NCBI GenBank assembly: GCA_949296475.1
Contig: CASFOK010000001.1
Coordinates: 20,535 to 84,534 of the forward strand
DNA: 64,000 nucleotides
Origin: an uncultured Pseudomonadota bacterium
GTDB taxonomy: Bacteria; Pseudomonadota; Alphaproteobacteria; Rs-D84
Reading direction: 5' to 3'
In this document: positions 1 through 64,000 of the stretch, piece by piece
Numbering within the stretch: the first letter of the stretch is position 1
How the letters are laid out: every line of letters starts with the position of its first letter
The notes under the pieces: model-generated
What the model saw: only the letters and a program-made list of their open reading frames with translations
Databases searched by the model: none
What the model was told of the DNA's origin: nothing
Made by a program: the position numbers and the translations under genes

Positions 1-1520
1 GCGCCCTTCTTCAATCGCGCGGATACAGCGTTCATGCAAGAAAATTTGATCCGTATTTGAATATAGACCCAGGAACTATGTCGCCGTTTCAGCACGGCGA
101 GGTTTACGTTACAAACGACGGTTTTGAAACGGATTTGGACTTGGGGTATTATGAAAGATTTCTTGGAATTCAGATGTCCAGGAATGATTCTGTGTCGGGC
201 GGACGTATTTATTGGGACGTATTAAATGCAGAAAGACACGGTGATTATCTTGGCGCAACTGTTCAGATGATACCGCATGTCAGCAACAAACTGAAAGAGT
301 ATATTGGTGCGAATACAGACACTGACTTTGTGGTTTGTGAAATAGGCGGGACAGTTGGTGACATAGAAGGTAAAATATTCCTTGAATCCATTCGTCAGTT
401 TGCAAACGATGTTGGGCGACAAAATGTAATGTTTATACACTTAACGTTAGCCCCTTATTTAGAAACAAGCGGAGAGTTAAAAACCAAACCTACGCAAATG
501 TCCGTGCGCGAGTTATTAGAAAACGGAATTCAGGCGGATATGTTGATTGTTCGTACGCCCAGAATGCTGACTGCCGATGAAAAGGCAAAGATAGGTATGT
601 TTTGTAATTTGCCTGCGAAAAATGTAATCAGCGGTATAGATGTTGATAATATATATAAGATTCCCTTGGCATATGATGCGCAACATGTTTTTGATATAAT
701 GGCCCAGCATTTTGGTTTGCCAAACGCCACGGGAAATACGGATAAATTTCATAAAATAGAAAATTATTTATCGGCGGATTTGCCGGTTGTAAATATCGGG
801 GTTGTTGGCAAGTACTTTGATGTACCGGATGCATATAAATCGCTGAACGAGGCTTTATTTCATGCGGGAATTCAAAATAACGTGCATGTAAAAATTCATA
901 AAATTAATGCCGAACAGTTTAATCCAGACGCCTTGAGTGGTGTAGATGGTATTTTAGTGCCTGGTGGCTTTGGTACGCGCGGTATAGATGGAAAAATAGC
1001 CGCAGCAACCTATGCGCGTGAGAAAGGTGTCCCTTATATGGGAATATGTCTAGGAATGCAGGTTGCGGTAATTGATTTTGCAAGGAATGTGGTTGGTATA
1101 TCAGATGCAGGTTCTGCGGAATTCGGCAAGGCTTGTACGCCCGTCATAAATATAATGGCAGATCATGATTCTGCTGATATGGGGGGGACGTTACGCCTTG
1201 GGGCATATCCGTGTATGATAAAACCGGGCACTCTGGCAGAGAAAATTTATGGTACGCAACAGATATCCGAAAGGCACAGACATAGATATGAAATGGATAC
1301 CGGTTTGTCCGACAAGTTTGAAAAATGTGGCATGATTATTTCTGGGTTAAGCCCGGACGGTCGTTTACCGGAAATCGTAGAATTAAAAAATCATCCGTTC
1401 TTTATTGCGGGACAGTTTCATCCGGAATTTCAATCCAGTCCGTACAAGGGGCATCCGATGTTTAACGCTTTTATTGCGGCGGCCGTAAAAAATAGCCTAG
1501 GTGCCAAAAATAAAGTCTGA
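1..1520 (+). CDS. pyrG: CTP synthase, 5'-partial. The reading frame is open from the window start (frame of nt 3). It contains ...DPYLNIDPGTMSPFQHGEVYVTNDG... and a C-terminal glutamine amidotransferase domain (GICLGMQ).
   Basis: Strong similarity to PyrG along the whole ORF. The ORF track begins at an in-frame TTG, but the frame continues upstream to nt 3 with no stop. Confidence 0.9.
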   Translation, partial: ALLQSRGYSVHARKFDPYLNIDPGTMSPFQHGEVYVTNDGFETDLDLGYYERFLGIQMSRNDSVSGGRIYWDVLNAERHGDYLGATVQMIPHVSNKLKEYIGANTDTDFVVCEIGGTVGDIEGKIFLESIRQFANDVGRQNVMFIHLTLAPYLETSGELKTKPTQMSVRELLENGIQADMLIVRTPRMLTADEKAKIGMFCNLPAKNVISGIDVDNIYKIPLAYDAQHVFDIMAQHFGLPNATGNTDKFHKIENYLSADLPVVNIGVVGKYFDVPDAYKSLNEALFHAGIQNNVHVKIHKINAEQFNPDALSGVDGILVPGGFGTRGIDGKIAAATYAREKGVPYMGICLGMQVAVIDFARNVVGISDAGSAEFGKACTPVINIMADHDSADMGGTLRLGAYPCMIKPGTLAEKIYGTQQISERHRHRYEMDTGLSDKFEKCGMIISGLSPDGRLPEIVELKNHPFFIAGQFHPEFQSSPYKGHPMFNAFIAAAVKNSLGAKNKV

Positions 1521-1811
1521 ATTTGACATTACTTTAATCAATGCGTCAATGTTATCTTGGTCAGAGGTGCGTTGACGCTTTTCTTTTCCGCAAAGTTCGC
1601 ATTTGTGTGTAATTATAAAGCATTCGCCGTCTTTTTCGGCAGAAATAGGGCGCATCATTCCGCCGCAACTTGAAGCCCTGTCACCAGGATTGTTATCAAC
1701 GTGGCGCGACCATAAACAGTGCGGACAATGGTTCGTATAACCATTTCCACGAACAACTGCGCCACAATGAGCGCAGTTAAAATCTTCTATCTTTTTTGTG
1801 AATTTTTTCAT
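1497..1811 (-). CDS. RNHCP-domain small Cys-rich (zinc-ribbon-like) protein
   Basis: 104 aa with CxxC...NHCPHC...CxxC motifs. It overlaps the 3' end of pyrG convergently by 24 nt. Its start overlaps the gapR stop by 1 nt. Confidence 0.55.
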   Translation of the reverse strand: MKKFTKKIEDFNCAHCGAVVRGNGYTNHCPHCLWSRHVDNNPGDRASSCGGMMRPISAEKDGECFIITHKCELCGKEKRQRTSDQDNIDALIKVMSNSDFIFGT

Positions 1812-2059
1812 TACAAACCCAATGCATTACGATACATTTGTGTCAATTCATCGGCTTCATCTAATTCATCGGGGTCCATTTTACGCAATCTTATCATCTG
1901 ACGAATATATTTTGGGTCAAAACCTGCTGATTTAGCCTCGCTATAAATTTCTTTGATGTCTGCGGCGATTGCGGCAGTTTCTTCGTTTAATTTTTCAATT
2001 CTTTCAATTATGCTTAACAACTGTTGGTTGTCAATTGCGCCGTGATTTGCTTCTTTCAT
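1811..2059 (-). CDS. gapR: GapR (DUF2312), an alphaproteobacterial nucleoid-associated protein
   Basis: 82 aa. The segment EIYSEAKSAGFDPKYIRQMIRLRKMD matches the conserved GapR core. Confidence 0.75.
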   Translation of the reverse strand: MKEANHGAIDNQQLLSIIERIEKLNEETAAIAADIKEIYSEAKSAGFDPKYIRQMIRLRKMDPDELDEADELTQMYRNALGL

Positions 2060-2151
2060 TGTAGATTTCCCCTTGTATTTTTATGAGTCTTATGATATAC
2101 AATAAAACGAAAAATGCAAGAAAAACAAAGTTGAAAATTAAGTGGGGAAAA

Positions 2152-3522
2152 ATGAATAGATTTACAAAAATTACGGCATCTATCGGACCAAAATGCGAAG
2201 ATAAAAAAACACTGACAAAAATGATTCAAGCAGGCGTTAATGTATGCAGACTGAATTTTAGTCACGATACGGGTGATGTCCAAGGCAAGAAAATTGATTT
2301 AATTCGTGAAATTTCTGCGAAATTAAATATACCTGTTGCTGTTATGATAGATTTGCAGGGACCTAAACATCGTATCGGTAATTTTGAAACCGAAGAAAAA
2401 TTTCCTTTACAGCACGGTCAAAAATTTATTTTTGATAAGAATGAAAAGCCCGGAAATTCATCGCGCGTACAATTGCCTGACCAGGATGTTTTCGCATCTT
2501 TAAAAATCGGTGACAGAATACTGCTGAACGATGGAAAAATTGAAATGCGCGTGGATTCCGTTACGGAAGATAAAATAGAAACGACGGTTTTACGCGGAAC
2601 AGAGATTTGGTCCAGACGTGGCTTTAATTTGCCTGATACAGAAATTGCAACGTCTGTTTTGACAGACAAAGACAGGGCGGATTTAGAATACGCATTGACC
2701 AAGAATCCTGATTGGGTTGCAATTTCTTTTGTGCAGAAACCAGAAGATATAGCAGAGGTGCGTGATTTTATCACTGCACGCACATCGCATCCAGTTAAAA
2801 TCATTGCAAAGATAGAGCGACCGAATGCGGTTGAAAGAATTACAGAAATCGCCGCCGCATCTGACGGCATAATGATTGCACGCGGGGACCTGGCGGTAGA
2901 GGTGCCCTTTGAAAAACTGCCTGCGATTTCGCGTCATATAATTCGTGAATGTCGTAAAATGAACAAGCCCGTCATTATGGCAACGCAAATGTTGGGTACA
3001 ATGGTAAACAGCGAATTTCCAACGCGCGCAGAAATTACCGATGTTGCAAATACTGCTTATTTGCGTGCTGATTCTACCATGACGTCCGAAGAAACAACCA
3101 TTGGTATTAACCCTGTGAACGTCATTGAAACAATGACAAAGATTTTGTCTTATGCAGACAGTGATGCGATTGCCAATCCATACGATTGGTCACGCGTTGA
3201 AAACGTTCCGGAAAATGATTGGTCACGAAGCGTTGCGTCTATGGCTTATTTAAACAAAGCATCTGCCATAGTCGTTTTTGCGCGTGATACCATAACGGCA
3301 ACGCAAATATCTTGTCGCAAGCCGGATATTCCAATTATTGCCGTTTGTAGGGACCGTTTGATCGCAAATCAACTATGTTTAACGCGTGGAATTTTCCCGA
3401 TTTATGACGAGGATTTATTTGGGCAACGCGATGCCTTTAATGCCGCTCGTTCATTTGGTGTAGAAGAAGGAAAGTTGGTCATAGTTGATGAGGATAAAAT
3501 TAGTTTACGAACATTGGATTAA
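2152..3522 (+). CDS. pyk: pyruvate kinase
   Basis: MNRFTKITASIGPK... matches the PK N-terminus. The ATG at 2152 is preferred over the upstream in-frame start at 2083. C-terminal regulatory domain is present. Confidence 0.9.
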   Translation: MNRFTKITASIGPKCEDKKTLTKMIQAGVNVCRLNFSHDTGDVQGKKIDLIREISAKLNIPVAVMIDLQGPKHRIGNFETEEKFPLQHGQKFIFDKNEKPGNSSRVQLPDQDVFASLKIGDRILLNDGKIEMRVDSVTEDKIETTVLRGTEIWSRRGFNLPDTEIATSVLTDKDRADLEYALTKNPDWVAISFVQKPEDIAEVRDFITARTSHPVKIIAKIERPNAVERITEIAAASDGIMIARGDLAVEVPFEKLPAISRHIIRECRKMNKPVIMATQMLGTMVNSEFPTRAEITDVANTAYLRADSTMTSEETTIGINPVNVIETMTKILSYADSDAIANPYDWSRVENVPENDWSRSVASMAYLNKASAIVVFARDTITATQISCRKPDIPIIAVCRDRLIANQLCLTRGIFPIYDEDLFGQRDAFNAARSFGVEEGKLVIVDEDKISLRTLD

Positions 3523-3540
3523 AGGAAAAATAATATTAAT

Positions 3541-3579
3541 AACGGCGGGAAAAGTATTGACCGCCGTTATGTTTTTTTA
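3541..3579 (+). terminator. rho-independent terminator after pyk
   Basis: aacggcgg-N12-ccgccgtt hairpin followed by a T7 run. Confidence 0.6.
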
Positions 3580-3596
3580 TTAAAATCTTTATTGAA

Positions 3597-4772
3597 ATGA
3601 AAAGGTTGGTTGGGATTTTTCTTGTTACATATTTTATGTGTGGCACTGCTTTTGCGGCGCAGTACAAGGCCGCTTTGGTTGCAGATATGGATAGCGGGCG
3701 AATACTTTATCAGGAAAACGCAAACGTTCAAAATTATCCAGCCAGTTTGACTAAGATTATGACTTTGTATTTAACGTTTGATGCGTTGGAACACGGACGT
3801 TTGCATTTAGACGATTATTTGATTGTATCACAATCTGCGGCGGCTGCGTCACCTGTTAAACTGGGGTTGACCGCAGGCAGTAAAATAAAAGTAGAAGATG
3901 CGATAAAGGCTCTGACGGTGTTAAGTGCTAATGATGTCGCGCGCGTGTTGGCAGAAAATTTGAAAGGCGGAAAAGAGGGGAATTTTGCAGAACTAATGAC
4001 GCGCGTGGCGAATGAAATTGGTTTGTCTGGGACTAATTTTGAAAACTCGTCTGGGTTGCCGAACGATGACCAATTATCAACTGCGCGTGACATAGCGTTA
4101 TTATCCATGGCGATTTATAAGCATTTCCCTCAATATTGGAAGTATTTCAGTATCAAAACGTGGACTTATAACGGTAAAACGTATACTAACGGAAACAGGT
4201 TGTTGGGGACTTATCCGGGGTGCGATGGCATGAAAACGGGTTATACCAATAAATCGCGCTATTCGTTGGTTGCAACGGCTAAACGTGATAATCATCATTT
4301 AATATCCGTTGTTTTGGGCGCTGAAAACAAAGATGTTCGTGCAAATACCGCGGCAAAACTGTTAAACAAAGGTTTTGCTATGGTTGATAGTGGCGATGTG
4401 CCTTCTATGTCGCAGACTTATTACGCGCCTGCGCAAACTGTTGATTATTCTGCGCCGACGTTTAAGGCGGCATATAACGCTGCTACAACTGGTGCGTCGC
4501 AATATAAAACAGTTGATAATTATGCGGATAATAAGTCCGATAACAACTTAACTGCTGGTGGGGCGGGTGTGCAGTTTGGTGCTTTTTCTTCGCGCAGTGC
4601 CGCGCAAAAACAGGTCAGCCTTGTTAAGAATAAACTGGGCATCAGCACGGTAATTGAAGATGCGCCAAACGGAATGTATCGCGTTCGCGCAAACGGTTTG
4701 TCAGACAGTTCTGCGCAAAATGTAAAAAGCAGGGCAGACAACGCCGGAATTGATTGTTATATATTTCACTAG
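3597..4772 (+). CDS. dacC: D-alanyl-D-alanine carboxypeptidase (PBP5/6 family) with C-terminal SPOR domain
   Basis: Signal peptide. SxxK motif (ASLTKIMT). SPOR-like C-terminus (GVQFGAFSSRSAAQ...YRVRANGL). Confidence 0.85.
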   Translation: MKRLVGIFLVTYFMCGTAFAAQYKAALVADMDSGRILYQENANVQNYPASLTKIMTLYLTFDALEHGRLHLDDYLIVSQSAAAASPVKLGLTAGSKIKVEDAIKALTVLSANDVARVLAENLKGGKEGNFAELMTRVANEIGLSGTNFENSSGLPNDDQLSTARDIALLSMAIYKHFPQYWKYFSIKTWTYNGKTYTNGNRLLGTYPGCDGMKTGYTNKSRYSLVATAKRDNHHLISVVLGAENKDVRANTAAKLLNKGFAMVDSGDVPSMSQTYYAPAQTVDYSAPTFKAAYNAATTGASQYKTVDNYADNKSDNNLTAGGAGVQFGAFSSRSAAQKQVSLVKNKLGISTVIEDAPNGMYRVRANGLSDSSAQNVKSRADNAGIDCYIFH

Positions 4773-4781
4773 GTAATACTT

Positions 4782-5378
4782 ATGAATTCAAAGATAGAAA
4801 AACTTATAAAACAATTCGCAAAGTTACCGCGTTTAGGCTCGCGGGCGGCGCAACGTATCGTTTTATCTTTATTGCAAGATAAAACAGGTCGGGCGATAAA
4901 TTTAGCAAATGCTTTGATTGATGCGTCCAGTTCTATAAAACCGTGTACTGTATGTGGCGTGTTAACAGATGTAGATTTTGGTGTATGTGAGTTTTGTCGC
5001 GATTCTACGCGGGCTAATGGTCAGTTATGTGTTGTGCGTGATTTGTCTGATGTGTGGGTGTTGGAAAAGTCGGCTGTTTTTCACGGTCGCTATCATATAC
5101 TTGGTGGGTTGTTGTCTGGGGTTGCGGGTATGACGCCGGAAGATTTGAATATATCTGGGTTGGCGGAAAGAATAAAAAAAGAAAATATTACAGAGGTGAT
5201 TTTTGCGTTACCTAATACGGTAGAAGGAAAAACCACGCAGCACTATGTTATGTCGGTTATTGGGGCGGGGGACGTTCGTTTTACGGAATTGGCGTCGGGT
5301 GTGCCTTTGGGTGGTGACTTAGATTATCTGGATGATGGGACATTAACGTTGGCTTTTGGGGGGCGCAAGGATTTATGA
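4782..5378 (+). CDS. recR: recombination protein RecR
   Basis: LPRLGSRAAQRI HhH motif, C4 zinc finger (CTVCG...CEFC), Toprim region. Confidence 0.9.
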   Translation: MNSKIEKLIKQFAKLPRLGSRAAQRIVLSLLQDKTGRAINLANALIDASSSIKPCTVCGVLTDVDFGVCEFCRDSTRANGQLCVVRDLSDVWVLEKSAVFHGRYHILGGLLSGVAGMTPEDLNISGLAERIKKENITEVIFALPNTVEGKTTQHYVMSVIGAGDVRFTELASGVPLGGDLDYLDDGTLTLAFGGRKDL

Positions 5379-6202
5379 GTGAAGAAACGTTACAATCTTT
5401 ACCGCCCGTATCGGATATGATGCGTAATGCCGGTCTAGAACCCAAGAAACAATTCGGTCAAAATTTTTTATTTGATTTGAATTTAACCGGTCGCATAGCA
5501 AGAAGCGTTCCAGATATAACCACTACAAACGTTGTAGAAATAGGACCGGGCCCTGGCGGTTTAACGCGTGCGTTATTAATGGCGGGGGCTTTGCGTGTTA
5601 TTGCAATTGAAAAGGATAAAACAACCGAACCTATATTATCAAAAATTGCGGACAGTGCATACGGTCGTTTAAGTGTAATTTATGCGGATGCTTTAAAGGT
5701 AGATTTTACAAAACTTGGTATAACGGATTATGCAATATGTTCTAATTTGCCTTATAACGTTGGAACGGAATTATTTATAAATTGGTTATTGCGCATGGCG
5801 CAAGGAGAGCCCATTAAATCAATGACATTAATGTTCCAGCGCGAAGTTGCACAACGTATAACAGCAAAACCAGGCGATAAGCAATACGGTCGGTTAAGCG
5901 TGTTGACTAGTTTAATTTCAGACGCAAAAATTTTGTTTGATGTACCTAATACCGCGTTTGTACCGCGCCCAAAGGTACAAAGTGCAGTCATACAAGTATT
6001 GCCGAACGTGTCAAAGATAAAAAAACTTGGTGACGTTGGGGCGCTGGGTACAATGACCGCTAAACTTTTTGGTCAGCGGCGCAAGATGATACGCGGTATA
6101 ATACCAGGAATTGATTGGTCGCAATTTGGTTTAACTGGAACGGAAAGAGCGGAAGATTTATCACCGGAAACGTTTGCACAAATGGCAAAAATTTTGGTAT
6201 AA
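5375..6202 (+). CDS. rsmA: 16S rRNA (adenine1518/1519-N6)-dimethyltransferase
   Basis: KKQFGQNFL motif and SAM-binding EIGPGPGGLT. ATGA overlap with recR. Confidence 0.9.
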   Translation: MSEETLQSLPPVSDMMRNAGLEPKKQFGQNFLFDLNLTGRIARSVPDITTTNVVEIGPGPGGLTRALLMAGALRVIAIEKDKTTEPILSKIADSAYGRLSVIYADALKVDFTKLGITDYAICSNLPYNVGTELFINWLLRMAQGEPIKSMTLMFQREVAQRITAKPGDKQYGRLSVLTSLISDAKILFDVPNTAFVPRPKVQSAVIQVLPNVSKIKKLGDVGALGTMTAKLFGQRRKMIRGIIPGIDWSQFGLTGTERAEDLSPETFAQMAKILV

Positions 6203-6237
6203 TAAGTTAAAGTTTAAATAACGGAGAGAGGAGCAGA

Positions 6238-7944
6238 ATGTCAGTCGCAATTTTAATATTTTTTGCAATACTGTTTGTTTTGATGTGTATTTTACGTGTT
6301 GCGCGTATTGGTGCTTTGGTTGCGTTTTTATTGGCGGGCATTATTTCGGGGCCATACGTATTAAATCTGTTTCAGTTAACAGATACTTGGACGTTCTTGG
6401 GTGATTTAGGAATATTGTTTTTGTGGTTTACATTGGGGTTGGAAATAAATATGAAGCGTCTGTGGAATATGCGACGTACAATATTTGGGTTTGGGGCCGC
6501 CCAGGTTTTAATGGTTGCTGTAATGATGTTTCCGATTTTATTTGGGGTTACGTCTTGGACGATAATGGGCTGCATAATGGTATCTTTGTTGTTAGCAATG
6601 TCCAGTACGTCCGAAGACATGCAACTGCTGATTGACAGAAATCAGTTAAATACAGATATGGGTCATCAGACATTTTCTATTTTATTATTCCAAGATTTAT
6701 TGTCTATTCCATTATTGGCTATGTTGCCTGTATTTGCGGGTAAAAGTTTTAACTTAGGGGCAACGGCCATAGACGTGTTTGTATTGTCTGTTGCGTTAAT
6801 TATTGGCGTCGTGATTGTCGGTCGTTTTATATTGAATCCGTTGATGAAACTGGTTGCCAGGATAAAATCCAAAGAGGTTTTTTTATTAGCCATCATGTTA
6901 AATATAGTTGCATGGGCAATAGTTATGGACTTGATTGGCTTACCGGTTGGTTTGGGGGCGTTTTTGGCGGGAATGTTGCTGTCTGAAACAATATACCGTC
7001 ATCAGATTAGTGCGGAAATTTCACCGTATTCAATGCTGTTCTTGGCGTTCTTTTTCATTGCGTTAGGTATGGGGTTAAATTTACATTTCTTGGGACAGTA
7101 TTGGTATGTAGTGCTGGGCGGTGTAATAGGTTTGATTGTAATAAAGTTTTGGGCGATATTTATGGTTGCGCGCGTTCGCAACGTTGAAACATCAGACGCT
7201 GTGACCATTGCTTTGTTGTTATCCCAAGGTGGTGAATTTGGATTACTAATGTTGCAGACCATGAAAACGTCGGGGATAGACGCTTTGCCGGAAATGCACC
7301 AAGAAATTGTTACGGCTATTATAATAATATCTATTATGATGACGCCTATTTTATTGGCAGTATACGACAAGTTGCGCCGTTCTGGCAAATATTTGGCAAA
7401 GCAACCGCGTTCTGTTCGCGGGAAAAATTCTTCGGAACAAAAGCCTGCGGTTGTCATTTGCGGTTTTGGTCGTGTCGGGCAAATAATTGCGCAGATGTTA
7501 ACGGCCGAGAAAATATCTTACGTTGCCATAGATACAGATGTAAACGCTGTGATGTTAGGTCGGGAACGTGGTTTTAATGTGGTATATGGTGATACTCGTA
7601 ATGCGACTGTTTTGCGCGATTTGGGTTTGCAGCCACGTCATACAAGGGCGGTTGTTATTGCGCTGGATAACGCGACTACTACGCGAAATACAGTGCTAAC
7701 CGTCAGAAGTATCGCCCCCAGGGTAAAGATATTCGCGCGCGCGCGCAATTTGGCTGATTCTAAAGTTTTATTAAAGGAAGGCGTCATAGAAGCGCAACCT
7801 GAAACAATAGAATCATCGTTCTTCTTGGGGTATGGCGTTCTGTCGCACCTTGGCATATCGGAAAACAAAATAGAAAATTTATTGGACGAAATGCGTTCTA
7901 ATAATTATTCTATGGTTGATAATCCGGTGTCTGACGCGCAATGA
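6238..7944 (+). CDS. Kef-type monovalent cation:proton antiporter (CPA2) with C-terminal TrkA-N/RCK domain
   Basis: Multi-TM N-terminal part. GFGRVGQIIAQML Rossmann motif. Confidence 0.8.
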   Translation: MSVAILIFFAILFVLMCILRVARIGALVAFLLAGIISGPYVLNLFQLTDTWTFLGDLGILFLWFTLGLEINMKRLWNMRRTIFGFGAAQVLMVAVMMFPILFGVTSWTIMGCIMVSLLLAMSSTSEDMQLLIDRNQLNTDMGHQTFSILLFQDLLSIPLLAMLPVFAGKSFNLGATAIDVFVLSVALIIGVVIVGRFILNPLMKLVARIKSKEVFLLAIMLNIVAWAIVMDLIGLPVGLGAFLAGMLLSETIYRHQISAEISPYSMLFLAFFFIALGMGLNLHFLGQYWYVVLGGVIGLIVIKFWAIFMVARVRNVETSDAVTIALLLSQGGEFGLLMLQTMKTSGIDALPEMHQEIVTAIIIISIMMTPILLAVYDKLRRSGKYLAKQPRSVRGKNSSEQKPAVVICGFGRVGQIIAQMLTAEKISYVAIDTDVNAVMLGRERGFNVVYGDTRNATVLRDLGLQPRHTRAVVIALDNATTTRNTVLTVRSIAPRVKIFARARNLADSKVLLKEGVIEAQPETIESSFFLGYGVLSHLGISENKIENLLDEMRSNNYSMVDNPVSDAQ

Positions 7945-8021
7945 TTTGTCCCCGTTTGGGGACTTTTTATATTTGCTTTTATTTCATTGTATTGTTATAT
8001 TTCGTGAAACAGGGGAAAAAT

Positions 8022-8573
8022 ATGAAAAACAAGATATTAAAATATTGTGCAATAATACTGGGTATTATATTATTGGATCAGTTAACAAAAGATTTTCTGC
8101 TTTATTTGATAACGGGTTCTGTTCCTGCATTTGGGGCTGCATGGGCGATTGTGCCTGTACCTTATTTAATGACGCAGGTTGGGGACTTTTTTAATATAGT
8201 ATTTACTTGGAATCCGGGCGCATCGTTTTCAATGTTGCGCGCTGTGGGCGAAGCGGCACCGTTGCTTATTATCGTCATAACGGGTTTTGTAATTGGTGTT
8301 ATTGCGTATTATTTGTTTGCGCGTGCAAAGTCTTATGAAAGGTTTCCTTTGGCGTTAATAGTTGGCGGTGCATTGGGAAATTTGATTGACCGGATAAGAT
8401 TTGGTGCGGTGATTGACTTTTTAGATTTTCATGTTGGCGGTTGGCATTGGCCTGCGTTTAACGTTGCGGATATGTGCATAGTAATTGGCGTTGGTTTGTT
8501 TATATTGAATTGGTACTTGGCCAGACGTCGTTGCGTGGAACAAGTAAAATCAAAAGAAAAGGGTGGTAAATAA
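8022..8573 (+). CDS. lspA: lipoprotein signal peptidase II
   Basis: WNPGASFSM, GNLIDR and FNVAD motifs. ATG at 8022 is preferred over the TTG-extended ORF from 7941. Confidence 0.85.
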   Translation: MKNKILKYCAIILGIILLDQLTKDFLLYLITGSVPAFGAAWAIVPVPYLMTQVGDFFNIVFTWNPGASFSMLRAVGEAAPLLIIVITGFVIGVIAYYLFARAKSYERFPLALIVGGALGNLIDRIRFGAVIDFLDFHVGGWHWPAFNVADMCIVIGVGLFILNWYLARRRCVEQVKSKEKGGK

Positions 8574-8575
8574 TC

Positions 8576-10150
8576 ATGGTAAAGTATTTAGATAATAATT
8601 CTGGCTTTCAGCAATGGAGTGCGAATAAGTACGCACAAGAAAAGTCAAAATCACGTTGGGGTACTTTTTTTTGGTGGTTGATGTTGTTCTTGGCAGCGTG
8701 GTGGTTAATTGGCGTTATGATGGGACCGAAACCAGCCGCTGAAACCGCAGAAGACGCAACCGTGGTCACAGAAGATTTGTCTGGCGTTCCTGTGTCAGAG
8801 ATAAAGTCTGATGACATTACCGCCAACGTTCAGGGGTTGCGAATTTATGATGTAAAATTATTAAATTTTGCTCAGGACAGTTCCGTCGCGGATAGCGGAC
8901 CTGTGTCTTTGTTATCCCAAGACGGCGCATTTGCCGAGGTTGGCATTTTATCACCGGGCACATCTGCCCCTGTTGCGAAAACCGTGTGGAAGAAAGACGG
9001 TGATACATTTGTCTGGCGTAATTCTGATGGTATTGAATACCGCAGACAGATAAGTGTAGACGGGTATTTAATTTCCGTGTCGGACACAATCAAGAACGCT
9101 TCGGGTAAAGACATCAGTGTTGCACCGTACGCCAGAATCGTTCGTGCAAACGATGTCGTTTCGTCTGCGGGCGTTTACACCGGTGCAATTGCGTATGCTA
9201 ATTCAGATATAGAACGAGACGATTGGCACGACATAGACAAAAAGTCTTTTGCATATTCAACGACAACCGGTTTTATTGGTTTCGCAGATCAATATTGGGA
9301 AACGATTGTATCTGTGGACAGTCCGGACCAGACGTTGCGTATAAAAAAGACGGGTGATTTGTATCAGGCGGACGTTGCGGCAAACGCCGTTTCCGTATCT
9401 GCCGGGGAAAGCAAAACAATAACGACGAACTTGTTTGTCGGCCCGCGTGAACAGCGCGTATTAGATTTAGTGTCTGCCAAGATTGCCGGCATAGACGATA
9501 CGATTGATTACGGATGGTTTTGGTTCTTGGCGCGTCCTATGTTATGGGCGTTAAACGGTTTGAACTCAATTGTTATGAACTATGGCGTAGCGATAATAAT
9601 ATTGACGATATTGTTACGTATTTTGATGTGGCCGCTTACCAGAAAGTCTTATACTTCAATGATGGCGATGCAAAAGATGCAGCCGGAACTGACGCGCATA
9701 CAAAAATTATACGGTAACGACAAGATGCGCTTGCAGATGGAAATGATGAAACTGTATCAGACGCACAAGACTTCACCGATGTCAGGGTGTTTACCTATGT
9801 TGATACAGATACCAATTTTCTTTGCGTTGTACAAGGCGTTATTGATATCTGTTCAGATGCGCAGTGCCCACTTTTTATGGATATCTGATTTAGCGACCAT
9901 GGACCCATATTTCATATTACCGATATTGATGGGGGCAACCATGTGGTTACAACAATATTTACAGACGCCTGCGAAAAGTAACGGTTCTGTGAACGATGCG
10001 GTTGCGCAAACACAAAAGGTTATGAAATGGATGCCGTTATTATTCACAGTTATGTTTGCGTGGATGCCTGCGGGTCTGGTGTTATATTGGACGATGTCAA
10101 ACGTTTTCGGCATCGGCCAGATGTATTACATCAAGAAATTTAACAAATAA
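8576..10150 (+). CDS. yidC: membrane protein insertase YidC
   Basis: 524 aa with a large periplasmic domain and the conserved C-terminal 5-TM core. Confidence 0.9.
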   Translation: MVKYLDNNSGFQQWSANKYAQEKSKSRWGTFFWWLMLFLAAWWLIGVMMGPKPAAETAEDATVVTEDLSGVPVSEIKSDDITANVQGLRIYDVKLLNFAQDSSVADSGPVSLLSQDGAFAEVGILSPGTSAPVAKTVWKKDGDTFVWRNSDGIEYRRQISVDGYLISVSDTIKNASGKDISVAPYARIVRANDVVSSAGVYTGAIAYANSDIERDDWHDIDKKSFAYSTTTGFIGFADQYWETIVSVDSPDQTLRIKKTGDLYQADVAANAVSVSAGESKTITTNLFVGPREQRVLDLVSAKIAGIDDTIDYGWFWFLARPMLWALNGLNSIVMNYGVAIIILTILLRILMWPLTRKSYTSMMAMQKMQPELTRIQKLYGNDKMRLQMEMMKLYQTHKTSPMSGCLPMLIQIPIFFALYKALLISVQMRSAHFLWISDLATMDPYFILPILMGATMWLQQYLQTPAKSNGSVNDAVAQTQKVMKWMPLLFTVMFAWMPAGLVLYWTMSNVFGIGQMYYIKKFNK

Positions 10151-10154
10151 ACTT

Positions 10155-10182
10155 TGAACGCCCAGACGGGCGTTTAATTTTT
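10155..10182 (+). terminator. rho-independent terminator after yidC
   Basis: aacgcccagacgggcgtt hairpin followed by a T-rich tract (taattttt). Confidence 0.6.
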
Positions 10183-10553
10183 GCATATAAAGCGTTTGGT
10201 GTTTGTATAAATGGTGCTTTGTTTATACCCAGGACTTGTTTAGTTAAATCCACGCAGGTTTTTGGTTTCTTATATTCGTAAGTATGTTTTTGATTTATGC
10301 ATACGAATTCCCAGCCTGCGTTTTTTAATAATTGCATACTGTTAATAGTCAGCGGGATTTTTACAATATGCTTATATTTAACAAAGTGCAACATTATAAA
10401 GCGATTGTTTTTTCTAAGTATGGGTGCGCAGTGCTTGTACCTGCGACAAAATATTTTCGGTATAAATTTAGAAGTTTTTTTTGCAAAGGCGACGATAATC
10501 ATAAAGAATCCTTTTGTATATTTTCGCACGCCTGAACGGCGTGCGGTATAAAA

Positions 10554-10904
10554 CTATTGTTCAATCCAACCGCGTTGTTTTGCGGCGTTTTCTAGCACCT
10601 GCATTGCGCGTCGCCATAAATCTGCGTCGTGATTTTCGGCCCATATGTATTGATGAGGCGCGCGTCTGCGGTCACCAAATTTTTTCATTACGTCCAATTG
10701 TTCTTCGGTTATTCGGCCGGAAAGGTATAGTTTTGTAATCAAAGATTCTACGTCTAATAATTCGCACGGACGTTTGGTGCAATTTGTTCTTGTTCGCAAG
10801 AAACCGTTTTGTACAGATTTAGAATACAAGAACCAAAACCACAATTGTTCTGCGTTTTGAAATTTTTCTGCGGTATATAAAGTTTGTATGTTTTGCGATG
10901 TCAT
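10554..10904 (-). CDS. hypothetical small protein (116 aa). It is the promoter-proximal neighbour of the T4SS core operon but lies in a separate transcription unit.
   Basis: Not AT-biased junk: Trp-rich (WFWFLY), balanced composition. No family recognised by eye. Confidence 0.45.
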   Translation of the reverse strand: MTSQNIQTLYTAEKFQNAEQLWFWFLYSKSVQNGFLRTRTNCTKRPCELLDVESLITKLYLSGRITEEQLDVMKKFGDRRRAPHQYIWAENHDADLWRRAMQVLENAAKQRGWIEQ

Positions 10905-11073
10905 TTTAACTACCTCCTTTTAGTATGACGTTACATGACTGGATATATAAAACACGAATAGAAATCTGTAAAAGATTACAACCAATGGTTGAACTGCGAA
11001 TCGGATTTCTGATTCGTTAAGGTATTTTGGTCAATGCTTTCCGAATCGTGTTTTTATACATTTTTTGTTTATA

Positions 11074-11101
11074 AATAAAAAAAGTGCGCAAAAATGCGCA
11101 C
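11074..11101 (-). terminator. rho-independent terminator on the minus strand, 3' of virB10
   Basis: gtgcgc-atttttg-cgcac hairpin followed by T7 on the minus strand. Confidence 0.55.
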
Positions 11102-11201
11102 AGAAAAATCATATTTAACTTTGTTTATATTGTTATAGTTACACCTCCTATGATTTTCAATATTGGTTAAAAACAAACCCGCCAAATTGGCGGGAACTTG
11201 T

Positions 11202-13652
11202 TTACTTTATGGGTGGGAAGCAATCGCCACCTGTTTCTGGACAGCAATTGAAGCCCTGGTCGCCCATATCTGTATAAATTTCACCTATGCAGCAACCGTA
11301 TTCATCTGGGATTGTGCCGTCGGGGCACGTTAATACGTTCGTAGTTGTTTCCACGGGCAAGGTTTCCGTACTGGTATTATCTTGGAACGGGTTTTGAATA
11401 ACCCCATCTTCATAAGTTAAACCAAGTATATCTTCATTATATGCCTGACTACCACTTATTCCTGTTAAACCTGTTCCTGTACCAAACTCGGAACCTGTAC
11501 CATAATTTGCTTGGAATTGTTGTTGTTGATTTTGATACAGTGCATCTTGTTTTGCGTTGTTTATCGCTTGGTAATTTAGCGACTGACAATATGCCAAAAC
11601 AGTTCTGTAATCATAACCAGATTTATAAATTTCTTCTATTTTGTCTTTATTAATCTCAAAAAGACCGTTAGAATCTTGTTTGCAATATTCTTCTCTCAGA
11701 TTAAACGAACGTACCTGACCAACCCACGAAGAATCTTCATAATCTACATCTACAGAAGAGGGTTTCTTATTCCATTCATCATTACGTAGATTGCGATTAT
11801 CCAGCCTGGTGTTTTCTTTAACGTTTTTAACAGAACATTCTTTTGTGTTATCGTTGCCACATGTAATTACCAAATCTTCTGGTGAAAATACGGTTATACG
11901 TGTACCAGCTGCAATTGAAAATGGTGGTATTGTATTGTCCATTGCATCAACCAGTAATTTCTGTGCAACCTGATTCCATGCAGTTATTATTTCATTCTTT
12001 GCAAGCTCAGAAGAACGTACTGTACCTGATTGAACAACTGTATTGTTATCCAAATCAATTTGGTTAACAAACGTATCTGCGATTGGTGCAATCATATTTA
12101 CCGCAGCCGGAACAATCGCAGTCAGCATTGGCATAACAATTTGTTCAACATAGTCTGTACTGCCATGCCCCGGAACCCCCGCGCGCCCCTGTGAGTCGCC
12201 AGAAAATGGGTTGTTATCATGAAAATTGAATTCAACACCATTTGGTAATATAAATTGATACCATTCTATTTGCATACGACCAATTGATTTATATGGTCCA
12301 GGTAATTCACCGGTTACATATCCCAACAGCAACGTACCAGTTGGTATAATAACAGTACGACCATCATCAGAATATACGTTTCTATCAACTGTTGCGCGTA
12401 CTGGTAATGTTTGCTTTTTACATGTTCCTGTTGAATCGCAACCATATAAAGAAGGGTCTGCGCGAACTTCGGATACGATTGTTGCAGGAATTGGTTTATA
12501 TTGTCTTAATACAAACTTTCTATCAAATGGGTCGGATGAAAAAACCGCGCTTTTACTACTGCTGCCTATCTGAATTTCAGTTTCAGGATTGTTTAATGTT
12601 ATTCTAAAAATATTGCCTGTTTCTGTTGTTGCATCGGCGCTTTGTGGTAACGCGGCCAATTCGTCGGCTGTTAATTGCCGCGCAAGATTTTTTTCTTTTT
12701 TAGGTGCAGGATTTGATAATTGCGGAATTTCACGATTTATAACGTTGGTATAACCGATGTGTTCCGCATCTGTTCCTATTTTCGTAATATTATCGTTGAT
12801 GTCTGTTATTATACCTGTATCAGGATTGTATACGCCTGTCGGGCTGTCACAATTTTTATCTGAAAAAGGATGGTAATAATACGCGCCTGCTTCTGGACGA
12901 ATCCAACCGCTTTGCACACCTGATAAGTTGTATCCAGGAAACGCAAAGTCAGAACAAGACTCTGCCGGTTTTGCAGGTTGCGTTTCAGGTGCGGTTTTGG
13001 GCGACACATCTATAAAGGGATCCGATGGTGCAATTTCTTTGATTTCTTGTTTTATTTCCTGCTTTACCGTTTTAACAGGCTCGGGTTCCGGTTGGGGTTC
13101 GGGTTCTGGTTGTGGCGCTGGTTCTGGTTGCGGTTCTGGTTCTGGCGCCTTTTGTGGTGTATCGGCACTGACGATGACGTTCGTCTTTGTTGACTTTGTC
13201 ATCGCATCGGGTTCTTGGGTACCGTGCCACTTTACAACCAGTTCAACAATTTTCGTAGATACATCACTTGTCGGTTGATAGTCCAAGGTAATTGTACACT
13301 TATTTTTAGCATCTATCTGATTTTTAGCAACGCATGTTTGATTCATGCTTAAACCAGGAACCTGTTCAAGAAAGTTTACTTCAACGATTTTTGTTGGGGC
13401 GTTGGTTGATAAATTAACTTGTCTGGTGGTCTTGGTCCCAACCATTGTGTTTGACATGTCTATAATTTCTGGGTCAAACTTTAGTTGTATCGCCACCGAT
13501 TCAGTCGTTTCAATTTTTTCTTTTTCTTTACTTGTTAACAGCAACGTTAACAGAATCATTACAACGACAAACGCAGCCGCCAATAACAACCACTGAACAT
13601 GCTTTGGCGTATTTTTACGTAAATCAGAAATTTGTTGTTTTATAGTACTCAT
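11202..13652 (-). CDS. virB10: Type IV secretion VirB10/TrbI-family protein. At 816 aa it is atypically long. It has an N-terminal TM, a PEPEPQ repeat, a canonical TrbI C-domain, and an extra Cys-rich tail of about 225 aa.
   Basis: From memory, VRATVDRNVYSDDGRTVIIPTGTLLLGYV, SQGRAGVPGHG and PFSIAAGTRITVFSPEDLVI match VirB10 C-terminal domain signatures. Confidence 0.8.
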   Translation of the reverse strand: MSTIKQQISDLRKNTPKHVQWLLLAAAFVVVMILLTLLLTSKEKEKIETTESVAIQLKFDPEIIDMSNTMVGTKTTRQVNLSTNAPTKIVEVNFLEQVPGLSMNQTCVAKNQIDAKNKCTITLDYQPTSDVSTKIVELVVKWHGTQEPDAMTKSTKTNVIVSADTPQKAPEPEPQPEPAPQPEPEPQPEPEPVKTVKQEIKQEIKEIAPSDPFIDVSPKTAPETQPAKPAESCSDFAFPGYNLSGVQSGWIRPEAGAYYYHPFSDKNCDSPTGVYNPDTGIITDINDNITKIGTDAEHIGYTNVINREIPQLSNPAPKKEKNLARQLTADELAALPQSADATTETGNIFRITLNNPETEIQIGSSSKSAVFSSDPFDRKFVLRQYKPIPATIVSEVRADPSLYGCDSTGTCKKQTLPVRATVDRNVYSDDGRTVIIPTGTLLLGYVTGELPGPYKSIGRMQIEWYQFILPNGVEFNFHDNNPFSGDSQGRAGVPGHGSTDYVEQIVMPMLTAIVPAAVNMIAPIADTFVNQIDLDNNTVVQSGTVRSSELAKNEIITAWNQVAQKLLVDAMDNTIPPFSIAAGTRITVFSPEDLVITCGNDNTKECSVKNVKENTRLDNRNLRNDEWNKKPSSVDVDYEDSSWVGQVRSFNLREEYCKQDSNGLFEINKDKIEEIYKSGYDYRTVLAYCQSLNYQAINNAKQDALYQNQQQQFQANYGTGSEFGTGTGLTGISGSQAYNEDILGLTYEDGVIQNPFQDNTSTETLPVETTTNVLTCPDGTIPDEYGCCIGEIYTDMGDQGFNCCPETGGDCFPPIK
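13081..13150. repeat. tandem hexanucleotide repeat (ggttct/ggttgc) encoding (PEPEPQ)n in VirB10
   Basis: Direct reading of the sequence. It translates on the minus strand to PEPEPQPEPAPQPEPEPQPEPEP. Confidence 0.8.
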
Positions 13653-13673
13653 ATTATATCCGCAATCAATATG

Positions 13674-15221
13674 TTACTGTATTCTGACGACGCTGCAACT
13701 TACCCCTTGGGACGCGGTTAACTTGTCACACAGCGTTTGTGCAGTGTCAATATCTGACATCGGCCCTATGCGTAAACGATACAAACGCGCCGTAGAAGAT
13801 TCAGAACCTAAATCGCCAACACCTTGGGCATCAACCGCAAAGAATACCATGTCTTTATAAGGTGTCAGCAAGCCTTGACCGCTGTCACCGCTGAACTTTG
13901 CCAGCAAAGTCGTCCAATAATCTTCCAGTGCTTTTACAGACGTGTCAGACTTCAGTTCTACGGCAACGCCAGATTGGTTCGTGGTAATCAGCGGTATGTT
14001 TGACTGTGGTAAGAAAGAACCCGCAGTTAACCTTTCAGTTGGTATCATTGAAACGCCACTGCTGCCGCTGCTGGTACCATAATTTGCAGCCGGAACGCCG
14101 TAACCCGCCGGCATGTAATATCCAGTTGTTGTGCCACCGGTCATATTATTGCCAACAAACATTGGCGTAGTGGTATAATTACCCACACCATAGTTCATCG
14201 CTGATACATCTGCGTTATACGCAATATTGTTTAAAGATTGTCCGGACATCATGCTTTGGGCAACATTCGCCTCGGCCAATGCCATGACAGATGCTGTGTC
14301 CGCAATCAAGAACGGTTTTTCACGTTTCTTTATGCAGACGATACGTTGACCGCTGCGCAATACCATATCGCCGACCGCTTCTACTATTAACAGACGACCG
14401 TCTTCACCATCCGTGCGGAAACCAACAGGTGATTCACCGCCTTCTACCAGTAAAGAAACAACCGGTCTTTGCGTCATAGATATAACTTTGTCGCCAAAGT
14501 CTATGTACGTAAATATTCTATCGCGCCAGACGCGTTCAGGCGCAATTACATAATCATCTGGGTTGGGTACGAATATATCTAAGTCAAACCTGAACTCTGA
14601 CGGGTCAATTTTCATGGATTTTATCCACCCATAGTCTTCGCCGTCAACACCGACGGTATTGCTGTCCACCGAAGATACCGTTTTAAATATGGACGATGAA
14701 CCGCCCACAGCCACGCCTGTTGAACCGCTGGCATTTGGTAATACCGCGTTATTGTCCAATACGACTTCTACTTGAGAATACGTAACCTCGCTGGCGTTTG
14801 AAGGTTCGCTGCGCAGATAGAATATGTACTGATTGCCGGATTTTCCAGTTACAATAAAGTTCGTGTCAGAACCTTGGTTACTTTTTTCCGGGGTGATTAG
14901 TATGGTGTTACCGCCCTTGGTTGCGTCAAAGGAAAATAAGTTCTTGTTGCCAACCACTGCATCTTCTATTTGTTCGCCGTTTGGCAACGTTATCATCGTT
15001 ACCATGCCGTTACGCAGTTTAACGGGTAAAACCGTACCCTTGGACCATGTCAATTGCGCATATCCGGGCTTCATACTGCCGGCGGTCATGTTTGCAGATG
15101 GGTTATTCCAAGCGTCTTGCACGCCATAATTAGTCGCAATTGCGTTGCCTGATATACAAACAGAGCAAACCAAAAAGAAACAAAATATAGATATATTTAA
15201 CTTTGCACCTGTTGAAAACAT
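13674..15221 (-). CDS. virB9: Type IV secretion VirB9/TrbG-family protein (515 aa). It has a signal peptide, VirB9 N- and C-domains, and a 210-aa extension ending in a SPOR-like module.
   Basis: GNTILITPEKS...DTNFIVTGKSGNQYIFYL corresponds to the tNLxVxTdkRtYxFxL signature. IFTYIDFGDK...LLIVEAVGDMVLRSGQRIVCI corresponds to the VirB9 C-domain. The C-terminus LYRLRIGPMSDIDTAQTLCDKL...CSVV is SPOR-like. Confidence 0.75.
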   Translation of the reverse strand: MFSTGAKLNISIFCFFLVCSVCISGNAIATNYGVQDAWNNPSANMTAGSMKPGYAQLTWSKGTVLPVKLRNGMVTMITLPNGEQIEDAVVGNKNLFSFDATKGGNTILITPEKSNQGSDTNFIVTGKSGNQYIFYLRSEPSNASEVTYSQVEVVLDNNAVLPNASGSTGVAVGGSSSIFKTVSSVDSNTVGVDGEDYGWIKSMKIDPSEFRFDLDIFVPNPDDYVIAPERVWRDRIFTYIDFGDKVISMTQRPVVSLLVEGGESPVGFRTDGEDGRLLIVEAVGDMVLRSGQRIVCIKKREKPFLIADTASVMALAEANVAQSMMSGQSLNNIAYNADVSAMNYGVGNYTTTPMFVGNNMTGGTTTGYYMPAGYGVPAANYGTSSGSSGVSMIPTERLTAGSFLPQSNIPLITTNQSGVAVELKSDTSVKALEDYWTTLLAKFSGDSGQGLLTPYKDMVFFAVDAQGVGDLGSESSTARLYRLRIGPMSDIDTAQTLCDKLTASQGVSCSVVRIQ

Positions 15222-15239
15222 TTTTCTTTCCTTCCGTTT

Positions 15240-15923
15240 TTATATACTCGTTTCTACTGAATAACCGGTATCCAGTGGGTCACCGTTTCCAGAATCTATT
15301 TCGTATTCCGAAACGCGAAGCCCCAGCGGGTTATTCAAACGATCTGACCAGTCTATTCGTGCGTTATCGCTTTTATCCACTTTTATTTTTATTCTATACT
15401 CTTTTTTATCCGACTGTCTATCATTATCTGCACAGAAATAATAAAATTTTACAATATATGTGTCTTCTGCGTGCGGGGTTAGTGCATTATTATCAAATTC
15501 CACGCTGCAAGAAAACTCAAAATCCGGCAAGTCAGACATCCAAGCGTTCCACATATTGGTTTGCGTAAATTCGTTATAAACTTCCTGGGTTGACCATGCG
15601 TGAACAATACTGTCTGGTCCATCGTTATTCCATTTTGTGCGCATTAGCCCCGCATTAGGTACGATTTCGTTTCTTGCCTTGACGTATTCCAAGATGAACG
15701 CTTTTTCATAGTTTATGAAATTTTCATCCGAAGGCGCCATTTCTCGCAATACGATTTGCAGATCGCTTTTTGGACGAGACATCAAGAAAAATACTTGTGG
15801 GCGATTTACGGGAAACATATTATATAACGTAAACAGCAACGCAACCAACACAACCAGCATTCCTGCGAACACGAATGTCATCAATCTGGATAGCAAAATT
15901 GGCGGTTCTATGCGGTCTTGCAA
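15240..15923 (-). CDS. virB8: Type IV secretion VirB8/TrbF-family protein (227 aa, bitopic)
   Basis: Short cytoplasmic N-terminus, a single TM, a periplasmic domain, and a C-proximal NPLG motif (RLNNPLGLRVSEY). Confidence 0.7.
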   Translation of the reverse strand: MQDRIEPPILLSRLMTFVFAGMLVVLVALLFTLYNMFPVNRPQVFFLMSRPKSDLQIVLREMAPSDENFINYEKAFILEYVKARNEIVPNAGLMRTKWNNDGPDSIVHAWSTQEVYNEFTQTNMWNAWMSDLPDFEFSCSVEFDNNALTPHAEDTYIVKFYYFCADNDRQSDKKEYRIKIKVDKSDNARIDWSDRLNNPLGLRVSEYEIDSGNGDPLDTGYSVETSI

Positions 15924-16154
15924 GCGTTCCTCTCCCTGTTATTATAAAGATTGTAGAAAAAAATCGGACACCTATGCAAGTAAAAAGTGCAGCGAAATCA
16001 TATTTTAATTAATTTTTATGAATAATTTTTACTTGCTTGTCATTAATTAAAATCTTATAATACTTTCCACTTGATTTTTTGTATAGTTGTGCTATTGTAT
16101 CGCAGATCATTGGGGTCAGCGGCATAACAGACGGACAAGTACAGTAATTGAATT

Positions 16155-16228
16155 AGGGGCATAGTTCAACGGTAGAATATCGGTCTCCAAAACCGCGGAT
16201 GAGGGTTCGATTCCTTCTGCCCCTGCCA
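16155..16228 (+). tRNA. trnW: tRNA-Trp (anticodon CCA)
   Basis: Cloverleaf folds by hand. Acceptor AGGGGCA/TGCCCCT, anticodon loop CTCCAAA, T-loop TTCGATT, encoded CCA. Canonical position upstream of secE-nusG. Confidence 0.9.
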
Positions 16229-16271
16229 GATTTCTGGGCGTTTGCGTGGTCAAAGTATATAGGCGAGTTTT

Positions 16272-16451
16272 ATGAAAAAAATACTAGAATATATAAAATC
16301 TGTGCGCAGTGAATGGTTTAAAATCGTTTGGCCTTCGCGTGATAGTGTTATTCGTGCAACGATAATGATTCTGGTCTTTTCTGGGGTGGCGGCGTTGTTC
16401 TTTTTTGTAGTAGATAGTTTCTTGAACATGGTCGTTGGTTGGATTTTCTAA
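16272..16451 (+). CDS. secE: preprotein translocase subunit SecE (59 aa). Absent from the ORF track because it is under 60 aa.
   Basis: MKKILEYIKSVRSEWFKIVWPSRDSVIRATIMILVF... matches the single-TM SecE pattern. Lies immediately upstream of nusG. Confidence 0.8.
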   Translation: MKKILEYIKSVRSEWFKIVWPSRDSVIRATIMILVFSGVAALFFFVVDSFLNMVVGWIF

Positions 16452-16470
16452 ACTGGCAAAGGAAGTTAGT

Positions 16471-17004
16471 ATGGAAGAAAAAATGCAATGGTTTGTTGTT
16501 AACGTTCACACTGGTTGCGAAGACAAGGTTGCGCGTGGGTTACGTGAACAAATTGATAAACGTCGTTTAAACGCTTATTTCGGTGAAATTTTGGTGCCTA
16601 CGCGTGAGGTTACGGAAATCAAGGCCGGCAAACGTGTAAAATCTGAAAAAAAGTTTTTCCCGGGCTATATTGTTGTTCAGATGGTTATGAATAACGAAAC
16701 ATTCTCGTTGGTAAAATTAATGCCCCAGGTTGTAATGTTCTTGGGCGCGAAAAACAAGCCTATTGCGGTTAGCGAGGAAGAAGCGCGTCGCTTGTTAAAG
16801 CAGGTTGAAGAAGGTTCTGTCGTCACAGAAGATGTTGAATACGAAGTCGGGCAAGAGGTTCATGTAATTGACGGTCCTTTTGCGGGCTTTAACGGTGTTG
16901 TATCAGAAGTAGATAATTTGAAACAAAAAATGACCGTGACGATTTTGGTATTTGGCCGTGAAACGAGCGTAGAACTGGACTTTACGCAGGTAGAAAGGGT
17001 TTAA
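16471..17004 (+). CDS. nusG: transcription termination/antitermination factor NusG
   Basis: MEEKMQWFVVNVHTGCE... NGN domain plus a KOW domain. ATG at 16471 is preferred over the extended ORF. Confidence 0.9.
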   Translation: MEEKMQWFVVNVHTGCEDKVARGLREQIDKRRLNAYFGEILVPTREVTEIKAGKRVKSEKKFFPGYIVVQMVMNNETFSLVKLMPQVVMFLGAKNKPIAVSEEEARRLLKQVEEGSVVTEDVEYEVGQEVHVIDGPFAGFNGVVSEVDNLKQKMTVTILVFGRETSVELDFTQVERV

Positions 17005-17090
17005 TCGGGTAACCGACGTGCGTGTGAAAGGCGCGCTTGTGGTAGATAGCCATATCGGACCACAAACACAACGAAAAATGGAGTGAACAA

Positions 17091-17522
17091 ATGGCAAAAA
17101 AAGAAGTAAAAGGGATTGTTAAATTAGTGGTCCCTGCAAAACAGGCAAATCCTGCGCCTCCTATTGGACCAGCGTTGGGTGCGGCCGGCGTAAACATTGC
17201 GGAATTCTGCAAACAGTTTAACGACAAAACATCTGATAAAGAACCAGGAATGCCAATTCCTTGTATAATCACTGTTTATACAGATCGCAGCTTTGAATTT
17301 ATTATGAAGTTGCCACCTGTGTCGTACTACATTAAAAAGGCATTAAAGTTGAAAATCGGTTCTCATAAACCGGGTCGTGACTTTGTTGGTACAATTACAA
17401 AGGCTCAGATTAAAGAAATTGCAGAAAACAAAATGCCAGACTTAAATTGCTCTACCATTGAATCTGCTATGAATATCGTTGCGGGTCAATGCCGTTCTAT
17501 GGGCGTAAAGGTGGAGGAATAA
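17091..17522 (+). CDS. rplK: 50S ribosomal protein L11
   Basis: [14 protein letters not shown] motif. Confidence 0.95.
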
Positions 17523-17525
17523 GAC

Positions 17526-18200
17526 ATGAAACTGACAAAAAGACAAAAGACTTGGGCAAATCTGGATACAGATAAAGTTTATTCTTTGGCAGATGCTATT
17601 GAAGCGTTGCGTCCATACTGCTCTAAGAAGTTTGATGAAAGTCTGGAAATTGCAATTCGCTTAGGCGTTGATGTAACCAAAGCAGACCAGAATATTCGTG
17701 GAATGGTATCATTGCCAAACGGTACCGGTAAAAAGGTTCGCGTTGCAGTATTTACTGTTAACAGCGCTGACGAAGCAAAAAAGGCGGGTGCAGATGTTGT
17801 TGGTGGTGAAGACTTGATTGAAAAGGTTGCAGCCGGTGAAATTAATTTTGACCGTGTAATTGCGACGCCAGACATGATGCCAAAAATGTCAAAAGTTGCG
17901 CGTGTTTTGGGACCAAAAGGTTTGATGCCGAATCCAAAACTTGGTACTGTAACGAATAACGTTGCAGAAGCGGTTGCAACGGCAAAAGCGGGTCAGATTG
18001 AATACCGTGCTGAAAAGAAAGGTATCATTCACGCAGGTATCGGTAAAATGTCTTTTGCAACAGACAAATTGGTTGAAAACGCAAACGCGTTGATAGAACA
18101 ATTAAAGAAAGTAAAACCTGCTTCTGTAAAAGGTCAGTATATCTTGGGTGCGGCGGTTGCTACGACCCAGGGTCCTGGTCTGAAGGTGGAAGTAAAATAA
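17526..18200 (+). CDS. rplA: 50S ribosomal protein L1
   Basis: Strong L1 similarity along the whole ORF. Confidence 0.95.
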   Translation: MKLTKRQKTWANLDTDKVYSLADAIEALRPYCSKKFDESLEIAIRLGVDVTKADQNIRGMVSLPNGTGKKVRVAVFTVNSADEAKKAGADVVGGEDLIEKVAAGEINFDRVIATPDMMPKMSKVARVLGPKGLMPNPKLGTVTNNVAEAVATAKAGQIEYRAEKKGIIHAGIGKMSFATDKLVENANALIEQLKKVKPASVKGQYILGAAVATTQGPGLKVEVK

Positions 18201-18423
18201 TAACGGCGGTTGGGCGGATTTCTGCCCAACCGCAAACAAGATTTCTGTCCGAGACTGATGGTGTTTTGAAAAAGACTTAATTTCCATCATAGACAAAGAA
18301 AGAATTCTTTGGGGCAGAATGATGGGCCCCACTCGGTATAAAAATAAGTGCCGAATGGAAAGTTTAACAAAACAGGGGATTTTAGAAGTTTATTTCTGAA
18401 ATCTTGCAAGTAAGGGTAAAGAT

Positions 18424-18900
18424 ATGAGACGCGAAGAAAAATCAGATTTGATTTCAGCGTTGCAGTCGTCCTTGAAAGAAGCAAACGGTGTTTTCGTAAT
18501 TGAAAACCATGGTTTGACAGTTAAGGAAATGGAAGTCTTGCGTAATGAATTACGTCCGCTGGTTTCCGTTTTCAAGGTTGTTAAAAACCGTTTGATGAAG
18601 TTGGCGTTAAAAGACACTGACTTTGAACCTGTATCTGAACTGATGAAACGTCCAACTGCGGTTGCTGTTGCAACTGATGGTTTGGCGGTAACCAAAGTAT
18701 TGGCAAAATTTGCGGAAGAACACCCAAATTTTTCAATCATTGGCGGTAAAATGGATGCAGATGTTCTGAGTAAAGACGACATTGTGCAATTATCCAAACT
18801 GCCATCCCTGTTGGAAATTCGTGGAACAATTGCGCGTATCTTGGTTGAACCAGCGTCGCGCTTGGCACGCGTTTCTGCAGAGTATGGAAAAAAGAATTAA
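18424..18900 (+). CDS. rplJ: 50S ribosomal protein L10
   Basis: L10 family. Preceded by a 220-nt leader. Confidence 0.9.
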   Translation: MRREEKSDLISALQSSLKEANGVFVIENHGLTVKEMEVLRNELRPLVSVFKVVKNRLMKLALKDTDFEPVSELMKRPTAVAVATDGLAVTKVLAKFAEEHPNFSIIGGKMDADVLSKDDIVQLSKLPSLLEIRGTIARILVEPASRLARVSAEYGKKN

Positions 18901-18945
18901 AATATACCAGAACGTAAAAGTTCTGAATATTGATAGGAGCAAAAA

Positions 18946-19311
18946 ATGGCAGATATTCAAAAATTAGTTGAAGAATTGTCAAAATTAAGCGTTTTGGAAG
19001 CAGTTGAATTATCCAAAGCGTTAGAAGAAACTTGGGGTGTAAGCGCGGCCGCAGCAGTTGCAGTTGCAGCAGGCCCAGCCGCCGCAGCAGCCGAAGAAAA
19101 AACAGAATTTGATGTAGTATTGGCAGAAGCCGGTGCGAACAAATTGGCTGTTATCAAGGCAGTGAAAGACATCACTGGTTTGGGCTTGGGTGAAGCCAAG
19201 GCTTTGGTTGAATCCGCACCAAAAACAGTTAAAGAAGCCGTCGCAAAAGATGAAGCCGAAAAAATGAAGGCTACATTAGAAGCAGCGGGTGCAAAGGTTG
19301 AATTGAAATAA
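18946..19311 (+). CDS. rplL: 50S ribosomal protein L7/L12
   Basis: Ala-rich hinge and conserved C-terminal domain. Confidence 0.95.
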
Positions 19312-19481
19312 TTCAACCGGAACCATAAGGTTTCGTGAAATTATAAGTCGCGACACATTGCGACACAGCGCCGCCCACCTTGGGGTAAAACTCCTGGGTG
19401 GGCACAAAGGCGTAATATAGATATGACGGTATTTTATATCGTTATCGTTTGCAAAACGCATAAAAAAAAGGATCAAGACCC

Positions 19482-22400
19482 ATGGCAGTTATCCAAAGAC
19501 GTAGAAAATCTTTTCGTAAAAGTTTTTTGCAAACTCAGCTTCCAGATTTAGTTGAAATTCAATACAATTCTTACAAAGATTTCTTACAGGCAGACGTTGA
19601 ACCACAAAATAGAAAAAACATCGGTTTACAGAATGTTTTTGCTTCTATGTTCCCAATCAAAGATTATGCTGGAATTGCAGAACTGGAATTTTTGGGCTAT
19701 ACGTTGGACAAACCTGTATACAACGTAAAAGAATGCATGTTACGCAATTTGAACTATTCCAGTAAGTTGAAGTTGAAGCTGAGATTGATTTTATGGGATA
19801 TCGCAGAAGACGGTAAAAAAGTTCTGCGTGATATCAAAGAACAAGAAATATTTATGGGCGAAGTGCCTTTGATGACTGAAAGGGGTAGTTTTATTGCTGC
19901 GGGCGTTGAACGCGTTATCGTTTCACAGATGCATCGTGCCCAAGGCGTTGTTTTTGCAACAACAAAAGAAGCAAAAATTGCTGGCAATCCAATAACTTAT
20001 ACTGCGCGCATAATCCCGGAACACGGCAGTTGGATTGACTTTGAAGAATACAAGGGCGTAATATATGTCCGTATAGACAGACGTCGTAAGATACCTGCAA
20101 CGGTATTATTGCGTTGTTTGCCGGCCGCAGAAGACGAAAAGAAATGGTTGGCTGACCCTCGTAAATCAACAATTCGTGGTATGGACGATACAGAGATATT
20201 AAGCGCGTTTTATAAACGCATGCCTTTATCTTTTGATGGTAAATTGTGGGTTGGTGATACATCTGTTTTTGAAGGATTGGATAAATATCGTTTAAATTAT
20301 GATTTAATCAATCCAAAAGATAAAAAAGTTTTGGCGTCCAAGGGTGACCGTATGAACGCTAAGCGTTTATCAAAAGTAATGTCTGCATCAAAGCAGTACG
20401 GCATAACTTCTGAATCATTAATTGGCGAATGTTTATTTGACCCGATTATGAACGGTGATGACGTTATATTCCGTGCTGGAACAGAAATTACAGAAGAAGT
20501 ATTGGCCGATTTAGAAAAAATGGGCGTAAAGAACATTTCTTTAATTTCTATTGATAACACGACTATATCCGCACATATGCGTAACACGTTGATGGCGGAT
20601 ACCACCACAAATCGCGAAGAGGCGTTAATTGAAATTTATAACATCATCAGACCGGGTGAACGTCCAACGTTAGAAGCGGCAATAAACCTGTTTATGCGTC
20701 AGGGTTTTGATGCTGCGTACTATGATTTGTCCGCGGTTGGTCGTTTCAAGATGAACAAGCGTTTAAAAATTGATTCTGGTAAAAAGCCAGAAGACGAACG
20801 TTTGTTGACCAAGTCTGATTTCTTGGCGGTTTTGAAAACTTTAACGAACATTATTGACCATAAAGACACTGTTGATGATATTGATAACTTATCAAATCGT
20901 CGCGTTCGTACAGTGGGCGAATTATTGGAGCAGACTTTCCGCACGGGTATGTTGCGTATTGAACGTTTGGTTCGTGAAAGTTTATCTTCCCCAAACATTG
21001 CGAATATGCAACCACAAGACGTTATCAATGTAAAACCGTTGATGTCTTTGGTATCTGAATTCTTGGGTACATCGCAGTTATCTCAGTTTATGGATGCTTA
21101 TAATCCGTTGGCTGAATTGGAACATAAACGTTTGGTTTCTGCGTTGGGGCCTGGTGGTTTGAATCGTGAACGTGCGGGTATAGACGTTCGTGACGTTCAT
21201 CCAACGCACTATGGCAGACTGTGTCCTATTCATACACCAGAAGGTGCAAATATTGGTTTGATTAACCACTTGGCGACGTATGCGCGTGTAAATCCATATG
21301 GATTTATTGAAACGCCGTATTACGTTGTAGAAAACAGCAAAATTACAGACAAGATGGTATATCTGACCGCAGATGAAGAATTGGGGCACAAGATTGCGCA
21401 AGGAAATACACCTACGACTGCGACGGGCGTGTTGTCAGAAGACATGGTAACGGCGCGCGTTGACGGTGAATTTACAATGGTTCCAAAAGAAGAAATTGAC
21501 TTGATTGACGTTGAACCACGTCAAGTGGTTTCCATTGCTACGGGTTTAATACCGTTCGTTGAAAACGACGACGCGAACCGTGCTTTGATGGGTTCAAACA
21601 TGCAACGTCAGGCGGTTCCTTTGTTGCGCGTTCAGGCACCATTGGTTGGTACTGGTATTGAACGCGAAGTTGCGCGTGATTCTAGAACGGGTAAAGTTGC
21701 CAAACATGGCGGTATCGTAGAATCTGTTGATGCAAATCGTATCGTTGTAAAATGTATGAACAGCCGAAACGTTGTGACGGGTGTTGACATTTACAATCTT
21801 GAGAAATTTGAACGCAGCAACAGTGAAACTTTGATACATCAAAAACCGTTGGTAAAGGTTGGCGACAGGGTTTCTGCCGGTGACATAATTGCGGACGGTT
21901 CTTCTATGAACTATGGTGAATTGGCATTAGGTCGCAACGTGTTGGTTGCATTTGTGCCATGGCGTGGTTATAACTATGAAGATTCCATCGTTATATCGGA
22001 ACGCATTTCCCGTGATGATGTGTTTACATCGGTTAAGATTGTAGAAAAAGAAATCAAGGTTCGTGATACGCAGTTAGGGCCAGAAAGTTTAACGCGTGAT
22101 ATTCCAAATGTTAGCGAAGAAGCGTTAAAGAATTTGGATGAATCTGGTATCATTTATGTTGGCGCGCGCGTAAAACAGGGCGACATTTTAGTTGGGCGCG
22201 TTTCGCCGAAGTCTGAAACTTTATTGACGCCAGAAGAAGCCTTGTTGCGTAACATATTTGGTGAAAAGGCTTTGAATGTAAAAGAGTCATGTTTAAAGGT
22301 CGGACCGAACGAAGAAGGTACTGTTATCGGCGTTAATGTTCTAACTCGTCATGGGGTTAAGAAAGACGAACGTACACAGATGATTGAACTGCAAAAGATT

Positions 22401-23618
22401 GAAAAGATAAACAAGGATAGAGAAGAAGAAACTTCTATCATTGAAAAAGGTTTTGCAGATCAGGTTTTCCAGATTGCAGCGGGTCAGGTTATAGAGGCTG
22501 GCACGGGCAGTTTAAAACCATTCGTCGGCAAAAAACTGACCGAAGAAGTCTTTGAGGGTATCAGACCGTCAGACGTCAAGAAATTGGTTGTAAAGAATAA
22601 AGAAGCACAGGCAAAAATTGATGAGTTACGTGAACGGCACGTTACGACGCTGAAACTGCTGAACGAAAAAGCCGACGCAGAAATTGCCAAGGTTACAGAA
22701 AGCAACTCTTTGGCGGCGGGTGTGTTAAAAGAAGTAAAGGTTTACATCGCGCACAAGATGAAGTTGCAACCTGGTGACAAGATGGCTGGTCGTCACGGTA
22801 ACAAGGGTATTGTTTCCAAGGTTGTACCTATTGAAGACATGCCATACATGGAAGATGGTACGCCTGTTGACATTGTATTGAATCCGCTTGGTGTGCCAAG
22901 TCGTATGAATATCGGTCAGATATTAGAGACTCACCTTGGTATGGCGGCGCGTACGTTGGGTCAGCAGATTGGCGAAGTGCTGGAAGAAGTAAAGCAAAAG
23001 CGTGCTGTAACCGACGATTTGCGTGCGATTATGGGCAAGGTTTATGGTAAAGAAGCGGCCGAAAAATTAGAAAAAATGACGGATACTGATGTTCGTGCAG
23101 AGGCTGCATTGTTAAAAGACGGTGTTCCTATGGCGACGCCTACCTTTGACGGTGCGACCCCAGAAGACATTCGTCGTATGTTAAAGTTAGCAAAATTACC
23201 AGAATCGGGTCAATTTACATTATACGATGGTATGACGGGTGAAAAATTTGCGCGTCCGGTTACTGTCGGCGTGATGTACATGCTGAAACTGCATCACTTT
23301 GTTGATGAAAAGATTCACGCACGTTCAATTGGTAATTATTCTTTGGTAACGCAGCAGCCATTGTCTGGTAAGGCGCACATGGGTGGTCAGCGTCTTGGTG
23401 AAATGGAAGTGTGGGCCTTGGAAGCACACGGGGCGGCACATCTGTTACGCGAAATGTTGACTGTAAAGTCGGATGATATTGCTGGCCGTACGAAGATGTA
23501 CGAGTCTATAATATCTGGTAATAACGACTTCCAGACAGGTACACCAGAAGCCTTTAACGTACTGGTTCGCGAACTACGCGGTTTGGGCTTGGCGATGACG
23601 CCAAAGAAAATAGATTAA
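19482..23618 (+). CDS. rpoB: DNA-directed RNA polymerase subunit beta
   Basis: 1378 aa, canonical. Confidence 0.97.
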   Translation: MAVIQRRRKSFRKSFLQTQLPDLVEIQYNSYKDFLQADVEPQNRKNIGLQNVFASMFPIKDYAGIAELEFLGYTLDKPVYNVKECMLRNLNYSSKLKLKLRLILWDIAEDGKKVLRDIKEQEIFMGEVPLMTERGSFIAAGVERVIVSQMHRAQGVVFATTKEAKIAGNPITYTARIIPEHGSWIDFEEYKGVIYVRIDRRRKIPATVLLRCLPAAEDEKKWLADPRKSTIRGMDDTEILSAFYKRMPLSFDGKLWVGDTSVFEGLDKYRLNYDLINPKDKKVLASKGDRMNAKRLSKVMSASKQYGITSESLIGECLFDPIMNGDDVIFRAGTEITEEVLADLEKMGVKNISLISIDNTTISAHMRNTLMADTTTNREEALIEIYNIIRPGERPTLEAAINLFMRQGFDAAYYDLSAVGRFKMNKRLKIDSGKKPEDERLLTKSDFLAVLKTLTNIIDHKDTVDDIDNLSNRRVRTVGELLEQTFRTGMLRIERLVRESLSSPNIANMQPQDVINVKPLMSLVSEFLGTSQLSQFMDAYNPLAELEHKRLVSALGPGGLNRERAGIDVRDVHPTHYGRLCPIHTPEGANIGLINHLATYARVNPYGFIETPYYVVENSKITDKMVYLTADEELGHKIAQGNTPTTATGVLSEDMVTARVDGEFTMVPKEEIDLIDVEPRQVVSIATGLIPFVENDDANRALMGSNMQRQAVPLLRVQAPLVGTGIEREVARDSRTGKVAKHGGIVESVDANRIVVKCMNSRNVVTGVDIYNLEKFERSNSETLIHQKPLVKVGDRVSAGDIIADGSSMNYGELALGRNVLVAFVPWRGYNYEDSIVISERISRDDVFTSVKIVEKEIKVRDTQLGPESLTRDIPNVSEEALKNLDESGIIYVGARVKQGDILVGRVSPKSETLLTPEEALLRNIFGEKALNVKESCLKVGPNEEGTVIGVNVLTRHGVKKDERTQMIELQKIEKINKDREEETSIIEKGFADQVFQIAAGQVIEAGTGSLKPFVGKKLTEEVFEGIRPSDVKKLVVKNKEAQAKIDELRERHVTTLKLLNEKADAEIAKVTESNSLAAGVLKEVKVYIAHKMKLQPGDKMAGRHGNKGIVSKVVPIEDMPYMEDGTPVDIVLNPLGVPSRMNIGQILETHLGMAARTLGQQIGEVLEEVKQKRAVTDDLRAIMGKVYGKEAAEKLEKMTDTDVRAEAALLKDGVPMATPTFDGATPEDIRRMLKLAKLPESGQFTLYDGMTGEKFARPVTVGVMYMLKLHHFVDEKIHARSIGNYSLVTQQPLSGKAHMGGQRLGEMEVWALEAHGAAHLLREMLTVKSDDIAGRTKMYESIISGNNDFQTGTPEAFNVLVRELRGLGLAMTPKKID

Positions 23619-23696
23619 GTGGCGACGGCTGGCACTGGTGATAAACCAGTGTTGCCGGCCACGCAGTACTTTTAGCTACTGAAAGGAGCAAAATAC

Positions 23697-26600
23697 ATGA
23701 CCAATATGTTGCAGAAGATATTCGGACAAATTGAAACAAAAGAACAGTTTGATGCGTTGCGTATAACGATTGCATCACCAGAAGAAATACTTTCTTGGTC
23801 GCACGGCGAAGTTAAAAAGCCTGAAACGATAAATTATCATTCTTTGAAACCAGAGCCAGAGGGATTGTTCTGCCAACAAATCTTTGGCCCCGTCAAAGAT
23901 TATGAATGTGCGTGCGGTAAGTATAAAAGAATAAAGTTCCGTGGCGTTGTTTGCGAACGTTGCGGCGTAGAGGTTGGACCTTCTTCTGTTCGTCGTGAAC
24001 GTATGGGGCATATAAAGTTAGCAATGCCTGTGGCGCATACATGGTTCTTGCGCGAGGGTAAAATTGCGACTTTGTTAAATAACTTGCCACAGAAAAAGTT
24101 AGAACAAGTTATTTCTTATGATGCTTATATCGTCATAGAACCAGGCTTAACAAACTTGAAGCAATACGACGTAATAAGCGAAGACGAATATCAAAACGCC
24201 GTTGAAGAATTTGGTGCAGATGCGTTTCATGTCGGTATCGGCGCCGAAGGTGTACGTAGTATAATTTCTAATTTGGATATGGGTGATGAACGTACACGTC
24301 TGCGTGCAGAATTGGCGGACACGAAGTCAGAAGCCAAACGCAAGGCTTTGATAAAACAATTAAAACTGGTAGAAGCATTCCTAGATTCTAAGACAGAGCC
24401 TGCGTGGATGTTACCAGATGTTTTGCCTGTTATACCGCCTGATATGCGTCCTTTGGTTACATTAGACGCGGGGCATGTGGCCGCATCTGACTTGAACGAT
24501 TTATATCGTCGCGTGATTATTCGTAACAATCGTTTAAAGAAATTTATTGAAATGCATGCACCGGAAATCATCGTTCGTAATGAAAAGCGCATGCTGCAAG
24601 AAGCGGTAGATTCTTTGTTTGATAACGGTCACAAGGCACGTCCGATGGTTTCACAGAACCGTCGCCCGTTAAAGTCTTTATCTGATTCTCTAAGCGGAAA
24701 ATCAGGTCGTTTCCGTATGAACTTGTTGGGTAAACGTGTTGATTATTCTGGACGTTCTGTAATTGTGTCAGGACCATCATTAAAATTGCATCAGGTTGGT
24801 TTGCCAAAGACTATGGCATTGGAATTGTTTAAACCATTCGTTTATGCAAGACTGTTGGCTGGTGATTATGCTAATACGTTAAAAACCGCACGTAAGATGG
24901 TTGAAAACGGCGAAGACGTCGTATGGGAAATATTGGAAAAAGTTATTCACGAACATCCAGTATTATTAAACCGTGCACCTTCGTTACACAGATTGTCTAT
25001 GTTGGCGTTTGAACCTGTTTTGATTGAAGGTAAGGCAATTCGGTTGCATCCATTGGTTTGCGCGGGTTTTAATGCCGACTTTGACGGTGACCAGATGTCT
25101 GTGCACGTTCCAATTTCATTAGAGGCACAGTTGGAAGCGCGTACATTGATGTTGTCATCAAATAACGTTTTGTCGCCTGCAAACGGTGAACCAATGATTG
25201 TTCCATCACAAGACATGGTTTTGGGTGTTTACTACATCTCGTTAATTGACGGTGAACACACAGAAAAATCACCACGTTTTGCGAATATGGACGAAGTAAA
25301 GCTAGCTTTGGAAAACAAGACAATTACTTTACATACGCCAATTATTGCACGTATTAATGGCAAGATATACAGGACAACTGCCGGTCGTATGATATTGGGT
25401 GAATTGTTACCAAAATCTGAAAATATGCCATTTGATTTGGTGAATAAAGTTATGCCACATGGTGAAATCAAGGCTTTATTGGCGACGACTTATGATCGTT
25501 GTGGTGACAAGGCGATGATTCTGTTGGCGGACGCTTTGAAAGATACTGGTTTTGAACAAGCGGCACGCAGTGGTATTTCTATCGGTTTTGACGATATCGT
25601 GATACCAGAAGAAAAGAAAGAAATGATAGCAGAGGCCGAAAAAGCCGCAGAAGAAATAGAAGAGCAATATCAAAACGGTTTGTTATCTGGCGGTGAAAGA
25701 CACAACAAGTTAATTGACTTGTGGCAGAAAACAACCGATAAGTTGGGTGACTTGGCTTATGCTGCGCTTGGCAAAACAAACGGGGATAATTGGAACTCTA
25801 TTTTGATGATGGCTTTATCTAAGGCGCGTGGTTCCAAACGTCAGATTCAGCAGTTGGCAGGTATGCGCGGTATGATGCAGAAGCCAGACGGTTCTATTAT
25901 TGAAGTTCCTATTATTTCAAACTTTAAAGAAGGTTTGACCATGTCTGAATACTTTACGTCAACTCACGGTGCACGTAAGGGTATGTCGGATACGGCGTTA
26001 AAAACAGCAGAAGCAGGTTATTTGACGCGTCGTATGGTTGAATTGGCGCACAATACGGTCATTACAGAACATGATTGCGGTACTACTGACTTTATAACCG
26101 CCAAACCGGTATATCAAGGCAGTACGTTATCTGTTGCGTTGGGCGATGTTGTGTTGGGACGGACTGCTGCACACGATGTTGTTAATCCTATAACAAAAGA
26201 AGTCATTGTACCTGCGGGTGAATTGATTACGAAAACAGCGGCAAAGAAGATAAATGAATCTGGATTGCCAAGTGTTGACGTTCGCAGTGTGTTAACTTGT
26301 TGCAGTGACGGTTTGTGTGCAAAGTGCTATGGTATGGATTTGTCGCGTAATGCGCTGGTTCATGTTGGTGAAGCAGTTGGTCTGATTGCCAGCCAATCCA
26401 TTGGTGAACCTGGAACGCAGTTGACGTTGCGTACCTTCCACATTGGTGGTGTCGCATCTGGTGGTGCAGATAGTCACTTTATAGAGGTTCCTGTTGCCGG
26501 TACAATCAAGTTATCCGGTGTAAATTCTATTAAGAATTCTGCTGGGCGCGTGGTTGTTTTATCTAGAAACGGTGAATTATCCGTTGTTAACGATAAAAAC

Positions 26601-27806
26601 GAAAAATTGTTTACCAGCAAATTACCTTATGCATCAATGCTGATTGTTAACGATGGCGACAAGGTAGAAAAGGGTGCCAAGGTTGCGGAATGGGATCCTT
26701 ATTCAAATACAATCATTGCTGAAAAGGATGGTATCGTTCAGTTTAATGACTTGATTGAAAACGTTTCCTATCAGGAAGAAGTTGATGCTATGACTGGCAT
26801 TATTTCTCGCAAGGTAATTAACTGGAAGGCAAACACCAAGAAAGCGTTGAATCCGTCTATAAATTTAGTTGACGACAAGGGTAATATAATATCATTAGGT
26901 GGTAAGAAAATTGCCGAATATTTATTACCTATGTATTCAATATTGAACGTGTCAAACGGTGCAACGGTTTCTGCGGGCGACGTTTTGGCAAGAATACCTG
27001 TTCAGTCAAAGCGCACAAGCGATATTACCGGTGGTCTGCCTCGTGTAAACGAATTGTTGGAAGTTCGTCGTCCATCTAATCCTGCGTTGTTGGCGGAAAC
27101 AGACGGTACAATAGAACTAGAAGATGCAAAGTCCAAAATCATCGTTCGTATCGTACCAGAAGACGGCACTGCGCCGGTTGAATACGCTGTACCAAAGGGA
27201 ACTAACTTGCTGGTACGCAGCGGTGACACTGTCAGAAAGGCTGAAAAGTTGGTTGATGGTGACCCTGTGCCACAAGATATATTGCGTATTTTGGGACAAA
27301 AAGCATTGGCCACATTTATGGTAGAACAGATTCAGCAAGTATATCGTCTGCAAGGTGTGGCAATTAACGACAAACATATAGAAATTCTGATAAGAGAAAT
27401 GACGCGTCGCGTGGAAATAACCAATCCAGGTGAAACCGGCTTCTTGATGGGACAAGTCGTTGACCGCGTTGAATTTGAAGAAGAAAATGCACGTACCATA
27501 CGTGACGGCGGTAAACCGGCAGAGGCGTCACAGGTCTTGGTCGGTTTGACGCGTGCGTCATTGACCAGTCGTTCGTTTATATCTAATGCATCGTTCCAAC
27601 AGACTACAAAGGTTTTGGTTGATGCTGCGATTAGTGGGGCGACAGACAAATTGGTCGGTATTAACGAAAACTTGATAGTAGGTCGTTTGATACCAATTGG
27701 TACAGGTGCCTATGTTCGTCGTGTTCGCGAAATCGCCAAAGAAGAAGAAAAGGCTGAAAAGTTGGCACGCGAAGGAAACGCACAACAACAGTTGTTGAAT
27801 ATATAA
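23697..27806 (+). CDS. rpoC: DNA-directed RNA polymerase subunit beta'
   Basis: 1369 aa, with the NADFDGD catalytic motif. Confidence 0.97.
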   Translation: MTNMLQKIFGQIETKEQFDALRITIASPEEILSWSHGEVKKPETINYHSLKPEPEGLFCQQIFGPVKDYECACGKYKRIKFRGVVCERCGVEVGPSSVRRERMGHIKLAMPVAHTWFLREGKIATLLNNLPQKKLEQVISYDAYIVIEPGLTNLKQYDVISEDEYQNAVEEFGADAFHVGIGAEGVRSIISNLDMGDERTRLRAELADTKSEAKRKALIKQLKLVEAFLDSKTEPAWMLPDVLPVIPPDMRPLVTLDAGHVAASDLNDLYRRVIIRNNRLKKFIEMHAPEIIVRNEKRMLQEAVDSLFDNGHKARPMVSQNRRPLKSLSDSLSGKSGRFRMNLLGKRVDYSGRSVIVSGPSLKLHQVGLPKTMALELFKPFVYARLLAGDYANTLKTARKMVENGEDVVWEILEKVIHEHPVLLNRAPSLHRLSMLAFEPVLIEGKAIRLHPLVCAGFNADFDGDQMSVHVPISLEAQLEARTLMLSSNNVLSPANGEPMIVPSQDMVLGVYYISLIDGEHTEKSPRFANMDEVKLALENKTITLHTPIIARINGKIYRTTAGRMILGELLPKSENMPFDLVNKVMPHGEIKALLATTYDRCGDKAMILLADALKDTGFEQAARSGISIGFDDIVIPEEKKEMIAEAEKAAEEIEEQYQNGLLSGGERHNKLIDLWQKTTDKLGDLAYAALGKTNGDNWNSILMMALSKARGSKRQIQQLAGMRGMMQKPDGSIIEVPIISNFKEGLTMSEYFTSTHGARKGMSDTALKTAEAGYLTRRMVELAHNTVITEHDCGTTDFITAKPVYQGSTLSVALGDVVLGRTAAHDVVNPITKEVIVPAGELITKTAAKKINESGLPSVDVRSVLTCCSDGLCAKCYGMDLSRNALVHVGEAVGLIASQSIGEPGTQLTLRTFHIGGVASGGADSHFIEVPVAGTIKLSGVNSIKNSAGRVVVLSRNGELSVVNDKNEKLFTSKLPYASMLIVNDGDKVEKGAKVAEWDPYSNTIIAEKDGIVQFNDLIENVSYQEEVDAMTGIISRKVINWKANTKKALNPSINLVDDKGNIISLGGKKIAEYLLPMYSILNVSNGATVSAGDVLARIPVQSKRTSDITGGLPRVNELLEVRRPSNPALLAETDGTIELEDAKSKIIVRIVPEDGTAPVEYAVPKGTNLLVRSGDTVRKAEKLVDGDPVPQDILRILGQKALATFMVEQIQQVYRLQGVAINDKHIEILIREMTRRVEITNPGETGFLMGQVVDRVEFEEENARTIRDGGKPAEASQVLVGLTRASLTSRSFISNASFQQTTKVLVDAAISGATDKLVGINENLIVGRLIPIGTGAYVRRVREIAKEEEKAEKLAREGNAQQQLLNI

Positions 27807-27820
27807 GCCGATAAAAGCAT

Positions 27821-27843
27821 GCCCGGGGATATGTGCCCCGGGC
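27821..27843 (+). terminator. hairpin after rpoC
   Basis: gcccgggg-atatgt-gccccgggc perfect stem. Weak T-tract. Confidence 0.45.
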
Positions 27844-28026
27844 AAGAAGTTATTGATTGTATTCAAATTCATGACCTTGTTGCTGTGAATGTATGTTATA
27901 AATCATCAGAAATATCAGAAAGCATATGGTTATAAAGACGGGCAAAGACAACGTCTGATTAAAGTTTTTCTTGCAAATGTGCAAGAATTGAATAAAATGT
28001 CAAATTGTAAATAAAAGGATAGTAAA

Positions 28027-28176
28027 ATGGCAACGCCAAAAAGTAAAACAAGTAAAGCACGTACAGCACAGCGTCGTTCACATGATGCTTTGTCTATAAT
28101 GCCATGCGGTGTTTGTAAAACCTGTGGCGAAAAGAAACGTCCACATCATGTATGTCCTGCATGTGGTGCAAAATAA
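28027..28176 (+). CDS. rpmF: 50S ribosomal protein L32 (49 aa). Absent from the ORF track.
   Basis: MATPKSKTSKARTAQRRSHDAL...CPACGAK. Canonical position upstream of plsX. Confidence 0.85.
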   Translation: MATPKSKTSKARTAQRRSHDALSIMPCGVCKTCGEKKRPHHVCPACGAK

Positions 28177-28241
28177 TATTTAACAAAGATACCAAGGCAG
28201 AATAGGGCGCACAAAGTGCCTTTCTGCTTTTTTAATATACT

Positions 28242-29309
28242 ATGTCAACAGAAAAGAAAATTATAGCAATTGATGCAATGGGCGGGGACAAGGGACCCAA
28301 CGCCGTTCTTGGTGGAATTAACCAATTCTTATATCAAAACGGTGAAGATAAGGTGTTTTTTCGTATATTTGGTAACGAAAAACAATTATTGAAATTATTG
28401 GCAAAGTATTCACGTGTTGCCCGTAATTGCGAGATTATTAATGCGCCAGACGTCATCAAAGGAACCGATAAAATACGTGACGTCATTCGTCACGCCCAAG
28501 AGACGTCTATGTATATGGCGATAAAGGACGTTCGTGAAGGTAAATCTGACGCGGTCATTAGTGCCGGAAACACGGGTATTTTAATGTCGTTGTCTAAACT
28601 GGCGTTAAAAACCATTGAAGGAATATCAAGACCTGCCATTACAACGATGTTGCCGTCAGGCGGCGGCGATTCTCGCGTGGTTGTATTAGATCTGGGGGCA
28701 AACGTTCAATGTGACGAAGGGAATTTATTTGATTTTGCTGTTTTGGGCAGTGTGTACGCCGAAGTTATCGGAAAAATGTCACGACCAAAAGTCGGTGTAT
28801 TAAACATCGGCGAAGAAGATACAAAAGGTAACGAGACTTTGCAGAAATTGAACAAATTGTTAACAGCGCATAAAGATGAGTTGCCATATGAATATATCGG
28901 TTTCGTTGAAGGTAATGATATAGGCGGCGGAAACGTACAAGTCGTTGTTACAGACGGGTTTACCGGTAATATAGTATTAAAGACCGTAGAAGGTACCGCA
29001 AAACTAATAAAACGCGTGTTGGTAGATAATTTAAAGAAGTCTATTTTGGCGATTATCGGCGCGTTTTTCTTGGTTCATGTATTTAAAAGGCTGAAACACA
29101 AGATTGATCCGCGTTCTTATGCTGGGGCTACTTTTTTAGGCTTAAAGGGGTTCGCGGTTAAAACGCATGGGAACAGCGATGCGTTGGCTTTTGCGAACTC
29201 TATAAAATATGCTGCCGATTTAACGCATGCAAACTTGAACGATGTTATTAAAGAGCGTGCAGAATCTGTTGCAAAAATTCGGTCGGAAATATTAACGCAA
29301 GAAGAATAA
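28242..29309 (+). CDS. plsX: phosphate acyltransferase PlsX
   Basis: IAIDAMGGDKGP motif and full-length similarity. Confidence 0.9.
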   Translation: MSTEKKIIAIDAMGGDKGPNAVLGGINQFLYQNGEDKVFFRIFGNEKQLLKLLAKYSRVARNCEIINAPDVIKGTDKIRDVIRHAQETSMYMAIKDVREGKSDAVISAGNTGILMSLSKLALKTIEGISRPAITTMLPSGGGDSRVVVLDLGANVQCDEGNLFDFAVLGSVYAEVIGKMSRPKVGVLNIGEEDTKGNETLQKLNKLLTAHKDELPYEYIGFVEGNDIGGGNVQVVVTDGFTGNIVLKTVEGTAKLIKRVLVDNLKKSILAIIGAFFLVHVFKRLKHKIDPRSYAGATFLGLKGFAVKTHGNSDALAFANSIKYAADLTHANLNDVIKERAESVAKIRSEILTQEE

Positions 29310-29314
29310 ATATA

Positions 29315-29337
29315 CAGCCCCGTGCGGGGCTTTTTTC
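29315..29337 (+). terminator. rho-independent terminator after plsX
   Basis: agccccg-tgc-ggggct hairpin followed by T6. Confidence 0.7.
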
Positions 29338-29418
29338 ATTGTTTTTATAGGAATAGATGAATATTGATATTGTTTAAAATTTAAGCGATTTTTGTATTGT
29401 ATATAAAGGTTGTATAAT

Positions 29419-32112
29419 ATGAAAAAATCGCTTGTTTTTGTGTCGCTTATTGTTTGTTCAAGGGCGTATGCCACGGATGTAGATAATTTTACCGATTTTT
29501 ATAACGCGTATAAGAATTATGCGACAGAAAACAGCATAACTATAACAGGCGACATAACGTCAACGCGTTTAATCAGCGTACCCGGTGCAGAAAGTACGAT
29601 AATTAACGGGGGCGGTTTCGGTTTTGATGGCGGGGCATTTAACGGCTTTACGGTGTCAAGTGGGTATACAATGTCTTTGACGGACGGGGGCGGTTTTACT
29701 GTTTCTGGTCAAACGGCCAATGTGAATAGTTCTTTTAATAATTTTTATCAATCTGGACAAGGGGCGGTATTTGCAAACCTTGGTGGTAGTTTGACTGTAT
29801 CTAACTCTGCGTTTACAAATAATTCTGCACGTTTAGGGGGCAGCGTTTTTTATCAAAGTAATAATGCTACTTTGAACGTGTCGGATAGTGTTTTTGATAC
29901 TAACACCACAACGCGAAATGGCGGTGTAATATATACACAATACGGTACGAATGCGATTATAAACAACAGTTTTTTTCAGGGAAATTCAGCCAGTCAATAT
30001 GGAGGGGTTGCGTTTAATGACGGTAATTTGACTATATCTAATGGTGTGTTTGTTTCAAATACAGCATCAAGTGGTGCGGCGATATATAATTCTAATACGA
30101 TTACATTAAGCGATGTTTATTTCTCTGGAAACACCGGCAGTCAAGGCGGTGGTGCAATTTATAGCACGGGTATGATGAATCTTGAAAACGGTATATTTGA
30201 AAATAATACAGGTCAAACGGGCGGGGCGATTTCAAATTATGGCATAGTGGGTGATACTTTATATGCAGTGATAAAAAATGCTAGTTTTACAGGTAACAGT
30301 GCTACATACGGTGGTGCGGTGTATAATTGGGATGATATGTATATAATAGATAGCAGTTTTACAAATAATTCTGCAACAGATAATGGCGGTGCAATATTTA
30401 ATTTAAATGCGTTGTTTTTGATTGCTCAGAACGCGGATATCGTATTTAGCGGAAATACAGTATCCGGTGAATCTAATGCGATTTATTCGTCTGAATCGTT
30501 ATTTTTAAATGCGGCGCCACAATATCAGATAACTTTTAATGACAAGATTACAGGTTCTGGTTCGTTGATTGTGAACAGAGCATATGAACTGGAAAATGAT
30601 ACAATGCCAGCCGGAGGTACCATAGTTCTAAATGAAGATATGTCAGGGTTTACAGGGAACGTAACAATAGAATCCGGCATTGTAACAGTTACAGATAGCG
30701 GTAATTTTTTTAATGCAAACGATTTAACTGTTTCAGGTGGCGTTTTAAATTTAGGTTTAACAAATGCAACGGTTACTTCTGCAAACTTTCAATCTGGTGC
30801 GACTTTACGTTTGTCTGTTCAAGATGTGGATAATTATGGTTTTTTAACGGCGGATTCGTTTAATATATCTGAAAACGCCGCAATAGATGTGATTCTTGGC
30901 AGCAGTGCTATGGATGGCGTCAGTTCTCTGCGATTACAATTATTGCGCAGCAGTCAGGTTATAACGGATAATTTCTTTCCGGAAATAAGCAATAATATTT
31001 ATGATTTTATAAAACTTGGTAATGGTTGGTACGAAATTGTTCAATCAAGTTCAGTCTTGGATGTTATAAAAAACGCCGGAGGAACACAAAATAATGAAAA
31101 TACCGCGCTTGGATGGCAGGATATGTTGCTGACCGATAACAGCGTAACGAATGAAGTTTATGAAAAACTAAATGAGTTGGTTCAATTAGATGCGGTTGAG
31201 TATATAAAGGCGTTAACTGCTTTGGCGCCTTCACCTGCGCCACTGATGCAGATACTTGGTACTGCATATATTGATAGACTTGATAATATGGTGCACGATA
31301 GGCAAGAATATTACGTTGGTAACGGAATATTGTGGGGTTCGTTGTTTGGTTCGGGTGGTAAATTAAAAGAAAATAATTTTTATGCGGACTTTGATATACA
31401 TGGTTATGGTTTAGGCTTTGGTGCCGAATATAATTTTGATAATTGGGACGTTGGTGCCGCGTATACGTATCAGTACGATAAATTGGCAAGTTGGGCAAGG
31501 TCAATTATTGCGCCTACACATGGCATAGGGCTGTATGCAAAATATGATAACCGAAGTTTCATTTGGAATAATTATGCCGGTTTCTTTTATACGGATATGG
31601 ATGAAACGAAAAACGTTGCGGGAATACACTTGTTTGATAACACGGATGTTTATACAACTGGTGTGTGGTCTGACATAGGTTATGTTGTACCTGTTTATAA
31701 ACTAAATTTTATCCCTTACATAGGTACTCGGTACATGTCGGTGCATCGTGGTTCTTCTGTTGATACAGCAGGTCAAGAAATATCAAACGCAAATTTAGAT
31801 TTTTTAACCACGTATGCAAGATTGTCCGCAGAATACAATTTCAGTTATGACGATGAATTGACGATTACGCCTATAATAGAATTAGGGGCATCATATGATT
31901 GGCACGCGGCTGTTGAAGATATAAACGTGCTTATAATGGGAAATGAATATTCTATTGCTACACAACGTTTATCGCATTGGCAAACGTCCGGGGGCATAAA
32001 ACTAAAATTAGGTGTTGGTGAAGTTTACGACGTAACGTTCGGTGCAGATTTTTCCGTTAGACAAGGGTATTATAACTATTCTGGTAATATACACGGCGTT
32101 TTAAGGTTTTAG
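29419..32112 (+). CDS. autotransporter with Pmp-type (Chlam_PMP-like) repeat passenger and C-terminal beta-barrel
   Basis: Signal peptide MKKSLVFVSLIVCSRAYA. At least 8 FxxN...GGA[IVL][FY] repeats. The C-terminal roughly 280 aa is rich in alternating aromatics and ends in F (GVLRF). Confidence 0.75.
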   Translation: MKKSLVFVSLIVCSRAYATDVDNFTDFYNAYKNYATENSITITGDITSTRLISVPGAESTIINGGGFGFDGGAFNGFTVSSGYTMSLTDGGGFTVSGQTANVNSSFNNFYQSGQGAVFANLGGSLTVSNSAFTNNSARLGGSVFYQSNNATLNVSDSVFDTNTTTRNGGVIYTQYGTNAIINNSFFQGNSASQYGGVAFNDGNLTISNGVFVSNTASSGAAIYNSNTITLSDVYFSGNTGSQGGGAIYSTGMMNLENGIFENNTGQTGGAISNYGIVGDTLYAVIKNASFTGNSATYGGAVYNWDDMYIIDSSFTNNSATDNGGAIFNLNALFLIAQNADIVFSGNTVSGESNAIYSSESLFLNAAPQYQITFNDKITGSGSLIVNRAYELENDTMPAGGTIVLNEDMSGFTGNVTIESGIVTVTDSGNFFNANDLTVSGGVLNLGLTNATVTSANFQSGATLRLSVQDVDNYGFLTADSFNISENAAIDVILGSSAMDGVSSLRLQLLRSSQVITDNFFPEISNNIYDFIKLGNGWYEIVQSSSVLDVIKNAGGTQNNENTALGWQDMLLTDNSVTNEVYEKLNELVQLDAVEYIKALTALAPSPAPLMQILGTAYIDRLDNMVHDRQEYYVGNGILWGSLFGSGGKLKENNFYADFDIHGYGLGFGAEYNFDNWDVGAAYTYQYDKLASWARSIIAPTHGIGLYAKYDNRSFIWNNYAGFFYTDMDETKNVAGIHLFDNTDVYTTGVWSDIGYVVPVYKLNFIPYIGTRYMSVHRGSSVDTAGQEISNANLDFLTTYARLSAEYNFSYDDELTITPIIELGASYDWHAAVEDINVLIMGNEYSIATQRLSHWQTSGGIKLKLGVGEVYDVTFGADFSVRQGYYNYSGNIHGVLRF

Positions 32113-32122
32113 CGGCGTTCGT

Positions 32123-32159
32123 AAAAAAAATAGAACCGTCAACAATTACTTGTTGACGG
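32123..32159 (-). terminator. rho-independent terminator on the minus strand. It may also act bidirectionally.
   Basis: ccgtcaacaa-ttact-tgttgacgg hairpin followed by T8 on the minus strand. Confidence 0.6.
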
Positions 32160-32232
32160 CTGCTCCCTTCCTTCTGGTTCCCCAGAAACTGTTTAACATG
32201 CATGCCTTGTGATAACCGCGCTTGCGGGTATA

Positions 32233-32568
32233 TCAGGCAGCTTTTGCAATTTTATCTGTCGCGTTATTATCTGCGGCGTCTATGATTTTCTTTGCCTCTG
32301 AAAATACCATTTCTTTCACGCGCAGAGCCAAAGTTTTTGTTTCTAGGCTTTCTGCGGCGACATCAAAATTATCTGTTCTTATTTGTAGTGATACATACGC
32401 CCCAACCAAAGAATTGCGTGGCAAATCTTCAATAGAACGTGGCGCATTGTTTTGTCCGATTTGCAGTTCATCAGATAAAGATATTATCTGTCGGTCTTCG
32501 TTAACCCAAACTGTGGTTGTTAATACTTGGTTCAAGGCAATCATTATTTCTTTAATATTTTTTGACAT
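32233..32568 (-). CDS. hypothetical protein (111 aa)
   Basis: ORF with good RBS spacing and its own terminator. No recognised family. Confidence 0.45.
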   Translation of the reverse strand: MSKNIKEIMIALNQVLTTTVWVNEDRQIISLSDELQIGQNNAPRSIEDLPRNSLVGAYVSLQIRTDNFDVAAESLETKTLALRVKEMVFSEAKKIIDAADNNATDKIAKAA

Positions 32569-32862
32569 GCGCGGTTCCCTCCTTTTCGGGTTTTGTTTGA
32601 TTTAATCTTCGTTTGTATGTACATGGTGTATTTACAAATTCGGCGATTAAATTTTTTTGTTAATTTAATTTTTTTCCAGAAATCCGGGTTTTTAGCGGTT
32701 TTCTGAGGCTTTAAAACTTTTTCTCCTTGTCTATACCTAAATCTTAGAACAAAAACGAATCGCAGGTCAAGTGGAAAATGCATTTATTTTAATTTTATTT
32801 TAAAAAAGATGAATTTTACTCTTTAAACCATAAAATACCATAAAGTAATTATAAATTGTCAT

Positions 32863-32890
32863 TGACAACCATAAAAACACGTGCTAGATT
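32863..32890 (+). promoter_or_regulatory. sigma70-like promoter upstream of mraZ
   Basis: TTGACA-16nt-TAGATT. Confidence 0.4.
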
Positions 32891-32944
32891 TCATAAGAAC
32901 TCGGATAAGAAACAGGGCAGATGCCCGCAAACAGAGACCATAAA

Positions 32945-33394
32945 ATGTCATTGTTTCTCTCATCTTATGAAAATCGTTTGGATACCAAGGGGCGTATATC
33001 TGTACCGGCTTCTTTCCGGGCTTCAATTGCGTCAGACAGGTTTGCCGGCGTCGTGTTATATCGGTCCTTTACCCATAAGTGCATAGAAGGTTTGTCTATG
33101 TCTCGGATGGAGCAATTGGCCACCGCAACGGATAAAATGGGTGTTTTTGATGACGGCTTAGACGATTTATCTGCCATGTTGTTTGCGGATGCCAGACCTT
33201 TGACTTTTGATGTCACAGGGCGCATCGTAATACCGAACGATTTATTGCGCTATGCGGGAATAAAAGATACCGCCGTGTTTGTTGGGCGCGGTAACAGTTT
33301 TCAGATATGGAATCCTGCTGAATTTGAAAAAATACAGGCCAAAGCATTGGATAATTTGCGCAAAGCAAAACCAAATTTAATAATCGGGCAATAA
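32945..33394 (+). CDS. mraZ: transcriptional regulator MraZ. It is orphan: rsmH and the dcw genes do not follow.
   Basis: Two DxxGR motifs (DTKGRISVP and DVTGRIVIP). The ORF could also start at 32921. Confidence 0.8.
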   Translation: MSLFLSSYENRLDTKGRISVPASFRASIASDRFAGVVLYRSFTHKCIEGLSMSRMEQLATATDKMGVFDDGLDDLSAMLFADARPLTFDVTGRIVIPNDLLRYAGIKDTAVFVGRGNSFQIWNPAEFEKIQAKALDNLRKAKPNLIIGQ

Positions 33395-33462
33395 TTATTT
33401 TTATATAAATTATATATGTTGATATAAAGTTAGAAATTGCAGATTCAATTAAATCATAATCA

Positions 33463-33487
33463 AAAAATCCCCAAATGGGGATTTTTT
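33463..33487. terminator. bidirectional terminator between convergent mraZ and the 785-aa gene
   Basis: aaaaatcccc-aaat-ggggatttttt. Confidence 0.65.
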
Positions 33488-35843
33488 AGGGTTCTTCATC
33501 AGGGTCACATGTGTTTGTTTCGGAATTATATGTCCCCGTGTTGCATACGCAACTTGGATAAGTCCCTGTTGAATCAGCCGGGCAAGTGGTTGTCACAGCG
33601 TCTGCGTCACATGTGTTGGTTCTTTGGTTATAAGTATATCCTGCATTGCACTGACAGTTAGGATATTTTGAACCCGCTTGTGCGTTTGCCGTCGGGCATG
33701 ACATACATACGTTAGATGTTGGTATATATGTTGCCGATGAACTGGTGCAAACACAATCTGGGTAAGTACCACTTGCATTAGAAGGACAAGTCGGATTTGA
33801 TAATACCTGACCAACCCAGTTTGCCATATCAGAAACGCTTGTTCCTGTTGCGCCTGTTGCAGACATACATGTGGTTATATTGGCTTTACATGCGTTGATA
33901 GCGATGTTTATGCTTGTTGGATTTAATGTATTATAATTATTCTGTGCCAAGCAAGAAGATACGTCTGTTATACATGTTTCTGCATATTCTGATAACAACG
34001 AGTCTTGGGCAGACTTAATTTGTATCAGCGTGCGGTTCAAGAACTCTTTTATCACGTTGTTTGTCGGATTGTATTTCAGGTTTTGACCCGTGCCAGTATA
34101 AGTAATATCTTGGCATTTGTTTAATACAGACATGCACATGCCGTAATTTTTGCCGTCTTTGTCGTCGTGGTATCCGATTTTGTTTTGTAAAAATGCGGAC
34201 ATATTTGTAGACGGACTTTGTGAAGCGTTGGCAGTAACCGTGTTTGTTATGTATTCGCTTAGTAAGCCTGAATCACCCCAAGCATTTTTATTGTTATCGT
34301 ATGTCCATGTTTGATATATTTCACCGTTGTCAACGTCACCTGGAACGCCTGGTTTGCTGCCGATGACTATTTCGCCGTTTACGATAAACTTACCTGTTGG
34401 ATCCAAACAGTTTTCATAATCGCTGCCACAGACAAAGTCGTCCTGCATGCAAGAATCCAACGCATTTACGCAACCGCGTAAATCATAAGCGTTCTTTTGT
34501 TGTGCAACCAATAAACGTGCCTTTTGTAAAACGCTTTTTGCGTTTCTGACGGTCGCGCTCATTTGGTCATTAGAATCAGTTAAACTGCGTTCATATATGA
34601 TACATTGCTTATCAATTTCCAAATCATACGAATTTGTTATGACCGTGATATCAACGCCTTGGGCTGCGCAACTGTTTAATACAGATGCTTTACAACGAGC
34701 CGCCGCCGTTTTATACAGTTGTTCGCCACGTTGATTGCTGATGCTGCTGGTGTCCGAAGAAGTGCCCAGTAATGCCCCTAAATCAAAACCAGTGCTGTCA
34801 ATCGTAAAGTCCAGTAACCCTGTTAAGTCCAGACTTAAACCGCTGGTCGTTGTAGAAGATGCTTTTCCTGTTTCAACGTCAATAATCATCTTTTTGATTT
34901 TGTCCAGGTCGTTTTTCAGCTGAGTATTATCAGTTGTCGTCTGCATTTCTAATTCAGCCTCGGTCTGTGTGAACAGCGTTTCTATTTCATCGGAACTTAG
35001 ACCTATGTATTGGATTTTTTGGGCGACGTCTTGCAGTTCTTCGGTTGCTTGTTTCAAAGCAGCCTCTGTTTCTGCGTAATTTTTCAAGTTCGCACTGCAA
35101 CTGCAACGACCTTGGTTATCATCTAATACGTTACAGAAGTTATCCATACAAGAGGTATATTGTGCCTTACAAAAATCTGTAATCTGTGCCAATTCATCTA
35201 ACGACATGCTGGAAGAAGTATCCGTCGTGGTTGTAGTTGTTGTCCCAGCGCGAATCGTCGGGGTGCGCGAACGAACAGCAGACGTACTTGTTCCTACGCG
35301 GCTGCTAACGTACAAGGGGGTTGCAACGGTGTCGGTCTGAACAATTGATGCTCTTGCATTTTGTGCCCTGTTATTATTGGTAGAACTTTGGCGCGTTGTC
35401 ACTGTCTGCACGGGCGCAATAGAACGAGCAGAAGTAGTCGCGGTACTTCCTGTTGTCGTTGGACGCCCAGACGATACCGTTCTTGTTGAAGTTGCGGTGT
35501 TAACCGTGTTCGTTGCTGTCGTTCTTGCAGTAACTGTACGCGCCGGTGAAACTGTTCTTGTTGTTGTGGTATTGCGACTGCTTGTCGTGCTAGTAGAAGG
35601 GATTGCACGTGAAGCCGTTATTCTACCTGTTGCAGTACGCGGACTTACAGATGTTGTCGTAACAGGAACAACCGGGGCCGCTTGCTTTGTTTCTGTTTTT
35701 TCTTCTGCGACCTGTTCTTCCTCGGCAGGTGCAGAGTATTCGTCAGAATACTCCATCACTTCTTCGTAATAATAAGCAGGTGCAACCTCGGCAAAAGCGG
35801 GTAAAACCAACAAGCCACTAAGTACTGCGATAAATCTTTTCAT
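33486..35843 (-). CDS. secreted 785-aa protein. It has a signal peptide, an acidic stretch, a roughly 190-aa Thr/Ser/Arg-rich low-complexity region, a coiled-coil-like segment, and a large Cys-rich C-terminal region with 3 tandem roughly 26-aa Cys repeats.
   Basis: MKRFIAVLSGLLVLPAFA signal peptide. The region RTVSPARTVTARTTATN... Repeats of the form G[ST]YPxCxCxxG.TYN..TNTCD. Confidence 0.7.
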   Translation of the reverse strand: MKRFIAVLSGLLVLPAFAEVAPAYYYEEVMEYSDEYSAPAEEEQVAEEKTETKQAAPVVPVTTTSVSPRTATGRITASRAIPSTSTTSSRNTTTTRTVSPARTVTARTTATNTVNTATSTRTVSSGRPTTTGSTATTSARSIAPVQTVTTRQSSTNNNRAQNARASIVQTDTVATPLYVSSRVGTSTSAVRSRTPTIRAGTTTTTTTDTSSSMSLDELAQITDFCKAQYTSCMDNFCNVLDDNQGRCSCSANLKNYAETEAALKQATEELQDVAQKIQYIGLSSDEIETLFTQTEAELEMQTTTDNTQLKNDLDKIKKMIIDVETGKASSTTTSGLSLDLTGLLDFTIDSTGFDLGALLGTSSDTSSISNQRGEQLYKTAAARCKASVLNSCAAQGVDITVITNSYDLEIDKQCIIYERSLTDSNDQMSATVRNAKSVLQKARLLVAQQKNAYDLRGCVNALDSCMQDDFVCGSDYENCLDPTGKFIVNGEIVIGSKPGVPGDVDNGEIYQTWTYDNNKNAWGDSGLLSEYITNTVTANASQSPSTNMSAFLQNKIGYHDDKDGKNYGMCMSVLNKCQDITYTGTGQNLKYNPTNNVIKEFLNRTLIQIKSAQDSLLSEYAETCITDVSSCLAQNNYNTLNPTSINIAINACKANITTCMSATGATGTSVSDMANWVGQVLSNPTCPSNASGTYPDCVCTSSSATYIPTSNVCMSCPTANAQAGSKYPNCQCNAGYTYNQRTNTCDADAVTTTCPADSTGTYPSCVCNTGTYNSETNTCDPDEEP

Positions 35844-35918
35844 AGCGAAAACTTCCCTTCTATTGTATTGATTTTATCACATTACGCTAATTATCGCAAA
35901 CAAAAAAACAGTATTAAT

Positions 35919-36956
35919 TTATTTTTTTATCTGGTATTTGTTGTTCGCGTTCAGTTGCCATTTCCAAGCGCTTTGCAGCGTTTCTGTCAATGTTCTTTTT
36001 GCTGACCAACCCAGTTTTTCTTTTGCTAAATCGGCATTTGCCCATAATTCTGGAACGTCCCCGGGGCGTCTGTTTGTAATTTCATACGCTACTTTTTGTC
36101 CGGTTGCGCTTTCAAACGCGTTTATCAGTTCCATTACCGACAAACCGCGACCTGTTCCAAGATTAAAAATCTCAAGTCTTGTTTCATGTTCCAGCATATA
36201 ATTTAAAGCGCAAACGTGCGCGTCTGCAACATCGTTGACATCAATATAATCGCGTATGCAAAAGCCGTCGCGTGTCGGATAGTCGTTACCAAATACGCTC
36301 AGTTTTTTCCTTATTCCTGCAACCGTTTGTGTTATATACGGCATCAAGTTATTTGGGACCCCCAGTGGTAATTCACCGATTTTTCCCGACGGGTGTGCGC
36401 CAATTGGATTAAAGTATCTAAGAATTACCGCGTGCATGTTTGATTGCGACTTAATTGCGTCTTTTATTATTGTTTCGCCGATTACTTTTGTTGCCCCATA
36501 AGGCGACGTGGCGGGCTGTAATGGCGTTTTTTCTGTAACGGGTAATGTTTCCGGTTCGCCGTAAACGCAAGCCGACGAAGAAAATACAAAGTTTGGTATG
36601 TTGAATTTTTTCATCATACATAAAACGTTTATCAAACTAAATAAATTGTTTTTATAATATTGCAACGGTTGTTGCACAGACTCGCCAACCGCTTTCAAGG
36701 CGGCAAAATGTATTACGCCGACAGAATCTGTGTTTTCAGCAAAAATTTGTTCTAGTTGTTCGGCGTTTGTGCAATCAACTTGTTTAAAATTGGGTTGCAC
36801 GTTTGTTATTTCTTTTATTTGATGAATGACGTCTGCGTGTGAATTACATAAGTTGTCTAGTATAAGAACGTCAAAACCACTTTGTTGCAGTGCAACAGCA
36901 GTATGAGAACCTATGTAACCGCAACCGCCGGTTATGATAATTTTTTTATTTTGCAT
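35919..36956 (-). CDS. galE: UDP-glucose 4-epimerase
   Basis: GGCGYIGSH Rossmann motif and YxxxK. Full-length GalE similarity. Confidence 0.85.
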   Translation of the reverse strand: MQNKKIIITGGCGYIGSHTAVALQQSGFDVLILDNLCNSHADVIHQIKEITNVQPNFKQVDCTNAEQLEQIFAENTDSVGVIHFAALKAVGESVQQPLQYYKNNLFSLINVLCMMKKFNIPNFVFSSSACVYGEPETLPVTEKTPLQPATSPYGATKVIGETIIKDAIKSQSNMHAVILRYFNPIGAHPSGKIGELPLGVPNNLMPYITQTVAGIRKKLSVFGNDYPTRDGFCIRDYIDVNDVADAHVCALNYMLEHETRLEIFNLGTGRGLSVMELINAFESATGQKVAYEITNRRPGDVPELWANADLAKEKLGWSAKRTLTETLQSAWKWQLNANNKYQIKK

Positions 36957-37108
36957 TGTTTATAAACTTCCTTTTTTGCTGTTTAAGTATACAATAAAAA
37001 ATAATATCGTTCCAAGAAAATATTCCTGATTATTAAATTTTTTAATGAAATTGACTTGTAAAACTAAATAATGTTATATATAATCCCAAGCACAAGGTAA
37101 AAATATAA

Positions 37109-38695
37109 TTGTCAGTATTAAAAAAAGTTTCTTTATTTGTATTTTCGTTACCGTTCATAGGTTGTACAACGGTCCCTACGACCATGTACGATAAGCGATT
37201 AGAGAATTATACCCCAAAAATCACAACCGAAGATTTTAACTATGATCCCATGCAAACGCCCATTGCGCAATGTTATGTGAAAGAGTTAAATGCCGCAGAA
37301 GACGTCAGTGGCGCAACATTGATAGAAGACGGGTTGTCGGCTTTTGTCATCAGGGCTGCCTTTGCGCGTATGGCGACCAAGACAATTGATTTACAGACTT
37401 ACATTTATAGTAATGACTTTTCTTCCAAGGTATTAATCGGTGAACTAAAAAACGCTGCTGACCGTGGGGTCAAGGTCAGGATTTTATTAGACGACTATGG
37501 AACAAAATCAGATATTGCAGATGTTATGTTATTAAACCAGCATCCGAATATAGAAGTAAAGGTTTTTAATACTGTTGCGTACAGGTCAAAGTTACTTTAT
37601 TATCCGCAGTTTTTATTGGATTTTAATCGTTTAAATTCTAGAATGCACAATAAGTTATTTATCGTGGATAATGTGGCGTATATTACCGGCGGTAGAAATG
37701 TAGGCAGTAATTATTTTTATCCCGAAACCGCGTCTAATTTTTCTGACACGGACGTTTTATTTATCGGCGACATGACAAAATATGCGACGGCCAGTTTTGA
37801 TGAATATTGGAACTATCATTTATCTATTCCCGCGTCTGTTTTTCCAAAGGCGAAATCAAAAAAGGCGATGCGTAAGTTAGAGAAAAAATTTGCCGAAATA
37901 GAAAGAAAAAGTAAAGACGCAATTAATCAATATAACAAGATTATCTCGTTGGCACAATGCGAGTATAAAAAGAAACAATTTGATTTCAGTTGGGGACGCG
38001 GTAAATTCCTTGCGGATCCTCCTTCAAAGGTAGAAATGTCAATGCGCGAAAAAGAAGAATATCGTGGTGACATCATCAGGGCGCTACAAAAACTTTGGGA
38101 TGAAACAGAAAATTCTGTATATTTGTCCGCAGCATATTTTGTCCCAGGGCAAGGCGGACTAGAGCATATGTTACGCGAAGAAAAATCTGGTGTTCATATG
38201 ACGATTGTGACGAATTCGCTGGCGTCTACGAACGCACCTACGGTTTATGCAAAATGGGAAAAATATAGAGAGCAACTGATAGAGTCTGGCGCAGATGTTT
38301 ACGAATTTATGTTGTCGGCTGAAAATTTGCGTGGCAAAGAACATGACCGGGAAAGAAAGCAGTCAAGTTTTTCCGTGCTTCACAGCAAGACGATTGTTTT
38401 TGATGACGACATTTCTTGGATTGGCAGTTTCAATCTGGACCCGCGTAGCGCGTATTATAACACGGAAAACGTCGCTGTTTTTGAAAGTAAAGAATTTGCC
38501 GATAAGTTACGCGAAATGATTATCAAGGATACAAAAACATCGTGGCATGTCACCATGGAAGATGGTGACCCTATATGGACAGGCAGCAGACCAGGCGACA
38601 AGAAACCGCGCGTGTATCATAAATCACCAGATACAAGTATATTCAGACGTATTTGGAAAAATATGACGAATTTGGTACCAGAAAAGTTTGTGTGA
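37109..38695 (+). CDS. phospholipase D superfamily lipoprotein (two HKD motifs)
   Basis: Lipobox LPFIGC. HNKLFIVDN and HSKTIVFDD motifs. TTG start at 37109. Confidence 0.75.
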   Translation: MSVLKKVSLFVFSLPFIGCTTVPTTMYDKRLENYTPKITTEDFNYDPMQTPIAQCYVKELNAAEDVSGATLIEDGLSAFVIRAAFARMATKTIDLQTYIYSNDFSSKVLIGELKNAADRGVKVRILLDDYGTKSDIADVMLLNQHPNIEVKVFNTVAYRSKLLYYPQFLLDFNRLNSRMHNKLFIVDNVAYITGGRNVGSNYFYPETASNFSDTDVLFIGDMTKYATASFDEYWNYHLSIPASVFPKAKSKKAMRKLEKKFAEIERKSKDAINQYNKIISLAQCEYKKKQFDFSWGRGKFLADPPSKVEMSMREKEEYRGDIIRALQKLWDETENSVYLSAAYFVPGQGGLEHMLREEKSGVHMTIVTNSLASTNAPTVYAKWEKYREQLIESGADVYEFMLSAENLRGKEHDRERKQSSFSVLHSKTIVFDDDISWIGSFNLDPRSAYYNTENVAVFESKEFADKLREMIIKDTKTSWHVTMEDGDPIWTGSRPGDKKPRVYHKSPDTSIFRRIWKNMTNLVPEKFV

Positions 38696-38944
38696 TAAAA
38701 TTAACCCGGGTAATTTCGGGTTATTTTTTTAATTTACATTTTTTTGCGTTTTTATCAGCAATAGACAAAGCAATGGCAACTGCTTGTTTGTGTGGTTTGC
38801 CTGCCTTCATTTCTGTTCGTATGTTTTCTGATATTGCTTTCTTTGAACAACCTTTGATGATTGGCATATTTTACCTCTTGTTATGATGCAATAATTGTAT
38901 CATAAAATCGTATAGACAAAGGATAAGAATAATGTCTGATTATT

Positions 38945-39274
38945 TTAATGATGTGCGAACAAATGTAAAATCAGGCTGATAAAAAATATGACCGTAATGA
39001 TTCCAAGTATTATTTTTTGTGTTCTGTGACCACCGTGTTCGTGGCAATGCTCGCAGTCACATTTGCAGTCGCGTAATACAAGATACCACGATAAAACAAG
39101 CATGACGGCAGAAAACACAAACAACCAAGGCTCAAACCAATGAGGAATAAATTCTGCGTGCGCAAATTCCGGCGCAAATAAAGATATGACAGATAACACT
39201 ATTGGCAGAACGCAACAAAATAAATGCGGTAAAATACTTGCGATGATTCCAAGTTTTATGGCTTTGTTTTTCAT
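38945..39274 (-). CDS. MerT-like small membrane metal-transport protein (orphan)
   Basis: FCCVLP in TM1 and a cytoplasmic CKCDCEHCHEH cluster. Start at MKNK is chosen to avoid overlap with the tRNA. Confidence 0.5.
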   Translation of the reverse strand: MKNKAIKLGIIASILPHLFCCVLPIVLSVISLFAPEFAHAEFIPHWFEPWLFVFSAVMLVLSWYLVLRDCKCDCEHCHEHGGHRTQKIILGIITVIFFISLILHLFAHH

Positions 39275-39295
39275 GTTGAAAACCCTTGAATTTCT

Positions 39296-39371
39296 TGGCA
39301 TCCCCAACAGGAATCGAACCTGTATCAAAGGTTTAGGAAACCTCTATTCTATCCAGTTGAACTATGGGGAC
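39296..39371 (-). tRNA. tRNA-Arg (anticodon CCU)
   Basis: Hand-folded cloverleaf. Acceptor GUCCCCA/UGGGGAU (G1-U72), anticodon loop UUCCUAA, T-arm ACAGG-UUCGAUU-CCUGU, encoded CCA. Confidence 0.8.
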
Positions 39372-39457
39372 GAATGTTTATTATTTTATTCATAGATTTT
39401 AATATTGCAAGTTGTAATGACGATTTGTATAATATCGCAAGTAAAAAAGGAATTTAT

Positions 39458-40396
39458 ATGGGAAGTAGATTGATTGGATACGGTTCTTATTTGCCCGAAC
39501 GTATTATGACCAATCAAGATTTTGAAAAAATTATGGATACCACGGACGAGTGGATTGTTCAACGTACTGGCATGCGTGAACGTCATTTCGCGCGCGAGGA
39601 TGAAACCGTTGTTGATATGGCCGTGATCGCCGCGCAAAGGGCCCTGAAAAATGCGGGGTTGACAATCAATGACATTGATATGCTGATGGTTGCAACCACA
39701 ACGCCGGAATTGGACTTTCCGTCGGTTGGAGTACAAGTTATGGGGCGTTTGGGTTCCACAAATAATGCGCCGGCTTTTGACATTCGCGGGGCTTGTACGG
39801 GTTATATTTATGCGTTGCACTGCGCGCGCGCGTTTTTTACGGCTGGTATGCACCATCGGATAATGTTAATCGGTGCAGAAAAAATGACGCGGTTTATTGA
39901 TTGGACTGACCGCAGTACTGCTGTTTTGTTTGGCGACGGGGCGGGGGCGCTGATATTTGAACATTCTACGTCCAGTTATTCGGGTATCATAGATACTGTC
40001 GTTATGTCTGATGGGAAAGAATTTGATATGTTACACGGTTCCCCAGACCACAGAATCATAATGAACGGACCAGAAACTTATAAAAAAGCCGTAACCTTGA
40101 TGCCAGAGGCGGCAAATTACATTATGGAACATGCAGGTATTACGGCAGATAATGTTGATTGGATAATACCGCATCAGGCAAATTTGCGTATAATTCAAAG
40201 TGGCGCGGCAAGGCTTGGTTTCCCGTTGGAAAAAATATTGGTAACGGTTGATAAGCATGCAAACACCAGTGGTGCATCGGGTGTTTTGGCTTTGTCTTAT
40301 GCTTTTGATAACGATATAATCAAGAAGGGTCAACTGATACTGTACCCCGCATTTGGCAGTGGTCTAACGTGGGGCGCGGCTTTAATTAGGGTGTAA
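39458..40396 (+). CDS. fabH: 3-oxoacyl-ACP synthase III
   Basis: Strong FabH match including the active-site Cys region. ATG at 39458 (MGSRLIGYGSYLPE). Confidence 0.9.
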   Translation: MGSRLIGYGSYLPERIMTNQDFEKIMDTTDEWIVQRTGMRERHFAREDETVVDMAVIAAQRALKNAGLTINDIDMLMVATTTPELDFPSVGVQVMGRLGSTNNAPAFDIRGACTGYIYALHCARAFFTAGMHHRIMLIGAEKMTRFIDWTDRSTAVLFGDGAGALIFEHSTSSYSGIIDTVVMSDGKEFDMLHGSPDHRIIMNGPETYKKAVTLMPEAANYIMEHAGITADNVDWIIPHQANLRIIQSGAARLGFPLEKILVTVDKHANTSGASGVLALSYAFDNDIIKKGQLILYPAFGSGLTWGAALIRV

Positions 40397-40399
40397 AAA

Positions 40400-40687
40400 A
40401 TGGCAACAATAACAAGAAGTGATTTAGCAAATCGTTTGCGTGAACAGCACGGATTGACAATGTCTGATGCGTATAAGTTAATAGATATAATTTTTGAAGA
40501 AATTCGCGAGTCTTTAATTAACGGTGAAGAGGTTAAGTTTGCGGGCTTTGGCAGTTTTAAAATTTTAACCAAACCGCAACGTATGGGGCGGAACCCAAAA
40601 ACAGGGGTCCCGGCAGTCATTACCGCGCGCAAGGTTGCGTCTTTCAAAGCAAGTACTGAATTCAGACAAAGGGTTGCAAAAAAATAG
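40400..40687 (+). CDS. ihfA: integration host factor subunit alpha
   Basis: 95 aa of the HU/IHF family, with GFGSF and RNPKTG arm motifs. Follows fabH as in other alphaproteobacteria. Confidence 0.85.
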   Translation: MATITRSDLANRLREQHGLTMSDAYKLIDIIFEEIRESLINGEEVKFAGFGSFKILTKPQRMGRNPKTGVPAVITARKVASFKASTEFRQRVAKK

Positions 40688-40730
40688 GCGCCGGTTAACG
40701 TTAAAACAGGTTGTTTAATAAGATACAAAT

Positions 40731-40763
40731 AAAAACACCGAGGAATCCCGGTGTTTTTATTTT
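40731..40763. terminator. bidirectional terminator between ihfA and the M13 peptidase
   Basis: aacaccg-aggaatc-ccggtgtt hairpin flanked by A- and T-runs. Confidence 0.65.
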
Positions 40764-42758
40764 CTACCACAATTTTATACGATTTTCCGGTGCAACATAT
40801 AACTTATGTGTTGGTTGTATATTAAATGATTCATACCATGCGCTTATGTGCGGTAAAATGCCGTTAACGCGCCATTGTGCCAAAGAATGCTCGTCTATTT
40901 TTGTCAGTCTTAACGCTTCTTCGTCACGAATGTTTTGTGACCATGCGCCGGCATAAGCGATAAAGAATCTTTGGTCGGGGCTAAAACCGTCAACAGTATC
41001 GGGTTGGGTGCCAAAGTTTTTATATGCGGTAAATGCGATTGTTACCCCGCCGTAATCTGCCAAGTTTTCGCCCAATGTAAATTCGCCATTTGCAAAAATG
41101 CCCGGTGCAATTTCTATTTTATTAAAGAAGTCTTTTAATACGTTTGCACGTACCTCAAAACCTTTTGCGTCATCGGTTGTCCACCAGTCTTTTAAGTTTC
41201 CGTCTTTATCAAATTGACGGCCGGAATCATCAAAGCCATGTGTCATTTCGTGACCTATTACACTGCCGATTGCGCCATAGTTGAACGCATCATCTGCAGT
41301 CATGTCAAAGAACGGCGGTTGTAAAATTCCCGCTGGGAAACAAATTTCATTTGTTGAAGGGTCATAATAAGCGTTGACTTCGTGTGCGTTCATGTACCAG
41401 ATGGTTGGGTCCTTTTTTTTGCCAATTTTGTCCAGCCAAAACGCGTCTTCAAATTTTGAAACGTTTACCATATTGTCCCATAACGACTTGTCCGCGCTTA
41501 TTTCAAGTTTTGAATAATCGCGCCATTTGTCTGGATATCCGATTTTGGCTTTAAATGTCCCCAGTTTTTCAAGTGCTTTCTTTTTAGTTTCATCCGACAT
41601 CCAATCAAGGTCTTTTATTCTTAATGCGTATGCGCGTTGCAGGTTCTTTACTAATTCTTGCATGCGTTCTTTTGCTTTGGCTGGGAAATATTTTTTTACA
41701 TATAAACGACCGATTTCTTCGCCCAGCGATGAATCTAGTAAACTGACGGCCCTTTTCCACCTTGGTTTAGGTTCTTTTTGTCCCGCCATAGTTCTGTTAT
41801 AAAAATCAAATGATATGTTATACGAAGTGTCATCTAATAAAGTATCTGCAGAACTTATAATACGATATTTTAAATATGTTTTAATTAATTCTAAATCAGT
41901 ATCGTTCATTATAGCGATAGATTCAGTAATTGCTTCTGGTTGATTAATGTTTATATATTCTGCTGCGCTGGCACCACGTGATTGTAGATATGTATCCCAA
42001 TCAAAGTTTTTAAATTGTTCTTTTACTTCCGCAACAGACATTTTGTGATAATTTGCATGTGGGTCGCGTAATTTTTCTTTTGGATAAAAAGATTTTGCCA
42101 TGCGTTCTTCCAACGCGTATAGTTTTTCTACGTCAACAGGTACACCGAAATTATCCATTTGTTTTTTTATAAAATCTTTATATTTTTTTCTAATTTCTAG
42201 TGTCTTGTTATCTGTGTCAAAATAGTAATCACGGGACAGCCCCAGTCCACCTTGACCAATATTATACAAATAGTATTCGCTGTCTTTTTCATCCAGTGCA
42301 ACCCCGTCGCCCCAAAAAGCAGACGAAAAAGTATGCATCTTTCCGAGATATTCTGGTAATTGCTCTTTTGATTTTATTTCGTCTATTTCTGCAAGGTATG
42401 GTTTAACTGGATTAGTTTTGTCCGCGTTTAATTTTTTTTCGTTCATTACAATTTGGTACAGCGTACCTATTTTCCCGTTATCTGTTTCTGCAATTTCACG
42501 AACGCGTTTCAGGTTGTTTTCATTTATGATTTCAAAAGCCCCGTATCTTGTATAATCATCAGGTATAGGGTTTGCTTTTCGCCACCCAAGCGTTGCATAA
42601 TCAAAAAAGTTATCACCAGGATTTACAGATAAATCCATATTTTCCAGTTTTATACCTGCGTTCATACTTTTCTCCTTTTGTGCGGTAGTAAACCATGCCG
42701 CTATAATCGCTATTAATACAGCAAATATGCCTATTATATTCAGTGTTTTATTCTGCAT
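40764..42758 (-). CDS. pepO: M13 family zinc metalloendopeptidase (PepO/neprilysin-like), membrane-anchored
   Basis: HEMTHGFDD zincin motif, N-terminal TM anchor, 664 aa. Confidence 0.85.
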   Translation of the reverse strand: MQNKTLNIIGIFAVLIAIIAAWFTTAQKEKSMNAGIKLENMDLSVNPGDNFFDYATLGWRKANPIPDDYTRYGAFEIINENNLKRVREIAETDNGKIGTLYQIVMNEKKLNADKTNPVKPYLAEIDEIKSKEQLPEYLGKMHTFSSAFWGDGVALDEKDSEYYLYNIGQGGLGLSRDYYFDTDNKTLEIRKKYKDFIKKQMDNFGVPVDVEKLYALEERMAKSFYPKEKLRDPHANYHKMSVAEVKEQFKNFDWDTYLQSRGASAAEYININQPEAITESIAIMNDTDLELIKTYLKYRIISSADTLLDDTSYNISFDFYNRTMAGQKEPKPRWKRAVSLLDSSLGEEIGRLYVKKYFPAKAKERMQELVKNLQRAYALRIKDLDWMSDETKKKALEKLGTFKAKIGYPDKWRDYSKLEISADKSLWDNMVNVSKFEDAFWLDKIGKKKDPTIWYMNAHEVNAYYDPSTNEICFPAGILQPPFFDMTADDAFNYGAIGSVIGHEMTHGFDDSGRQFDKDGNLKDWWTTDDAKGFEVRANVLKDFFNKIEIAPGIFANGEFTLGENLADYGGVTIAFTAYKNFGTQPDTVDGFSPDQRFFIAYAGAWSQNIRDEEALRLTKIDEHSLAQWRVNGILPHISAWYESFNIQPTHKLYVAPENRIKLW

Positions 42759-42762
42759 TTTT

Positions 42763-43821
42763 TCACCTCGTTAAGTTTAACAGTAAATCGTCTAAAATCA
42801 ACATACCTTTTTGGGTCGCAACAAGTCTTTGTTCAGTGGTTGTCATTAATAAGTCAGGATTTTGATGTATAAATTCTTGGTTTATAATTTGCGTTATATC
42901 AGAATCAACCTTTACCCCGCGCACTTGGCGAAGTCCGGTGATAAGTCTTTCTATGGCGCGGGTTTGATTTGAAATTTTTTCAAATTTTTGTCTGTTACCC
43001 ATTTGTTCGTACCAAATGTTATCTATTAAAATTCGTCCTGCGGCACCTTGACCTATGCCAATATAAGGTTCGCCGTCCCACACGTTTTGATTGTGTCGGC
43101 ATTCTTCACCTGGTTTTGCGTAATTAGAAACCTCATATCTTGGTAGGTTTAATGTTTCTGCGATTGCAATATACATATCTGCCATTTCGTTATTCGTCGG
43201 CATTTGTAAGTTCATTTTACTAAAGGGCGTATGGGGTTCTATTGTCAGTTCATATAAAGAACAGTGCGAAATACCCAAAGAGTTGATGTCTTTGCAGGTT
43301 TTTATTATGTCGTGCACGTTTTCGTTCGGCAGGCCGTACATAAAATCCGCGGAAACGCGCAACCCCATTTCTTTCGCGCAGTCTAATAATTTTATTGCTT
43401 GTTGTGCGGTATGTATTCTGCCCAAGAATTTTAACTTGTCGTCATTTAACGATTGTATGCCAACCGACAGTCTGTTAATGCCAGCGCTTGTAAATTCGGA
43501 TAACTTTGTTTTATCCAATGTGCCTGGGTTTGATTCCAAGGTAATCTCGCACCTGGATGTAATATTAAAGCATCGTTGAATGGCGTTTATGATATGTTCA
43601 AATACTTTTATCGGCATCAATGATGGGGTGCCGCCGCCGAAAAATATGCTAGGGACAGATATTTTTCCAAGTTTTTGTTCCCAGTATTTTATTTCGCCTG
43701 TAATATCTTTCGCGTATTTATCCCAGTCTGGTTGTGCACAAGCGCGCGAAAAAAAAGCGCAATATTTACACTTTGATAAACAAAAAGGTACATGAATATA
43801 TATATTATGAGGCACGTTCAT
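42763..43821 (-). CDS. hemW: radical SAM heme chaperone HemW (coproporphyrinogen oxidase-like)
   Basis: CxxxCxxC motif (FCLSKCKYCAF) near the N-terminus. 352 aa. Confidence 0.85.
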   Translation of the reverse strand: MNVPHNIYIHVPFCLSKCKYCAFFSRACAQPDWDKYAKDITGEIKYWEQKLGKISVPSIFFGGGTPSLMPIKVFEHIINAIQRCFNITSRCEITLESNPGTLDKTKLSEFTSAGINRLSVGIQSLNDDKLKFLGRIHTAQQAIKLLDCAKEMGLRVSADFMYGLPNENVHDIIKTCKDINSLGISHCSLYELTIEPHTPFSKMNLQMPTNNEMADMYIAIAETLNLPRYEVSNYAKPGEECRHNQNVWDGEPYIGIGQGAAGRILIDNIWYEQMGNRQKFEKISNQTRAIERLITGLRQVRGVKVDSDITQIINQEFIHQNPDLLMTTTEQRLVATQKGMLILDDLLLNLTR

Positions 43822-43932
43822 ACGCTTATTTTATCTAAAAAGCCTATAAAATCCAGCGTTTCGTGTATAAATAAGAAAAATACTTTTTATGATGTTTTTT
43901 TTATGATATAATGCATAATAATAATTGTAGGA

Positions 43933-45414
43933 ATGAGAGTCAGTGTAGTTTCTTTGTTAAGTGTTTTTTTTATGCCTTTCGTTGCGTTGGCGTCTAACGA
44001 GGGGGTGCCTTCTTATTATCAGAACAATTCAACAACGACGGTTAATCGTTCGGCATATAATCAATATCAGCGACAAGGATACACGACATATGTTGGTCAA
44101 TCGGGGGGCAAGCAAATTGTTGAAAGTCGTTCTTACTCTTATCAGGTTCCGCGACCGGTGGTCCCGCAAATTAGCGGTACGATGACGACGAACGGTATTG
44201 CGATGCCTGTTGCCGAAGAAGCGGCAACATCTGTATATGCTAAATATGCCAGAAGATTTGCAGATTTTGAATTTGAAACAGGTGTAAATTCCGTCTTGGA
44301 ATGGGATGATATGATTTACAATGAAATTGGTGTTGGCGTACAACATAATTTCAGTTTGCGTAATTTTGATATGTTTGCTTACGGTGAATATAGTATGGGG
44401 TATATGTCACATGGTGGACTGTCCATGGATTATGACTTAAAGCCGTATGATGAATCAGACCCTTCTTATGGAATTTTCACTATTTCTGTTGGCGATCAGA
44501 CGGGCAAGACAAATCACTTGAAGTTAGGAATCGGCGCACATCATATTTGGGACATTGGCGGATGGAAGTTATCCCCGTCGTTTGGTTATGAAATTTTCAA
44601 TCATAACTTGGAAATGTCAGATCATTTGTATCCCAACCCTGGCATCTTTTTACCGTTAATGACGAACATGGGCGACTATGTTTACGGTGATGTAAATGGT
44701 AATTATTATGCTTTACCCATAAATATGGAGGCACCAGAAGATTGGTATCAGGTGTGTATGTCACCGGAAGATATAAAACTGGTTCAGGCCCCCGCAGGTG
44801 GTGCAATAATTGACCTGGGGACAGAGTTGGTAACCGGCGATTACAATCCGGATATGGGGTATGTACCATGGGGTGTAGATTCTGGTGAATGTGTAATTAT
44901 TGGCGGTGATGGTCCTATACTTGTAGACGGTACTACGCATATTTATAATACTACGTGGAGCGGTTTTTATATCGGGCTTGAGATAGAAAAACAAATGACC
45001 CTTGTTGACAAGTTGCGTTTTTATTTCCAGGTTGGTTTGCCGAAATATTCATCCGAAGGTATCTGGCCAAACAGAACGGATTGGCAACAAAACCCCAGTT
45101 TTATAGATGAGGGTAGTAACGGTGCGTACTCTTATACCGCGGAAATGGAGTATAACTATAAATTATCAGACCGTATGCAATTGGCAATAAAAGTAGATAC
45201 CGATTATTTCTATGTCGGAAAAATCGGCGGGGAATTATATTTGGCGGAATATAGTCAATATTTAGTTGATGAAAACGGTTTTTACATATTGGACGATAAC
45301 GGTTTCCCAATTTTAGAAACTGTGCCGGCCAGCACGCAGTATATCAGCGAGCAGTTAAAACACGCTGCGTGGCAATCGTTTGGTTTGCATATCGGAATAA
45401 AGTATTCTTTCTAA
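43933..45414 (+). CDS. putative outer-membrane beta-barrel protein
   Basis: Signal peptide. Gly/Tyr-rich. C-terminal ...IGIKYSF. Confidence 0.5.
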   Translation: MRVSVVSLLSVFFMPFVALASNEGVPSYYQNNSTTTVNRSAYNQYQRQGYTTYVGQSGGKQIVESRSYSYQVPRPVVPQISGTMTTNGIAMPVAEEAATSVYAKYARRFADFEFETGVNSVLEWDDMIYNEIGVGVQHNFSLRNFDMFAYGEYSMGYMSHGGLSMDYDLKPYDESDPSYGIFTISVGDQTGKTNHLKLGIGAHHIWDIGGWKLSPSFGYEIFNHNLEMSDHLYPNPGIFLPLMTNMGDYVYGDVNGNYYALPINMEAPEDWYQVCMSPEDIKLVQAPAGGAIIDLGTELVTGDYNPDMGYVPWGVDSGECVIIGGDGPILVDGTTHIYNTTWSGFYIGLEIEKQMTLVDKLRFYFQVGLPKYSSEGIWPNRTDWQQNPSFIDEGSNGAYSYTAEMEYNYKLSDRMQLAIKVDTDYFYVGKIGGELYLAEYSQYLVDENGFYILDDNGFPILETVPASTQYISEQLKHAAWQSFGLHIGIKYSF

Positions 45415-45426
45415 GAAGGTGTTCAT

Positions 45427-46506
45427 ATGGCAGTTAAAAGTGTTGTTGCGCGCCTTTGTGGCGTTGCGTTGTTTTGTGTGGCCCCGCTTAACTTGTGGGC
45501 GGGTGCCGGCGTTTTTGATATAGACAGATGGTATGCGATAATTGAAGATATCAAAGGCAAGGCCGCCAGTCAGAATATTTCGCAAGATACGATAAATGCG
45601 ACATTTCGTTCGCCGGCGTTTATACCTTCTATTGTAAAAAGCGACAGAAATCAAGCAGAGTTTAAATTAACCTTGGATGGGTATTTGGCGCGTACAGTTA
45701 ATCAGCGCAGAATTACAGAAGGTAAAAAAATGCGTCAAACTTATCCTACAATGCTATCGCGGGTAGAGCAGAAACATGGCGTTCAACCACATGTGATATT
45801 GGCGTTTTGGGGTTTGGAATCCAATTATGGCGCTAATAAAGCACGTCATAAATTAACGGATGCGTTTTTGACTTTGATGTATGAGGGGCGCAGGCAAGAG
45901 TTTTTTGAAAAGCAGTTATTGGCACTGATGAAAATAGCAGATGATAATGAATTGGACATAAATGATATTCAAGGCAGTTGGGCGGGCGCGATGGGGCACT
46001 TTCAGTTTATACCGACAACATTGATGCAGTATGGTGCAGACGGTAACGGCGACGGTAAAATAGACATTATTCATAGCGTTGGCGATGCAATGTTTAGTGC
46101 TGGCAACTATTTAAATCGCCTGGGTTGGAACGAGAACGAAAAAATAGTTCGCAAGGTTGTCATACCAATTAATTTTGATACGTCTTTATTGGACGGCAAA
46201 ACAAAAAAGAATTTGTCAGATTGGGCGAATATGGGCGTTACGAATCCTGACGGCAGTCCGTTACCTGTTATGGATATGACGGCTGGTTTGGTGGCGGATA
46301 TAAATATGATTAACGATGCCAAGGCTACGGCGATTGCGCACAGTAAATCAAACGTCATAGACCCGAATGCGATTGATACTGATGTTGCCCCACAACCTGT
46401 TGTTGTTGCTTATTTAACATACCCCAACTTTTACAGGATAAAACGTTGGAATAATTCTAATTGGTATGCGATAGCGATTGCGACATTGGCGGATGAATTG
46501 AAATGA
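45427..46506 (+). CDS. lytic murein transglycosylase (MltB/SLT_2 family)
   Basis: ILAFWGLESNYG motif, signal peptide. Confidence 0.8.
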   Translation: MAVKSVVARLCGVALFCVAPLNLWAGAGVFDIDRWYAIIEDIKGKAASQNISQDTINATFRSPAFIPSIVKSDRNQAEFKLTLDGYLARTVNQRRITEGKKMRQTYPTMLSRVEQKHGVQPHVILAFWGLESNYGANKARHKLTDAFLTLMYEGRRQEFFEKQLLALMKIADDNELDINDIQGSWAGAMGHFQFIPTTLMQYGADGNGDGKIDIIHSVGDAMFSAGNYLNRLGWNENEKIVRKVVIPINFDTSLLDGKTKKNLSDWANMGVTNPDGSPLPVMDMTAGLVADINMINDAKATAIAHSKSNVIDPNAIDTDVAPQPVVVAYLTYPNFYRIKRWNNSNWYAIAIATLADELK

Positions 46507-46607
46507 TTTGCTTTTTGTCCTATTTTTTGGTATAATTATGTTTAGTAAATCGCCGAATTGGGCGATTTTTTTTATGTCCAAAAACTTCAAACTAAAAGGA
46601 TTATAAT

Positions 46608-47063
46608 ATGTCTCGTCAAGTTCAGTTCAGGCGCGGCAGTGCTGTTGAACACGATAGTTTTATCGGCGCCGAAGGCGAAATAACCGTAGATACAACAAAC
46701 AATACGTTGCGGGTTCATGATGGTGTTAACCCCGGCGGTTTTGCCTTGGCGCGTCAAGATTTAGTTGGTGATACCGTTGTTGATACTTTTGTATCCGAAG
46801 ATGGTGCTTTTTGGTATCGTAAATATAAGTCAGGCTGGCTAGAACAAGGGGGGATTTCTGTTAGTGCGAATATCATTTTTCCGGTGTCTTTTATGAATAC
46901 TAAATATACAGTCATGGCGTTGCCGGTAATGATTGACGGCGGTGTTGGAACGATATCCGTAAGTTACGCCAACAAGATAAAAACAAGCATAAGCATACAA
47001 GTTCGTTGGAATGGTGGTGCCGTAGATGATGCGTCCAGAATGTGGTTCGCATGCGGTTTTTAA
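46608..47063 (+). CDS. phage tail-fibre-like small protein (Mtd_N-like N-terminus plus tail-collar-like C-terminus)
   Basis: QFRRGSAVEH...GAEGEITVDTTNNTLRVHDGVNPGG matches the RRGT...GE...DT...DG tail-fibre N-motif. C-terminus ...MWFACGF. Confidence 0.5.
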   Translation: MSRQVQFRRGSAVEHDSFIGAEGEITVDTTNNTLRVHDGVNPGGFALARQDLVGDTVVDTFVSEDGAFWYRKYKSGWLEQGGISVSANIIFPVSFMNTKYTVMALPVMIDGGVGTISVSYANKIKTSISIQVRWNGGAVDDASRMWFACGF

Positions 47064-47107
47064 TATGTGATAAACATACCAGTGCACATGTTGCACTGGT
47101 ATGCGGG

Positions 47108-48199
47108 TTAAAGTTTGCGTTTTCTTTTCTTTCTTATAGGTTGTATAAGTCCAAAGGTGATTATATTTAATATAGAATATTTGATATCATGTATTAAAAT
47201 GTATCTAGCAAGTTTAAAATATTTGCGTTTTACACACCATATTACTATGCGGTTGCTTTTTTTTATATAAATTTTAGGCATTAATTTAGAATCATATAAT
47301 TCATTCATTATGTTTGAAGATATATCGTATAAAGATGTTTTATTTTGTTTTAGAATATCTATAACACCCATATCTATAATATACTTTATAATAAATTTAT
47401 GTGCTTTTAAATATAAAGGGTAAGAATATTCATTGCTATTCTGCAATGATGCAACAGCATGTGTTAAAGCGTTTTTGCCAGATAACATAATCAACTTATT
47501 AGTCTTTTCTCCGCTGCGGCATAAACTGTTCGGAGATATTCTAAAATATACAATTGTATTATCAATTTCTACGAAGTTTTTTATATTGCTTATAACATCC
47601 GTCATAAATATGCCGTCTTCAAAGGCGTTTATTGTATCTACAGGGAAAGAAATTCCATTAATAGCTTTTTTTCTATACATCTGTCTCCACACAGTTACCC
47701 ATGGATAATCAGGATTATATAAATAATTATTTAAAAAATCTGGTATAGGGTTTGTATATAAGTGAAACGTTGTTAATTCTTGTGGCGAGGTAAATGTATT
47801 AAGTAAAGGGGTGTAATGAAATTGCGCTGATACGGGTATTAAACGTCCGCCTATTCTGTCGGCATCAGTCATTTTGGCTACAGTATATAAAACTTCCATG
47901 GCGTTTTGCACAAGGCAATCGTCGCTATCTAAAAACATTATATATTCACCGGAAGTTTTTTTTATGCCGATGTTTCTAGCTGTTGATACACCGCCGTTTT
48001 GTTTAAATATTTTGATAAAGCGTGGATCTTTTTTTATAAAAGAGTTTATGATATTTCTTGAATTATCAGTAGAACCATCATCTACTATTATACATTCCCA
48101 ATTAGTAAATGTTTGGTATAAAATAGAATTTAATGCATCATGTAAATATTTATCGTTATTATAATTTGCCACTATTATTGAAATTATTGGTTTTTGCAT
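47108..48199 (-). CDS. glycosyltransferase family 2
   Basis: SIIVANYNNDKYL...IIVDDGSTDNS. Confidence 0.8.
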   Translation of the reverse strand: MQKPIISIIVANYNNDKYLHDALNSILYQTFTNWECIIVDDGSTDNSRNIINSFIKKDPRFIKIFKQNGGVSTARNIGIKKTSGEYIMFLDSDDCLVQNAMEVLYTVAKMTDADRIGGRLIPVSAQFHYTPLLNTFTSPQELTTFHLYTNPIPDFLNNYLYNPDYPWVTVWRQMYRKKAINGISFPVDTINAFEDGIFMTDVISNIKNFVEIDNTIVYFRISPNSLCRSGEKTNKLIMLSGKNALTHAVASLQNSNEYSYPLYLKAHKFIIKYIIDMGVIDILKQNKTSLYDISSNIMNELYDSKLMPKIYIKKSNRIVIWCVKRKYFKLARYILIHDIKYSILNIITFGLIQPIRKKRKRKL

Positions 48200-48999
48200 T
48201 GTTTTTCTCCTATGGTGACCAATAAGTATCCTTGATGAATATTATCTTGGGTGGGCAGATTCATATAAATGTCTGATAGGGATTTTTTTAAATCAGATGC
48301 TGGTAAAAAGGCCAAAGCGAAAGGTAAATCAATAGTATATTCTTTTATATTTGTTAAACCAGCATAAATAAACAGATCCTTTTGAGTATATTTAGGGTTT
48401 TCTTCACCTGCATTCCAGGAATTAGTTCTTTCTGCTATTTCTTTTCCTATACGATAAGCGATGGATGCTGCGTTTGGAACCATTGATATAACAAGATTGT
48501 TAGAAATTCTAGCGTTTTCGTTAATTATAAATTGTGCATCTTGATTTGAAAAATGTTCTAGTACACCGGCGTGCCAAACGATGTTGAAAAAATTATCTGG
48601 TAACGGTAGTTTTTTTGTTATATCTGCACATACAGTATTAACTTTTAAATTTAAATCATTTGCAATGTTTGCAAATGTTTTGCACATTTTTTTTGAATAA
48701 TCTAAGCCAGTTACAATGCGATTACGTTTAGCTAAGTATAAAGAACTGGCGCCCAAGGCACATCCGATTTCTATGATTTTATCGCCAGGTTTTGATATCT
48801 TTTCTATTTCTAGAGTCCACTCATTTAAAAAATCGTTATTTTTTATTTGGTTTATAAGTATTTGTTGTTGTTCGTCGTGAGCATTTGACCAAGCTTCGTC
48901 ATTTAATTTTTTATAAATATGACGAGGTTGCTTTTTTATGTGTTGTAATAATGTTGCAATGTTATTTGATTGCGGTTCTTTTTTGTGAAATAGTTTCAT
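48184..48999 (-). CDS. class I SAM-dependent methyltransferase
   Basis: IIEIGCALGASS motif I. The ORF may extend to 49035. Confidence 0.7.
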   Translation of the reverse strand: MKLFHKKEPQSNNIATLLQHIKKQPRHIYKKLNDEAWSNAHDEQQQILINQIKNNDFLNEWTLEIEKISKPGDKIIEIGCALGASSLYLAKRNRIVTGLDYSKKMCKTFANIANDLNLKVNTVCADITKKLPLPDNFFNIVWHAGVLEHFSNQDAQFIINENARISNNLVISMVPNAASIAYRIGKEIAERTNSWNAGEENPKYTQKDLFIYAGLTNIKEYTIDLPFALAFLPASDLKKSLSDIYMNLPTQDNIHQGYLLVTIGEKQCKNQ

Positions 49000-49012
49000 T
49001 ATTATGTACCTT

Positions 49013-49696
49013 TTATTTTTTATAGACAACGCCATAATTACATCTATCAGACGGATATAATCTGGTGTATTTCCAGATATACATCTTTAACATATCTGTA
49101 AAATGAAACGTTGAGAAAAACGGTGGATAAGTTTGATACCAGCGATATATTTCATAGGCTTTTATGTTGCCGACCTGTTGTTGTTGGGCTGCACAAAAAT
49201 AATTACCAAGCGTTTCCGGATAGTAAGGTCGTACATGGTCTATGTCATTGTAAAAAGTCTTGCAAAATAATAAAGACTTTATGATGACGATACCGCCCGG
49301 TTTTGTAACGCGGAATAATTCATGCAAGACATTTGTTATGTCTGGGTATCCAAAGTGTTCTATGACATGGCTTGCGATAACAATATCAAAAGTTTCATCC
49401 GGGTATTGTATGTTTCTTAAATCTGATATTTTTGCATTATAACCGTTCCTAGTTGCGTTTTCTACCAAGTCTGGATTTACGTCTATGCCGAATAATTCCA
49501 GTTGTTCTAAGTTGGCGTTTTTTATCAGGTTCAGATTGTCGCCCAGACCGCAAACAGCATCCAGCAGTTTGCCAGATGTTGTATTTTTCATATGTTGTGT
49601 AATTACTTTCAGTAATTGTTTATCTTCTTTTATATTTCCGGGCCTGTTCCATTTGATGATAAGTTGCCACATTTTTTGTTCAATCTTTTTTGACAT
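49013..49696 (-). CDS. class I SAM-dependent methyltransferase
   Basis: LLDAVCGLGDN motif I and VIASHVIEHF. Confidence 0.7.
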   Translation of the reverse strand: MSKKIEQKMWQLIIKWNRPGNIKEDKQLLKVITQHMKNTTSGKLLDAVCGLGDNLNLIKNANLEQLELFGIDVNPDLVENATRNGYNAKISDLRNIQYPDETFDIVIASHVIEHFGYPDITNVLHELFRVTKPGGIVIIKSLLFCKTFYNDIDHVRPYYPETLGNYFCAAQQQQVGNIKAYEIYRWYQTYPPFFSTFHFTDMLKMYIWKYTRLYPSDRCNYGVVYKK

Positions 49697-49700
49697 GTTA

Positions 49701-50912
49701 TCATTCCTTTGTCATGCTTGTTATGATTTTAGTCCAACGGCTTACCCATATTTTCTTGTCAAAAGCCTGGGCGACGGCAATCGCGTTTTTTGATAATTTG
49801 TCTTGCAGTTGTTTATCTGCTAGCACTTTATCTAAGGCCTGCATTAACTCTTTACCGTTTGGGTTAATTAATAATCCATTAAAACCATCTATGATTAAGT
49901 CGGGTAATCCACCTATGTTTGTAGCGATAACGACGTTCCCTGCACTTTGGGCTTCCAGACACGATAAAGACGTTCCTTCGGCATATAATGTAGGAACTAA
50001 TGATATATCAGTTTCCTGATATATTTTAGGCATTTCATCAGGTAATACGGCGCAATGTGTTACGCGGCCGGGGAACTTTTCTATTAATCTTTGCATGTCT
50101 TTGTTAATGGCGTCTCCGTGTGCAAAGCCGACAAAGCGAAATTCAACGTTCGGGTATTTTTCCATTATAGGCGGCAAGGCCGCTGACATCAGCCAATAAC
50201 CTCTTTCTGGTGATGCGCGTCTTGGAAAAGTTATGTGTATTTTATTGCCTTTATTGGTTGTTTTGCTGGGGGTATAAAGTTTAGTGTCTACGTAATTTGG
50301 AACATAGTGCGCATCAAAATCTTTCATGGTCTTTGAAAAGGTTGTCCGTATCCAAGATATCGTATTAGTATCAACAGATACGAATTTATCTACATCAGAA
50401 AAAATATTAAATATTTCATGTGGTTTTACGTCCCAATGGTGTGTGTCCCAAGTAACGCCATGCGATATTAAAATATTAGGGTGTAATTTGCGGCCCCAAT
50501 ACATCGCACCAGAATAAATTACAAACTTGTATTTATAAAAAAATCCTATTGTTTCGGTATAGTTTTTAACAGGCAGACCAAAAATGCGCAGGTTACCAAC
50601 TTGCCTTTCCCACAAGCCAGAATCATTGTTACCCATTTGAATTAAAATGGGGGTGTATCCACAAGATATTAAAATATCTGCTAAATCTGTTACATATCTT
50701 TCGGCACCGCCGTTATAGCATTTATCACCATATATGTCATACATTTGGTATTGAAATATCAACACCGCGTTTTCATCGTATTTTGATTGTACTAAATTTA
50801 CCAACGCTTTTATTTTAGGTTCTTTTATTTTGCGTTCTATATATTTACGTAGCGGTCGGACGGTCACGACGTCACGAATAATACGAAAACCTTTTTTAAA
50901 TATTTTTATCAT
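49701..50912 (-). CDS. glycosyltransferase family 4 (GT-B)
   Basis: EGTSLSCLEAQSAG E-x7-E motif. Confidence 0.75.
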   Translation of the reverse strand: MIKIFKKGFRIIRDVVTVRPLRKYIERKIKEPKIKALVNLVQSKYDENAVLIFQYQMYDIYGDKCYNGGAERYVTDLADILISCGYTPILIQMGNNDSGLWERQVGNLRIFGLPVKNYTETIGFFYKYKFVIYSGAMYWGRKLHPNILISHGVTWDTHHWDVKPHEIFNIFSDVDKFVSVDTNTISWIRTTFSKTMKDFDAHYVPNYVDTKLYTPSKTTNKGNKIHITFPRRASPERGYWLMSAALPPIMEKYPNVEFRFVGFAHGDAINKDMQRLIEKFPGRVTHCAVLPDEMPKIYQETDISLVPTLYAEGTSLSCLEAQSAGNVVIATNIGGLPDLIIDGFNGLLINPNGKELMQALDKVLADKQLQDKLSKNAIAVAQAFDKKIWVSRWTKIITSMTKE

Positions 50913-51712
50913 CAGTTGCTTCCTTTGTGTTTTTGAATTGTTTTATATATTTGTAAATACAATTTATCGCCGTTAATTAAGGCATTAAGAACCTTCCAGA
51001 AATTAAATATTTCTGTGATTTTTACGTTTGTATCAAGAATTGATAAGGCGTGTTTATAAGAAACGTTATCCTGTTCTTGGGATACGTTTTTCGTATAAAA
51101 TTGATATCTGCGTTGTTTATCGTTATCGCGTAGATAAGCCAAGTGTATTTTAGGAATATTTATATCTATGTTCTTGGTTATGTCTGTTGAAGATGGGTAT
51201 GGTGGCATATGTAAAGCACTGCCTTTTGGATTAAAAGGTGTGTCAATATACCTGATAATTCTGACGTCGGATTGTTGGGGCGACCAAAAACCATCTGTTC
51301 TGTATCCGTTTTCGTTCCACATATCCAGACAAGATACTTTTATTACCTGCGCATCGGGCCATTTATTAGATAATAATTTACGTTTGATACTTGTAAGATG
51401 TTCGTCATAAAATTCGTCTGCATCAACTATTAAAATCCAGTCGCCCGGTTGTGCGACATTACGTGTATACTCCCAAAGTTCGCTGCGCAATGCCGGCTCG
51501 TTTGTGCGAAACAAAGAAGTACGACGTCTATGTAACTCGCCAGGATGTTTTTTAAGATGCTCTGTAATAATCTGTGGTGTATTATCCGTAGAGGCATCAT
51601 CCAAAAAAATATGGTAGTCTGCAATTTTTCCTATGTTTTTTAACCAATCGCGAAGGTAATTATTTTCTTCGTTTTTTATTATTGTTATTGCTATTAAGCG
51701 GTTTTTATGCAT
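50912..51712 (-). CDS. glycosyltransferase (GT2-like, DxD)
   Basis: IAITIIKNEE...FLDDASTDNT...VDADEF. Confidence 0.6.
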   Translation of the reverse strand: MHKNRLIAITIIKNEENNYLRDWLKNIGKIADYHIFLDDASTDNTPQIITEHLKKHPGELHRRRTSLFRTNEPALRSELWEYTRNVAQPGDWILIVDADEFYDEHLTSIKRKLLSNKWPDAQVIKVSCLDMWNENGYRTDGFWSPQQSDVRIIRYIDTPFNPKGSALHMPPYPSSTDITKNIDINIPKIHLAYLRDNDKQRRYQFYTKNVSQEQDNVSYKHALSILDTNVKITEIFNFWKVLNALINGDKLYLQIYKTIQKHKGSN

Positions 51713-52823
51713 TAAAGAACCTCTTGATTATAGGGGTAATTTTCTGCGCAGCCTTTCCGTCACCGTATGGGTTTTTGCTGCCGTCTAGTCTGGTATCTGA
51801 TTTCGGGACCGATAAAATGCGTGAAGATTCTGAAATGATTTTGTCTTTATCCGCGCCGACCAATTTGGCAAAGCCTGCTGAAACCCCTTCGGTTCTTTCG
51901 GTTTCATAACGCATAACCAATACGGGCGTGCCGAATGTAGGTGCTTCTTCTTGTATACCGCCTGAATCAGTTAAAACCAGTTTAGCGTTTTTCATTATGC
52001 AAACAAGTTCTGGGTAATCCAGTGGTTGCGTTAAAATGACGTTTGGTATATTACCCAGTGCGTTATGTACTTTGTCGTGTACGTTTGGGTTTGGATGTAC
52101 GGGAAGTACAAATTGATGGTCAGGAAATTTATATGTTAACTCTATAATCGCGGAAATAATGTTGTCCAGTCTTGTGCCGTGATTTTCGCGTCTGTGTGCC
52201 GTTATTAACACCAGTTTGTCATCAAGTTTTATTCCGATTTCGGATAAATTTTTGCGGGCAGTATCAATTGTGTTGGCAGATAAACAAGACAAGGCGTCAA
52301 TAACAGTGTTACCGGTTACTGTTATTTTGCTTTCATCTATACCTTCGCTTACCAAAAAGTTATATGCCAGTTGTGTAGGCGCGAAATGTAAATCCGTTAT
52401 TCGTGATGTCATTTGTCGCATTGCTTCTTCGGGGAAGGGCTCAAACAAGTCATGTGAACGCAAACCTGCTTCTACGTGAAAAACGGGAATGCGATTATAA
52501 AAAGATACCAAGGCCCCGCAAAAAACCGTCATAGTATCGCCTTGTACGATTGTAGCGTCAAAATGTTGGTGCTGATATATCTCGGACAAGGCGTTTAATA
52601 TTCTGGATTGTACGCCGGCCAATGTTTGATTAGGCCGCATAACGTCAAGATTAAAGTCTGCCTTTAACCCGAAAAAACTAAGCGTTTGATTAGAAAGTTC
52701 TTTTTGTTGTTCTGTGTTACATATAAGCACGTTAAATTCGGGTTTCTTGCGTAGTTCTAATATGACGGGTGCTAACTTTATTGCTTCCGGTCTTGTTCCT
52801 AGGATGACAAGTATGTTTTTCAT
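51705..52823 (-). CDS. wecB: UDP-N-acetylglucosamine 2-epimerase (non-hydrolysing)
   Basis: MKNILVILGTRPEAIKLAPV and full-length similarity. Confidence 0.85.
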   Translation of the reverse strand: MKNILVILGTRPEAIKLAPVILELRKKPEFNVLICNTEQQKELSNQTLSFFGLKADFNLDVMRPNQTLAGVQSRILNALSEIYQHQHFDATIVQGDTMTVFCGALVSFYNRIPVFHVEAGLRSHDLFEPFPEEAMRQMTSRITDLHFAPTQLAYNFLVSEGIDESKITVTGNTVIDALSCLSANTIDTARKNLSEIGIKLDDKLVLITAHRRENHGTRLDNIISAIIELTYKFPDHQFVLPVHPNPNVHDKVHNALGNIPNVILTQPLDYPELVCIMKNAKLVLTDSGGIQEEAPTFGTPVLVMRYETERTEGVSAGFAKLVGADKDKIISESSRILSVPKSDTRLDGSKNPYGDGKAAQKITPIIKRFFNA

Positions 52824-52839
52824 GATAAGAATCCTTTCA

Positions 52840-53721
52840 TTATAGTTTTATTTCCGTGTGTTTTTTTAATTTGCGTCGTAGGTCTGGTTTCCAAAATAAA
52901 ATGGCGTTGATAGATTGACGTACCAGGGTATGACGAATGCCAACCAGACTAAATTCAGATTGTAAAAACCTGTTTCGTAATAAATATTCTAGTTTTTTTC
53001 GTTGCCACCAATTTAAGCGCAGTTTTTTTATCCATTGGTTTTTATATTTATTTTGTATGGCAGCAGTTTTGGCCAGAATTCTTGGCTGTTGCGTCGCGGT
53101 TAAAGATTTTTGATTCTTGCGGTATTGATAAATATTATCGTTTATATAATCTATTTTACCGTTAAGGGCGATACGAACCCAGTAATCATAGTCTTCGGCA
53201 CAGAACATGTCTTCATCATATTTGCCGATTTTATCTGCAATTTCTTTGCGATACATAAAGGCAGCCCCTATGTTGCATGCGTATGCTAACGTTTTGTAGT
53301 TTGTTTGGTCGTTCGGCGATTTAAATGTATCGTAAACATTGCCGTTTTCGTCTATCATGTCCATATTTGCGCTTACCATGTCTGTATCTGGGTGCGCGTC
53401 TAGGTAGTCCGATAAAGTTTGTAACCAGTTCGGCTTGCAAATATTGTCGTCACTTGTCCATGTTAGGTATTTGCCTGTTGCATGCTTGAAACCTACGTTC
53501 AGGCTGCCGGGTAGTTTACGATTTGTTTTGTTATGTATTACATGAATACGTTTATCTTGTTTGGCGTATTTTTCCGCGATCGTCGCAGAGTTATCTGTTG
53601 AACAATCATTAACTATTATCAGTTCCCAGTCTCGCATAGTTTGATTGATGATGGAGTCAAGACTGTCAGATAAAAAGCGCCCGCCGTTATAGCAAGGCAG
53701 AACAATTGATATTTTCGGCAT
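52840..53721 (-). CDS. glycosyltransferase family 2
   Basis: ISIVLPCYNGGRFL...IIVNDCSTDNS. Confidence 0.8.
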   Translation of the reverse strand: MPKISIVLPCYNGGRFLSDSLDSIINQTMRDWELIIVNDCSTDNSATIAEKYAKQDKRIHVIHNKTNRKLPGSLNVGFKHATGKYLTWTSDDNICKPNWLQTLSDYLDAHPDTDMVSANMDMIDENGNVYDTFKSPNDQTNYKTLAYACNIGAAFMYRKEIADKIGKYDEDMFCAEDYDYWVRIALNGKIDYINDNIYQYRKNQKSLTATQQPRILAKTAAIQNKYKNQWIKKLRLNWWQRKKLEYLLRNRFLQSEFSLVGIRHTLVRQSINAILFWKPDLRRKLKKHTEIKL

Positions 53722-54892
53722 TGTTTGCTTCCTTTGAATTAATCGTTTGAAGAATTAAGTCTCGGATATGTTTGGTTATTGTGACCGGTGTAAATCTGTC
53801 TAGTTGTGTTGCGGCTAAGTTTTTCATGGCTTGGCAATCAATATTGTTATGCCAAACTGATGACATCGCTTTTGCTAATTCTGACGAATTTCCGGGTTGA
53901 AATAAAATTCCAGCTTTGCCGTTTAATAATATTTCGGCGTGCCCATTTTTACAATTGGATGCGATATTTAACGTCCCGCATGCTGCGCTTTCTAGTAACA
54001 CCATCCCCAATCCCTCGTTATGACTAGATAAAATATGCGCCAAAGCACCTTTTAGATAGCCAAAAGGTTTTGTCATTGTGCCGGTAAAAAGAATCTTGTT
54101 GGCACAAGGTAAACTGTTGGCATATTGCTTTAATGCTTTTGCATTATCACCATAACCAATTAGGATTAAATTTATATCAGGACAGTTTTCCTTTGTATAA
54201 AATTCATTAAAAGCCTTGATTATTGTGGATATGTCTTTGTCGTGATCCAATCTGGACAGTGCGCAAAAATATTTGCCAGAAAATGTGGAAAGTTTTTTTG
54301 CTTCTTTTTGAACAGATTCTATATCTATCGGATTATAAATATGTGTAATTTTGTTTTTATGTTGTGGATATTGCGACCGAAAGTCACGCATAAAACTTTT
54401 CGTCAGACAGACGATTTTATCATAGATTGTAAAATACTGCTTACAGGTTGTTTCATTAAAATAATTAATAGACCCGTGTATCCAAGCGATTTTTGGTTTG
54501 TTTATATTTTTTAGTATTTTGGCAAACGAACAATTTTTATAATCAATGATAATATCGCAGTTATTAAACAAGCCTCTTTTTATAGCCTGTTTATTTTTTG
54601 CTTTTTTGTATAATCCGTACACTATTTTGCGAATGTTTGACAGCGGAAACCACGGCATATATTTTTTGGCACGTTCAAATATATGACCTTTTGGATATAA
54701 AATGTATAGTTTAATGTTTTTGTGTTCTGTGAACCATTCTTGATAAAAGGGTTCTTCAAGTTTTTTTTGCATCACTACGATGATGTTAAAATCCTTGTTT
54801 TCCGACAAGTTTTTTAATATTTGTATGAAAACAGATTCTACGCCCCCGATGACCATTTCCGGGATGCAAAATATAATTTTTATTTGTGGCAT
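53687..54892 (-). CDS. glycosyltransferase family 4 (GT-B)
   Basis: EGLGMVLLESAACGT motif. First gene of the minus-strand glycan operon. Confidence 0.7.
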   Translation of the reverse strand: MPQIKIIFCIPEMVIGGVESVFIQILKNLSENKDFNIIVVMQKKLEEPFYQEWFTEHKNIKLYILYPKGHIFERAKKYMPWFPLSNIRKIVYGLYKKAKNKQAIKRGLFNNCDIIIDYKNCSFAKILKNINKPKIAWIHGSINYFNETTCKQYFTIYDKIVCLTKSFMRDFRSQYPQHKNKITHIYNPIDIESVQKEAKKLSTFSGKYFCALSRLDHDKDISTIIKAFNEFYTKENCPDINLILIGYGDNAKALKQYANSLPCANKILFTGTMTKPFGYLKGALAHILSSHNEGLGMVLLESAACGTLNIASNCKNGHAEILLNGKAGILFQPGNSSELAKAMSSVWHNNIDCQAMKNLAATQLDRFTPVTITKHIRDLILQTINSKEANNAENINCSALL

Positions 54893-55109
54893 TTATGTAC
54901 CTCTTGATACAATAAATGCCCCGTGAAACAGGGAAAATACATCATGTTATGTTCCTTTGCGTTTGAAGACAAAGCAGTACAAAGTTACATTGTACTGAAC
55001 AATAGCATAGTATAGTATTTAATTAATCGCAAGCAAAAATAAAAACAATTGATAAAGGCTGTATTGTTTGTTATTCTTGATATTATTATAATGATATAAA
55101 GGATTTTTT

Positions 55110-56069
55110 ATGGCTATCAAGGTTCGCGATTACGAAGTGCGTTTAACCAGAAATAAAGACGAACGTCGGCAGGTTCGTCAGTTAAGATATTCTGTTTTTG
55201 TTGAGGAAGAAGGGGCGAATGCCACCGAAGAACAAAAGAACCTTCGCGAAGAATATGATGCGTATGACAGTTTTGCAGAATATATGGCGGTTTTTCATAA
55301 CGGCAAGATTGTCGGTACTTACAGAATCATTGACCGAAACGCCGCGGAAAAGATGGGCGGTTTTTATACGGAATCTGAGTTTAATATATCAAAGATAAAA
55401 CGTTATAACGGTAATATTGCCGAAATGTCACGTGCATGCGTCGCCAAAGAATATCGTGAAAATGCGTTGGTTATGCGAATGTTGTGGGCAGGGTTGGGTG
55501 AATACGTTGTTCGTCGTAAGATTATGATATTATTTGGCGTTGCGTCTTGGGTTGGCTCCAAACCTGTTGAGTCTGCCCAGGCAATATCTTATTTATATTA
55601 TAACCACTTATCGCCGTTGAATTTACGTGCAACTGTTTTGTCAGAAAATTTTGCCGATGGGGTAAATCCGAAGTTATCCAGAATGAATATTTTGCCAAAA
55701 GATTTTGTGTATGAAGAAGATGCACGCCGTCAAATGACGCCGTTGGTAAAGGGGTATTTGCGTTTGGGGGCTACGTTTGGCAAGGGGGTTTTTATAGATA
55801 AACCTTTTAATTCATACGATGTGTTTGTAATGTTGCAGACCAAGAAAATAGACGCTGCGTATCAAAAGCATTTCTTGGGGCGTGAAAACGCATTGGCGCA
55901 TTTGGACGAAAAAGACGGACCGATAAAAACTTTGGGTAAGATAATGTTATTCCCTGTGACGGGGTCGTTTAAGGTTGTTCGTGCGTTCTTGGAATTCTTG
56001 TTGCGCGAAGATGCGGCTGACGCTGAATATATTGAAGATTCAAAAGAAAACGAAGGCGAAGAATTATAA
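55110..56069 (+). CDS. olsB: ornithine-acyl-ACP N-acyltransferase (OlsB, GNAT-fold hemolysin-like family)
   Basis: Family resemblance, plus 1-nt overlapped coupling to a PlsC-type acyltransferase (the classical olsBA arrangement). Confidence 0.65.
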   Translation: MAIKVRDYEVRLTRNKDERRQVRQLRYSVFVEEEGANATEEQKNLREEYDAYDSFAEYMAVFHNGKIVGTYRIIDRNAAEKMGGFYTESEFNISKIKRYNGNIAEMSRACVAKEYRENALVMRMLWAGLGEYVVRRKIMILFGVASWVGSKPVESAQAISYLYYNHLSPLNLRATVLSENFADGVNPKLSRMNILPKDFVYEEDARRQMTPLVKGYLRLGATFGKGVFIDKPFNSYDVFVMLQTKKIDAAYQKHFLGRENALAHLDEKDGPIKTLGKIMLFPVTGSFKVVRAFLEFLLREDAADAEYIEDSKENEGEEL

Positions 56070-56890
56070 TGGTCGGGGTCAGAAAGCAAAACATTTTTAA
56101 TACTATTGGCGCAGCGATAAAGTTTATAACTTTTTGGTTGTTGGTGGTGGTACAGTTGCCGATTATTTTCTTGTTGCCGCGCGGTCGTGCGTCTGTTTGG
56201 TATATGAAAATATTTATGAAGATTTTACTGATATTGGCAGGAATCAAAATAGAAGTTCACGGCAAATTGGTAAAGCATAGACCTTTATTAGTGGTAAGTA
56301 ATCATATTTCTATTTTTGAAATTGCAACATTTCCTGTTGCCTTTGGAGGCAGTTTTATAGCAAAGAAAGAAATGGAATCTTGGCCGTTGGTTGGTTGGGT
56401 TGCTAAAAAATTCGGTGTAATTTTCATAGACCGCAGACCTTCACATGCTTTGGACGCGTTAAAGCTGGTCAAAGATACAGTTGCAAATGTTAAGTATCCT
56501 ATGTTTTTATTCCCCGAAGGAACCACTACAAACGGTGCATATGTGAAACAATTTAAAAGTACGTTGTTTAATTTCATAGAAGGTTCAAACGTTGTCGTGC
56601 AACCGATGGCAATGCACTATCGTTTTCGTGATGGCGGGGTTATTAGTGACGAAGATTTAGCGGAACATTTTGCATACTTTAATAATTCTAATCAGGATAT
56701 GGGGCCAAGTTGCACGCGCGAACGCAGTGCTTTTGGGCAGGTTTTTCATATAATGGTATTGGGCGGATTCAAAGTAGAAATAACTGTTATGCCACCACCC
56801 CCGTTGGTGGGGTTGAATAGAAAGCAGATTGCAGAAACTCTGCACGAAATAGTTTCTGATAAATATATGGAATTAAAAGACGAACGATAA
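56069..56890 (+). CDS. olsA: lyso-ornithine lipid O-acyltransferase (PlsC family)
   Basis: NHISIFE (HxxxxD-like) and FPEGTT motifs. Confidence 0.7.
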   Translation: MVGVRKQNIFNTIGAAIKFITFWLLVVVQLPIIFLLPRGRASVWYMKIFMKILLILAGIKIEVHGKLVKHRPLLVVSNHISIFEIATFPVAFGGSFIAKKEMESWPLVGWVAKKFGVIFIDRRPSHALDALKLVKDTVANVKYPMFLFPEGTTTNGAYVKQFKSTLFNFIEGSNVVVQPMAMHYRFRDGGVISDEDLAEHFAYFNNSNQDMGPSCTRERSAFGQVFHIMVLGGFKVEITVMPPPPLVGLNRKQIAETLHEIVSDKYMELKDER

Positions 56891-56911
56891 AAAAGAAAGA
56901 GAATTAAAATT

Positions 56912-58348
56912 ATGAAAACAGCGATTACACCGACACGTGCGGAAAATTTTAGTGAATGGTATCAAAGTTTAATTGTCGCGGCGGATTTGGCAGAAAATGC
57001 TCCTGTTCGTGGTTGTATGACGATAAAACCTTATGGTTGGGCGATATGGGAATTGATGCGCGATGAAATGGATAAGCGTATAAAGGCGTGTGGCGTTCAG
57101 AATGCAAATTTCCCGTTATTGATACCTATTGATTTCTTTAATAAGGAAGCAGAGCACGTTGCGGGTTTTGCAAAAGAATGCGCCGTTGTAACGCATCACA
57201 GGTTAAAGATGATAGACGGTAAGTTGCAGCCAGACCCAGATTCTAAATTGACAGAACCGTATATTATTCGTCCGACTTCTGAAACCATAATAGGCGAGGC
57301 AATGTCGCGTTGGGTACAAAGTTATCGTGACTTGCCGTTAAAATTAAATCAATGGGTGAACGTAATGCGCTGGGAAATGCGTCCAAGATTGTTCTTGCGC
57401 ACATCAGAGTTTAACTGGCAAGAAGGGCATAACGTTTTCGCCACGCACGAAGAGGCAAACGCAGACGCACGAAAAATGCATAAGATGTACGGTGACTATA
57501 TGCGCGAGGTTTTGGCGATTCCTTCTGTTATGGGTGAAAAGACCGCCGAAGAACGTTTTGCAGGTGCAGACCATACATATACCTTGGAGCATATTATGCA
57601 AGACGGCAAGGCCTTGCAGGCTGGTACATCGCACGATTTAGGACAACATTTTTCTAAATCTTTTGGAATACAATTTTTGGGTACAGATGGTAAACTGCAA
57701 CATGCATGGACGACATCTTGGGGAACTACGACCAGGATGATGGGCAGTTTGTTCATGATACATTCTGATGATGACGGTTTGGTTTTGCCGCCGGCAGTTG
57801 CGCCTTACCAGATTGTAATCATACCTATTATTCGTGAAGAAAATGCAGATGTATTGAATGCGTTTGCTGAAACAGTCGGTCAGCAGTTGCGTGATAACGG
57901 AATAAGGGTTCTCGTAGATACTTCTGATATGCGTGCGCCGGACAAGATGTGGAAATGGATAAAGCGCGGTGTGCCATTACGTGTTGAGATCGGGGCGCGT
58001 GAAATGGAATCTGATTCCGTAACGATAACTCGTCGTGATTTAGGTAAAGGGTCCAAGCGTACTATATCTGTGTCCGATTTAATGAAAGAAGCAAATGATA
58101 TTCTAAGTCAGATACAGGTTGATATGTACAACGCAGCAGCAGCCCGCAATAAGAAAATGATAAAAGATGTTGCGGATTTGGCGGCATTGGAATCTGCCTT
58201 GGAAAAGGGAGAAATAGGATTTTTCCGTATAAAGTATGACCTGACGAAGAATGAAATGTTTGACGCTTTGATGGAAAAGTACAAGATATCGCGTCGTTGT
58301 TTAGATGACAACGATCCGACATATGTATTCGTTGCAAAGTCTTATTAA
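56912..58348 (+). CDS. proS: proline--tRNA ligase, archaeal/eukaryote-like type. It has no bacterial INS editing domain, and its C-terminal extension ends in Tyr.
   Basis: FSEWYQSLIVAADLAE...VRGCMTIKPYGWAIWE and the C-terminal ...YVFVAKSY resemble Thermus-type ProRS. Confidence 0.85.
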   Translation: MKTAITPTRAENFSEWYQSLIVAADLAENAPVRGCMTIKPYGWAIWELMRDEMDKRIKACGVQNANFPLLIPIDFFNKEAEHVAGFAKECAVVTHHRLKMIDGKLQPDPDSKLTEPYIIRPTSETIIGEAMSRWVQSYRDLPLKLNQWVNVMRWEMRPRLFLRTSEFNWQEGHNVFATHEEANADARKMHKMYGDYMREVLAIPSVMGEKTAEERFAGADHTYTLEHIMQDGKALQAGTSHDLGQHFSKSFGIQFLGTDGKLQHAWTTSWGTTTRMMGSLFMIHSDDDGLVLPPAVAPYQIVIIPIIREENADVLNAFAETVGQQLRDNGIRVLVDTSDMRAPDKMWKWIKRGVPLRVEIGAREMESDSVTITRRDLGKGSKRTISVSDLMKEANDILSQIQVDMYNAAAARNKKMIKDVADLAALESALEKGEIGFFRIKYDLTKNEMFDALMEKYKISRRCLDDNDPTYVFVAKSY

Positions 58349-58351
58349 AAA

Positions 58352-58374
58352 ACGGGGCATGTCCCCGTTTTTTA
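58352..58374 (+). terminator. rho-independent terminator after proS
   Basis: aacgggg-catgt-ccccgtt followed by T6. Confidence 0.7.
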
Positions 58375-58412
58375 TGATATAATTAGTTCGTTATATAAAA
58401 AAAGGAAGAGAG

Positions 58413-59345
58413 ATGAAAATAGCAATCATAGGTGTTGGTACGGTTGGTTCTGCGGTTGCAACGGCGGTTAAAAACACGGGGTTCGTGCACGAGATAGTTT
58501 TATTTGACCGTGATGGTATACGTGCACGTGCGGCAGCGGAAGATTTAGGTCATGCGGCAAGTTTTGGGTTTGACGTCAAAATATCCGCGGTCAGTAATTA
58601 TCGCGGTATTCGTGGCAGCGATATCGTCATTATTTCTGCCGGGGCAAATCAGAAACCCGGTGAAACGCGTACCGATTTGTTAAACAAAAATGTTGCGGTT
58701 ATTGAAGACATCGTGCCAAGGGTAATGGCAAATGTTGACGCCAAGAAGGTAAAAATAATCGTCGTAACAAATCCTTTGGACGTATTGGTTATGTTAACAC
58801 AAAAGATATCTAAGTTGCCTGCCACGCGTGTGATAGGAACTGGAACAATGCTGGATTCTGCGCGTTTGCGGACTATATTATCGCGTCAGTTATCGGTATC
58901 TACACAATCCATTTGTGCGCAAGTCTTTGGCGAGCACGGTGACAGCAGTGTTGTTGCTTGGTCTGGTGTAAACGTTGGTGGTTTTTCACTTGATGAATTC
59001 TGTAAACAGTTAAAAATTTCTTTGCCGGTAACTACAAGAAACACGATTTCGCATCGTGTACATAATGCTGCGTATGAAATTATACAGGGGCGTGGTGCTA
59101 CTTGGGACGGCATAGGTGCAGCAGTGGCGGACTTATTGCGTTGCATAATAAATGACGAAAGGCGGATTTTAACTGTCAGTTGTGTCGCTGACGGTCAGAA
59201 CGCTGTGGCTATGTCTTTGCCGCGCGTCATAGGGGCAATGGGTGTCGTTGCAACGCTGAACCCTAAGTTGTCATCGGACGAGTCTGCTGCACTACGAAAA
59301 AGCGCAAAAATAATTAAAAAAAATTATGACAGTATAGGAAAATAA
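58413..59345 (+). CDS. ldh: L-lactate dehydrogenase
   Basis: GAGANQKPGETR substrate loop (Gln at the LDH-specific position) and GEHGDS motif. Confidence 0.8.
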   Translation: MKIAIIGVGTVGSAVATAVKNTGFVHEIVLFDRDGIRARAAAEDLGHAASFGFDVKISAVSNYRGIRGSDIVIISAGANQKPGETRTDLLNKNVAVIEDIVPRVMANVDAKKVKIIVVTNPLDVLVMLTQKISKLPATRVIGTGTMLDSARLRTILSRQLSVSTQSICAQVFGEHGDSSVVAWSGVNVGGFSLDEFCKQLKISLPVTTRNTISHRVHNAAYEIIQGRGATWDGIGAAVADLLRCIINDERRILTVSCVADGQNAVAMSLPRVIGAMGVVATLNPKLSSDESAALRKSAKIIKKNYDSIGK

Positions 59346-59357
59346 ACAAAAGATAAA

Positions 59358-59384
59358 AACGGGGCGCAAAGCCCCGTTTTCCGC
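59358..59384 (+). terminator. rho-independent terminator after ldh
   Basis: cggggcgcaaagccccgtttt. Confidence 0.7.
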
Positions 59385-59456
59385 GGATAAGAATCATATT
59401 TATACATATATTTTTGTGTGTTATAATCTGCAATAAGAACAGCAAGGATTTGAGAA

Positions 59457-64000: not shown

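Follow-up and report, generated by a model that had tools for sequence, protein, structure and literature searches.

A conserved virB8-virB9-virB10 operon in Candidatus Enterousia probably encodes the scaffold of a chromosomal type IV secretion system

The window analysed here, a stretch of 64 kb, belongs to Candidatus Enterousia, an alphaproteobacterium of the order Rs-D84 known from gut and rumen MAGs. It encodes three minus-strand genes whose gaps in the ORF list are exactly 18 and 21 nt, as the first-pass annotation of this DNA had reported. The genes and their surrounding features are:

16057-16085, minus strand: sigma-70-like promoter candidate for the operon (TATACA-17-TATTAT, 9/12 matches in a consensus scan)
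15240-15923, minus strand: virB8, 227 aa, TTG start with GGGAGAGG upstream of the start
13674-15221, minus strand: virB9, 515 aa, with signal peptide, VirB9 N-domain, VirB9 C-domain, low-complexity linker and SPOR domain
11202-13652, minus strand: virB10, 816 aa
11168-11194, minus strand: intrinsic terminator 1 (hairpin 11178-11194), a 7-bp stem with 6 GC pairs plus UUUGUUUUU
11074-11101, minus strand: intrinsic terminator 2 (hairpin 11084-11101 and U-run), a 7-bp stem plus UUUUUUUAUUU
10140-10904, minus strand: orf116 and orf129, two small ORFs always found 3' of the module in the Enterousia clade

The promoter candidate is located in the AT-rich 230-nt spacer between tRNA-Trp and virB8 and is weak evidence, since such sites were no more frequent here than after shuffling of the sequence. 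Terminator 2 had been proposed before and is real, with a hairpin, a U-run and a dG of -12.4 kcal/mol (z -6.3). Terminator 1, the GC-richer of the two (dG -14.0 kcal/mol, z -3.5), is additional to it and lies directly 3' of the virB10 stop codon. The gaps, the two terminators and the synteny described below suggest that virB8-virB9-virB10 form their own transcription unit.

Profile searches placed all three proteins above the Pfam gathering thresholds, which bears out their initial assignment as VirB8, VirB9 and VirB10. VirB8 matched PF04335 (E 1.5e-12, 48 bits against a cut-off of 23) and, weakly, the VirB8 structures 4kz1 and 4mei in the PDB; sequence inspection indicates a bitopic inner-membrane protein with an N-terminal TM helix at about aa 12-34 and a periplasmic VirB8 domain with the NPLG motif. 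Its orthologues occur in 24 of 24 loci (43-90% identity, dN/dS 0.12). VirB9 matched CagX/VirB9 (PF03524, E 9.5e-23) over model positions 5-197 of 198, so that both VirB9 halves are covered, and the full-length protein also matched SPOR (E 4.9e-6). VirB10 matched TrbI/VirB10 (PF03743, E 2.2e-17) at aa 385-595. NCBIfam scores were far below the equivalog cut-offs, both for VirB9 (58 against 218) and for VirB10, which matched the VirB10 model (3e-16, 60 bits against 220) and the ComB10 model (4e-12, 46 bits). The three genes are not chance ORFs, because hundreds of full-length homologues exist (505-530 aa and at least 74% identity for VirB9, 811-852 aa and 60-90% identity for VirB10) and dN/dS is 0.04-0.29. 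Compared with the solved R388 proteins TrwF/VirB9 (266 aa) and TrwE/VirB10 (395 aa), VirB9 and VirB10 are about 250 and 420 aa longer, in keeping with the earlier estimates of about 200 and 400 aa. The further claim that the module encodes an outer-membrane core complex fits VirB9 and VirB10 but not VirB8, which does not count among the subunits of that complex. The VirB7 lipoprotein, canonically its third subunit, was not found beside virB8 in any Rs-D84 locus.

The domains of VirB9 and VirB10 can be described as follows:

14778-15056, minus strand: VirB9 N-terminal beta-sandwich (aa 56-148; AF2 pLDDT about 70), the I-layer domain in solved systems
14217-14651, minus strand: VirB9 C-domain and following helix (aa 191-335), within the Pfam CagX model; O-layer partner of the VirB10 barrel in solved systems
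13677-13976, minus strand: SPOR-like peptidoglycan-binding domain at the VirB9 C-terminus (aa 416-515), from Pfam SPOR and AF2 topology
13533-13652, minus strand: VirB10 cytoplasmic N-tail and TM helix (aa 1-40; AF2 helix 17-42)
13161-13493, minus strand: ASH/PapD/MSP-type Ig-like beta-sandwich (aa 54-164; AF2 pLDDT 64-86), an addition to VirB10
12963-13160, minus strand: Pro-rich (PEPEPQ) linker (aa 165-230), seen in the sequence, with TonB and PARP low-complexity matches
12708-12962, minus strand: conserved two-Cys region (aa 231-315, C233...GWIRP...C268), 78% identity, no Pfam match
11853-12566, minus strand: TrbI/VirB10 beta-barrel (Pfam TrbI) with two-helix antenna-like insert, helices at about aa 500-531 and 548-574
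11328-11852, minus strand: post-barrel extension (aa 601-775) with conserved Cys and a long helix, 53-71% identity, no Pfam match
11205-11327, minus strand: 6-Cys C-terminal module, C-x-DG-x-PD-x-GCC-x-GE-x-YTDMG-x-GFNCCP-x-GGDCFPPI, no Pfam match

In Foldseek searches the VirB9 N-domain matched the N-terminal domain of R388 TrwF/VirB9 (8rt6/7o3t, E 7e-6, rmsd 1.9 A), Xanthomonas 6gyb_B and CagX. The C-domain aligned weakly to TrwF 165-237 and has a mean identity of 98% among 39 homologues and a dN/dS of 0.008. AF2 failed on this domain (pLDDT about 25) and its models were poor overall (mean pLDDT 44 for VirB9 and 46 for VirB10); the VirB10 barrel and the VirB9 C-domain are placed by sequence matches, and the antenna helices are taken from a low-confidence model. 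The SPOR domain was predicted as beta-alpha-beta-beta-alpha-beta (pLDDT 70-84) and has a dN/dS of 0.027. C-termini from eight diverse orthologues, among them one of the distant L035 lineage, all gave a Pfam SPOR match (best E 4e-7, 30 bits, cut-off 21). In VirB10 the N-tail has many invariant positions, and the TM helix and barrel are 93% and 89% identical, respectively (n=39 homologues). The Ig-like domain is variable (37% identity); it matched CEP192 ASH (6fvi), HYDIN (2e6j) and MSP (1m1s) in Foldseek with E-values of 2e-4 to 4e-4, and gave weak matches to Pfam ASH and NCBIfam choice-of-anchor-D. The two-Cys region has a dN of 0 against L009, and its motif C-x-x-[FY]A...GW[IV]...C is kept in relatives that are just 30-34% identical. 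The barrel matched ComB10 (2bhv, 6.6e-4) best among PDB sequences, followed by CagY (8cb2) and also TrwE (7o3j), TraF (3jqo) and Xac VirB10 (6gyb); the ComB10 alignment passes through the helical hairpin. The post-barrel extension is the fastest-evolving part of VirB10 (dN/dS 0.76 against L009).

The position of the operon is fixed in 24 species-representative genomes and further MAG contigs, in the order nusG, virB8-B9-B10, (orf116-orf129), yidC. Since it lies constantly between secE-nusG and yidC, the operon is chromosomal and vertically inherited, and no integrase or relaxase was found near it. The stand-alone virB8-B9-B10 module is also present, together with a VirB7-like lipoprotein, in a lineage whose VirB10 is only 30% identical and whose flanks differ. 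The dN/dS of virB9 (0.037) is similar to that of rpoB (0.023), and judged by dN/dS and high domain identity the module is functional and not decaying. The additional length of VirB9 and VirB10 is likewise made up of genuine domains under selection. The earlier view of a scaffold that is separately transcribed and structurally elaborated is thus supported, the transcription part through terminators and synteny. The small ORFs orf116 (48-97% identical) and orf129 (29-84%) are present in L009-L032, L038 and L039 and were not found in L035 and L037; they have no match in Pfam, NCBIfam or PDB and lie past both terminators, with a promoter-like site at 11108-11136. Their link to the module is uncertain.

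The remaining T4SS genes had been noted as missing nearby (virB11, virD4, virB4 and virB2), and this was confirmed: VirB2, VirB3, VirB4, VirB5, VirB6, VirB11 and VirD4 were not found in the whole window or in 10 kb past each edge. For this the larger ORFs were scanned with Pfam, precomputed Pfam annotation served for the flanks, and phmmer compared every ORF of 60 aa or more with a reference set covering a complete plasmid T4SS. In more than 24 related species, too, other T4SS genes were not detected at distances of up to 10 kb from the module, and VirB4, VirB6, VirB3, VirB2, VirB11 and VirD4 were not found in about 535 kb around genes with the 6-Cys tail.

The module has the three protein families and the B8-B9-B10 order in common with the P-type scaffolds of A. 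tumefaciens VirB, R388 Trw and pKM101 Tra. VirB10 shares with these the N-terminal TM helix, the Pro-rich stretch (also like TonB) and the TrbI barrel with helical hairpin, and the VirB9 N-domain matches TrwF. Compared with them, Enterousia adds the SPOR domain, the ASH Ig-like domain, the two-Cys region, the post-barrel extension and the 6-Cys module, has no adjacent VirB7 and no B11, D4, B4 or B6 at the locus, and keeps the module on the chromosome, fixed across the whole order, rather than on a mobile element. The closest annotated VirB9s (33-37% identity in the VirB9 core, rickettsial sequences being outside this comparison) are encoded in complete conjugative operons (virB2-B3-B4-B5-B6-B8-B9-B10-B11-D4) on Sphingomonadales plasmids, which suggests that the module descends from a complete T4SS. 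In the megaplasmids Sphingosinicella p1 (NZ_CP035502) and Erythrobacter aureus (NZ_CP031358) VirB9, at about 430 aa, is likewise long, and VirB10 has 530-548 aa. Unlike the module, the plasmid operons comprise a MobA/L relaxase, virB2-B6, a 68-aa ORF, B8-B11, virD4, topoisomerase III and primase, and their VirB9 has no SPOR domain and their VirB10 neither Ig-like domain nor Cys modules. Much-enlarged VirB9 and VirB10 have a precedent in CagX/CagY of the host-interaction T4SS Cag of Helicobacter, but the extra mass of CagY consists of N-terminal repeats, its extra domains are unlike those of Enterousia VirB10, and Cag has additional core proteins of its own and resides on a pathogenicity island rather than in a fixed housekeeping context.

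We therefore consider it reasonably probable that the module represents the periplasm/outer-membrane scaffold of a chromosomal, vertically inherited P-type (VirB/Trb-like) T4SS. By analogy with the solved R388, pKM101 and Xanthomonas machines, an N-terminal helix would fix VirB10 in the inner membrane, with the Ig-like domain just beyond this membrane, and VirB10 would cross the periplasm with its Pro-rich stretch. Its C-terminal barrel and the VirB9 C-domain would form the outer-membrane ring with the two-helix antenna lining the pore, the VirB9 N-domain the inner ring, and VirB8 a periplasmic collar on the inner membrane. The SPOR domain, carried on a flexible linker, would most likely tether each ring subunit to peptidoglycan and might make up for the absent VirB7 lipoprotein. 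Because SPOR domains favour denuded glycan at division sites, it may also position the machine at septa or new poles. The near-invariant cytoplasmic tail and TM helix of VirB10 argue for a conserved inner-membrane or cytoplasmic partner. Genes for the motor and channel subunits (VirB3/4/6, possibly VirB2/11/D4) presumably lie at other loci of the genome, an arrangement known from the split comB and scattered rvh systems. Rs-D84 genomes are smaller than 1 Mb and without biosynthesis or standard transporters, and the bacteria are predicted to be obligate symbionts or parasites that depend on partner cells; the sole genomic description of the order makes no mention of T4SS (PMC12306168). Contact-dependent exchange with a partner cell is the most likely role of the machine, and a scaffold operon so strongly conserved in a gut bacterium with a tiny genome is a candidate for how partner-dependent bacteria connect to other cells.

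Another possible function, compatible with the scaffold reading but in our view unlikely, is DNA uptake as by Helicobacter pylori ComB, where a T4SS takes up DNA through the outer membrane and passes it to ComEC; it would supply nucleotides or DNA to a lineage that cannot make nucleotides. Like ComB, which has split loci, the operon ends at virB10 without virB11 or virD4, into both of which the nearest plasmid relatives continue, and a ComEC gene (DUF4131 and Competence domains) adjoins the left edge of the window. ComB works with ComEC and without VirB11, VirD4 and VirB5 (PMC12857230), and Rs-D84 lacks nucleotide synthesis, type IV pili being reported for another lineage only (PMC12306168). 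The best PDB match of the barrel is indeed ComB10, but its E-value is about as weak as those of CagY and TrwE, and NCBIfam ranks ComB10 below VirB10; sequence affinity specific to ComB10 is lacking. Moreover, ComEC is widespread in bacteria not known as competent, comB6/B7 precede comB8 in Helicobacter, homologues of ComB2/3/4/6 were not found in the searched sequence, and the absence of virB11/virD4 applies at local scale only. The ComB proteins are of ordinary length and the two systems occur in different phyla.

It is somewhat less likely still that all T4SS ATPases and channel subunits have been lost and that VirB8, VirB9 and VirB10 alone form a peptidoglycan-anchored trans-envelope structure that has nothing to do with ATP-driven secretion and serves as a pore, tether or attachment organelle. 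The lack of other T4SS genes in all sampled sequences, a module that stays self-contained in two lineages despite their great divergence and different flanks, conservation at a housekeeping level that is unusual among T4SS parts, and the SPOR, Ig-like and Cys additions, which suggest a changed role, are consistent with this. However, the partner implied by the VirB10 tail is the ATPase complex in known systems, we know of no VirB8/9/10 assembly that functions without VirB4, split and scattered T4SS loci such as comB and rvh are well known, and the sampling reached an unquantified share of any one genome.

Membership in the rvh effector system of Rickettsiales, with which the locus had first been compared, is very unlikely. 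The chromosomal, vertically inherited and scattered organisation in a reduced, host-dependent alphaproteobacterium is shared, and some related MAG proteins carry the NCBI label 'Rickettsiales bacterium'. In rvh, however, B8-B9-B10 runs on into B11-D4 and virB8/virB9 are duplicated, whereas this continuation is missing in all loci and duplicate virB8 or virB9 copies were not found in the window. The nearest annotated T4SS is that of Sphingomonadales plasmids, with Holosporales (Paracaedimonas) VirB9s weaker at 24-27%, again with rickettsial sequences outside the comparison, and the organism belongs to a different order, Rs-D84 (PMC12306168). A decaying remnant of an integrated conjugative element, as the adjoining tRNA-Trp, the kinship to plasmid conjugation genes and the locally missing partner genes could indicate, is effectively refuted by the conservation data, with ORFs intact and under purifying selection in every species, an identical position in 24 species, a GC content resembling the flanks, no integrase, relaxase or repeats found, and tRNA-Trp-secE-nusG being the usual housekeeping arrangement.

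The 6-Cys module (dN/dS 0.058) is kept in the VirB10 orthologues that extend to the C-terminus. It also forms, in one to three copies, the C-terminal end of unrelated secreted or membrane proteins and was found in 60 metagenome loci, and it is probably a common docking or binding unit of the secreted proteins of this lineage.

We identified a compact minus-strand operon of three genes encoding components of a type IV secretion system (T4SS), with intergenic gaps of 18 and 21 nt and two intrinsic terminators at its end. The start codon of virB8 is TTG, with GGGAGAGG ahead of it.

15240-15923, minus strand: virB8, open reading frame of 227 aa
13674-15221, minus strand: virB9, open reading frame of 515 aa
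11202-13652, minus strand: virB10, open reading frame of 816 aa
11205-11327, minus strand: 6-Cys module of about 41 aa at the extreme C-terminus of VirB10 (GCC...YTDMG..GFNCCP..GGDCFPPI)
11178-11194, minus strand: intrinsic terminator 1, directly 3' of the virB10 stop codon (dG -14.0 kcal/mol)
11084-11101, minus strand: intrinsic terminator 2 (dG -12.4 kcal/mol, z -6.3)

The first-pass annotation had recognized VirB8, VirB9 and VirB10 in these genes and had ended the operon at its own terminator. The 11084-11101 hairpin was confirmed and a second one was found at 11178-11194, and the profile check that it proposed, with the VirB8, CagX/VirB9/TrbG and TrbI/VirB10 models, gave significant Pfam matches above the gathering cut-offs for all three proteins. 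Specifically, VirB8 matched PF04335 (VirB8/TrbF) over model positions 8-211 of 213 (48.2 bits, cut-off 23.2, E 1.5e-12), VirB9 matched PF03524 (VirB9/TrbG/CagX) over positions 5-197 of 198, including both the N- and the C-domain (81.5 bits, cut-off 34.2, E 9.5e-23), and VirB10 matched PF03743 (VirB10/TrbI) over positions 5-187 of 188 (64 bits, cut-off 35, E 2.2e-17). NCBIfam agreed with Pfam on the families. However, VirB9 scored 57.8 bits against an equivalog cut-off of 217.7 for P-type VirB9 (TIGR02781), and VirB10 scored 59.6 against 220 bits for T4SS_VirB10 (NF038091) and 45.8 against 300 bits for ComB10 (NF038092), which marks both as divergent family members. Family-profile searches of the PDB, for which the profiles were too narrow, gave no match for VirB10 and matched VirB9 only to TrwF (E 0.005). 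VirB8 has a hydrophobic stretch at aa 12-34 and, as read from the translation, the motif NNPLGLRV close to the C-terminus; it is probably bitopic, with one N-terminal transmembrane (TM) helix and a periplasmic domain. The unusual length of VirB9 and VirB10 was borne out, and the excess had been estimated correctly, since their counterparts in the solved R388 system have 266 and 395 aa. While the earlier observation and its main interpretation hold overall, VirB8 had been counted within the outer-membrane core, of which it is not a subunit. By family the virB8-virB9-virB10 set is ordinary; what is unusual is how its domains are decorated, how fixed it is in the genome and how strongly it is conserved.

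VirB9 begins with a signal peptide, followed by the N-domain, the C-domain, a variable linker rich in Gly, Asn and Tyr, and a SPOR domain at the C-terminus. AlphaFold2 (AF2) models of VirB9 and VirB10 were poor overall (mean pLDDT 44 and 46), owing to shallow alignments in which all available homologues were at least 60-74% identical, and only sub-domains were usable. Foldseek matched the N-domain beta-sandwich to R388 TrwF (8rt6/7o3t, E 7e-6, rmsd 1.9 A) and to Xanthomonas VirB9 (6gyb_B, E 5e-5); aa 143-416 were modelled at a pLDDT of about 25 and aligned weakly in sequence to the TrwF C-domain. SPOR (PF05036) was matched in the C-termini of all eight diverse VirB9 orthologues searched (best E 4e-7, 30.2 bits against a cut-off of 21), a set that spans a lineage only 43% identical overall, with borderline scores in single sequences and an alignment covering the second half of the Pfam model only. 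This region had no sequence match in the PDB and was modelled with the beta-alpha-beta-beta-alpha-beta (RNP-like) topology at a pLDDT of 70-84. In the closest plasmid VirB9 proteins, which are likewise long (about 430 aa), the SPOR domain is absent. No paper with both 'VirB9' and 'SPOR domain' was found in the literature searched, and a 2025 T4SS review makes no mention of SPOR. A D-Ala-D-Ala carboxypeptidase (Peptidase_S11; 3597-4772, plus strand) with a C-terminal SPOR domain is a second SPOR fusion less than 10 kb from VirB9-SPOR.

By sequence and model, VirB10 has the TM anchor, Pro-rich periplasmic stretch and C-terminal barrel with two-helix antenna of its family, the antenna being the weaker point. 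The cytoplasmic tail and TM helix are near-invariant, and the helix (aa 17-42) and Pro-rich PEPEPQ linker are confidently placed. There is an Ig domain of the ASH/PapD/MSP type (pLDDT 64-86; Foldseek matches to CEP192, HYDIN and MSP), a conserved two-Cys region that matches no known family, and the TrbI barrel, in which a two-helix insert (500-531/548-574, low-confidence model) aligns with the ComB10 antenna region. A fast-evolving post-barrel extension leads to the 6-Cys module, which is kept in VirB10 orthologues and is covered by no Pfam family. The module also occurs, as one copy or in tandem copies, at the C-terminal ends of secreted, lipoprotein-like and membrane proteins that are otherwise unrelated, and is carried by 60 metagenome loci. 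Carriers include the proteins P0295, P0315, P0319, P0347, P0362, P0371, P0375, P0384 and P0390 and the loci L041-L069; one family of signal-peptide proteins of about 200 aa bears two to three copies.

The first-pass annotation had discussed the operon within a Rickettsiales framework, whereas the hosts are Candidatus Enterousia and other Alphaproteobacteria metagenome-assembled genomes of the GTDB order Rs-D84 (PMC12306168). In species-representative genomes we identified 24 module loci, all from Ca. Enterousia or uncultured Alphaproteobacteria. The guts of origin were those of humans, chickens, ruminants and termites, and one of the genomes is a circular chromosome of 958,618 bp. Identical VirB proteins are present on metagenome scaffolds of 105-143 kb. 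Rs-D84/Enterousia have been described as widespread in gut and rumen, with genomes below 1 Mb that lack amino-acid, nucleotide and lipid synthesis, respiration and standard transporters, and as predicted to be partner-dependent; T4SSs are not mentioned in this genomic description (PMC12306168).

In 24/24 loci the gene order is nusG, virB8-virB9-virB10-orf116-orf129, yidC, and the module is placed likewise in further branches reached via protein look-ups. Identities to the window proteins in these loci are 67-97% for VirB9, 60-99% for YidC, 45-89% for VirB10 and 43-90% for VirB8; across 39 homologues, mean identity reaches 98% in the VirB9 C-domain and 89% in the VirB10 barrel. The two small open reading frames orf116 (cytoplasmic, 48-97% conserved) and orf129, together at 10140-10904 on the minus strand, always lie 3' of virB10 in the Enterousia clade, beyond both terminators and with a promoter-like site at 11108-11136. 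They are absent from the distant lineage L035 and from locus L037; orf116 had no Pfam, NCBIfam or PDB match and orf129 no detectable family.

dN/dS between the window and L009, its closest relative in this comparison (the pyk row was excluded as a coordinate artefact)
virB9 overall: 0.037
virB9 C-domain: 0.008
virB9 SPOR: 0.027
rpoB: 0.023
yidC: 0.017
virB8: 0.12
virB10 overall: 0.29
virB10 two-Cys region: 0
virB10 6-Cys tail: 0.058
virB10 post-barrel stretch, aa 601-775: 0.76

Taken together, the conserved position, the identities and the dN/dS values show a chromosomal, vertically inherited operon under strong selection, and rule out a mobile-element remnant. In the comparison with L009, dS of virB8 and virB9 (0.31-0.39) was about threefold the value in rpoB, yidC and kefB (0.09-0.14), a difference that recombination at the locus, or constraint on codon usage in the flanking genes, could explain.

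To the left of the module the window encodes pyrG, pyk, the SPOR-bearing carboxypeptidase, recR, ksgA, kefB, lspA and yidC, and to the right tRNA-Trp, secE, nusG, rplKAJL, rpoBC and plsX, followed by surface-protein and glycosyltransferase genes. The remark that virB11, virD4, virB4 and virB2 are not nearby was upheld, as phmmer and domain scans of the window matched only VirB8, VirB9 and VirB10. The same three were the only matches when phmmer, with the full plasmid T4SS reference set, was run on all open reading frames of 60 aa or more from the window and 32 loci, and nothing T4SS-like was found in the 10 kb past each window edge. No virB11 or virD4 lies within 10 kb of the module in any locus, and searches of the window plus 20 kb, more than 24 orthologous loci and about 535 kb of further loci from the lineage gave no VirB4-family ATPase. 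The latter are the 60 loci surrounding genes with 6-Cys tails, several of them taken from contigs 300-850 kb long, in which the T4SS genes were VirB8, VirB9 and VirB10 only, confined to the VirB10 loci of the set. The 1.5 kb ahead of virB8 contained no lipobox open reading frame for a VirB7-type lipoprotein in any of the Rs-D84 loci; VirB7 could be encoded away from virB8.

Several candidates were rejected. A weak VirB11 match in locus L045 is MnmE, a minus-strand pair at 40.7-43.8 kb (352 and 664 aa) considered as virB11/virD4 encodes a radical-SAM enzyme and an M13 peptidase, and an eight-gene minus-strand cluster at 47-55 kb considered as a second T4SS locus encodes glycosyltransferases and methyltransferases. 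Large open reading frames beside the module in some species (2451, 860, 751, 720 and 593 aa) had neither a Pfam domain nor a T4SS reference match, and could be lineage-specific surface proteins or substrates:

L017, 12-7367
L018, 4836-7418
L021, 5632-7413
L011, 13522-15777
L024, 12825-15674

A ComEC-like gene (645 aa, DUF4131 and Competence domains; locus L005, 5830-7767) lies just beyond the left edge of the window, at a distance of about 13 kb from virB10. About 2 kb past the right edge begins an island (locus L006, 12345-20753) that carries an integrase, DUF3631, an N6/N4 DNA methyltransferase and a ResIII helicase.

When 1.84 billion cluster representatives were searched exhaustively, only 788 proteins matched at E <= 1e-3. 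The full-length architecture is kept down to about 40% identity; distant relatives (30-34% identical, 650-820 aa) keep the Ig-like domain, two-Cys region and barrel, and the 6-Cys tail is absent. In the L035 lineage, a 57-aa VirB7-like lipoprotein (LLSGC; 5543-5716), virB8, virB9-SPOR (490 aa), virB10 (824 aa) and two unrelated small open reading frames lie between mutS and thrS, with no ATPases within 10 kb. The 137-aa frame directly downstream of virB10 there (10466-10879) has the C-terminal motif FGDV..D..G.YGYDGD in common with L035 VirB10, which parallels the tail sharing in Enterousia. The closest annotated systems are megaplasmid T4SSs of Sphingosinicella and Erythrobacter, whose VirB9 core is 33-37% identical. 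Unlike the Enterousia operon they are complete conjugative operons with MobA/L, virB2-B3-B4-B5-B6, a 68-aa frame, B8-B9-B10-B11-D4, topoisomerase III and primase. Since P0480, a metagenome relative of ordinary length, also sits with virD4 and virB11, the stand-alone state is the derived one. Among the distant matches, P0301, P0308 and P0473-P0479 are giant TrbI/VirB10-domain proteins (900-2400 aa) with 4- and 5-fold beta-flower and DUF3659 domains, a different elaboration of VirB10.

In the best-supported interpretation, the module provides a vertically inherited P-type T4SS with its scaffold across the periplasm and outer membrane. Genes for the motor and channel parts would lie elsewhere, by analogy with the rvh system of Rickettsiales, whose T4SS genes are scattered, and with the split comB system. 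The rvh continuity of virB8-virB9-virB10-virB11-virD4 is not seen in Enterousia, where the operon stops at two terminators. That the cytoplasmic tail of VirB10 hardly varies points to a conserved partner in the inner membrane or cytoplasm. The SPOR domain of VirB9 most plausibly tethers the ring to peptidoglycan and may substitute for anchoring by VirB7. SPOR domains favour denuded septal glycan, so this one may also direct the machine to division sites or new poles. As for function, exchange with a partner cell on contact is in keeping with the predicted lifestyle.

A ComB-like role in DNA import is a serious alternative. ComB-type DNA-uptake T4SSs, for which split loci are described (PMC12857230), are free of VirB11 and VirD4 and have ComEC as partner; in Enterousia both genes are absent locally, ComEC is adjacent to the window and the lineage is unable to synthesise nucleotides. 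We consider it unlikely that Rs-D84 lacks VirB4, VirB6, VirB11 and VirD4 altogether and that VirB8, VirB9-SPOR and VirB10 form a trans-envelope conduit or attachment organelle that works independently of ATPases, is anchored to peptidoglycan and is essential to partner-dependent life, e.g. for uptake of partner-derived metabolites or DNA. If true, a T4SS scaffold would have been repurposed outside secretion, and complete genomes without VirB4 would make it the first scaffold-only derivative of a T4SS.

With the P-type T4SS scaffold as the preferred reading, a trans-envelope structure conserved as strongly as RNA polymerase is a concrete candidate interface for obtaining amino acids, nucleotides and lipids from partners. 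Such a scaffold in Rs-D84 was previously unreported in the literature searched, where no paper combined the order with type IV secretion. VirB9-SPOR is a natural fusion that would bring its own peptidoglycan tether and possibly a signal for septal or polar targeting, VirB10 bears at double size domains unseen in solved systems, and the 6-Cys C-terminal module common to VirB10 and other secreted proteins is new.

Elsewhere in the window, a 785-aa frame (33486-35843, minus strand) had no Pfam match and no similarity to the plasmid T4SS references. A 900-aa protein with Chlamydia PMP repeats (29410-32112, plus strand) and a Protochlamydia-type 'Pom' outer-membrane protein (43933-45414, plus strand) represent chlamydia-like surface families in an alphaproteobacterium. 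A 151-aa protein with Mtd_N and Gp53-like tail-fibre C-domains (46608-47063, plus strand) adjoins an SLT_2 lytic transglycosylase and appears as an isolated, phage-tail-fibre-like gene.

Follow-up and report, generated by a model that had tools for sequence, protein, structure and literature searches.

A clade-wide Cys-rich C-terminal tail on VirB10 of Rs-D84 gut Alphaproteobacteria and its candidate mobile six-Cys module

The virB8-virB9-virB10 locus

Within the window, i.e., the whole 64-kb stretch of DNA analysed here, positions 11202-13652 of the reverse strand form a single uninterrupted frame. It encodes an 816-aa VirB10 and ends with a stop codon at 11202-11204. Since virB8 and virB9 are found directly upstream on the same strand, we list the three genes together with the features of VirB10 up to its canonical end and the terminator-like element behind it.

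15240..15923, reverse strand: virB8 (PF04335)
13674..15221, reverse strand: virB9, encoding a CagX domain (aa 56-299), a low-complexity linker and a C-terminal SPOR domain (Pfam PF03524, NCBIfam)
13683-13799, reverse strand: SPOR domain of VirB9, aa 475-513 (PF05036, 27.2 bits vs. a cut-off of 21; partial match to profile positions 38-76 of 76)
11202..13652, reverse strand: virB10 (ORF, Pfam TrbI, homologues)
13533..13592, reverse strand: N-terminal transmembrane segment of VirB10, aa 21-40 (hydrophobic sequence, 93% conservation)
11868..12500, reverse strand: TrbI/VirB10 beta-barrel domain, aa 385-595 (Pfam, NCBIfam, Foldseek)
11934..12161, reverse strand: predicted antenna projection within the barrel domain, helices aa 498-530 and 547-573 with a 16-aa loop (AF2 secondary structure, low pLDDT)
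11178..11194, reverse strand: intrinsic-terminator-like hairpin of 7 bp (6 GC) followed by a T-run, beginning 8 nt past the virB10 stop

The TrbI domain (PF03743) is matched by aa 385-595 over profile positions 5-187 of 188 with 64 bits (cut-off 35). The NCBIfam T4SS_VirB10 profile match also stops at aa 595 (190 of 197) and that of ComB10 at aa 599, while the equivalog-domain cut-off of T4SS_VirB10 is missed (59.6 vs. 220 bits). That is, judged by its profile scores, this VirB10 is a divergent member that is recognised at the domain level only. A Foldseek search with the barrel model gave 24 significant matches (E-values 3e-9 to 4e-4), every one of them a VirB10-family barrel (CagY, TrwE, TraF, ComB10, DotG, TraB); the underlying barrel-plus-tail AF2 model, which also provides the antenna call, has a mean pLDDT of 56, and confidence is moderate given shallow AF2 alignments of 34 and 20 rows. 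The TrbI domain, the adjoining virB8 and virB9 genes and the restriction of the Foldseek matches to this family together bear out the VirB10 identity given in the original prediction.

The transmembrane segment and a Pro-rich PEPEPQPEP region at aa ~165-195 with weak TonB-like NCBIfam matches suggest the bitopic, TonB-like layout typical of the family, i.e., a membrane anchor followed by a Pro-rich periplasmic linker. In the AF2 model, the antenna would be of canonical length. The same N-terminal transmembrane segment, Pro-rich region and barrel with two-helix antenna, as well as the same gene position after virB8 and virB9, are found for canonical VirB10/TrbI proteins (pKM101 TraF 3JQO, R388 TrwE 7O3J, X. 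citri VirB10 6GYB, H. pylori ComB10 2BHV). We also observe extra Cys-paired domains in the N-terminal half of the protein.

Among the best 80 genome loci, virB8 is present in 67 and virB9 in 71, and each gene of the order L1-nusG / virB8-9-10-orf116-orf129 / yidC-lspA is found at 61-71 of them. The virB8-virB9-virB10 operon is chromosomal and vertically inherited. Within the 64-kb window, there are no genes for VirB4, B6, B11, D4 or pilins and no Dsb genes; the ORFs scanned at 47-55 kb encode glycosyltransferases. A candidate VirB7-like lipoprotein upstream of virB8 ('orf35') was rejected due to in-frame stops in other genomes and is considered a conserved DNA element rather than a gene.

Anatomy and conservation of the tail

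Instead of ending shortly after the last barrel strand, VirB10 continues for 221 residues beyond the Pfam domain end, or for 214-221 residues when both Pfam and NCBIfam profile ends are considered. This agrees with the tail of about 225 aa that had been proposed from the sequence; the interval given for it (11202-11885) spans aa 590-816 together with the stop codon and contains the quoted strings. While the Pfam and NCBIfam VirB10/ComB10 profiles, which derive from canonical proteins, stop within ~10 residues of the last barrel strand, about 220 more residues with two extra folded units follow here. The tail is composed as follows.

11205..11867, reverse strand: whole C-terminal tail, aa 596-816 (profile ends, homologue alignment)
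11832..11864, reverse strand: junction hairpin with the invariant pair C598/C606, SP.DLV.TCG...KEC (homologue alignment, Cys co-occurrence)
11496..11705, reverse strand: mid-tail folded domain, aa ~650-719, containing C657/C689 (AF2 pLDDT 86-91, Cys co-loss)
11328..11495, reverse strand: Q/N/G/T-rich flexible linker, aa 720-775, fast-evolving (pLDDT, conservation, indels, pN)
11205..11327, reverse strand: terminal six-Cys module, aa 776-816, 41 aa, C-x10-CC-x14-CC-x6-C-FPPIK (alignment, AF2, pN/pS)

The AF2 model of the tail (mean pLDDT 69) shows confident small domains that are separated by disordered linkers. The mid-tail fold is predicted as a short helix, a beta-hairpin, a helix and a long helix (aa 682-717), and two stretches of the subsequent linker (aa 720-733 and 757-771) have pLDDT values below 50. 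The linker also shows the lowest conservation, indels and a pN of 0.15-0.29. The Q/N/G-rich low complexity noted earlier could be located at aa ~700-740. Of the ten tail cysteines, six are part of the terminal module (776, 787, 788, 803, 804, 811), in place of the eight counted in the original prediction, and four precede it (598, 606, 657, 689).

The tail is kept in >300 homologues, along with its ten cysteines and the virB8-virB9-virB10 synteny. These belong to the order Rs-D84 ('Ca. Enterousia') and represent ~70 gut Alphaproteobacteria at species level, sampled from mammals, birds and termites. All of the best 120 homologues (811-852 aa) cover 100% of the query, and for more distant ones from termite and mammal gut MAGs the module is found at the end of 105/107 proteins. 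Each of the ten tail cysteines is conserved in 200-202 of the 202 aligned homologues. At the best 80 genome loci, 71 full VirB10 with tail and 2 further cut copies are observed; the genome scan used a narrow module alignment. With this conservation, the tail is far from what chance would give.

These orthologues also bear on a refutation that had been named as possible, i.e., that a downstream gene of its own was joined to virB10 through a frameshift or an error in assembly. No break in the frame is seen in this DNA or in >300 independent assemblies (ENA, Logan, NCBI, JGI), the conserved junction motif SP.DLV.TCG aligns gap-free and a terminator follows the stop, such that we regard an artefact as practically out of the question. 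The other suggested objection, i.e., that the tail is common in the clade and already described, holds in its first part only: the tail is common to the related genomes, while our literature search found no description of it or of an Rs-D84 secretion system. Rs-D84 is an abundant, uncultured gut order with genomes of roughly 0.9 Mb.

With a pN of 0.02-0.11 compared to a pS of 0.28-0.89, the terminal module is subject to strong purifying selection. When 20 kb are compared with the nearest relative, linker and mid-tail evolve fastest (85-91% vs. 94.5% mean nucleotide identity), with a dN/dS of ~0.7-0.8.

The cysteines C657 and C689 occur together in 200 sequences, are jointly missing from 2 and are never found singly. 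C405 and C411 are likewise gained and lost as a pair. The pairwise behaviour is in accordance with the proposed disulfide-rich nature of the tail, and cysteines that act as disulfide pairs point to an extracytoplasmic location. The suggested surface exposure in the manner of a CagY antenna, on the other hand, is unsupported. It was based on the VirB10 C-terminus forming the outer-membrane channel cap, which is imprecise: in solved systems, the pore is built by the antenna projection, a two-helix insert inside the barrel domain, and not by the C-terminus (PMC12407924). Given that the cap is an internal element, surface exposure of a C-terminal tail does not follow.

A six-Cys module in several envelope proteins

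Searching 1.84 billion representatives with the tail alone resulted in 198 matches. Beside VirB10, the module is carried by ~700-aa bitopic proteins, small Sec-signal proteins with 1-3 copies, a pilin-like protein (P0321), a secreted trypsin-like protease (P0268) and tiny proteins consisting of a transmembrane segment and the module. The bitopic carriers are inner-membrane proteins in which a cytoplasmic coiled coil, a transmembrane segment and a Pro/Glu linker precede the module, and some inner-membrane-anchored carriers have very short linkers. Genes for small module proteins close a MacB/FtsX-type ABC operon, and several carrier types coexist in the same genomes. In 195/197 proteins, covering at least five architectures, the last module lies at most 12 aa from the C-terminus; for 127 of those proteins, exactly 5 aa separate the last Cys from the protein end. 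Based on these sequence comparisons, the module appears to be an autonomous, mobile, extracytoplasmic domain that forms the very C-terminal end of envelope proteins which are otherwise unrelated. Conserved acidic residues flank its cysteines.

No match to the module was found in Pfam, NCBIfam, PDB sequences or PDB folds, and the VirB10 tail has no Pfam or NCBIfam match either, known C-terminal sorting/anchor domains (T9SS CTD, PEP-CTERM and similar) included. The strict C-terminal position is the sole likeness of the module to such domains. A single PDB sequence match of the tail, to a Cks protein, is low-complexity and spurious. Granulin half-modules, knottins and defensins are the top, though non-significant, Foldseek neighbours of the module and resemble it in size (~40 aa), in six Cys with vicinal CC pairs and in a beta-hairpin core, which is predicted here. 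Homology to granulins, as suggested by the CPDG...CC...CCP spacing, was rejected: 32 modules had no Pfam match at E<=10, hhalign gave a probability of 4.8% and Foldseek E-values were at least 4. A second module copy within the 64-kb window was not detected by tblastn, and regex matches were spurious.

Possible roles of the tail

The observed anatomy, conservation, selection, modularity and paired cysteines are best summarized by a tail that would act as a flexibly tethered, disulfide-stabilised docking module, periplasmic and close to the outer membrane, on a true VirB10. We give this reading slightly less than an even chance. Past the last barrel strand, the chain comprises a disulfide-stapled hairpin (C598-C606), the small mid-tail domain with helices and beta structure (aa ~650-719, C657-C689), ~55 aa of flexible, fast-evolving linker and the 41-aa six-Cys module. 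Compartment, binding function and stoichiometry are inferred from there: every subunit of VirB10, of which solved minimal systems contain 14, would hang one module on a flexible leash. The modules would sit on the periplasmic, outer-membrane-proximal side of the assembled outer-membrane core complex and could bind a putative shared envelope ligand or partner, which might be part of the outer membrane, the cell wall or a further protein with the module. Binding would dock or position the machine alongside the SPOR domain of VirB9, a peptidoglycan binder; this system has no recognisable lipoprotein of the VirB7 type adjacent. The inner-membrane-anchored and Sec-exported carriers indicate the periplasm, as does the SPOR domain that VirB9 carries on a comparable linker. 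VirB10 accepts a C-terminal Strep tag in the pKM101 and R388 complexes, where the tag is accessible (PMC5916273), and an X. citri VirB10-msfGFP chimera of unstated fusion point is functional and forms periplasmic foci (PMC7286519).

The tails might instead pass to the cell surface, where Cys-knot modules encircling the T4SS pore would bind a partner or host cell, with pilin-like, protease and small secreted proteins displaying the same module in a partner-dependent bacterium. An extracellular role would suit the pilin-like P0321 and the protease P0268 no less than a periplasmic one, and the MacB/FtsX-type ABC operon that encodes the small module proteins could export them from the cell; both observations count against periplasmic docking. 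The fast evolution of linker and mid-tail is a pattern common in exposed proteins, and the lineage is thought to be dependent on other cells (PMC12306168). We nevertheless consider such an adhesin rather unlikely: in solved VirB10 structures the outer membrane is crossed by the internal antenna and not by the C-terminus, many folded tails would presumably block a narrow pore, and carriers that are anchored in the inner membrane and have very short linkers put the module at the periplasmic face, where the SPOR domain of VirB9 is located as well. Furthermore, the phage contigs searched did not contain the module.

The strictly C-terminal position in 195/197 proteins, the fixed 5-aa ending of 127, the diversity of cargo classes and the genetic linkage of the small proteins to the ABC/FtsX operon would also fit a sorting or anchoring tag that is read by an export or attachment machinery, e.g., the MacB/FtsX ABC system. 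It might deliver or anchor, covalently or not, diverse cargo to the outer envelope, and VirB10 could have co-opted it for outer-membrane anchoring. This is improbable given that sorting signals do not usually come as the 2-3 tandem copies seen in some proteins, that the known sorting-domain families give no match, that virB10 has no linked dedicated sortase-like gene at the compared loci and that VirB10 is not known to need such a tag to reach the outer-membrane complex in any system studied. Finally, the six cysteines with their two vicinal CC pairs might form no disulfides at all and coordinate a metal or cofactor cluster in a reducing anaerobic periplasm. Rs-D84 bacteria are strict gut anaerobes that reportedly lack respiratory chains (PMC12306168), which makes classical DsbA/DsbB re-oxidation doubtful and sits awkwardly with the disulfide formation that periplasmic docking assumes, and the conserved acidic residues beside the cysteines could serve such a cluster. 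On the other hand, the pattern has neither CxxC nor His ligands, the other cysteines of VirB10 are gained and lost strictly pairwise as expected for disulfides, and the fold comparison, though weak and non-significant, leads to mini-proteins rich in disulfides, such that we regard a metal cluster as very unlikely.

Enlarged VirB10 homologues are also known from the expanded machines of H. pylori (CagY) and Legionella (DotG), where the barrel is part of a larger protein. In contrast to the tail described here, their extra mass is N-terminal (repeats) with the barrel at the C-terminal end, and the 'antenna' of CagY is the internal two-helix projection and no C-terminal appendage. The C-terminal extension of X. 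citri VirB7 is called the N0 domain. It is, like the AQGP-rich C-terminal extension of X. citri VirB8, a lineage-specific periplasmic C-terminal add-on with a low-complexity linker, plus an extra domain for VirB7 (PMC6536674). However, these add-ons concern other subunits and unrelated domains, are not rich in Cys and do not recur on further envelope proteins. The Rickettsiales RvhB10 (Wolbachia, Rickettsia, Orientia) likewise stem from host-associated, genome-reduced alphaproteobacteria with an elaborated outer-membrane-proximal VirB10 and a missing or doubtful VirB7, but show expanded antenna projections where we find a canonical antenna and a C-terminal tail (PMC12407924).

Described elaborations of VirB10 concern its N-terminal part or the antenna loop (PMC12407924). 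A clade-wide, selected C-terminal appendage adds a third route by which the outer-membrane core complex is elaborated. The VirB9-SPOR fusion provides a second clue that the machine may be anchored unlike VirB7-dependent systems. The six-Cys module itself is a new family-level find, common to at least five kinds of envelope proteins, and looks like a general docking/binding module rather than a special channel antenna. It is also conceivable, though improbable, that it represents a new extracellular adhesion/docking family of partner-dependent, genome-reduced gut Alphaproteobacteria with an adhesin ring at the mouth of the T4SS channel. If so, recognition of the target cell would fall to the channel protein itself, and a pilin-like protein, a protease and small bivalent 'bridging' proteins would be equipped by the module for that target as well. 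The genomes of ~0.9 Mb suggest dependence on other cells, and the ligand of the module would probably reveal envelope organisation or partner attachment in Rs-D84.

Identity of VirB10 and architecture of its tail

The virB10 gene and its flanking elements are located as follows (window positions).

11202..13652, minus strand: virB10, a single unbroken 816-codon frame
11178-11194, minus strand: strong terminator-like hairpin, beginning 8 nt past the virB10 stop codon
13674-15221, minus strand: virB9 (515 aa; CagX domain, G/S/T/N-rich low-complexity linker, C-terminal SPOR domain)
13683-13799, minus strand: SPOR (peptidoglycan-binding) domain of VirB9
10554-10904, minus strand: orf116 (116 aa), directly downstream of virB10
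10140-10529, minus strand: orf129 (129 aa), downstream of virB10
~16055-16110, between tRNA-Trp and virB8: 'orf35' element, resembling a conserved 35-aa ORF
16085-16057, minus strand: promoter-like site TATACA-17-TATTAT within the 'orf35' element

The 816-aa protein is a divergent VirB10. Pfam assigns aa 385-595 to the TrbI/VirB10 domain (64 bits; cut-off, 35), with the match running from position 5 to position 187 of the 188-position profile, and VirB8 (PF04335) and VirB9/CagX (PF03524) are encoded directly upstream on the same strand. The NCBIfam equivalog cut-off is missed by far (59.6 vs 220 bits), i.e., we deal with a divergent family member. At the N-terminus, aa 21-40 are hydrophobic, and a PEPEPQ-rich stretch is also present. 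With regard to the C-terminus, the NCBIfam models T4SS_VirB10 and ComB10 end at aa 595 and 599, respectively, such that 214-221 residues lie beyond the canonical VirB10 end. This agrees with the extension of about 225 aa in the original prediction, whose quoted sequence strings are present in VirB10. The eight cysteines it assigned to the terminal module have to be corrected to six (776, 787, 788, 803, 804, 811), with ten in the whole tail.

An AF2 model of aa 372-816 (shallow 20-row alignment; mean pLDDT 56, i.e., low confidence) shows the secondary structure expected for VirB10, namely strands, two long helices, two final strands and the tail, and places the antenna helices, at the same low confidence, at aa 498-530 and 547-573, joined by a loop of 16 aa. 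All 24 significant Foldseek matches of this model in the PDB are VirB10-family barrels (E 3e-9 to 4e-4), comprising CagY, X. citri VirB10, TrwE, TraF, ComB10, DotG and F-plasmid TraB. Alignments with the target chains (170-238 residues) are about 220-250 columns long for a query of 445 residues, roughly matching the barrel domain in length; the aligned query range is not given, but the tail modelled on its own has no significant match in the PDB. Within the barrel, a Cys-Cys loop is found at C405...C411 (window 12419-12439). Of 202 aligned homologues, 87 have both cysteines and 107 have neither. The pair is thus gained and lost together, which points to an optional disulfide-stapled insertion.

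For the tail alone (aa 596-816), AF2 yields a mean pLDDT of 69 from a likewise shallow 34-row alignment, and no significant match in the PDB was found with this model. Two units are predicted with confidence. In the mid-tail unit (aa ~650-719, pLDDT 86-91), a short helix is followed by a beta-hairpin, a further helix and a long helix (aa 682-717); the terminal module (pLDDT ~85) occupies aa ~779-816 and contains a beta-hairpin (aa 791-795 / 801-805). Between them, aa 720-733 and 757-771 have pLDDT values below 50 and therefore form an apparent flexible linker. Of the mid-tail cysteines C657 and C689, 200 sequences have both, 2 have neither and none has only one. Such pairwise behavior of the cysteines argues for disulfides and hence for a probable extracytoplasmic location.

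Locus and conservation across the clade

Since the terminator-like hairpin begins 8 nt past the stop codon, the end of the frame is also the apparent end of transcription. The hairpin separates virB10 from orf116 and orf129, which are kept in 69 and 67 related loci, respectively. For both, neither a Pfam or NCBIfam match nor an obvious signal peptide was found, and the identity of orf116 (~58-97%) exceeds the conservation of VirB10 itself. Upstream of virB8, we rejected 'orf35' as a gene (VirB7 candidate) because of in-frame stops in many related genomes, and therefore consider it a DNA element that is conserved but non-coding. No genes for VirB4, B6, B11, D4 or Dsb proteins were found within the 64-kb window.

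A scan of the module alignment against one genome per GTDB species gave 399 confirmed stretches. The best 80 come nearly all from 'Candidatus Enterousia' or uncultured alphaproteobacterial ('Rickettsiales') MAGs of human, mouse, sheep, horse, chicken and rumen samples, and include a circular genome of 958,618 bp. A VirB10 that has the barrel, the mid-tail and the module is encoded in 71 of these 80 loci; VirB9 (identity 67-97%) was likewise found in 71. The gene order L1-nusG / virB8-virB9-virB10-orf116-orf129 / yidC-lspA is kept even though VirB10 identity drops to 44%, and each of the ten tail cysteines is kept in 200-202 of 202 aligned sequences. Furthermore, the best 120 database homologues (811-852 aa), from independent ENA, Logan and NCBI assemblies with contigs up to 1 Mb, all cover the query completely. 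A frameshift or assembly fusion is thereby ruled out. That is, the tail is no artefact but clade-wide, with orthologues in related genomes. A search seeded with the most divergent member added 107 proteins, some from termite-gut MAGs (NCBI names 'TrbI/VirB10 family protein' or 'hypothetical'), of which 105 carry the module 5-6 residues from the C-terminus.

Nei-Gojobori counts show the module (pN 0.02-0.11, pS 0.28-0.89) to be under purifying selection that equals that on the barrel in strength; mid-tail and linker evolve faster. Relative to the nearest relative, locus L001 (94.5% nucleotide identity across 20 kb), the most divergent segments are window 11000-11999 (tail linker, 85-91%, with indels) and 13000-13499 (N-terminal periplasmic region, 87%), the tail linker ranking first. 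For this pair, dN/dS is ~0.7-0.8 in aa 597-775. These values hint at diversifying selection or recombination.

Some further ORFs of the window deserve mention. A D-Ala-D-Ala carboxypeptidase (Peptidase_S11; 3597-4772, plus strand) has a C-terminal SPOR domain, such that two proteins of the window, this one and VirB9, carry SPOR. Three envelope-related ORFs encode a 900-aa autotransporter-like protein with Chlamydia PMP repeats (29410-32112, plus), a Protochlamydia-type outer-membrane protein (Pom; 43933-45414, plus) and a 785-aa product without any family match (33486-35843, minus). A solitary 151-aa ORF (46608-47063, plus), with a lytic transglycosylase gene on one side and a glycosyltransferase cluster on the other, combines a Major-tropism-determinant N-terminal with a Gp53-like tail-fibre C-terminal domain. 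It may represent either a remnant of phage-tail-fibre type or a DGR-target-like protein.

The terminal module on other proteins

The terminal module is a mobile domain that also occurs outside VirB10. Searching the tail against 1.84 billion representative proteins gave 198 matches. Of 197 proteins, 195 have their last module at most 12 residues from the C-terminus, with a distance of exactly 5 residues in 127. Bitopic carriers (~670-850 aa, no Pfam domain) start with a conserved coiled-coil domain in the cytoplasm, followed by a single TM helix, a long acidic linker rich in Pro, Glu and Val, and the terminal module. Their gene adjoins gcrA and a prepilin peptidase gene; it is always directly downstream of the GcrA cell-cycle regulator gene (L078:8006-10126, plus; also related loci L022, L040, L042, L051, L052, L067), and three conserved ORFs without family match are further neighbors. 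Carriers with a Sec signal (~170-280 aa) show a two-Cys helical hairpin followed by 1-3 modules and are encoded by the last gene of a MacB/FtsX-ABC operon adjoining ftsQ/ftsA. In two loci (L082:3055-8663, plus; L084:3650-8555, plus) this operon ends in a small two-module protein and comprises a 107-aa ORF, a 449-aa ORF (weak STN match), a MacB_PCD/FtsX permease, an ABC ATPase and a ~190-aa ORF. It may export the small Cys-rich module proteins. VirB10, the bitopic and the small secreted protein co-occur in the same genomes. The module is also found on a type IV prepilin-like N-terminus (P0321, 141 aa), a trypsin-like serine protease (P0268, 436 aa) and a lipoprotein-like protein (P0165), while many 70-100-aa proteins consist of a hydrophobic N-terminus and the module only.

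The six-Cys module has no match in Pfam or NCBIfam. Our literature search found no paper on a Cys-rich C-terminal VirB10 extension and no description of a VirB9-SPOR fusion; the work found on Enterousia/Rs-D84 treats genome reduction and metabolism without mention of secretion systems. Public databases already list such proteins as 'TrbI/VirB10 family protein' or 'hypothetical protein'; what is new here is the C-terminally extended VirB10 and a domain without Pfam/NCBIfam match.

Position and possible role of the tail

The original prediction took the VirB10 C-terminus to form the outer-membrane cap and thus the tail to be exposed like the CagY antenna. This premise is loose, since in solved systems the outer membrane is spanned by the antenna projection, which is a helix-loop-helix insertion within the barrel (PMC12407924). 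In Rickettsiales the same antenna loop is enlarged (PMC12407924), whereas here the antenna is of canonical size and the addition is at the true C-terminus instead. A periplasmic, outer-membrane-proximal position is favored by several observations. The module also ends inner-membrane-anchored proteins, some tethered by only a few residues, and VirB9 from the same operon bears a SPOR domain, which binds peptidoglycan, on a comparable low-complexity linker. The pKM101 and R388 complexes tolerate Strep tags at the VirB10 C-terminus, and these tags are accessible (PMC5916273). An X. citri VirB10-msfGFP chimera is functional with periplasmic foci (PMC7286519), the GFP position within VirB10 not being given in the text consulted.

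Surface display of the tail is rather unlikely in our view, even though the pilin-like and protease carriers, the link of module proteins to an ABC exporter and the fast-evolving linker fit it. The strictly terminal position of the module suggests a C-terminal sorting or anchoring tag, which we rate as somewhat less probable still. Metal binding by the module cysteines seems improbable; it is suggested by reports that the order Rs-D84 is anaerobic and lacks respiration (PMC12306168).

We tentatively propose, at slightly less than even chances, that the module is a tethered docking domain through which the core complex is held to a shared partner in the envelope. No ORF for a VirB7-like lipoprotein was found upstream of virB8, and docking by the module may compensate for this missing component.

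Follow-up and report, generated by a model that had tools for sequence, protein, structure and literature searches.

A predicted SPOR-like module at the C terminus of a divergent VirB9 subfamily represented in Candidatus Enterousia

Based on our analysis of a 64-kb stretch of DNA (64,000 nucleotides, here called the window), we identified a virB9 homologue of 515 aa plus a stop codon (13674..15221, minus strand; an ORF matched by Pfam CagX and SPOR) in which the VirB9 core is followed by a long extension that ends in a conserved module with a predicted SPOR fold. The fusion is not specific to the source genome but is a trait of a large VirB9 subfamily. We propose, with a probability of roughly 55%, that the tail works as a peptidoglycan-binding domain on a tether, by which the outer-membrane core of a type IV secretion system (T4SS) is anchored or positioned. 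The host is a reduced-genome gut alphaproteobacterium, Candidatus Enterousia, of the order Rs-D84; Rs-D84/Enterousia genomes are smaller than 1 Mb and are without most biosynthesis, and a dependence on other cells has been proposed for these bacteria (PMC12306168).

The virB9 homologue lies between virB8 and virB10 homologues, all on the same strand, in a three-gene operon whose order is kept in related loci; virB8 is upstream of virB9 in 79 of 80 of them. The first gene, virB8 (15240..15923, minus strand), has a TTG start and encodes 227 aa, matched by Pfam VirB8 (PF04335, E 1.5e-12) over residues 3-210. The last gene, virB10 (11202..13652, minus strand), encodes an 816-aa product matched by Pfam TrbI (PF03743, E 2.2e-17) over residues 385-595, with a Pro-rich region and a Cys-rich C-terminal extension of ~220 aa; it falls below the cut-off of the NCBIfam model T4SS_VirB10. 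Directly past the virB10 stop codon, a consensus scan gave, as a pattern match only, a terminator-like hairpin, CCCGCCAATTTGGCGGG, followed by a T-run (11178..11194, minus strand), with a 7-bp stem that includes 6 G-C pairs. The window holds one copy each of virB8 and virB9, and no T4SS genes other than virB8, virB9 and virB10 were found within its 64 kb; among 80 Enterousia-clade loci, no virB4, virB11 or virD4 was found within 10 kb of the locus. We counted this lack of virB4, virB11 and virD4 nearby against our preferred explanation, whose stated probability applies to the whole of it, including the assignment of the gene as the VirB9 subunit of a candidate VirB/rvh-type T4SS.

The VirB9 core, with its N- and C-terminal beta domains, occupies residues 56-299 (14325..15056, minus strand) and matches Pfam PF03524 (CagX/VirB9) over profile positions 5-197 of 198, with 81.5 bits versus a gathering score of 34.2 (E 9.5e-23). 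The same family is matched by 47 of 47 clade members, and residues 193-320 are almost invariant across the clade. This match and the placement within the virB8-virB9-virB10 operon agree with the initial annotation, which had called the gene a VirB9 homologue; the two strings that it quoted, MVLRSGQRIVCIKK and LYRLRIGPMSDIDTAQTLCDKLTASQGVSCSVV, both occur in the 515-aa ORF. A Sec signal peptide is predicted, from reading the sequence by eye, at residues 1-29 (MFSTGAKLNISIFCFFLVCSVCISGNAIA/T; 15135..15221, minus strand), with a hydrophobic core followed by A-I-A and an AlphaFold2 (AF2) helix at residues 3-24. The C-terminal domain of the core was badly modelled by AF2 (pLDDT about 25), and the input alignments had little depth (20 and 47 close homologues). 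Compared with the NCBIfam equivalog TIGR02781 (P-type conjugative VirB9), the protein scored 57.8 bits, below the cut-off of 217.7, and a sequence search of PDB chains gave a weak match of the N-terminal domain to R388 TrwF chain 7o3j_B (E 0.0039). By these sequence comparisons, the window VirB9 belongs to a divergent subfamily and is no equivalog of P-type conjugative VirB9. With the canonical VirB9/TraO/TrwF proteins (A. tumefaciens VirB, pKM101, R388), it shares the two-domain core, the signal peptide and the placement between virB8 and virB10. Canonical VirB9, however, has about 270-300 aa and ends soon past the C-terminal beta-sandwich, whereas the window protein runs ~210 aa further. VirB9 proteins typically join VirB7 and VirB10 in a 14-16-mer outer-membrane core complex, as the window protein may also do.

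The extension of about 210 aa that had been flagged at 13674..14306 corresponds to residues 306-515 and does lie past the VirB9 core. It begins with a conserved, predicted helical segment of residues 306-343 (14193..14306, minus strand), in which AF2 placed helices at 309-326 and 330-343 with low confidence; residues 301-320 have a column identity of 1.0, and residues 321-340 one of 0.85. The next segment, residues 344-395 (14037..14192, minus strand), is a low-complexity linker delimited by composition, conservation and pLDDT. Its G+T+Y+N+S content of 67%, versus 37% in the entire protein, bears out the G/T/Y/N-rich linker described previously, and it is the least conserved part of VirB9 (column identity 0.59-0.70; pLDDT <50). 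The C-terminal SPOR-like module, defined by fold prediction and Pfam, spans residues 396-515 (~120 aa; 13677..14036, minus strand); within the Candidatus Enterousia clade, its conservation is ~90%, while the linker drifts. Its first half comprises strand 1 at 418-426 (with Glu422), helix 1 at 429-443 and strand 2 at 459-463, and its second half comprises strand 3 at 481-488 (with R482 and R484), helix 2 at 491-505 (with C498) and strand 4 at 510-514, with C509 just before it. The Cys pair C498/C509 is invariant in the clade, and a Cys498-Cys509 disulfide probably stabilises the module. The family also has strongly conserved motifs of its own, namely xExLG, a W in helix 1, LRxGP and C...C.VVR.Q, none of which belongs to the SPOR consensus.

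Pfam SPOR (PF05036) matched residues 475-513 of the window VirB9 (13683..13799, minus strand) with 27.2 bits versus a gathering score of 21 (E 4.9e-06), in the profile search that the initial annotation had called for. Only profile positions 38-76 were aligned, because the first half of the module has diverged and its loops contain insertions. The family was matched at E <= 0.01 by 44 of 47 clade homologues and by 9 of 21 distant fusion proteins; in P0125 and P0146 the alignment covered almost the full profile, with scores under the gathering cut-off. The AF2 model of residues 397-515 (mean pLDDT 76, pTM 0.72) has a beta-alpha-beta-beta-alpha-beta topology, which rules out a disordered tail, and its best matches among solved structures are the SPOR domains of RlpA, CwlC and DedD. 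According to this model, the module has an RNP-like SPOR fold. The initial annotation had recognised a SPOR-like end resembling the second half of such domains; the SPOR likeness stands, but the whole domain is present, with a diverged first half. Sequence searches of PDB chains with full-length, tail and mixed profiles gave no significant SPOR match (CwlC, E 0.089), and thus the SPOR assignment rests on Pfam and the fold comparison. The same annotation had also pointed to a SPOR domain in the DacC of the window. This protein (3597..4772, plus strand) indeed combines Peptidase_S11 with a full-length SPOR match (32.1 bits, residues 321-389). Aligning the tail profile by hhalign with DacC as a single sequence was not informative (probability 0.3).

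The module has the same topology as the SPOR domains of FtsN, DamX, DedD, RlpA and CwlC (PF05036, binders of denuded septal glycan) and passed the Pfam score of that family. It differs from them in its length, ~100 aa versus ~75 aa, owing to insertions in the helix 1-strand 2 and strand 2-strand 3 loops, and in its host protein, which is a secretion-system subunit instead of a divisome or wall-hydrolase protein. A Cys in or adjacent to strand 4 is common to the window module and the DacC SPOR domain, and the FtsN SPOR domain also has a strand-4 Cys, C312 (PMC6895207); the Cys pair, however, is located in helix 2 and strand 4 in the VirB9 module versus strands 1 and 4 in FtsN.

Relatives of the window VirB9 form more than 1,400 homologous clusters and are encoded in 257 species-level genomes, and the ~510-aa architecture recurs in hundreds of independent clusters. 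A local profile search found the module in 35 of 150 diverse VirB9 representatives, for which reason we rejected the idea of a feature peculiar to this genome; a divergent version was found in about 24 more (profile-profile probability 97%). All carriers fall within one half of the VirB9 core tree; among them are an rvh-like gut sister clade and two conjugative plasmids of Sphingomonadales, the latter being complete plasmid sequences from cultured strains. The more distant tails (group B and Sphingomonadales) gave no Pfam SPOR match, and their homology to the module is based on a local HMM and hhalign. A protein search with the group B proteins gave 49 matches, a tblastn search of 72,556 plasmids with the window tail found nothing, and the tail on plasmid p1 of Sphingosinicella sp. 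BN140058 matched, among plasmids, solely itself and the Erythrobacter aureus plasmid. The relatives in the sister clade and on the Sphingomonadales plasmids have full T4SS gene clusters. In the sister clade, VirB10 has 2,354-2,831 aa with beta-flower repeats, virB8 is duplicated on either side of a VirB7-like lipoprotein gene, and five unannotated genes follow virB4. The VirB10 that accompanies the tailed VirB9 on the Sphingomonadales plasmids is far less extended (about 530-550 aa).

The Rickettsiales vir homologue (rvh) T4SS is similar in being alphaproteobacterial and host- or partner-associated, with a reduced genome and scattered T4SS genes. Its hallmarks are the duplication of RvhB4, RvhB8 and RvhB9, a multicopy RvhB6 and no VirB5 (PMC11077975), and the sister-clade order virB8, VirB7-like lipoprotein, virB8, virB9, virB10, virB11 resembles that of Rickettsia (PMC4676284). 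In contrast to the duplicated RvhB8, Enterousia has a single virB8 adjoining virB9. The RvhB9-II of the rvh literature is described as lacking or degrading its C-terminal domain, with no SPOR tail described. Our literature search found no description of a SPOR module on VirB9, TrbG or RvhB9, and the VirB9-SPOR fusion is apparently undescribed, as the initial annotation had supposed. Nevertheless, the arrangement is not restricted to one genome, and proteins tagged with both PF03524 and PF05036 are already in public databases.

The beta-sheet of characterised SPOR domains carries a basic patch, e.g., RlpA R302/R309/R311 and FtsN R285. R482, R484 and R513 of the window module do not vary within the clade, and a beta3 Arg is common to the window tail, all distant tails and the DacC SPOR domain. 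In strand 1, Glu422 takes the place of the SPOR hallmark Gln (Pfam position 8); Glu422 is invariant in the clade and aligned with Q326 of the canonical DacC SPOR domain, and this position holds Glu or Asp in 35 of 35 tail-bearing representatives. Additionally, the aromatic residue at position 12, after strand 1, is absent across the VirB9-tail family. The hallmark Gln corresponds to RlpA Q270, FtsN Q251 and DamX Q351, is highly conserved and contacts denuded glycan; in RlpA, it hydrogen-bonds the free lactyl carboxylate, the group that defines denuded glycan (PMC6895207). Because of this contact, an acidic residue at the hallmark position should disfavour denuded glycan. Hence, binding of the VirB9 tail to septal or denuded peptidoglycan, as initially suggested, is not established: the Gln is Glu422 and the position-12 aromatic is gone. 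The beta3 arginines are kept. A specificity for denuded glycan appears doubtful, and with Glu at the hallmark position, the ligand probably differs, at least in part, from classic denuded glycan. We also considered a new 'E-type' SPOR specificity class, in which the acidic residue and the conserved arginines would recognise another mark on the sacculus and the ring would both place and hold the T4SS. This proposal is speculative and, in our judgement, unlikely to be correct as it stands; the marks involved may be de-N-acetylated sugars (free amine) or peptide-bearing strands.

These same substitutions lend some weight to a different function, in which the fold would derive from SPOR without peptidoglycan binding and would serve as a protein-protein interaction or assembly domain within the T4SS. 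Its partners might be the extended VirB10, VirB8, VirB6 or, in a ring, the neighbouring VirB9 tails. We regard this function as a possible but clearly less probable one. It would agree with the change of the hallmark Gln to Glu/Asp and the family-wide absence of the position-12 aromatic, with the half-profile Pfam coverage in the window protein and the lack of a Pfam match in distant members, and with family motifs that differ from the SPOR consensus; the atypical VirB10 (816 aa here and 2,354-2,831 aa in the sister clade) could be a co-evolved partner. However, the nearest solved folds are specifically peptidoglycan-binding SPOR domains and not other RNP-fold proteins, the basic residues of the beta-sheet are kept, and a long flexible tether fits reaching a separate layer better than docking inside a complex. 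On the Sphingomonadales plasmids, moreover, the tail is present yet VirB10 has only about 530-550 aa.

For the tethered peptidoglycan-binding domain that we favour, we infer the following arrangement from sequence and model. VirB9 would be exported via Sec, and its two beta domains would, as expected from homology, build the outer-membrane core complex together with VirB10. Each copy would then bear, on a tether of ~90 residues made of the conserved helical piece and the flexible linker, a SPOR-like RNP-fold domain of ~100-120 residues. This putatively periplasmic domain would reach the peptidoglycan beneath the outer membrane and bind glycan strands through its beta-sheet face (Arg482, Arg484 and Glu422), and a ring of them would hold the core complex on the sacculus and/or limit its assembly site, for example to septum-derived or polar wall. 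Such anchoring or positioning would be analogous to that by the PilQ AMIN domains and Legionella DotK. In the type IVa pilus of P. aeruginosa and M. xanthus, the PilQ AMIN domains bring the machine to the wall at septa or poles and may also serve as its anchor (PMC5285504). The likeness is one of function, in that an envelope-spanning machine has an outer-membrane channel subunit to which a module for binding peptidoglycan is fused; PilQ differs in that its modules are of the AMIN fold, N-terminal, in tandem copies and on a secretin channel, and their binding and localisation are experimental, while the VirB9 tail is known from sequence and model. DotK belongs to the core complex of the Dot/Icm type IVB system, where it binds peptidoglycan, with a sensitivity to its chemical state (N-acetylation), and helps to fix the machine at the poles (PMC10266036). 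It is a separate OmpA-like lipoprotein of a type IVB system, whereas VirB9 has its SPOR-like module as a covalent part of its own chain, in a system of type IVA (VirB/rvh-like).

In solved T4SS core complexes, the outer membrane is spanned by VirB10 and not by VirB9, which speaks against a contact-dependent T4SS adhesin, that is, a tail exposed on the cell surface or released to a partner cell to bind the wall or glycan of another organism. Nothing in our analysis pointed to surface exposure, and the module also occurs in free-living Sphingomonadales, on conjugative plasmids of an ordinary kind, which speaks for a housekeeping function inside the machine. We consider such an adhesin improbable, even though the reduced genomes and proposed partner dependence of Rs-D84/Enterousia (PMC12306168) would suit it, the Gln-to-Glu change suggests a non-canonical ligand, and an exposed domain would gain stability from the invariant Cys pair. 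Finally, an artefact or decaying remnant, whether an assembly error or frameshift joining virB9 to a downstream SPOR gene or a chance match in a disordered tail, deserves hardly any credence: the SPOR match is modest (27 bits) and partial and the source is a metagenome-type genome, but recurrence of the ~510-aa architecture in hundreds of clusters and 257 species-level genomes, with the module also present on complete plasmids of cultured strains, effectively refutes a spurious fusion, and the predicted fold, ~90% conservation and structural likeness to SPOR domains rule out a chance Pfam match.

How type IVA systems pass through, attach to and are placed in the peptidoglycan is only partly understood, the known players being lytic transglycosylases (VirB1); in type IVB systems, the known player is DotK. 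A VirB9 subfamily with a covalent, conserved SPOR-like domain would give the core complex an anchor in the wall, or an address tag, as part of its own structure. If the 'E-type' proposal were true, the 14-16-fold ring would dictate where the T4SS is built and fix it there, as a type IVA address label whose type IVB counterpart would be DotK with peptidoglycan deacetylation. The systematic Gln-to-Glu/Asp change is a natural experiment on SPOR ligand specificity, and since cultured Sphingomonadales have conjugative plasmids that bear the module, the proposed anchor or tag can be tested directly. In Enterousia/Rs-D84, which are abundant, uncultured and partner-dependent gut bacteria, the strongly conserved and unusual T4SS core combines the tailed VirB9 with an extended or gigantic VirB10, and this core may be central to their lifestyle.

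The 515-codon virB9 ORF of the window (13674..15221, minus strand), whose 3′ end (13674..14306) was flagged in the initial annotation, is preceded by a virB8 homologue (15240..15923, minus strand) and followed by a virB10/TrbI homologue encoding 816 aa (11202..13652, minus strand), after which lies a strong terminator-like hairpin (11194-11178, minus strand); thus, virB8-virB9-virB10 constitutes a three-gene operon. The operon is flanked by yidC and by the tRNA-Trp/secE/nusG/rplKAJL/rpoBC cluster, and the remainder of the window carries ordinary chromosomal genes (pyrG, pyk, dacC, recR, ksgA, lspA, plsX, mraZ and glycosyltransferase genes), with no further type IV secretion system (T4SS) genes recognisable elsewhere in the 64 kb. 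In the VirB10 homologue, a Pro-rich PEPEPQ region is accompanied by a TrbI domain (residues 385-595) and by a ~220-aa C-terminal extension whose end is Cys-rich. Shortly past the virB10 terminator lies an ORF of 116 aa (10554..10904, minus strand) that matches no family and is found at this place in 73 of the 80 related loci.

VirB9 begins with a putative Sec signal peptide (residues 1-29), read off the sequence from its hydrophobic core and A-I-A cleavage motif. The VirB9 core (residues 56-299) matches nearly the full Pfam CagX/VirB9 profile PF03524 (E 9.5e-23). Residues ~193-320 (14262..14645, minus strand), comprising the C-terminal beta domain of VirB9 and the next helix, are near-invariant (column identity 0.96-1.0), even though the clade species are only 73-84% identical overall, and are far more conserved than the N-terminal domain. 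A conserved segment (residues 306-343), predicted with low confidence to be helical, leads into a linker (residues 344-395) that is predicted to be disordered, contains 67% G/T/Y/N/S vs 37% protein-wide, and is the least conserved part of the protein (column identity 0.59-0.70). The C-terminal module (residues 396-515) is ~90% conserved. Such a drifting linker between conserved domains is the hallmark of a tethered functional domain.

The initial annotation proposed that this extension ends in a SPOR-like module, the alternative being a disordered tail with no SPOR match. Residues 475-513 match positions 38-76 of the Pfam SPOR profile PF05036 (E 4.9e-06) with 27.2 bits, above its gathering score of 21, and the AlphaFold2 model of residues 397-515 is folded (mean pLDDT 76.4, pTM 0.72), so the tail is SPOR-like and not disordered. 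The predicted strands (418-426, 459-463, 481-488 and 510-514) and helices (429-443 and 491-505) adopt the RNP-type beta-alpha-beta-beta-alpha-beta topology, and a full-length AlphaFold2 run reproduces this secondary structure. At E ≤ 0.01, Pfam detects SPOR in 44 of the 47 clade homologues and in 9 of 21 distant fusion proteins, and no competing Pfam family was found for the tail in the proteins scanned from either set. Two distant representatives, P0125 (positions 3-76) and P0146 (positions 5-75), cover the SPOR profile almost end to end with scores below the gathering cut-off. Sequence-only searches of the tail against PDB chains gave nothing significant, which is unsurprising because the family is so divergent. 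An artefact or chance match as the source of the fusion is effectively excluded.

The window also provides an in-genome reference for the SPOR consensus, since DacC (3597..4772, plus strand), a D-Ala-D-Ala carboxypeptidase (Peptidase_S11), carries, as had been stated, a canonical full-length C-terminal SPOR domain (residues 321-389, 32.1 bits). According to structural work on RlpA (PMC6895207), its SPOR domain recognises denuded glycan mostly via main-chain contacts, to which a basic patch adds (R302, R309 and R311 in RlpA; R285 in FtsN), while a highly conserved strand-1 Gln (RlpA Q270, FtsN Q251, DamX Q351; profile position 8) makes hydrogen bonds to the free lactyl carboxylate and to the adjacent N-acetyl group. 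In DacC, with Pfam position 3 at residue 321, this hallmark Gln is Q326; in an explicit alignment (DacC GVQFGAF vs VirB9 AVELKSD) its place is taken by Glu422 of VirB9, and the position is Glu or Asp in all tail-bearing relatives examined. The aromatic residue at position 12 is also absent from these VirB9 tails. Retained are the beta3 motif [YF]R/HLR[IV]GP with its invariant Arg and the C-terminal C-x-VVR-x-Q, which includes a second conserved Arg; hence, scaffold and basic residues both resemble those of SPOR domains. Two invariant Cys residues, C498 (helix 2) and C509 (before strand 4), may form a disulfide by analogy with that of the FtsN SPOR domain. Binding of the tail to peptidoglycan glycan strands is likely. 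Classic denuded-glycan specificity is doubtful because an acidic residue stands where the ligand carboxylate is normally read, and FtsN-like binding to septal denuded glycan is unproven.

The fusion is not peculiar to the window genome. A relative is encoded in 257 species-level genomes (best match 97% identical), and the related loci derive from gut metagenome-assembled genomes whose labels read Candidatus Enterousia or uncultured Alphaproteobacteria/Rickettsiales; one relative lies on a closed, circular 958,618-bp chromosome. The clade gene order is nusG / virB8-virB9-virB10-orf116 / yidC, with all six genes in 57 of 80 loci and the others truncated; no virB4, virB11 or virD4 was found within 10 kb in these 80 loci. 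Enterousia is part of GTDB order Rs-D84; a published analysis reports genomes < 1 Mb, from which most genes for biosynthesis, rod shape and peptidoglycan have been lost, and a probably partner-dependent lifestyle, without touching on secretion systems (PMC12306168).

Other genes in the window encode surface proteins typical of host-associated bacteria, namely one with Chlamydia polymorphic-membrane-protein (PMP) repeats (900 aa; 29410..32112, plus strand) and one of the Protochlamydia outer-membrane protein (Pom) family (493 aa; 43933..45414, plus strand). Directly 3′ of an SLT_2 lytic transglycosylase gene (45427..46506, plus strand), a 151-aa protein (46608..47063, plus strand) combines a phage Mtd_N (major tropism determinant N-terminal) domain with a Gp53-like tail-fibre C-terminal domain; such a phage-like receptor-binding protein is odd for a genome < 1 Mb. 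A 785-aa ORF (33486..35843, minus strand) belongs to no credible Pfam family; its only match, a weak one to FTA4 (E 0.0018), is below threshold.

Searching 1.84 billion cluster representatives yielded 472 VirB9 relatives. Among the best 150, a locally iterated tail HMM detected the C-terminal module in 35, at overall identities as low as ~33%, and ~24 more, mostly high-GC, end in the same helix-Cys...Cys-strand motif; Pfam SPOR matches none of these ~24, and their last 95 residues align with the module profile over 84 columns (hhalign probability 97%, E 5.8e-11). The tail-bearing proteins are essentially confined to one half of a rough, quick neighbour-joining tree built on the VirB9 core, and the other half is tail-less, a distribution that fits a single ancient acquisition and subsequent retention.

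One large group of carriers is a sister clade of gut metagenome-assembled Alphaproteobacteria (VirB9 of 530-680 aa), with the order virB4, five genes without Pfam family, virB8, a 66-aa VirB7-like lipoprotein (LAVSC lipobox), virB8, virB9-SPOR, gigantic virB10 and virB11 (locus L081, 8230-9965; GCA_017507765.1 / ERZ27317164 contig). This layout, in a non-Rickettsiales lineage, is similar to that of the Rickettsiales rvh system (PMC4676284). VirB10 of L081 (2,831 aa, 11614-20109) contains ~20 Bflower_2 and 4 Bflower beta-flower repeats and DUF3659 repeats, then a C-terminal TrbI; in a second sister-clade locus, L083 (2,354 aa, 11825-18889), precomputed Pfam tags give the same families weakly or faintly. 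The VirB10 architectures of the window and the sister clade look highly unusual.

The module also occurs in cultured Sphingomonadales, on Sphingosinicella sp. BN140058 p1 and an Erythrobacter aureus plasmid, both with complete conjugative virB2-B11/virD4 loci and the former also with a MobA/MobL relaxase gene. Their VirB9 proteins (430 aa, L084 8428-9720, and 432 aa, L085 8332-9630, respectively) match the tail HMM at E ~3e-19, with the module flagged by neither annotation nor Pfam. At BLAST sensitivity, these were the only two of 72,556 plasmids with a tail-bearing VirB9.

In canonical T4SSs, VirB9 and VirB10 form the periplasmic and outer layers of the outer-membrane core complex, and by homology the window VirB9 would do so with its VirB10. 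A tether of ~90 residues plus the folded SPOR-like domain is well suited to span the distance between the outer-membrane-proximal ring and the peptidoglycan layer and, with one tail per subunit, wall-binding domains would form a multivalent ring on the complex. This might anchor the core complex mechanically and might restrict its assembly to wall of a given chemical state or age, e.g., septum-derived polar wall. Anchoring and positioning have experimental precedents in other machines: PilQ AMIN domains attach to peptidoglycan and bring the type IVa pilus machine to sites of future division (PMC5285504), and DotK, an OmpA-like lipoprotein of the Legionella Dot/Icm core with acetylation-sensitive peptidoglycan binding, contributes to the polar retention of the type IVB system (PMC10266036). 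We assign this peptidoglycan-anchor or positioning model a probability of roughly 0.55. Its main rival, a SPOR-derived fold repurposed for protein-protein contacts inside these atypical systems, whose VirB10 proteins are also extended, seems rather unlikely. A surface-exposed adhesin role is poorly supported and highly improbable.

The supposition that the arrangement is undescribed has held so far, in that a full-text search of open-access papers and bioRxiv found none combining VirB9 with a SPOR domain, an absence that is not proof. Such a fusion is likewise not apparent from the titles or abstracts of the nine papers naming both 'SPOR domain' and 'T4SS', and the rvh papers examined, which treat RvhB9 paralogues, do not mention a SPOR-like tail. 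Some members are already automatically tagged with PF03524 and PF05036 in public protein collections, so the co-occurrence already exists latently in databases. Envelope-spanning machines with peptidoglycan-binding modules are well known, and the fusion introduces no new principle. What is new, and apparently undescribed, is a SPOR-like module fused to VirB9 across a subfamily with a systematic Gln-to-Glu/Asp change, for which the Sphingosinicella and Erythrobacter strains offer tractable experimental systems. The VirB9-SPOR fusion is a solid, testable feature of T4SS architecture with an intriguing twist in specificity.

Follow-up and report, generated by a model that had tools for sequence, protein, structure and literature searches.

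An autotransporter with Pmp-type repeats in the gut alphaproteobacterium Candidatus Enterousia: a probably native type Va protein and presumed surface adhesin

The window analyzed here, 64,000 nucleotides from an uncultured alphaproteobacterium of the order Rs-D84, carries an autotransporter gene whose passenger repeats the paired FxxN and GGA motifs familiar from the Pmp adhesins of Chlamydiae, and the question raised by this locus is whether it came from Chlamydiae or belongs to the lineage in which it is found. The coding sequence is complete (29419..32112, + strand, stop codon 32110-32112) and its exact 897-aa product is an entry in a public protein collection. Two candidate starts on the + strand, TTG at 29410 and ATG at 29419, lead to the same ORF end at 32112. 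The ATG is the likely start because the spacing of a Shine-Dalgarno-like AAAGG (29405..29409, + strand, read from the sequence), 9 nt 5′ of it, fits the ATG, while the TTG leaves no spacer. Just past the plsX stop codon, a putative terminator-like GC hairpin with a T-run (29316..29331, + strand; 6-bp stem with 5 GC pairs and a TTTTTC tail), identified by consensus match, points to separate transcription of the autotransporter gene as a unit of its own. Beyond the gene, a putative terminator-like 12-bp palindromic hairpin (32134..32161, not assigned to a strand; detected on the minus strand with a T-run) lies between it and the convergent orf111. A scan of the interval from plsX to the gene for sigma-70-type promoters gave no convincing + strand promoter and was uninformative, total matches being below the shuffle expectation, and no homopolymer or simple-sequence tract indicative of phase variation was present upstream or in the 5′ coding part.

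The domain order shown by the analysis is a signal peptide (by eye), a PF02415-type beta-helix passenger, a helical linker, and an autotransporter barrel. The putative Sec-type signal peptide, aa 1-18 (29419..29472, + strand), reads MKK, SLVFVSLIVCS, and RAYA followed by TD; cleavage would follow an AxA-type motif, the A-x-A at its end is kept across the family consensus, and aa 3-12 form a helix of low pLDDT in the AlphaFold2 model. In that model, the passenger, aa 19-545 (29473..31053, + strand), consists of an N-terminal cap and a continuous parallel beta-helix whose three-strand rungs succeed one another regularly between about aa 37 and 542 (mean pLDDT 91.3), followed by helices at aa 546-626 and a barrel at aa 636-896. 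Within the passenger, the Pmp-type repeat array spans aa 132-357 (29812..30489, + strand) in 9 rungs of 24-30 aa, 7 with a strict FxxN...GG[ASV][IVL] motif and 2 degenerate (aa 211 and 343). The broader pattern F..N.{3,9}GG[AGSV][IVLFA] matched 8 times, 7 times within aa 132-326 and once at aa 431. These motif pairs are not a composition effect, since 20,000 composition-preserving shuffles of the passenger reached a maximum of 3 and a mean of 0.055. The first-pass annotation had counted at least 8 such repeats, which agrees with the 8 matches and 2 degenerate units at a spacing of 24-30 aa, and the four repeat strings it quoted are all present, at aa 132, 186, 235, and 314. The repeats match PF02415 at 49.7 bits in the whole protein and at 65.6 bits, in 6 stretches, in the N-terminal 394 aa (cut-off 20.6 bits), and TIGR01376 (POMP_repeat) at 38.5 bits (cut-off 15). 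Across aa 105-372, 40 of the 55 invariant alignment columns are F, N, or G, in agreement with the buried, rung-stabilizing role modeled for the FxxN and GGA residues in chlamydial Pmps (PMC10715098).

The passenger is joined to the barrel by an alpha-helical linker of five helices, aa 546-626 (31054..31296, + strand), defined by the AlphaFold2 model and the family alignment, in which GGTQNN.NTA..WQ and ALTALAPSPAP are nearly invariant. As in NalP and EspP, the final helix of this linker (aa 609-626) presumably occupies the barrel pore. The type Va translocator beta-barrel, aa 636-897 (31324..32109, + strand), was identified by PF03797 and Foldseek; when the C-terminal 330 aa were scanned alone, PF03797 matched at 68 bits (E=1.4e-18) over model positions 1-254 of 255. 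The protein ends in ...GVLRF, an aromatic beta-signal for BAM, and F897 is invariant in 35 sequences. With both families above threshold, the description of the gene as a Chlam_PMP-type repeat autotransporter with a C-terminal barrel ending in F stands. All of the top 18 PDB fold matches were type Va translocators, with TM scores of 0.81-0.84 for NalP, 0.76-0.83 for EspP, 0.79 for Hbp, and 0.75-0.79 for BrkA, and the barrel fold is shared with the solved set as a whole (NalP 1UYN, EspP 2QOM/3SLJ, Hbp 3AEH, BrkA 3QQ2, AIDA-I 4MEE, EstA 3KVN; target-normalized TM 0.64-0.84). Sequence identity to these structures is, in contrast, 10-16%, and their passengers are proteases, an esterase, or pertactin-like helices. 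A sequence profile search of the PDB returned a single, spurious match (E=0.0034), so that no solved relative is detectable by sequence, and DSSP divided the modeled barrel into 13 strand segments, not a clean 12.

Horizontal acquisition of a Pmp-family adhesin from Chlamydiae would account for the PF02415 and TIGR01376 matches and for the order of signal peptide, repeat beta-helix, and barrel, and a second outer-membrane family named after Chlamydiae, PF17251 (Pom), is found in the window (37.8 bits, 43933-45414). The likeness to the Pmps (PmpA-I of C. trachomatis, Pmp1-21 of C. pneumoniae) extends to the type Va architecture, to beta-helix rungs built on paired FxxN and GGA(I/L/V) motifs whose residues form the conserved core, and to a fast-evolving surface protein, its location predicted in the present case, in a reduced-genome bacterium. 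[quoted passage not shown] PF02415, present or absent, does not tell a genuine chlamydial Pmp from a generic beta-helix of this repeat family, and a match to it is no indicator of chlamydial ancestry.

Other features of the protein set it apart from the Pmps as these are described in the literature. The PF07548 middle domain (PMP_M), named as characteristic of Pmps (PMC11166332), was found neither at aa 368-627, where no Pfam family matched at E<=10 (assuming that PF07548 is within the Pfam-A copy used), nor in the whole-protein scan at E<=1, and it is likewise absent from the best 120 homologs. Where Pmps have a short flexible hinge and a beta-hairpin C-cap, the Enterousia protein has a helical linker of ~80 aa, and its rungs of 24-30 aa have three strands in the model, whereas those of Pmps have at least 27 aa and five strands (PMC10715098). 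At 897 aa, it holds ~9 motif rungs, and it occurs once per genome, as against 9-21 paralogs in Chlamydia (PMC8326573). No chlamydial protein was identified among the close homologs.

An exhaustive search with a profile of the linker and barrel (355 positions) gave 1,138 relatives. In most of the best 150 of these the alignment covers the complete linker, and a consensus of the 40 nearest shows the linker motifs again; PF03797 is present in all 40, PF02415 in 5, and PF07548 in none. Where near relatives are named, they belong to gut bacteria and archaea, and the nearest outgroup includes MBS7093744.1, an 'autotransporter domain-containing protein [Azospirillum sp.]' from a gut MAG. With this protein and other gut alphaproteobacterial autotransporters (clusters P0146-P0289), the Enterousia protein shares the linker-plus-barrel unit and the motifs GGT.NN..TA.AW and ALTALAP..AP, in alignments that span the whole profile at ~140-207 bits. 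Their passengers differ, ranging from ~450 to 3,600 aa; beside the few of the 40 nearest that have PF02415, others carry Cthe_2159 or pectate-lyase-like domains. Non-chlamydial PF02415 proteins (from Methanobrevibacter, Phycisphaerae, Trichomonas, Bradyrhizobium P0084, and 'Candidatus Aphodousia' P0049-P0067) also have repeats of this family, predicted to fold into a beta-helix, and several are likewise autotransporters with PF02415 and PF03797. The 'Candidatus Aphodousia' ESPR-PMP autotransporters align over 87% of the query at 26-27% identity. Proteins of this group come from other lineages, are longer (1,000-1,600 aa), and have a different N-terminal signal (ESPR) or a different C-terminal anchor, and the archaeal and Gram-positive ones have no barrel. 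Chlamydial origin or membership was rejected in view of the missing PF07548, the other linker architecture, the single copy, and the gut Proteobacteria as nearest relatives; with the fixed position and native GC described below, acquisition from Chlamydiae is barely credible. The earlier suggestion of convergent or horizontally acquired adhesins thus gives way to what we consider, with good confidence, to be a native alphaproteobacterial type Va autotransporter that carries a widely distributed repeat type, Pmp-like in its working but outside the Pmp family, and is presumably a surface adhesin.

The genomic setting is that of a resident gene. Full-length orthologs with 41-91% identity were found in 34 species-representative genomes of ~0.75-1.0 Mb from Candidatus Enterousia and related gut MAGs, which bears out the alphaproteobacterial background already recognized from the sequence. 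A pattern-based scan found one locus per genome in these 34 genomes, a count to be read with the incompleteness of MAGs in mind, and no paralog within the 64-kb window. A short distance downstream of rpoBC, plsX and mraZ enclose the gene, and the order autotransporter-orf111-mraZ beside rpoBC and plsX is fixed in 29 of the 34 genomes. Its GC content of 0.383 is near the window mean of 0.400, and the low-GC glycosyltransferase cluster at ~47-55 kb is 15 kb away. The placement of the gene in an accessory block by the first-pass annotation is contradicted by these data.

Given this fixed position, the rate at which the gene changes stands out: identity between species is 41-64% where that of rpoC is 91-95%, and dN/dS is 0.119 as compared to 0.019-0.077 in nine neighboring genes, in a comparison in which dS is a mosaic of 0.05-1.4, a spread that predicts recombination breakpoints, and the values for orf785 and pepO are unreliable owing to frame errors that gave stop codons, that of pepO to be ignored. 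The gene evolves faster than its neighbors and is intact and under purifying selection. Positive or diversifying selection is unsupported, with dN/dS at 0.12 gene-wide and at most 0.17 in every 90-codon window. Conservation of the barrel (0.59) is slightly below that of the repeat region (0.70), indicating that divergence is spread over the whole gene and not focused on exposed passenger surfaces.

Judging from chlamydial Pmps and from other autotransporters with a beta-helix, the most likely role of the protein is that of a surface adhesin of a partner-dependent bacterium; Rs-D84/Enterousia bacteria are without a TCA cycle, respiratory chains, and standard transporters and have been proposed to depend on a partner (PMC12306168). 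Following established type V secretion biology, the precursor would cross the inner membrane via Sec and lose its 18-aa signal peptide, BAM would insert the C-terminal barrel into the outer membrane, and the last linker helix would fill the barrel pore while the passenger exits C-terminus first and folds outside into a beta-helix of ~20 rungs. The invariant FxxN and GG(A/S/V)(I/V/L) residues would then form the helix core, with variable residues turned toward the solvent, and the exposed helix could attach Candidatus Enterousia to a host or partner cell, where exposure to immunity, phages, or partner variation might drive the fast divergence.

A long regular beta-helix passenger with no enzymatic domain is also what a self-associating autotransporter of the Ag43/AIDA kind would have, in which the helices of neighboring cells bind each other to cause aggregation or biofilm formation instead of host or partner binding, and chlamydial Pmps do oligomerize (PMC9289746). 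Against this, the Pfam scans gave no match to an AIDA or Ag43-type repeat family, and the rapid divergence between species also argues against self-association, which we regard as unlikely. Still less probable is a fate like that of VacA and the SPATEs, with the passenger cut off and set free to act as a soluble effector or toxin. The conserved QNN.N of the linker (aa 557-561) would fit such processing, being reminiscent of the Asn-Asn autocleavage sites of SPATEs; in SPATEs, however, the site is inside the barrel, whereas the model puts this NN in a helix far ahead of the putative pore segment at aa 609-626. Many autotransporter passengers are processed, chlamydial PmpD among them (PMC3419190), but Pfam scans of the whole protein and its parts gave no match in this passenger to a protease, lipase, pore-forming, or other effector domain. 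A retained surface adhesin is the reading that we prefer.

Alone, this is an ordinary finding, since the wide occurrence of Pmp-type repeats beyond Chlamydiae is established; autotransporters, moreover, are ubiquitous in Proteobacteria. Its value comes from the context of Candidatus Enterousia, an uncultured gut lineage of the order Rs-D84 with genomes below 1 Mb and a proposed dependence on a partner, for which a single-copy, conserved, fast-evolving predicted surface beta-helix at a fixed locus is a concrete candidate attachment factor. The protein could act as a bait or antigen to find the partner organism or to enrich Enterousia cells. A more ambitious proposal, possible but doubtful at present, is that Candidatus Enterousia uses this autotransporter as its principal docking organelle, for attachment to a host or partner cell in a partner-dependent, Patescibacteria-like lifestyle, a second reduced-genome lineage having independently redeployed the Pmp-type beta-helix, and that its translocation unit, with the extended ~80-aa helical linker and the two invariant motifs, represents an undescribed autotransporter subfamily centered on gut Alphaproteobacteria. 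PF03797 went unreported in the whole-protein scan of the Enterousia protein and most family members likewise lack it in their precomputed Pfam annotation; because whole-protein hmmscan misses this family on compositionally biased proteins, automated annotation under-calls these autotransporters.

The autotransporter is encoded by a single open-reading frame spanning positions 29410/29419–32112 (+) of the window, with an AAAGG 9 nt upstream of the ATG at 29419 and a terminator-like hairpin (29316–29331) at the end of the upstream plsX gene. An exact match to the 897-aa product from this ATG is already present in a public protein collection. The pattern FxxN followed by 3–9 residues and GG[AGSV][IVLFA] occurs eight times in the protein; 20,000 composition-preserving shuffles gave 0.055 occurrences on average and never more than 3. 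All four repeat strings quoted in the first-pass annotation were found. The array (aa 132–357) consists of nine rungs, seven strict and two degenerate, spaced 24–30 aa apart. Among sequences that are 41–91% identical, 55 of the 268 columns in the repeat region are invariant and 40 of these are F, N or G, indicating that selection keeps the motif residues while the remainder drifts. This pattern agrees with models of chlamydial Pmps, in which these motifs are buried and stabilize the rungs (PMC10715098).

The Chlam_PMP repeat, PF02415, was matched at 49.7 bits by the whole protein and at 65.6 bits, in six stretches, by the N-terminal 394 aa (cut-off 20.6), and TIGR01376 scored 38.5 bits. The autotransporter barrel, PF03797, which had also been proposed, was recovered over the full model from the C-terminal 330 aa alone (68 bits, E = 1.4e-18) but went unreported by hmmscan for the whole protein, likely a filter effect of the N/G/S/T-rich sequence. 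For most family members the precomputed Pfam lists do not contain PF03797 either, and even PF02415 is marked "faint" there, so that the family is easily under-annotated as autotransporters.

An AlphaFold2 model built from 35 family sequences (mean pLDDT 91.3) contains an N-terminal signal-peptide helix, a cap and continuous beta-helix with three strands per rung (aa ~37–542), a linker of five helices (aa 546–626) and a beta-barrel (aa 636–896). The top Foldseek matches in the PDB were all classical type Va translocators (EstA, NalP, EspP, Hbp, BrkA and AIDA-I), with TM-scores of 0.81–0.84 for NalP, 0.76–0.83 for EspP and 0.79 for Hbp, and generic porins appeared only from rank 19 onward. A search of the PDB with the family sequence profile found no solved relative by sequence.

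Full-length relatives form ~40 clusters of 879–951 aa at 41–91% identity in a protein homolog search, beyond which homology drops sharply to partial matches of the repeats alone. In a collection of species-representative genomes, full-length orthologs were present in 34, one per genome, all uncultured gut Alphaproteobacteria MAGs, including Candidatus Enterousia avistercoris, excrementavium and intestinigallinarum as well as a closed 958,618-bp chromosome. The first-pass observation is confirmed, and its label of a Pmp-repeat autotransporter in an alphaproteobacterium is correct.

The accompanying proposals of chlamydial affinity and of convergence or horizontal acquisition are unsupported. 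The PF07548 middle domain in combination with the repeats is characteristic of the Pmp family (PMC11166332), and PF07548 is absent here, aa 368–627 being without any Pfam match even at E ≤ 10. The modelled 80-aa helical linker and three-stranded rungs of 24–30 aa differ from the short hinge with beta-hairpin cap and the five-stranded rungs of at least 27 aa in chlamydial Pmps (PMC10715098), and the single copy found in each of the 34 genomes contrasts with the 9–21 paralogs given for Chlamydia (PMC8326573). [quoted passage not shown] Our homolog matches added a Bradyrhizobium autotransporter and "Candidatus Aphodousia" autotransporters. The protein would function like a chlamydial Pmp but lies outside that family on the features that discriminate it; it is a new, uncharacterized protein of an already known type.

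The origin of the translocator was addressed by an exhaustive search of 1.84 billion representative proteins with a profile built only from the linker and barrel. This returned 1,138 relatives, 225 of them at E ≤ 1e-30, and among the best 150 most alignments run the full length of the profile, helical linker included. Scores drop from 372–567 bits inside the family to some 207 bits in the group that follows, one member of which is a gut-MAG protein named [quoted passage not shown] at NCBI. Among the best 40 of the 1,138, the linker motifs GGT.NN..TA.AW and ALTALAP..AP recur in the consensus, and PF03797 is present in 40/40, PF02415 in 5/40 and PF07548 in 0/40. Weaker genome matches were likewise from gut Alphaproteobacteria (Rhodospirillaceae RUG769, UMGS1574 and Proteobacteria bacterium CAG:495). 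Judged from sequence matches, the simplest reading is a translocation unit native to Alphaproteobacteria with interchangeable passengers, the Pmp-repeat helix being one of them. Nothing in the match lists, from which chlamydial proteins are absent, points to Chlamydiae.

The locus is also not part of the accessory block in which the first-pass annotation placed it. Upstream lie rpoB, rpoC, rpmF and plsX, and downstream orf111 (a 111-aa ORF), mraZ, orf785 (785 aa, probably a secreted or surface protein), galE, a gene for an enzyme of the PLD family and fabH. The order autotransporter-orf111-mraZ is conserved in 29/34 species genomes, usually with plsX upstream and otherwise pepO, and the GC content of the gene is native-like (0.383 vs 0.400 for the window). 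The ortholog sits in unrelated surroundings in the five genomes L023, L024, L025, L027 and L032 (42–46% identity), so the family is wider than the syntenic clade. The block meant was probably a low-GC (0.33–0.39) cluster at ~47100–54900 (-), 15 kb away, which encodes GT2 and GT4/GT1 glycosyltransferases, SAM methyltransferases and a UDP-GlcNAc 2-epimerase and is a surface polysaccharide locus.

Compared with L005, the closest species-level relative, the autotransporter is 91% identical while rpoB, rpoC and plsX are 98–99.5% identical; in more distant species the values are 41–64% while rpoC is at 91–95%. Its Nei-Gojobori dN/dS against L005 (0.119) was the highest of ten genes (others 0.019–0.077), yet far under 1, with every 90-codon window at or below 0.17, indicating purifying selection. 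Divergence extends across the whole gene, mean column conservation being 0.59 in the barrel vs 0.70 in the repeat region. Along the gene (vs L005 10001–12691), dS is a mosaic of about 0.05 to 1.4, at about 0.05–0.11 in codons 271–405 and 766–855 and about 1.3 in codons 631–765, which suggests recombination between diverged alleles.

The analysis establishes the domain architecture, a predicted fold, conservation throughout the lineage and purifying selection. By the general biology of type V secretion, the protein would be exported by Sec and its signal peptide cleaved after RAYA, the barrel would be inserted by BAM with the C-terminal ...LRF as the cue, the last linker helix would occupy the pore, and the beta-helix would be extruded from C to N, folding vectorially. 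Pfam/HMM scans detected no enzymatic or toxin domain in the passenger. Enterousia (GTDB order Rs-D84; Alphaproteobacteria incertae sedis in NCBI taxonomy) has genomes of about 0.75–1.0 Mb, lacks a TCA cycle, a respiratory chain and standard sugar, amino-acid or peptide transporters, and has been proposed to depend on partners (PMC12306168). By analogy with Pmps and other beta-helix autotransporters, and given this proposed lifestyle, we infer a surface adhesin for attachment to host or partner cells; self-aggregation and release of the passenger are less likely alternatives. The protein is of interest chiefly as a candidate for the factor by which an uncultured gut lineage with reduced genomes attaches.

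Several neighboring features were recorded. The convergent orf111 (32233–32568, -) is highly conserved (82–98%) and matches no Pfam or NCBIfam family. In 29/34 genomes it separates the autotransporter gene from mraZ, and it is absent beside the five non-syntenic orthologs. On L084, a contig with an identical autotransporter protein, calls of 103 aa and 79 aa (4815–5365, -) replace the single ORF and may reflect a strain difference or a frameshift. The mraZ gene (32921–33394, +) is solitary, the next gene being on the opposite strand, and the usual mraZ-rsmH-ftsL division/cell-wall cluster does not continue after it. The 785-aa protein (orf785, 33486–35843, -) matches no family. It starts with a signal-peptide-like segment, continues through a long half of low complexity rich in Thr and Ser, and finishes with a half rich in Cys; its position is conserved and its sequence fast-evolving (52–92% identity vs 80–99% for neighbors), and it is likely to be a further protein of the surface or a secreted one. 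Many bacteria have plsX and fabH side by side in an rpmF-plsX-fabH operon. Here (28242–40396) they are ~10 kb apart, separated by the autotransporter, orf111, mraZ, orf785, galE and a PLD/cardiolipin-synthase-like gene, and the interval differs among species, galE often being absent and fabH inverted in some.

Elsewhere in the window, T4SS core genes stand in a row (11202–15923, -), encoding VirB10/TrbI (816 aa; PF03743, 64 bits), VirB9/CagX (515 aa; PF03524, 81.5 bits) and VirB8 (227 aa). The presence of such a secretion system in a genome below 1 Mb is reminiscent of the Rickettsiales and fits a cell-contact lifestyle. VirB9/CagX ends in an unusual SPOR peptidoglycan-binding domain (PF05036, 27 bits), one of two SPOR fusions in the window, the other being the C-terminus of a D-Ala-D-Ala carboxypeptidase (PF00768; 3597–4772, +). 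A 493-aa ORF (43933–45414, +) matched PF17251, "Pom" (Protochlamydia outer membrane protein; 37.8 bits, cut-off 22.4), the second Chlamydiae-named outer-membrane family in the window; the match probably reflects a generic porin family, not descent from Chlamydiae. An isolated 151-aa ORF (46608–47063, +), adjoining a lytic transglycosylase gene (45427–46506), carries the phage tail-fibre domains Mtd_N (major tropism determinant N-terminal domain; PF18454, 52.8 bits) and Gp53-like_C (PF21882, 29.6 bits). It could be what is left of a prophage, or a receptor-binding protein that has been co-opted.
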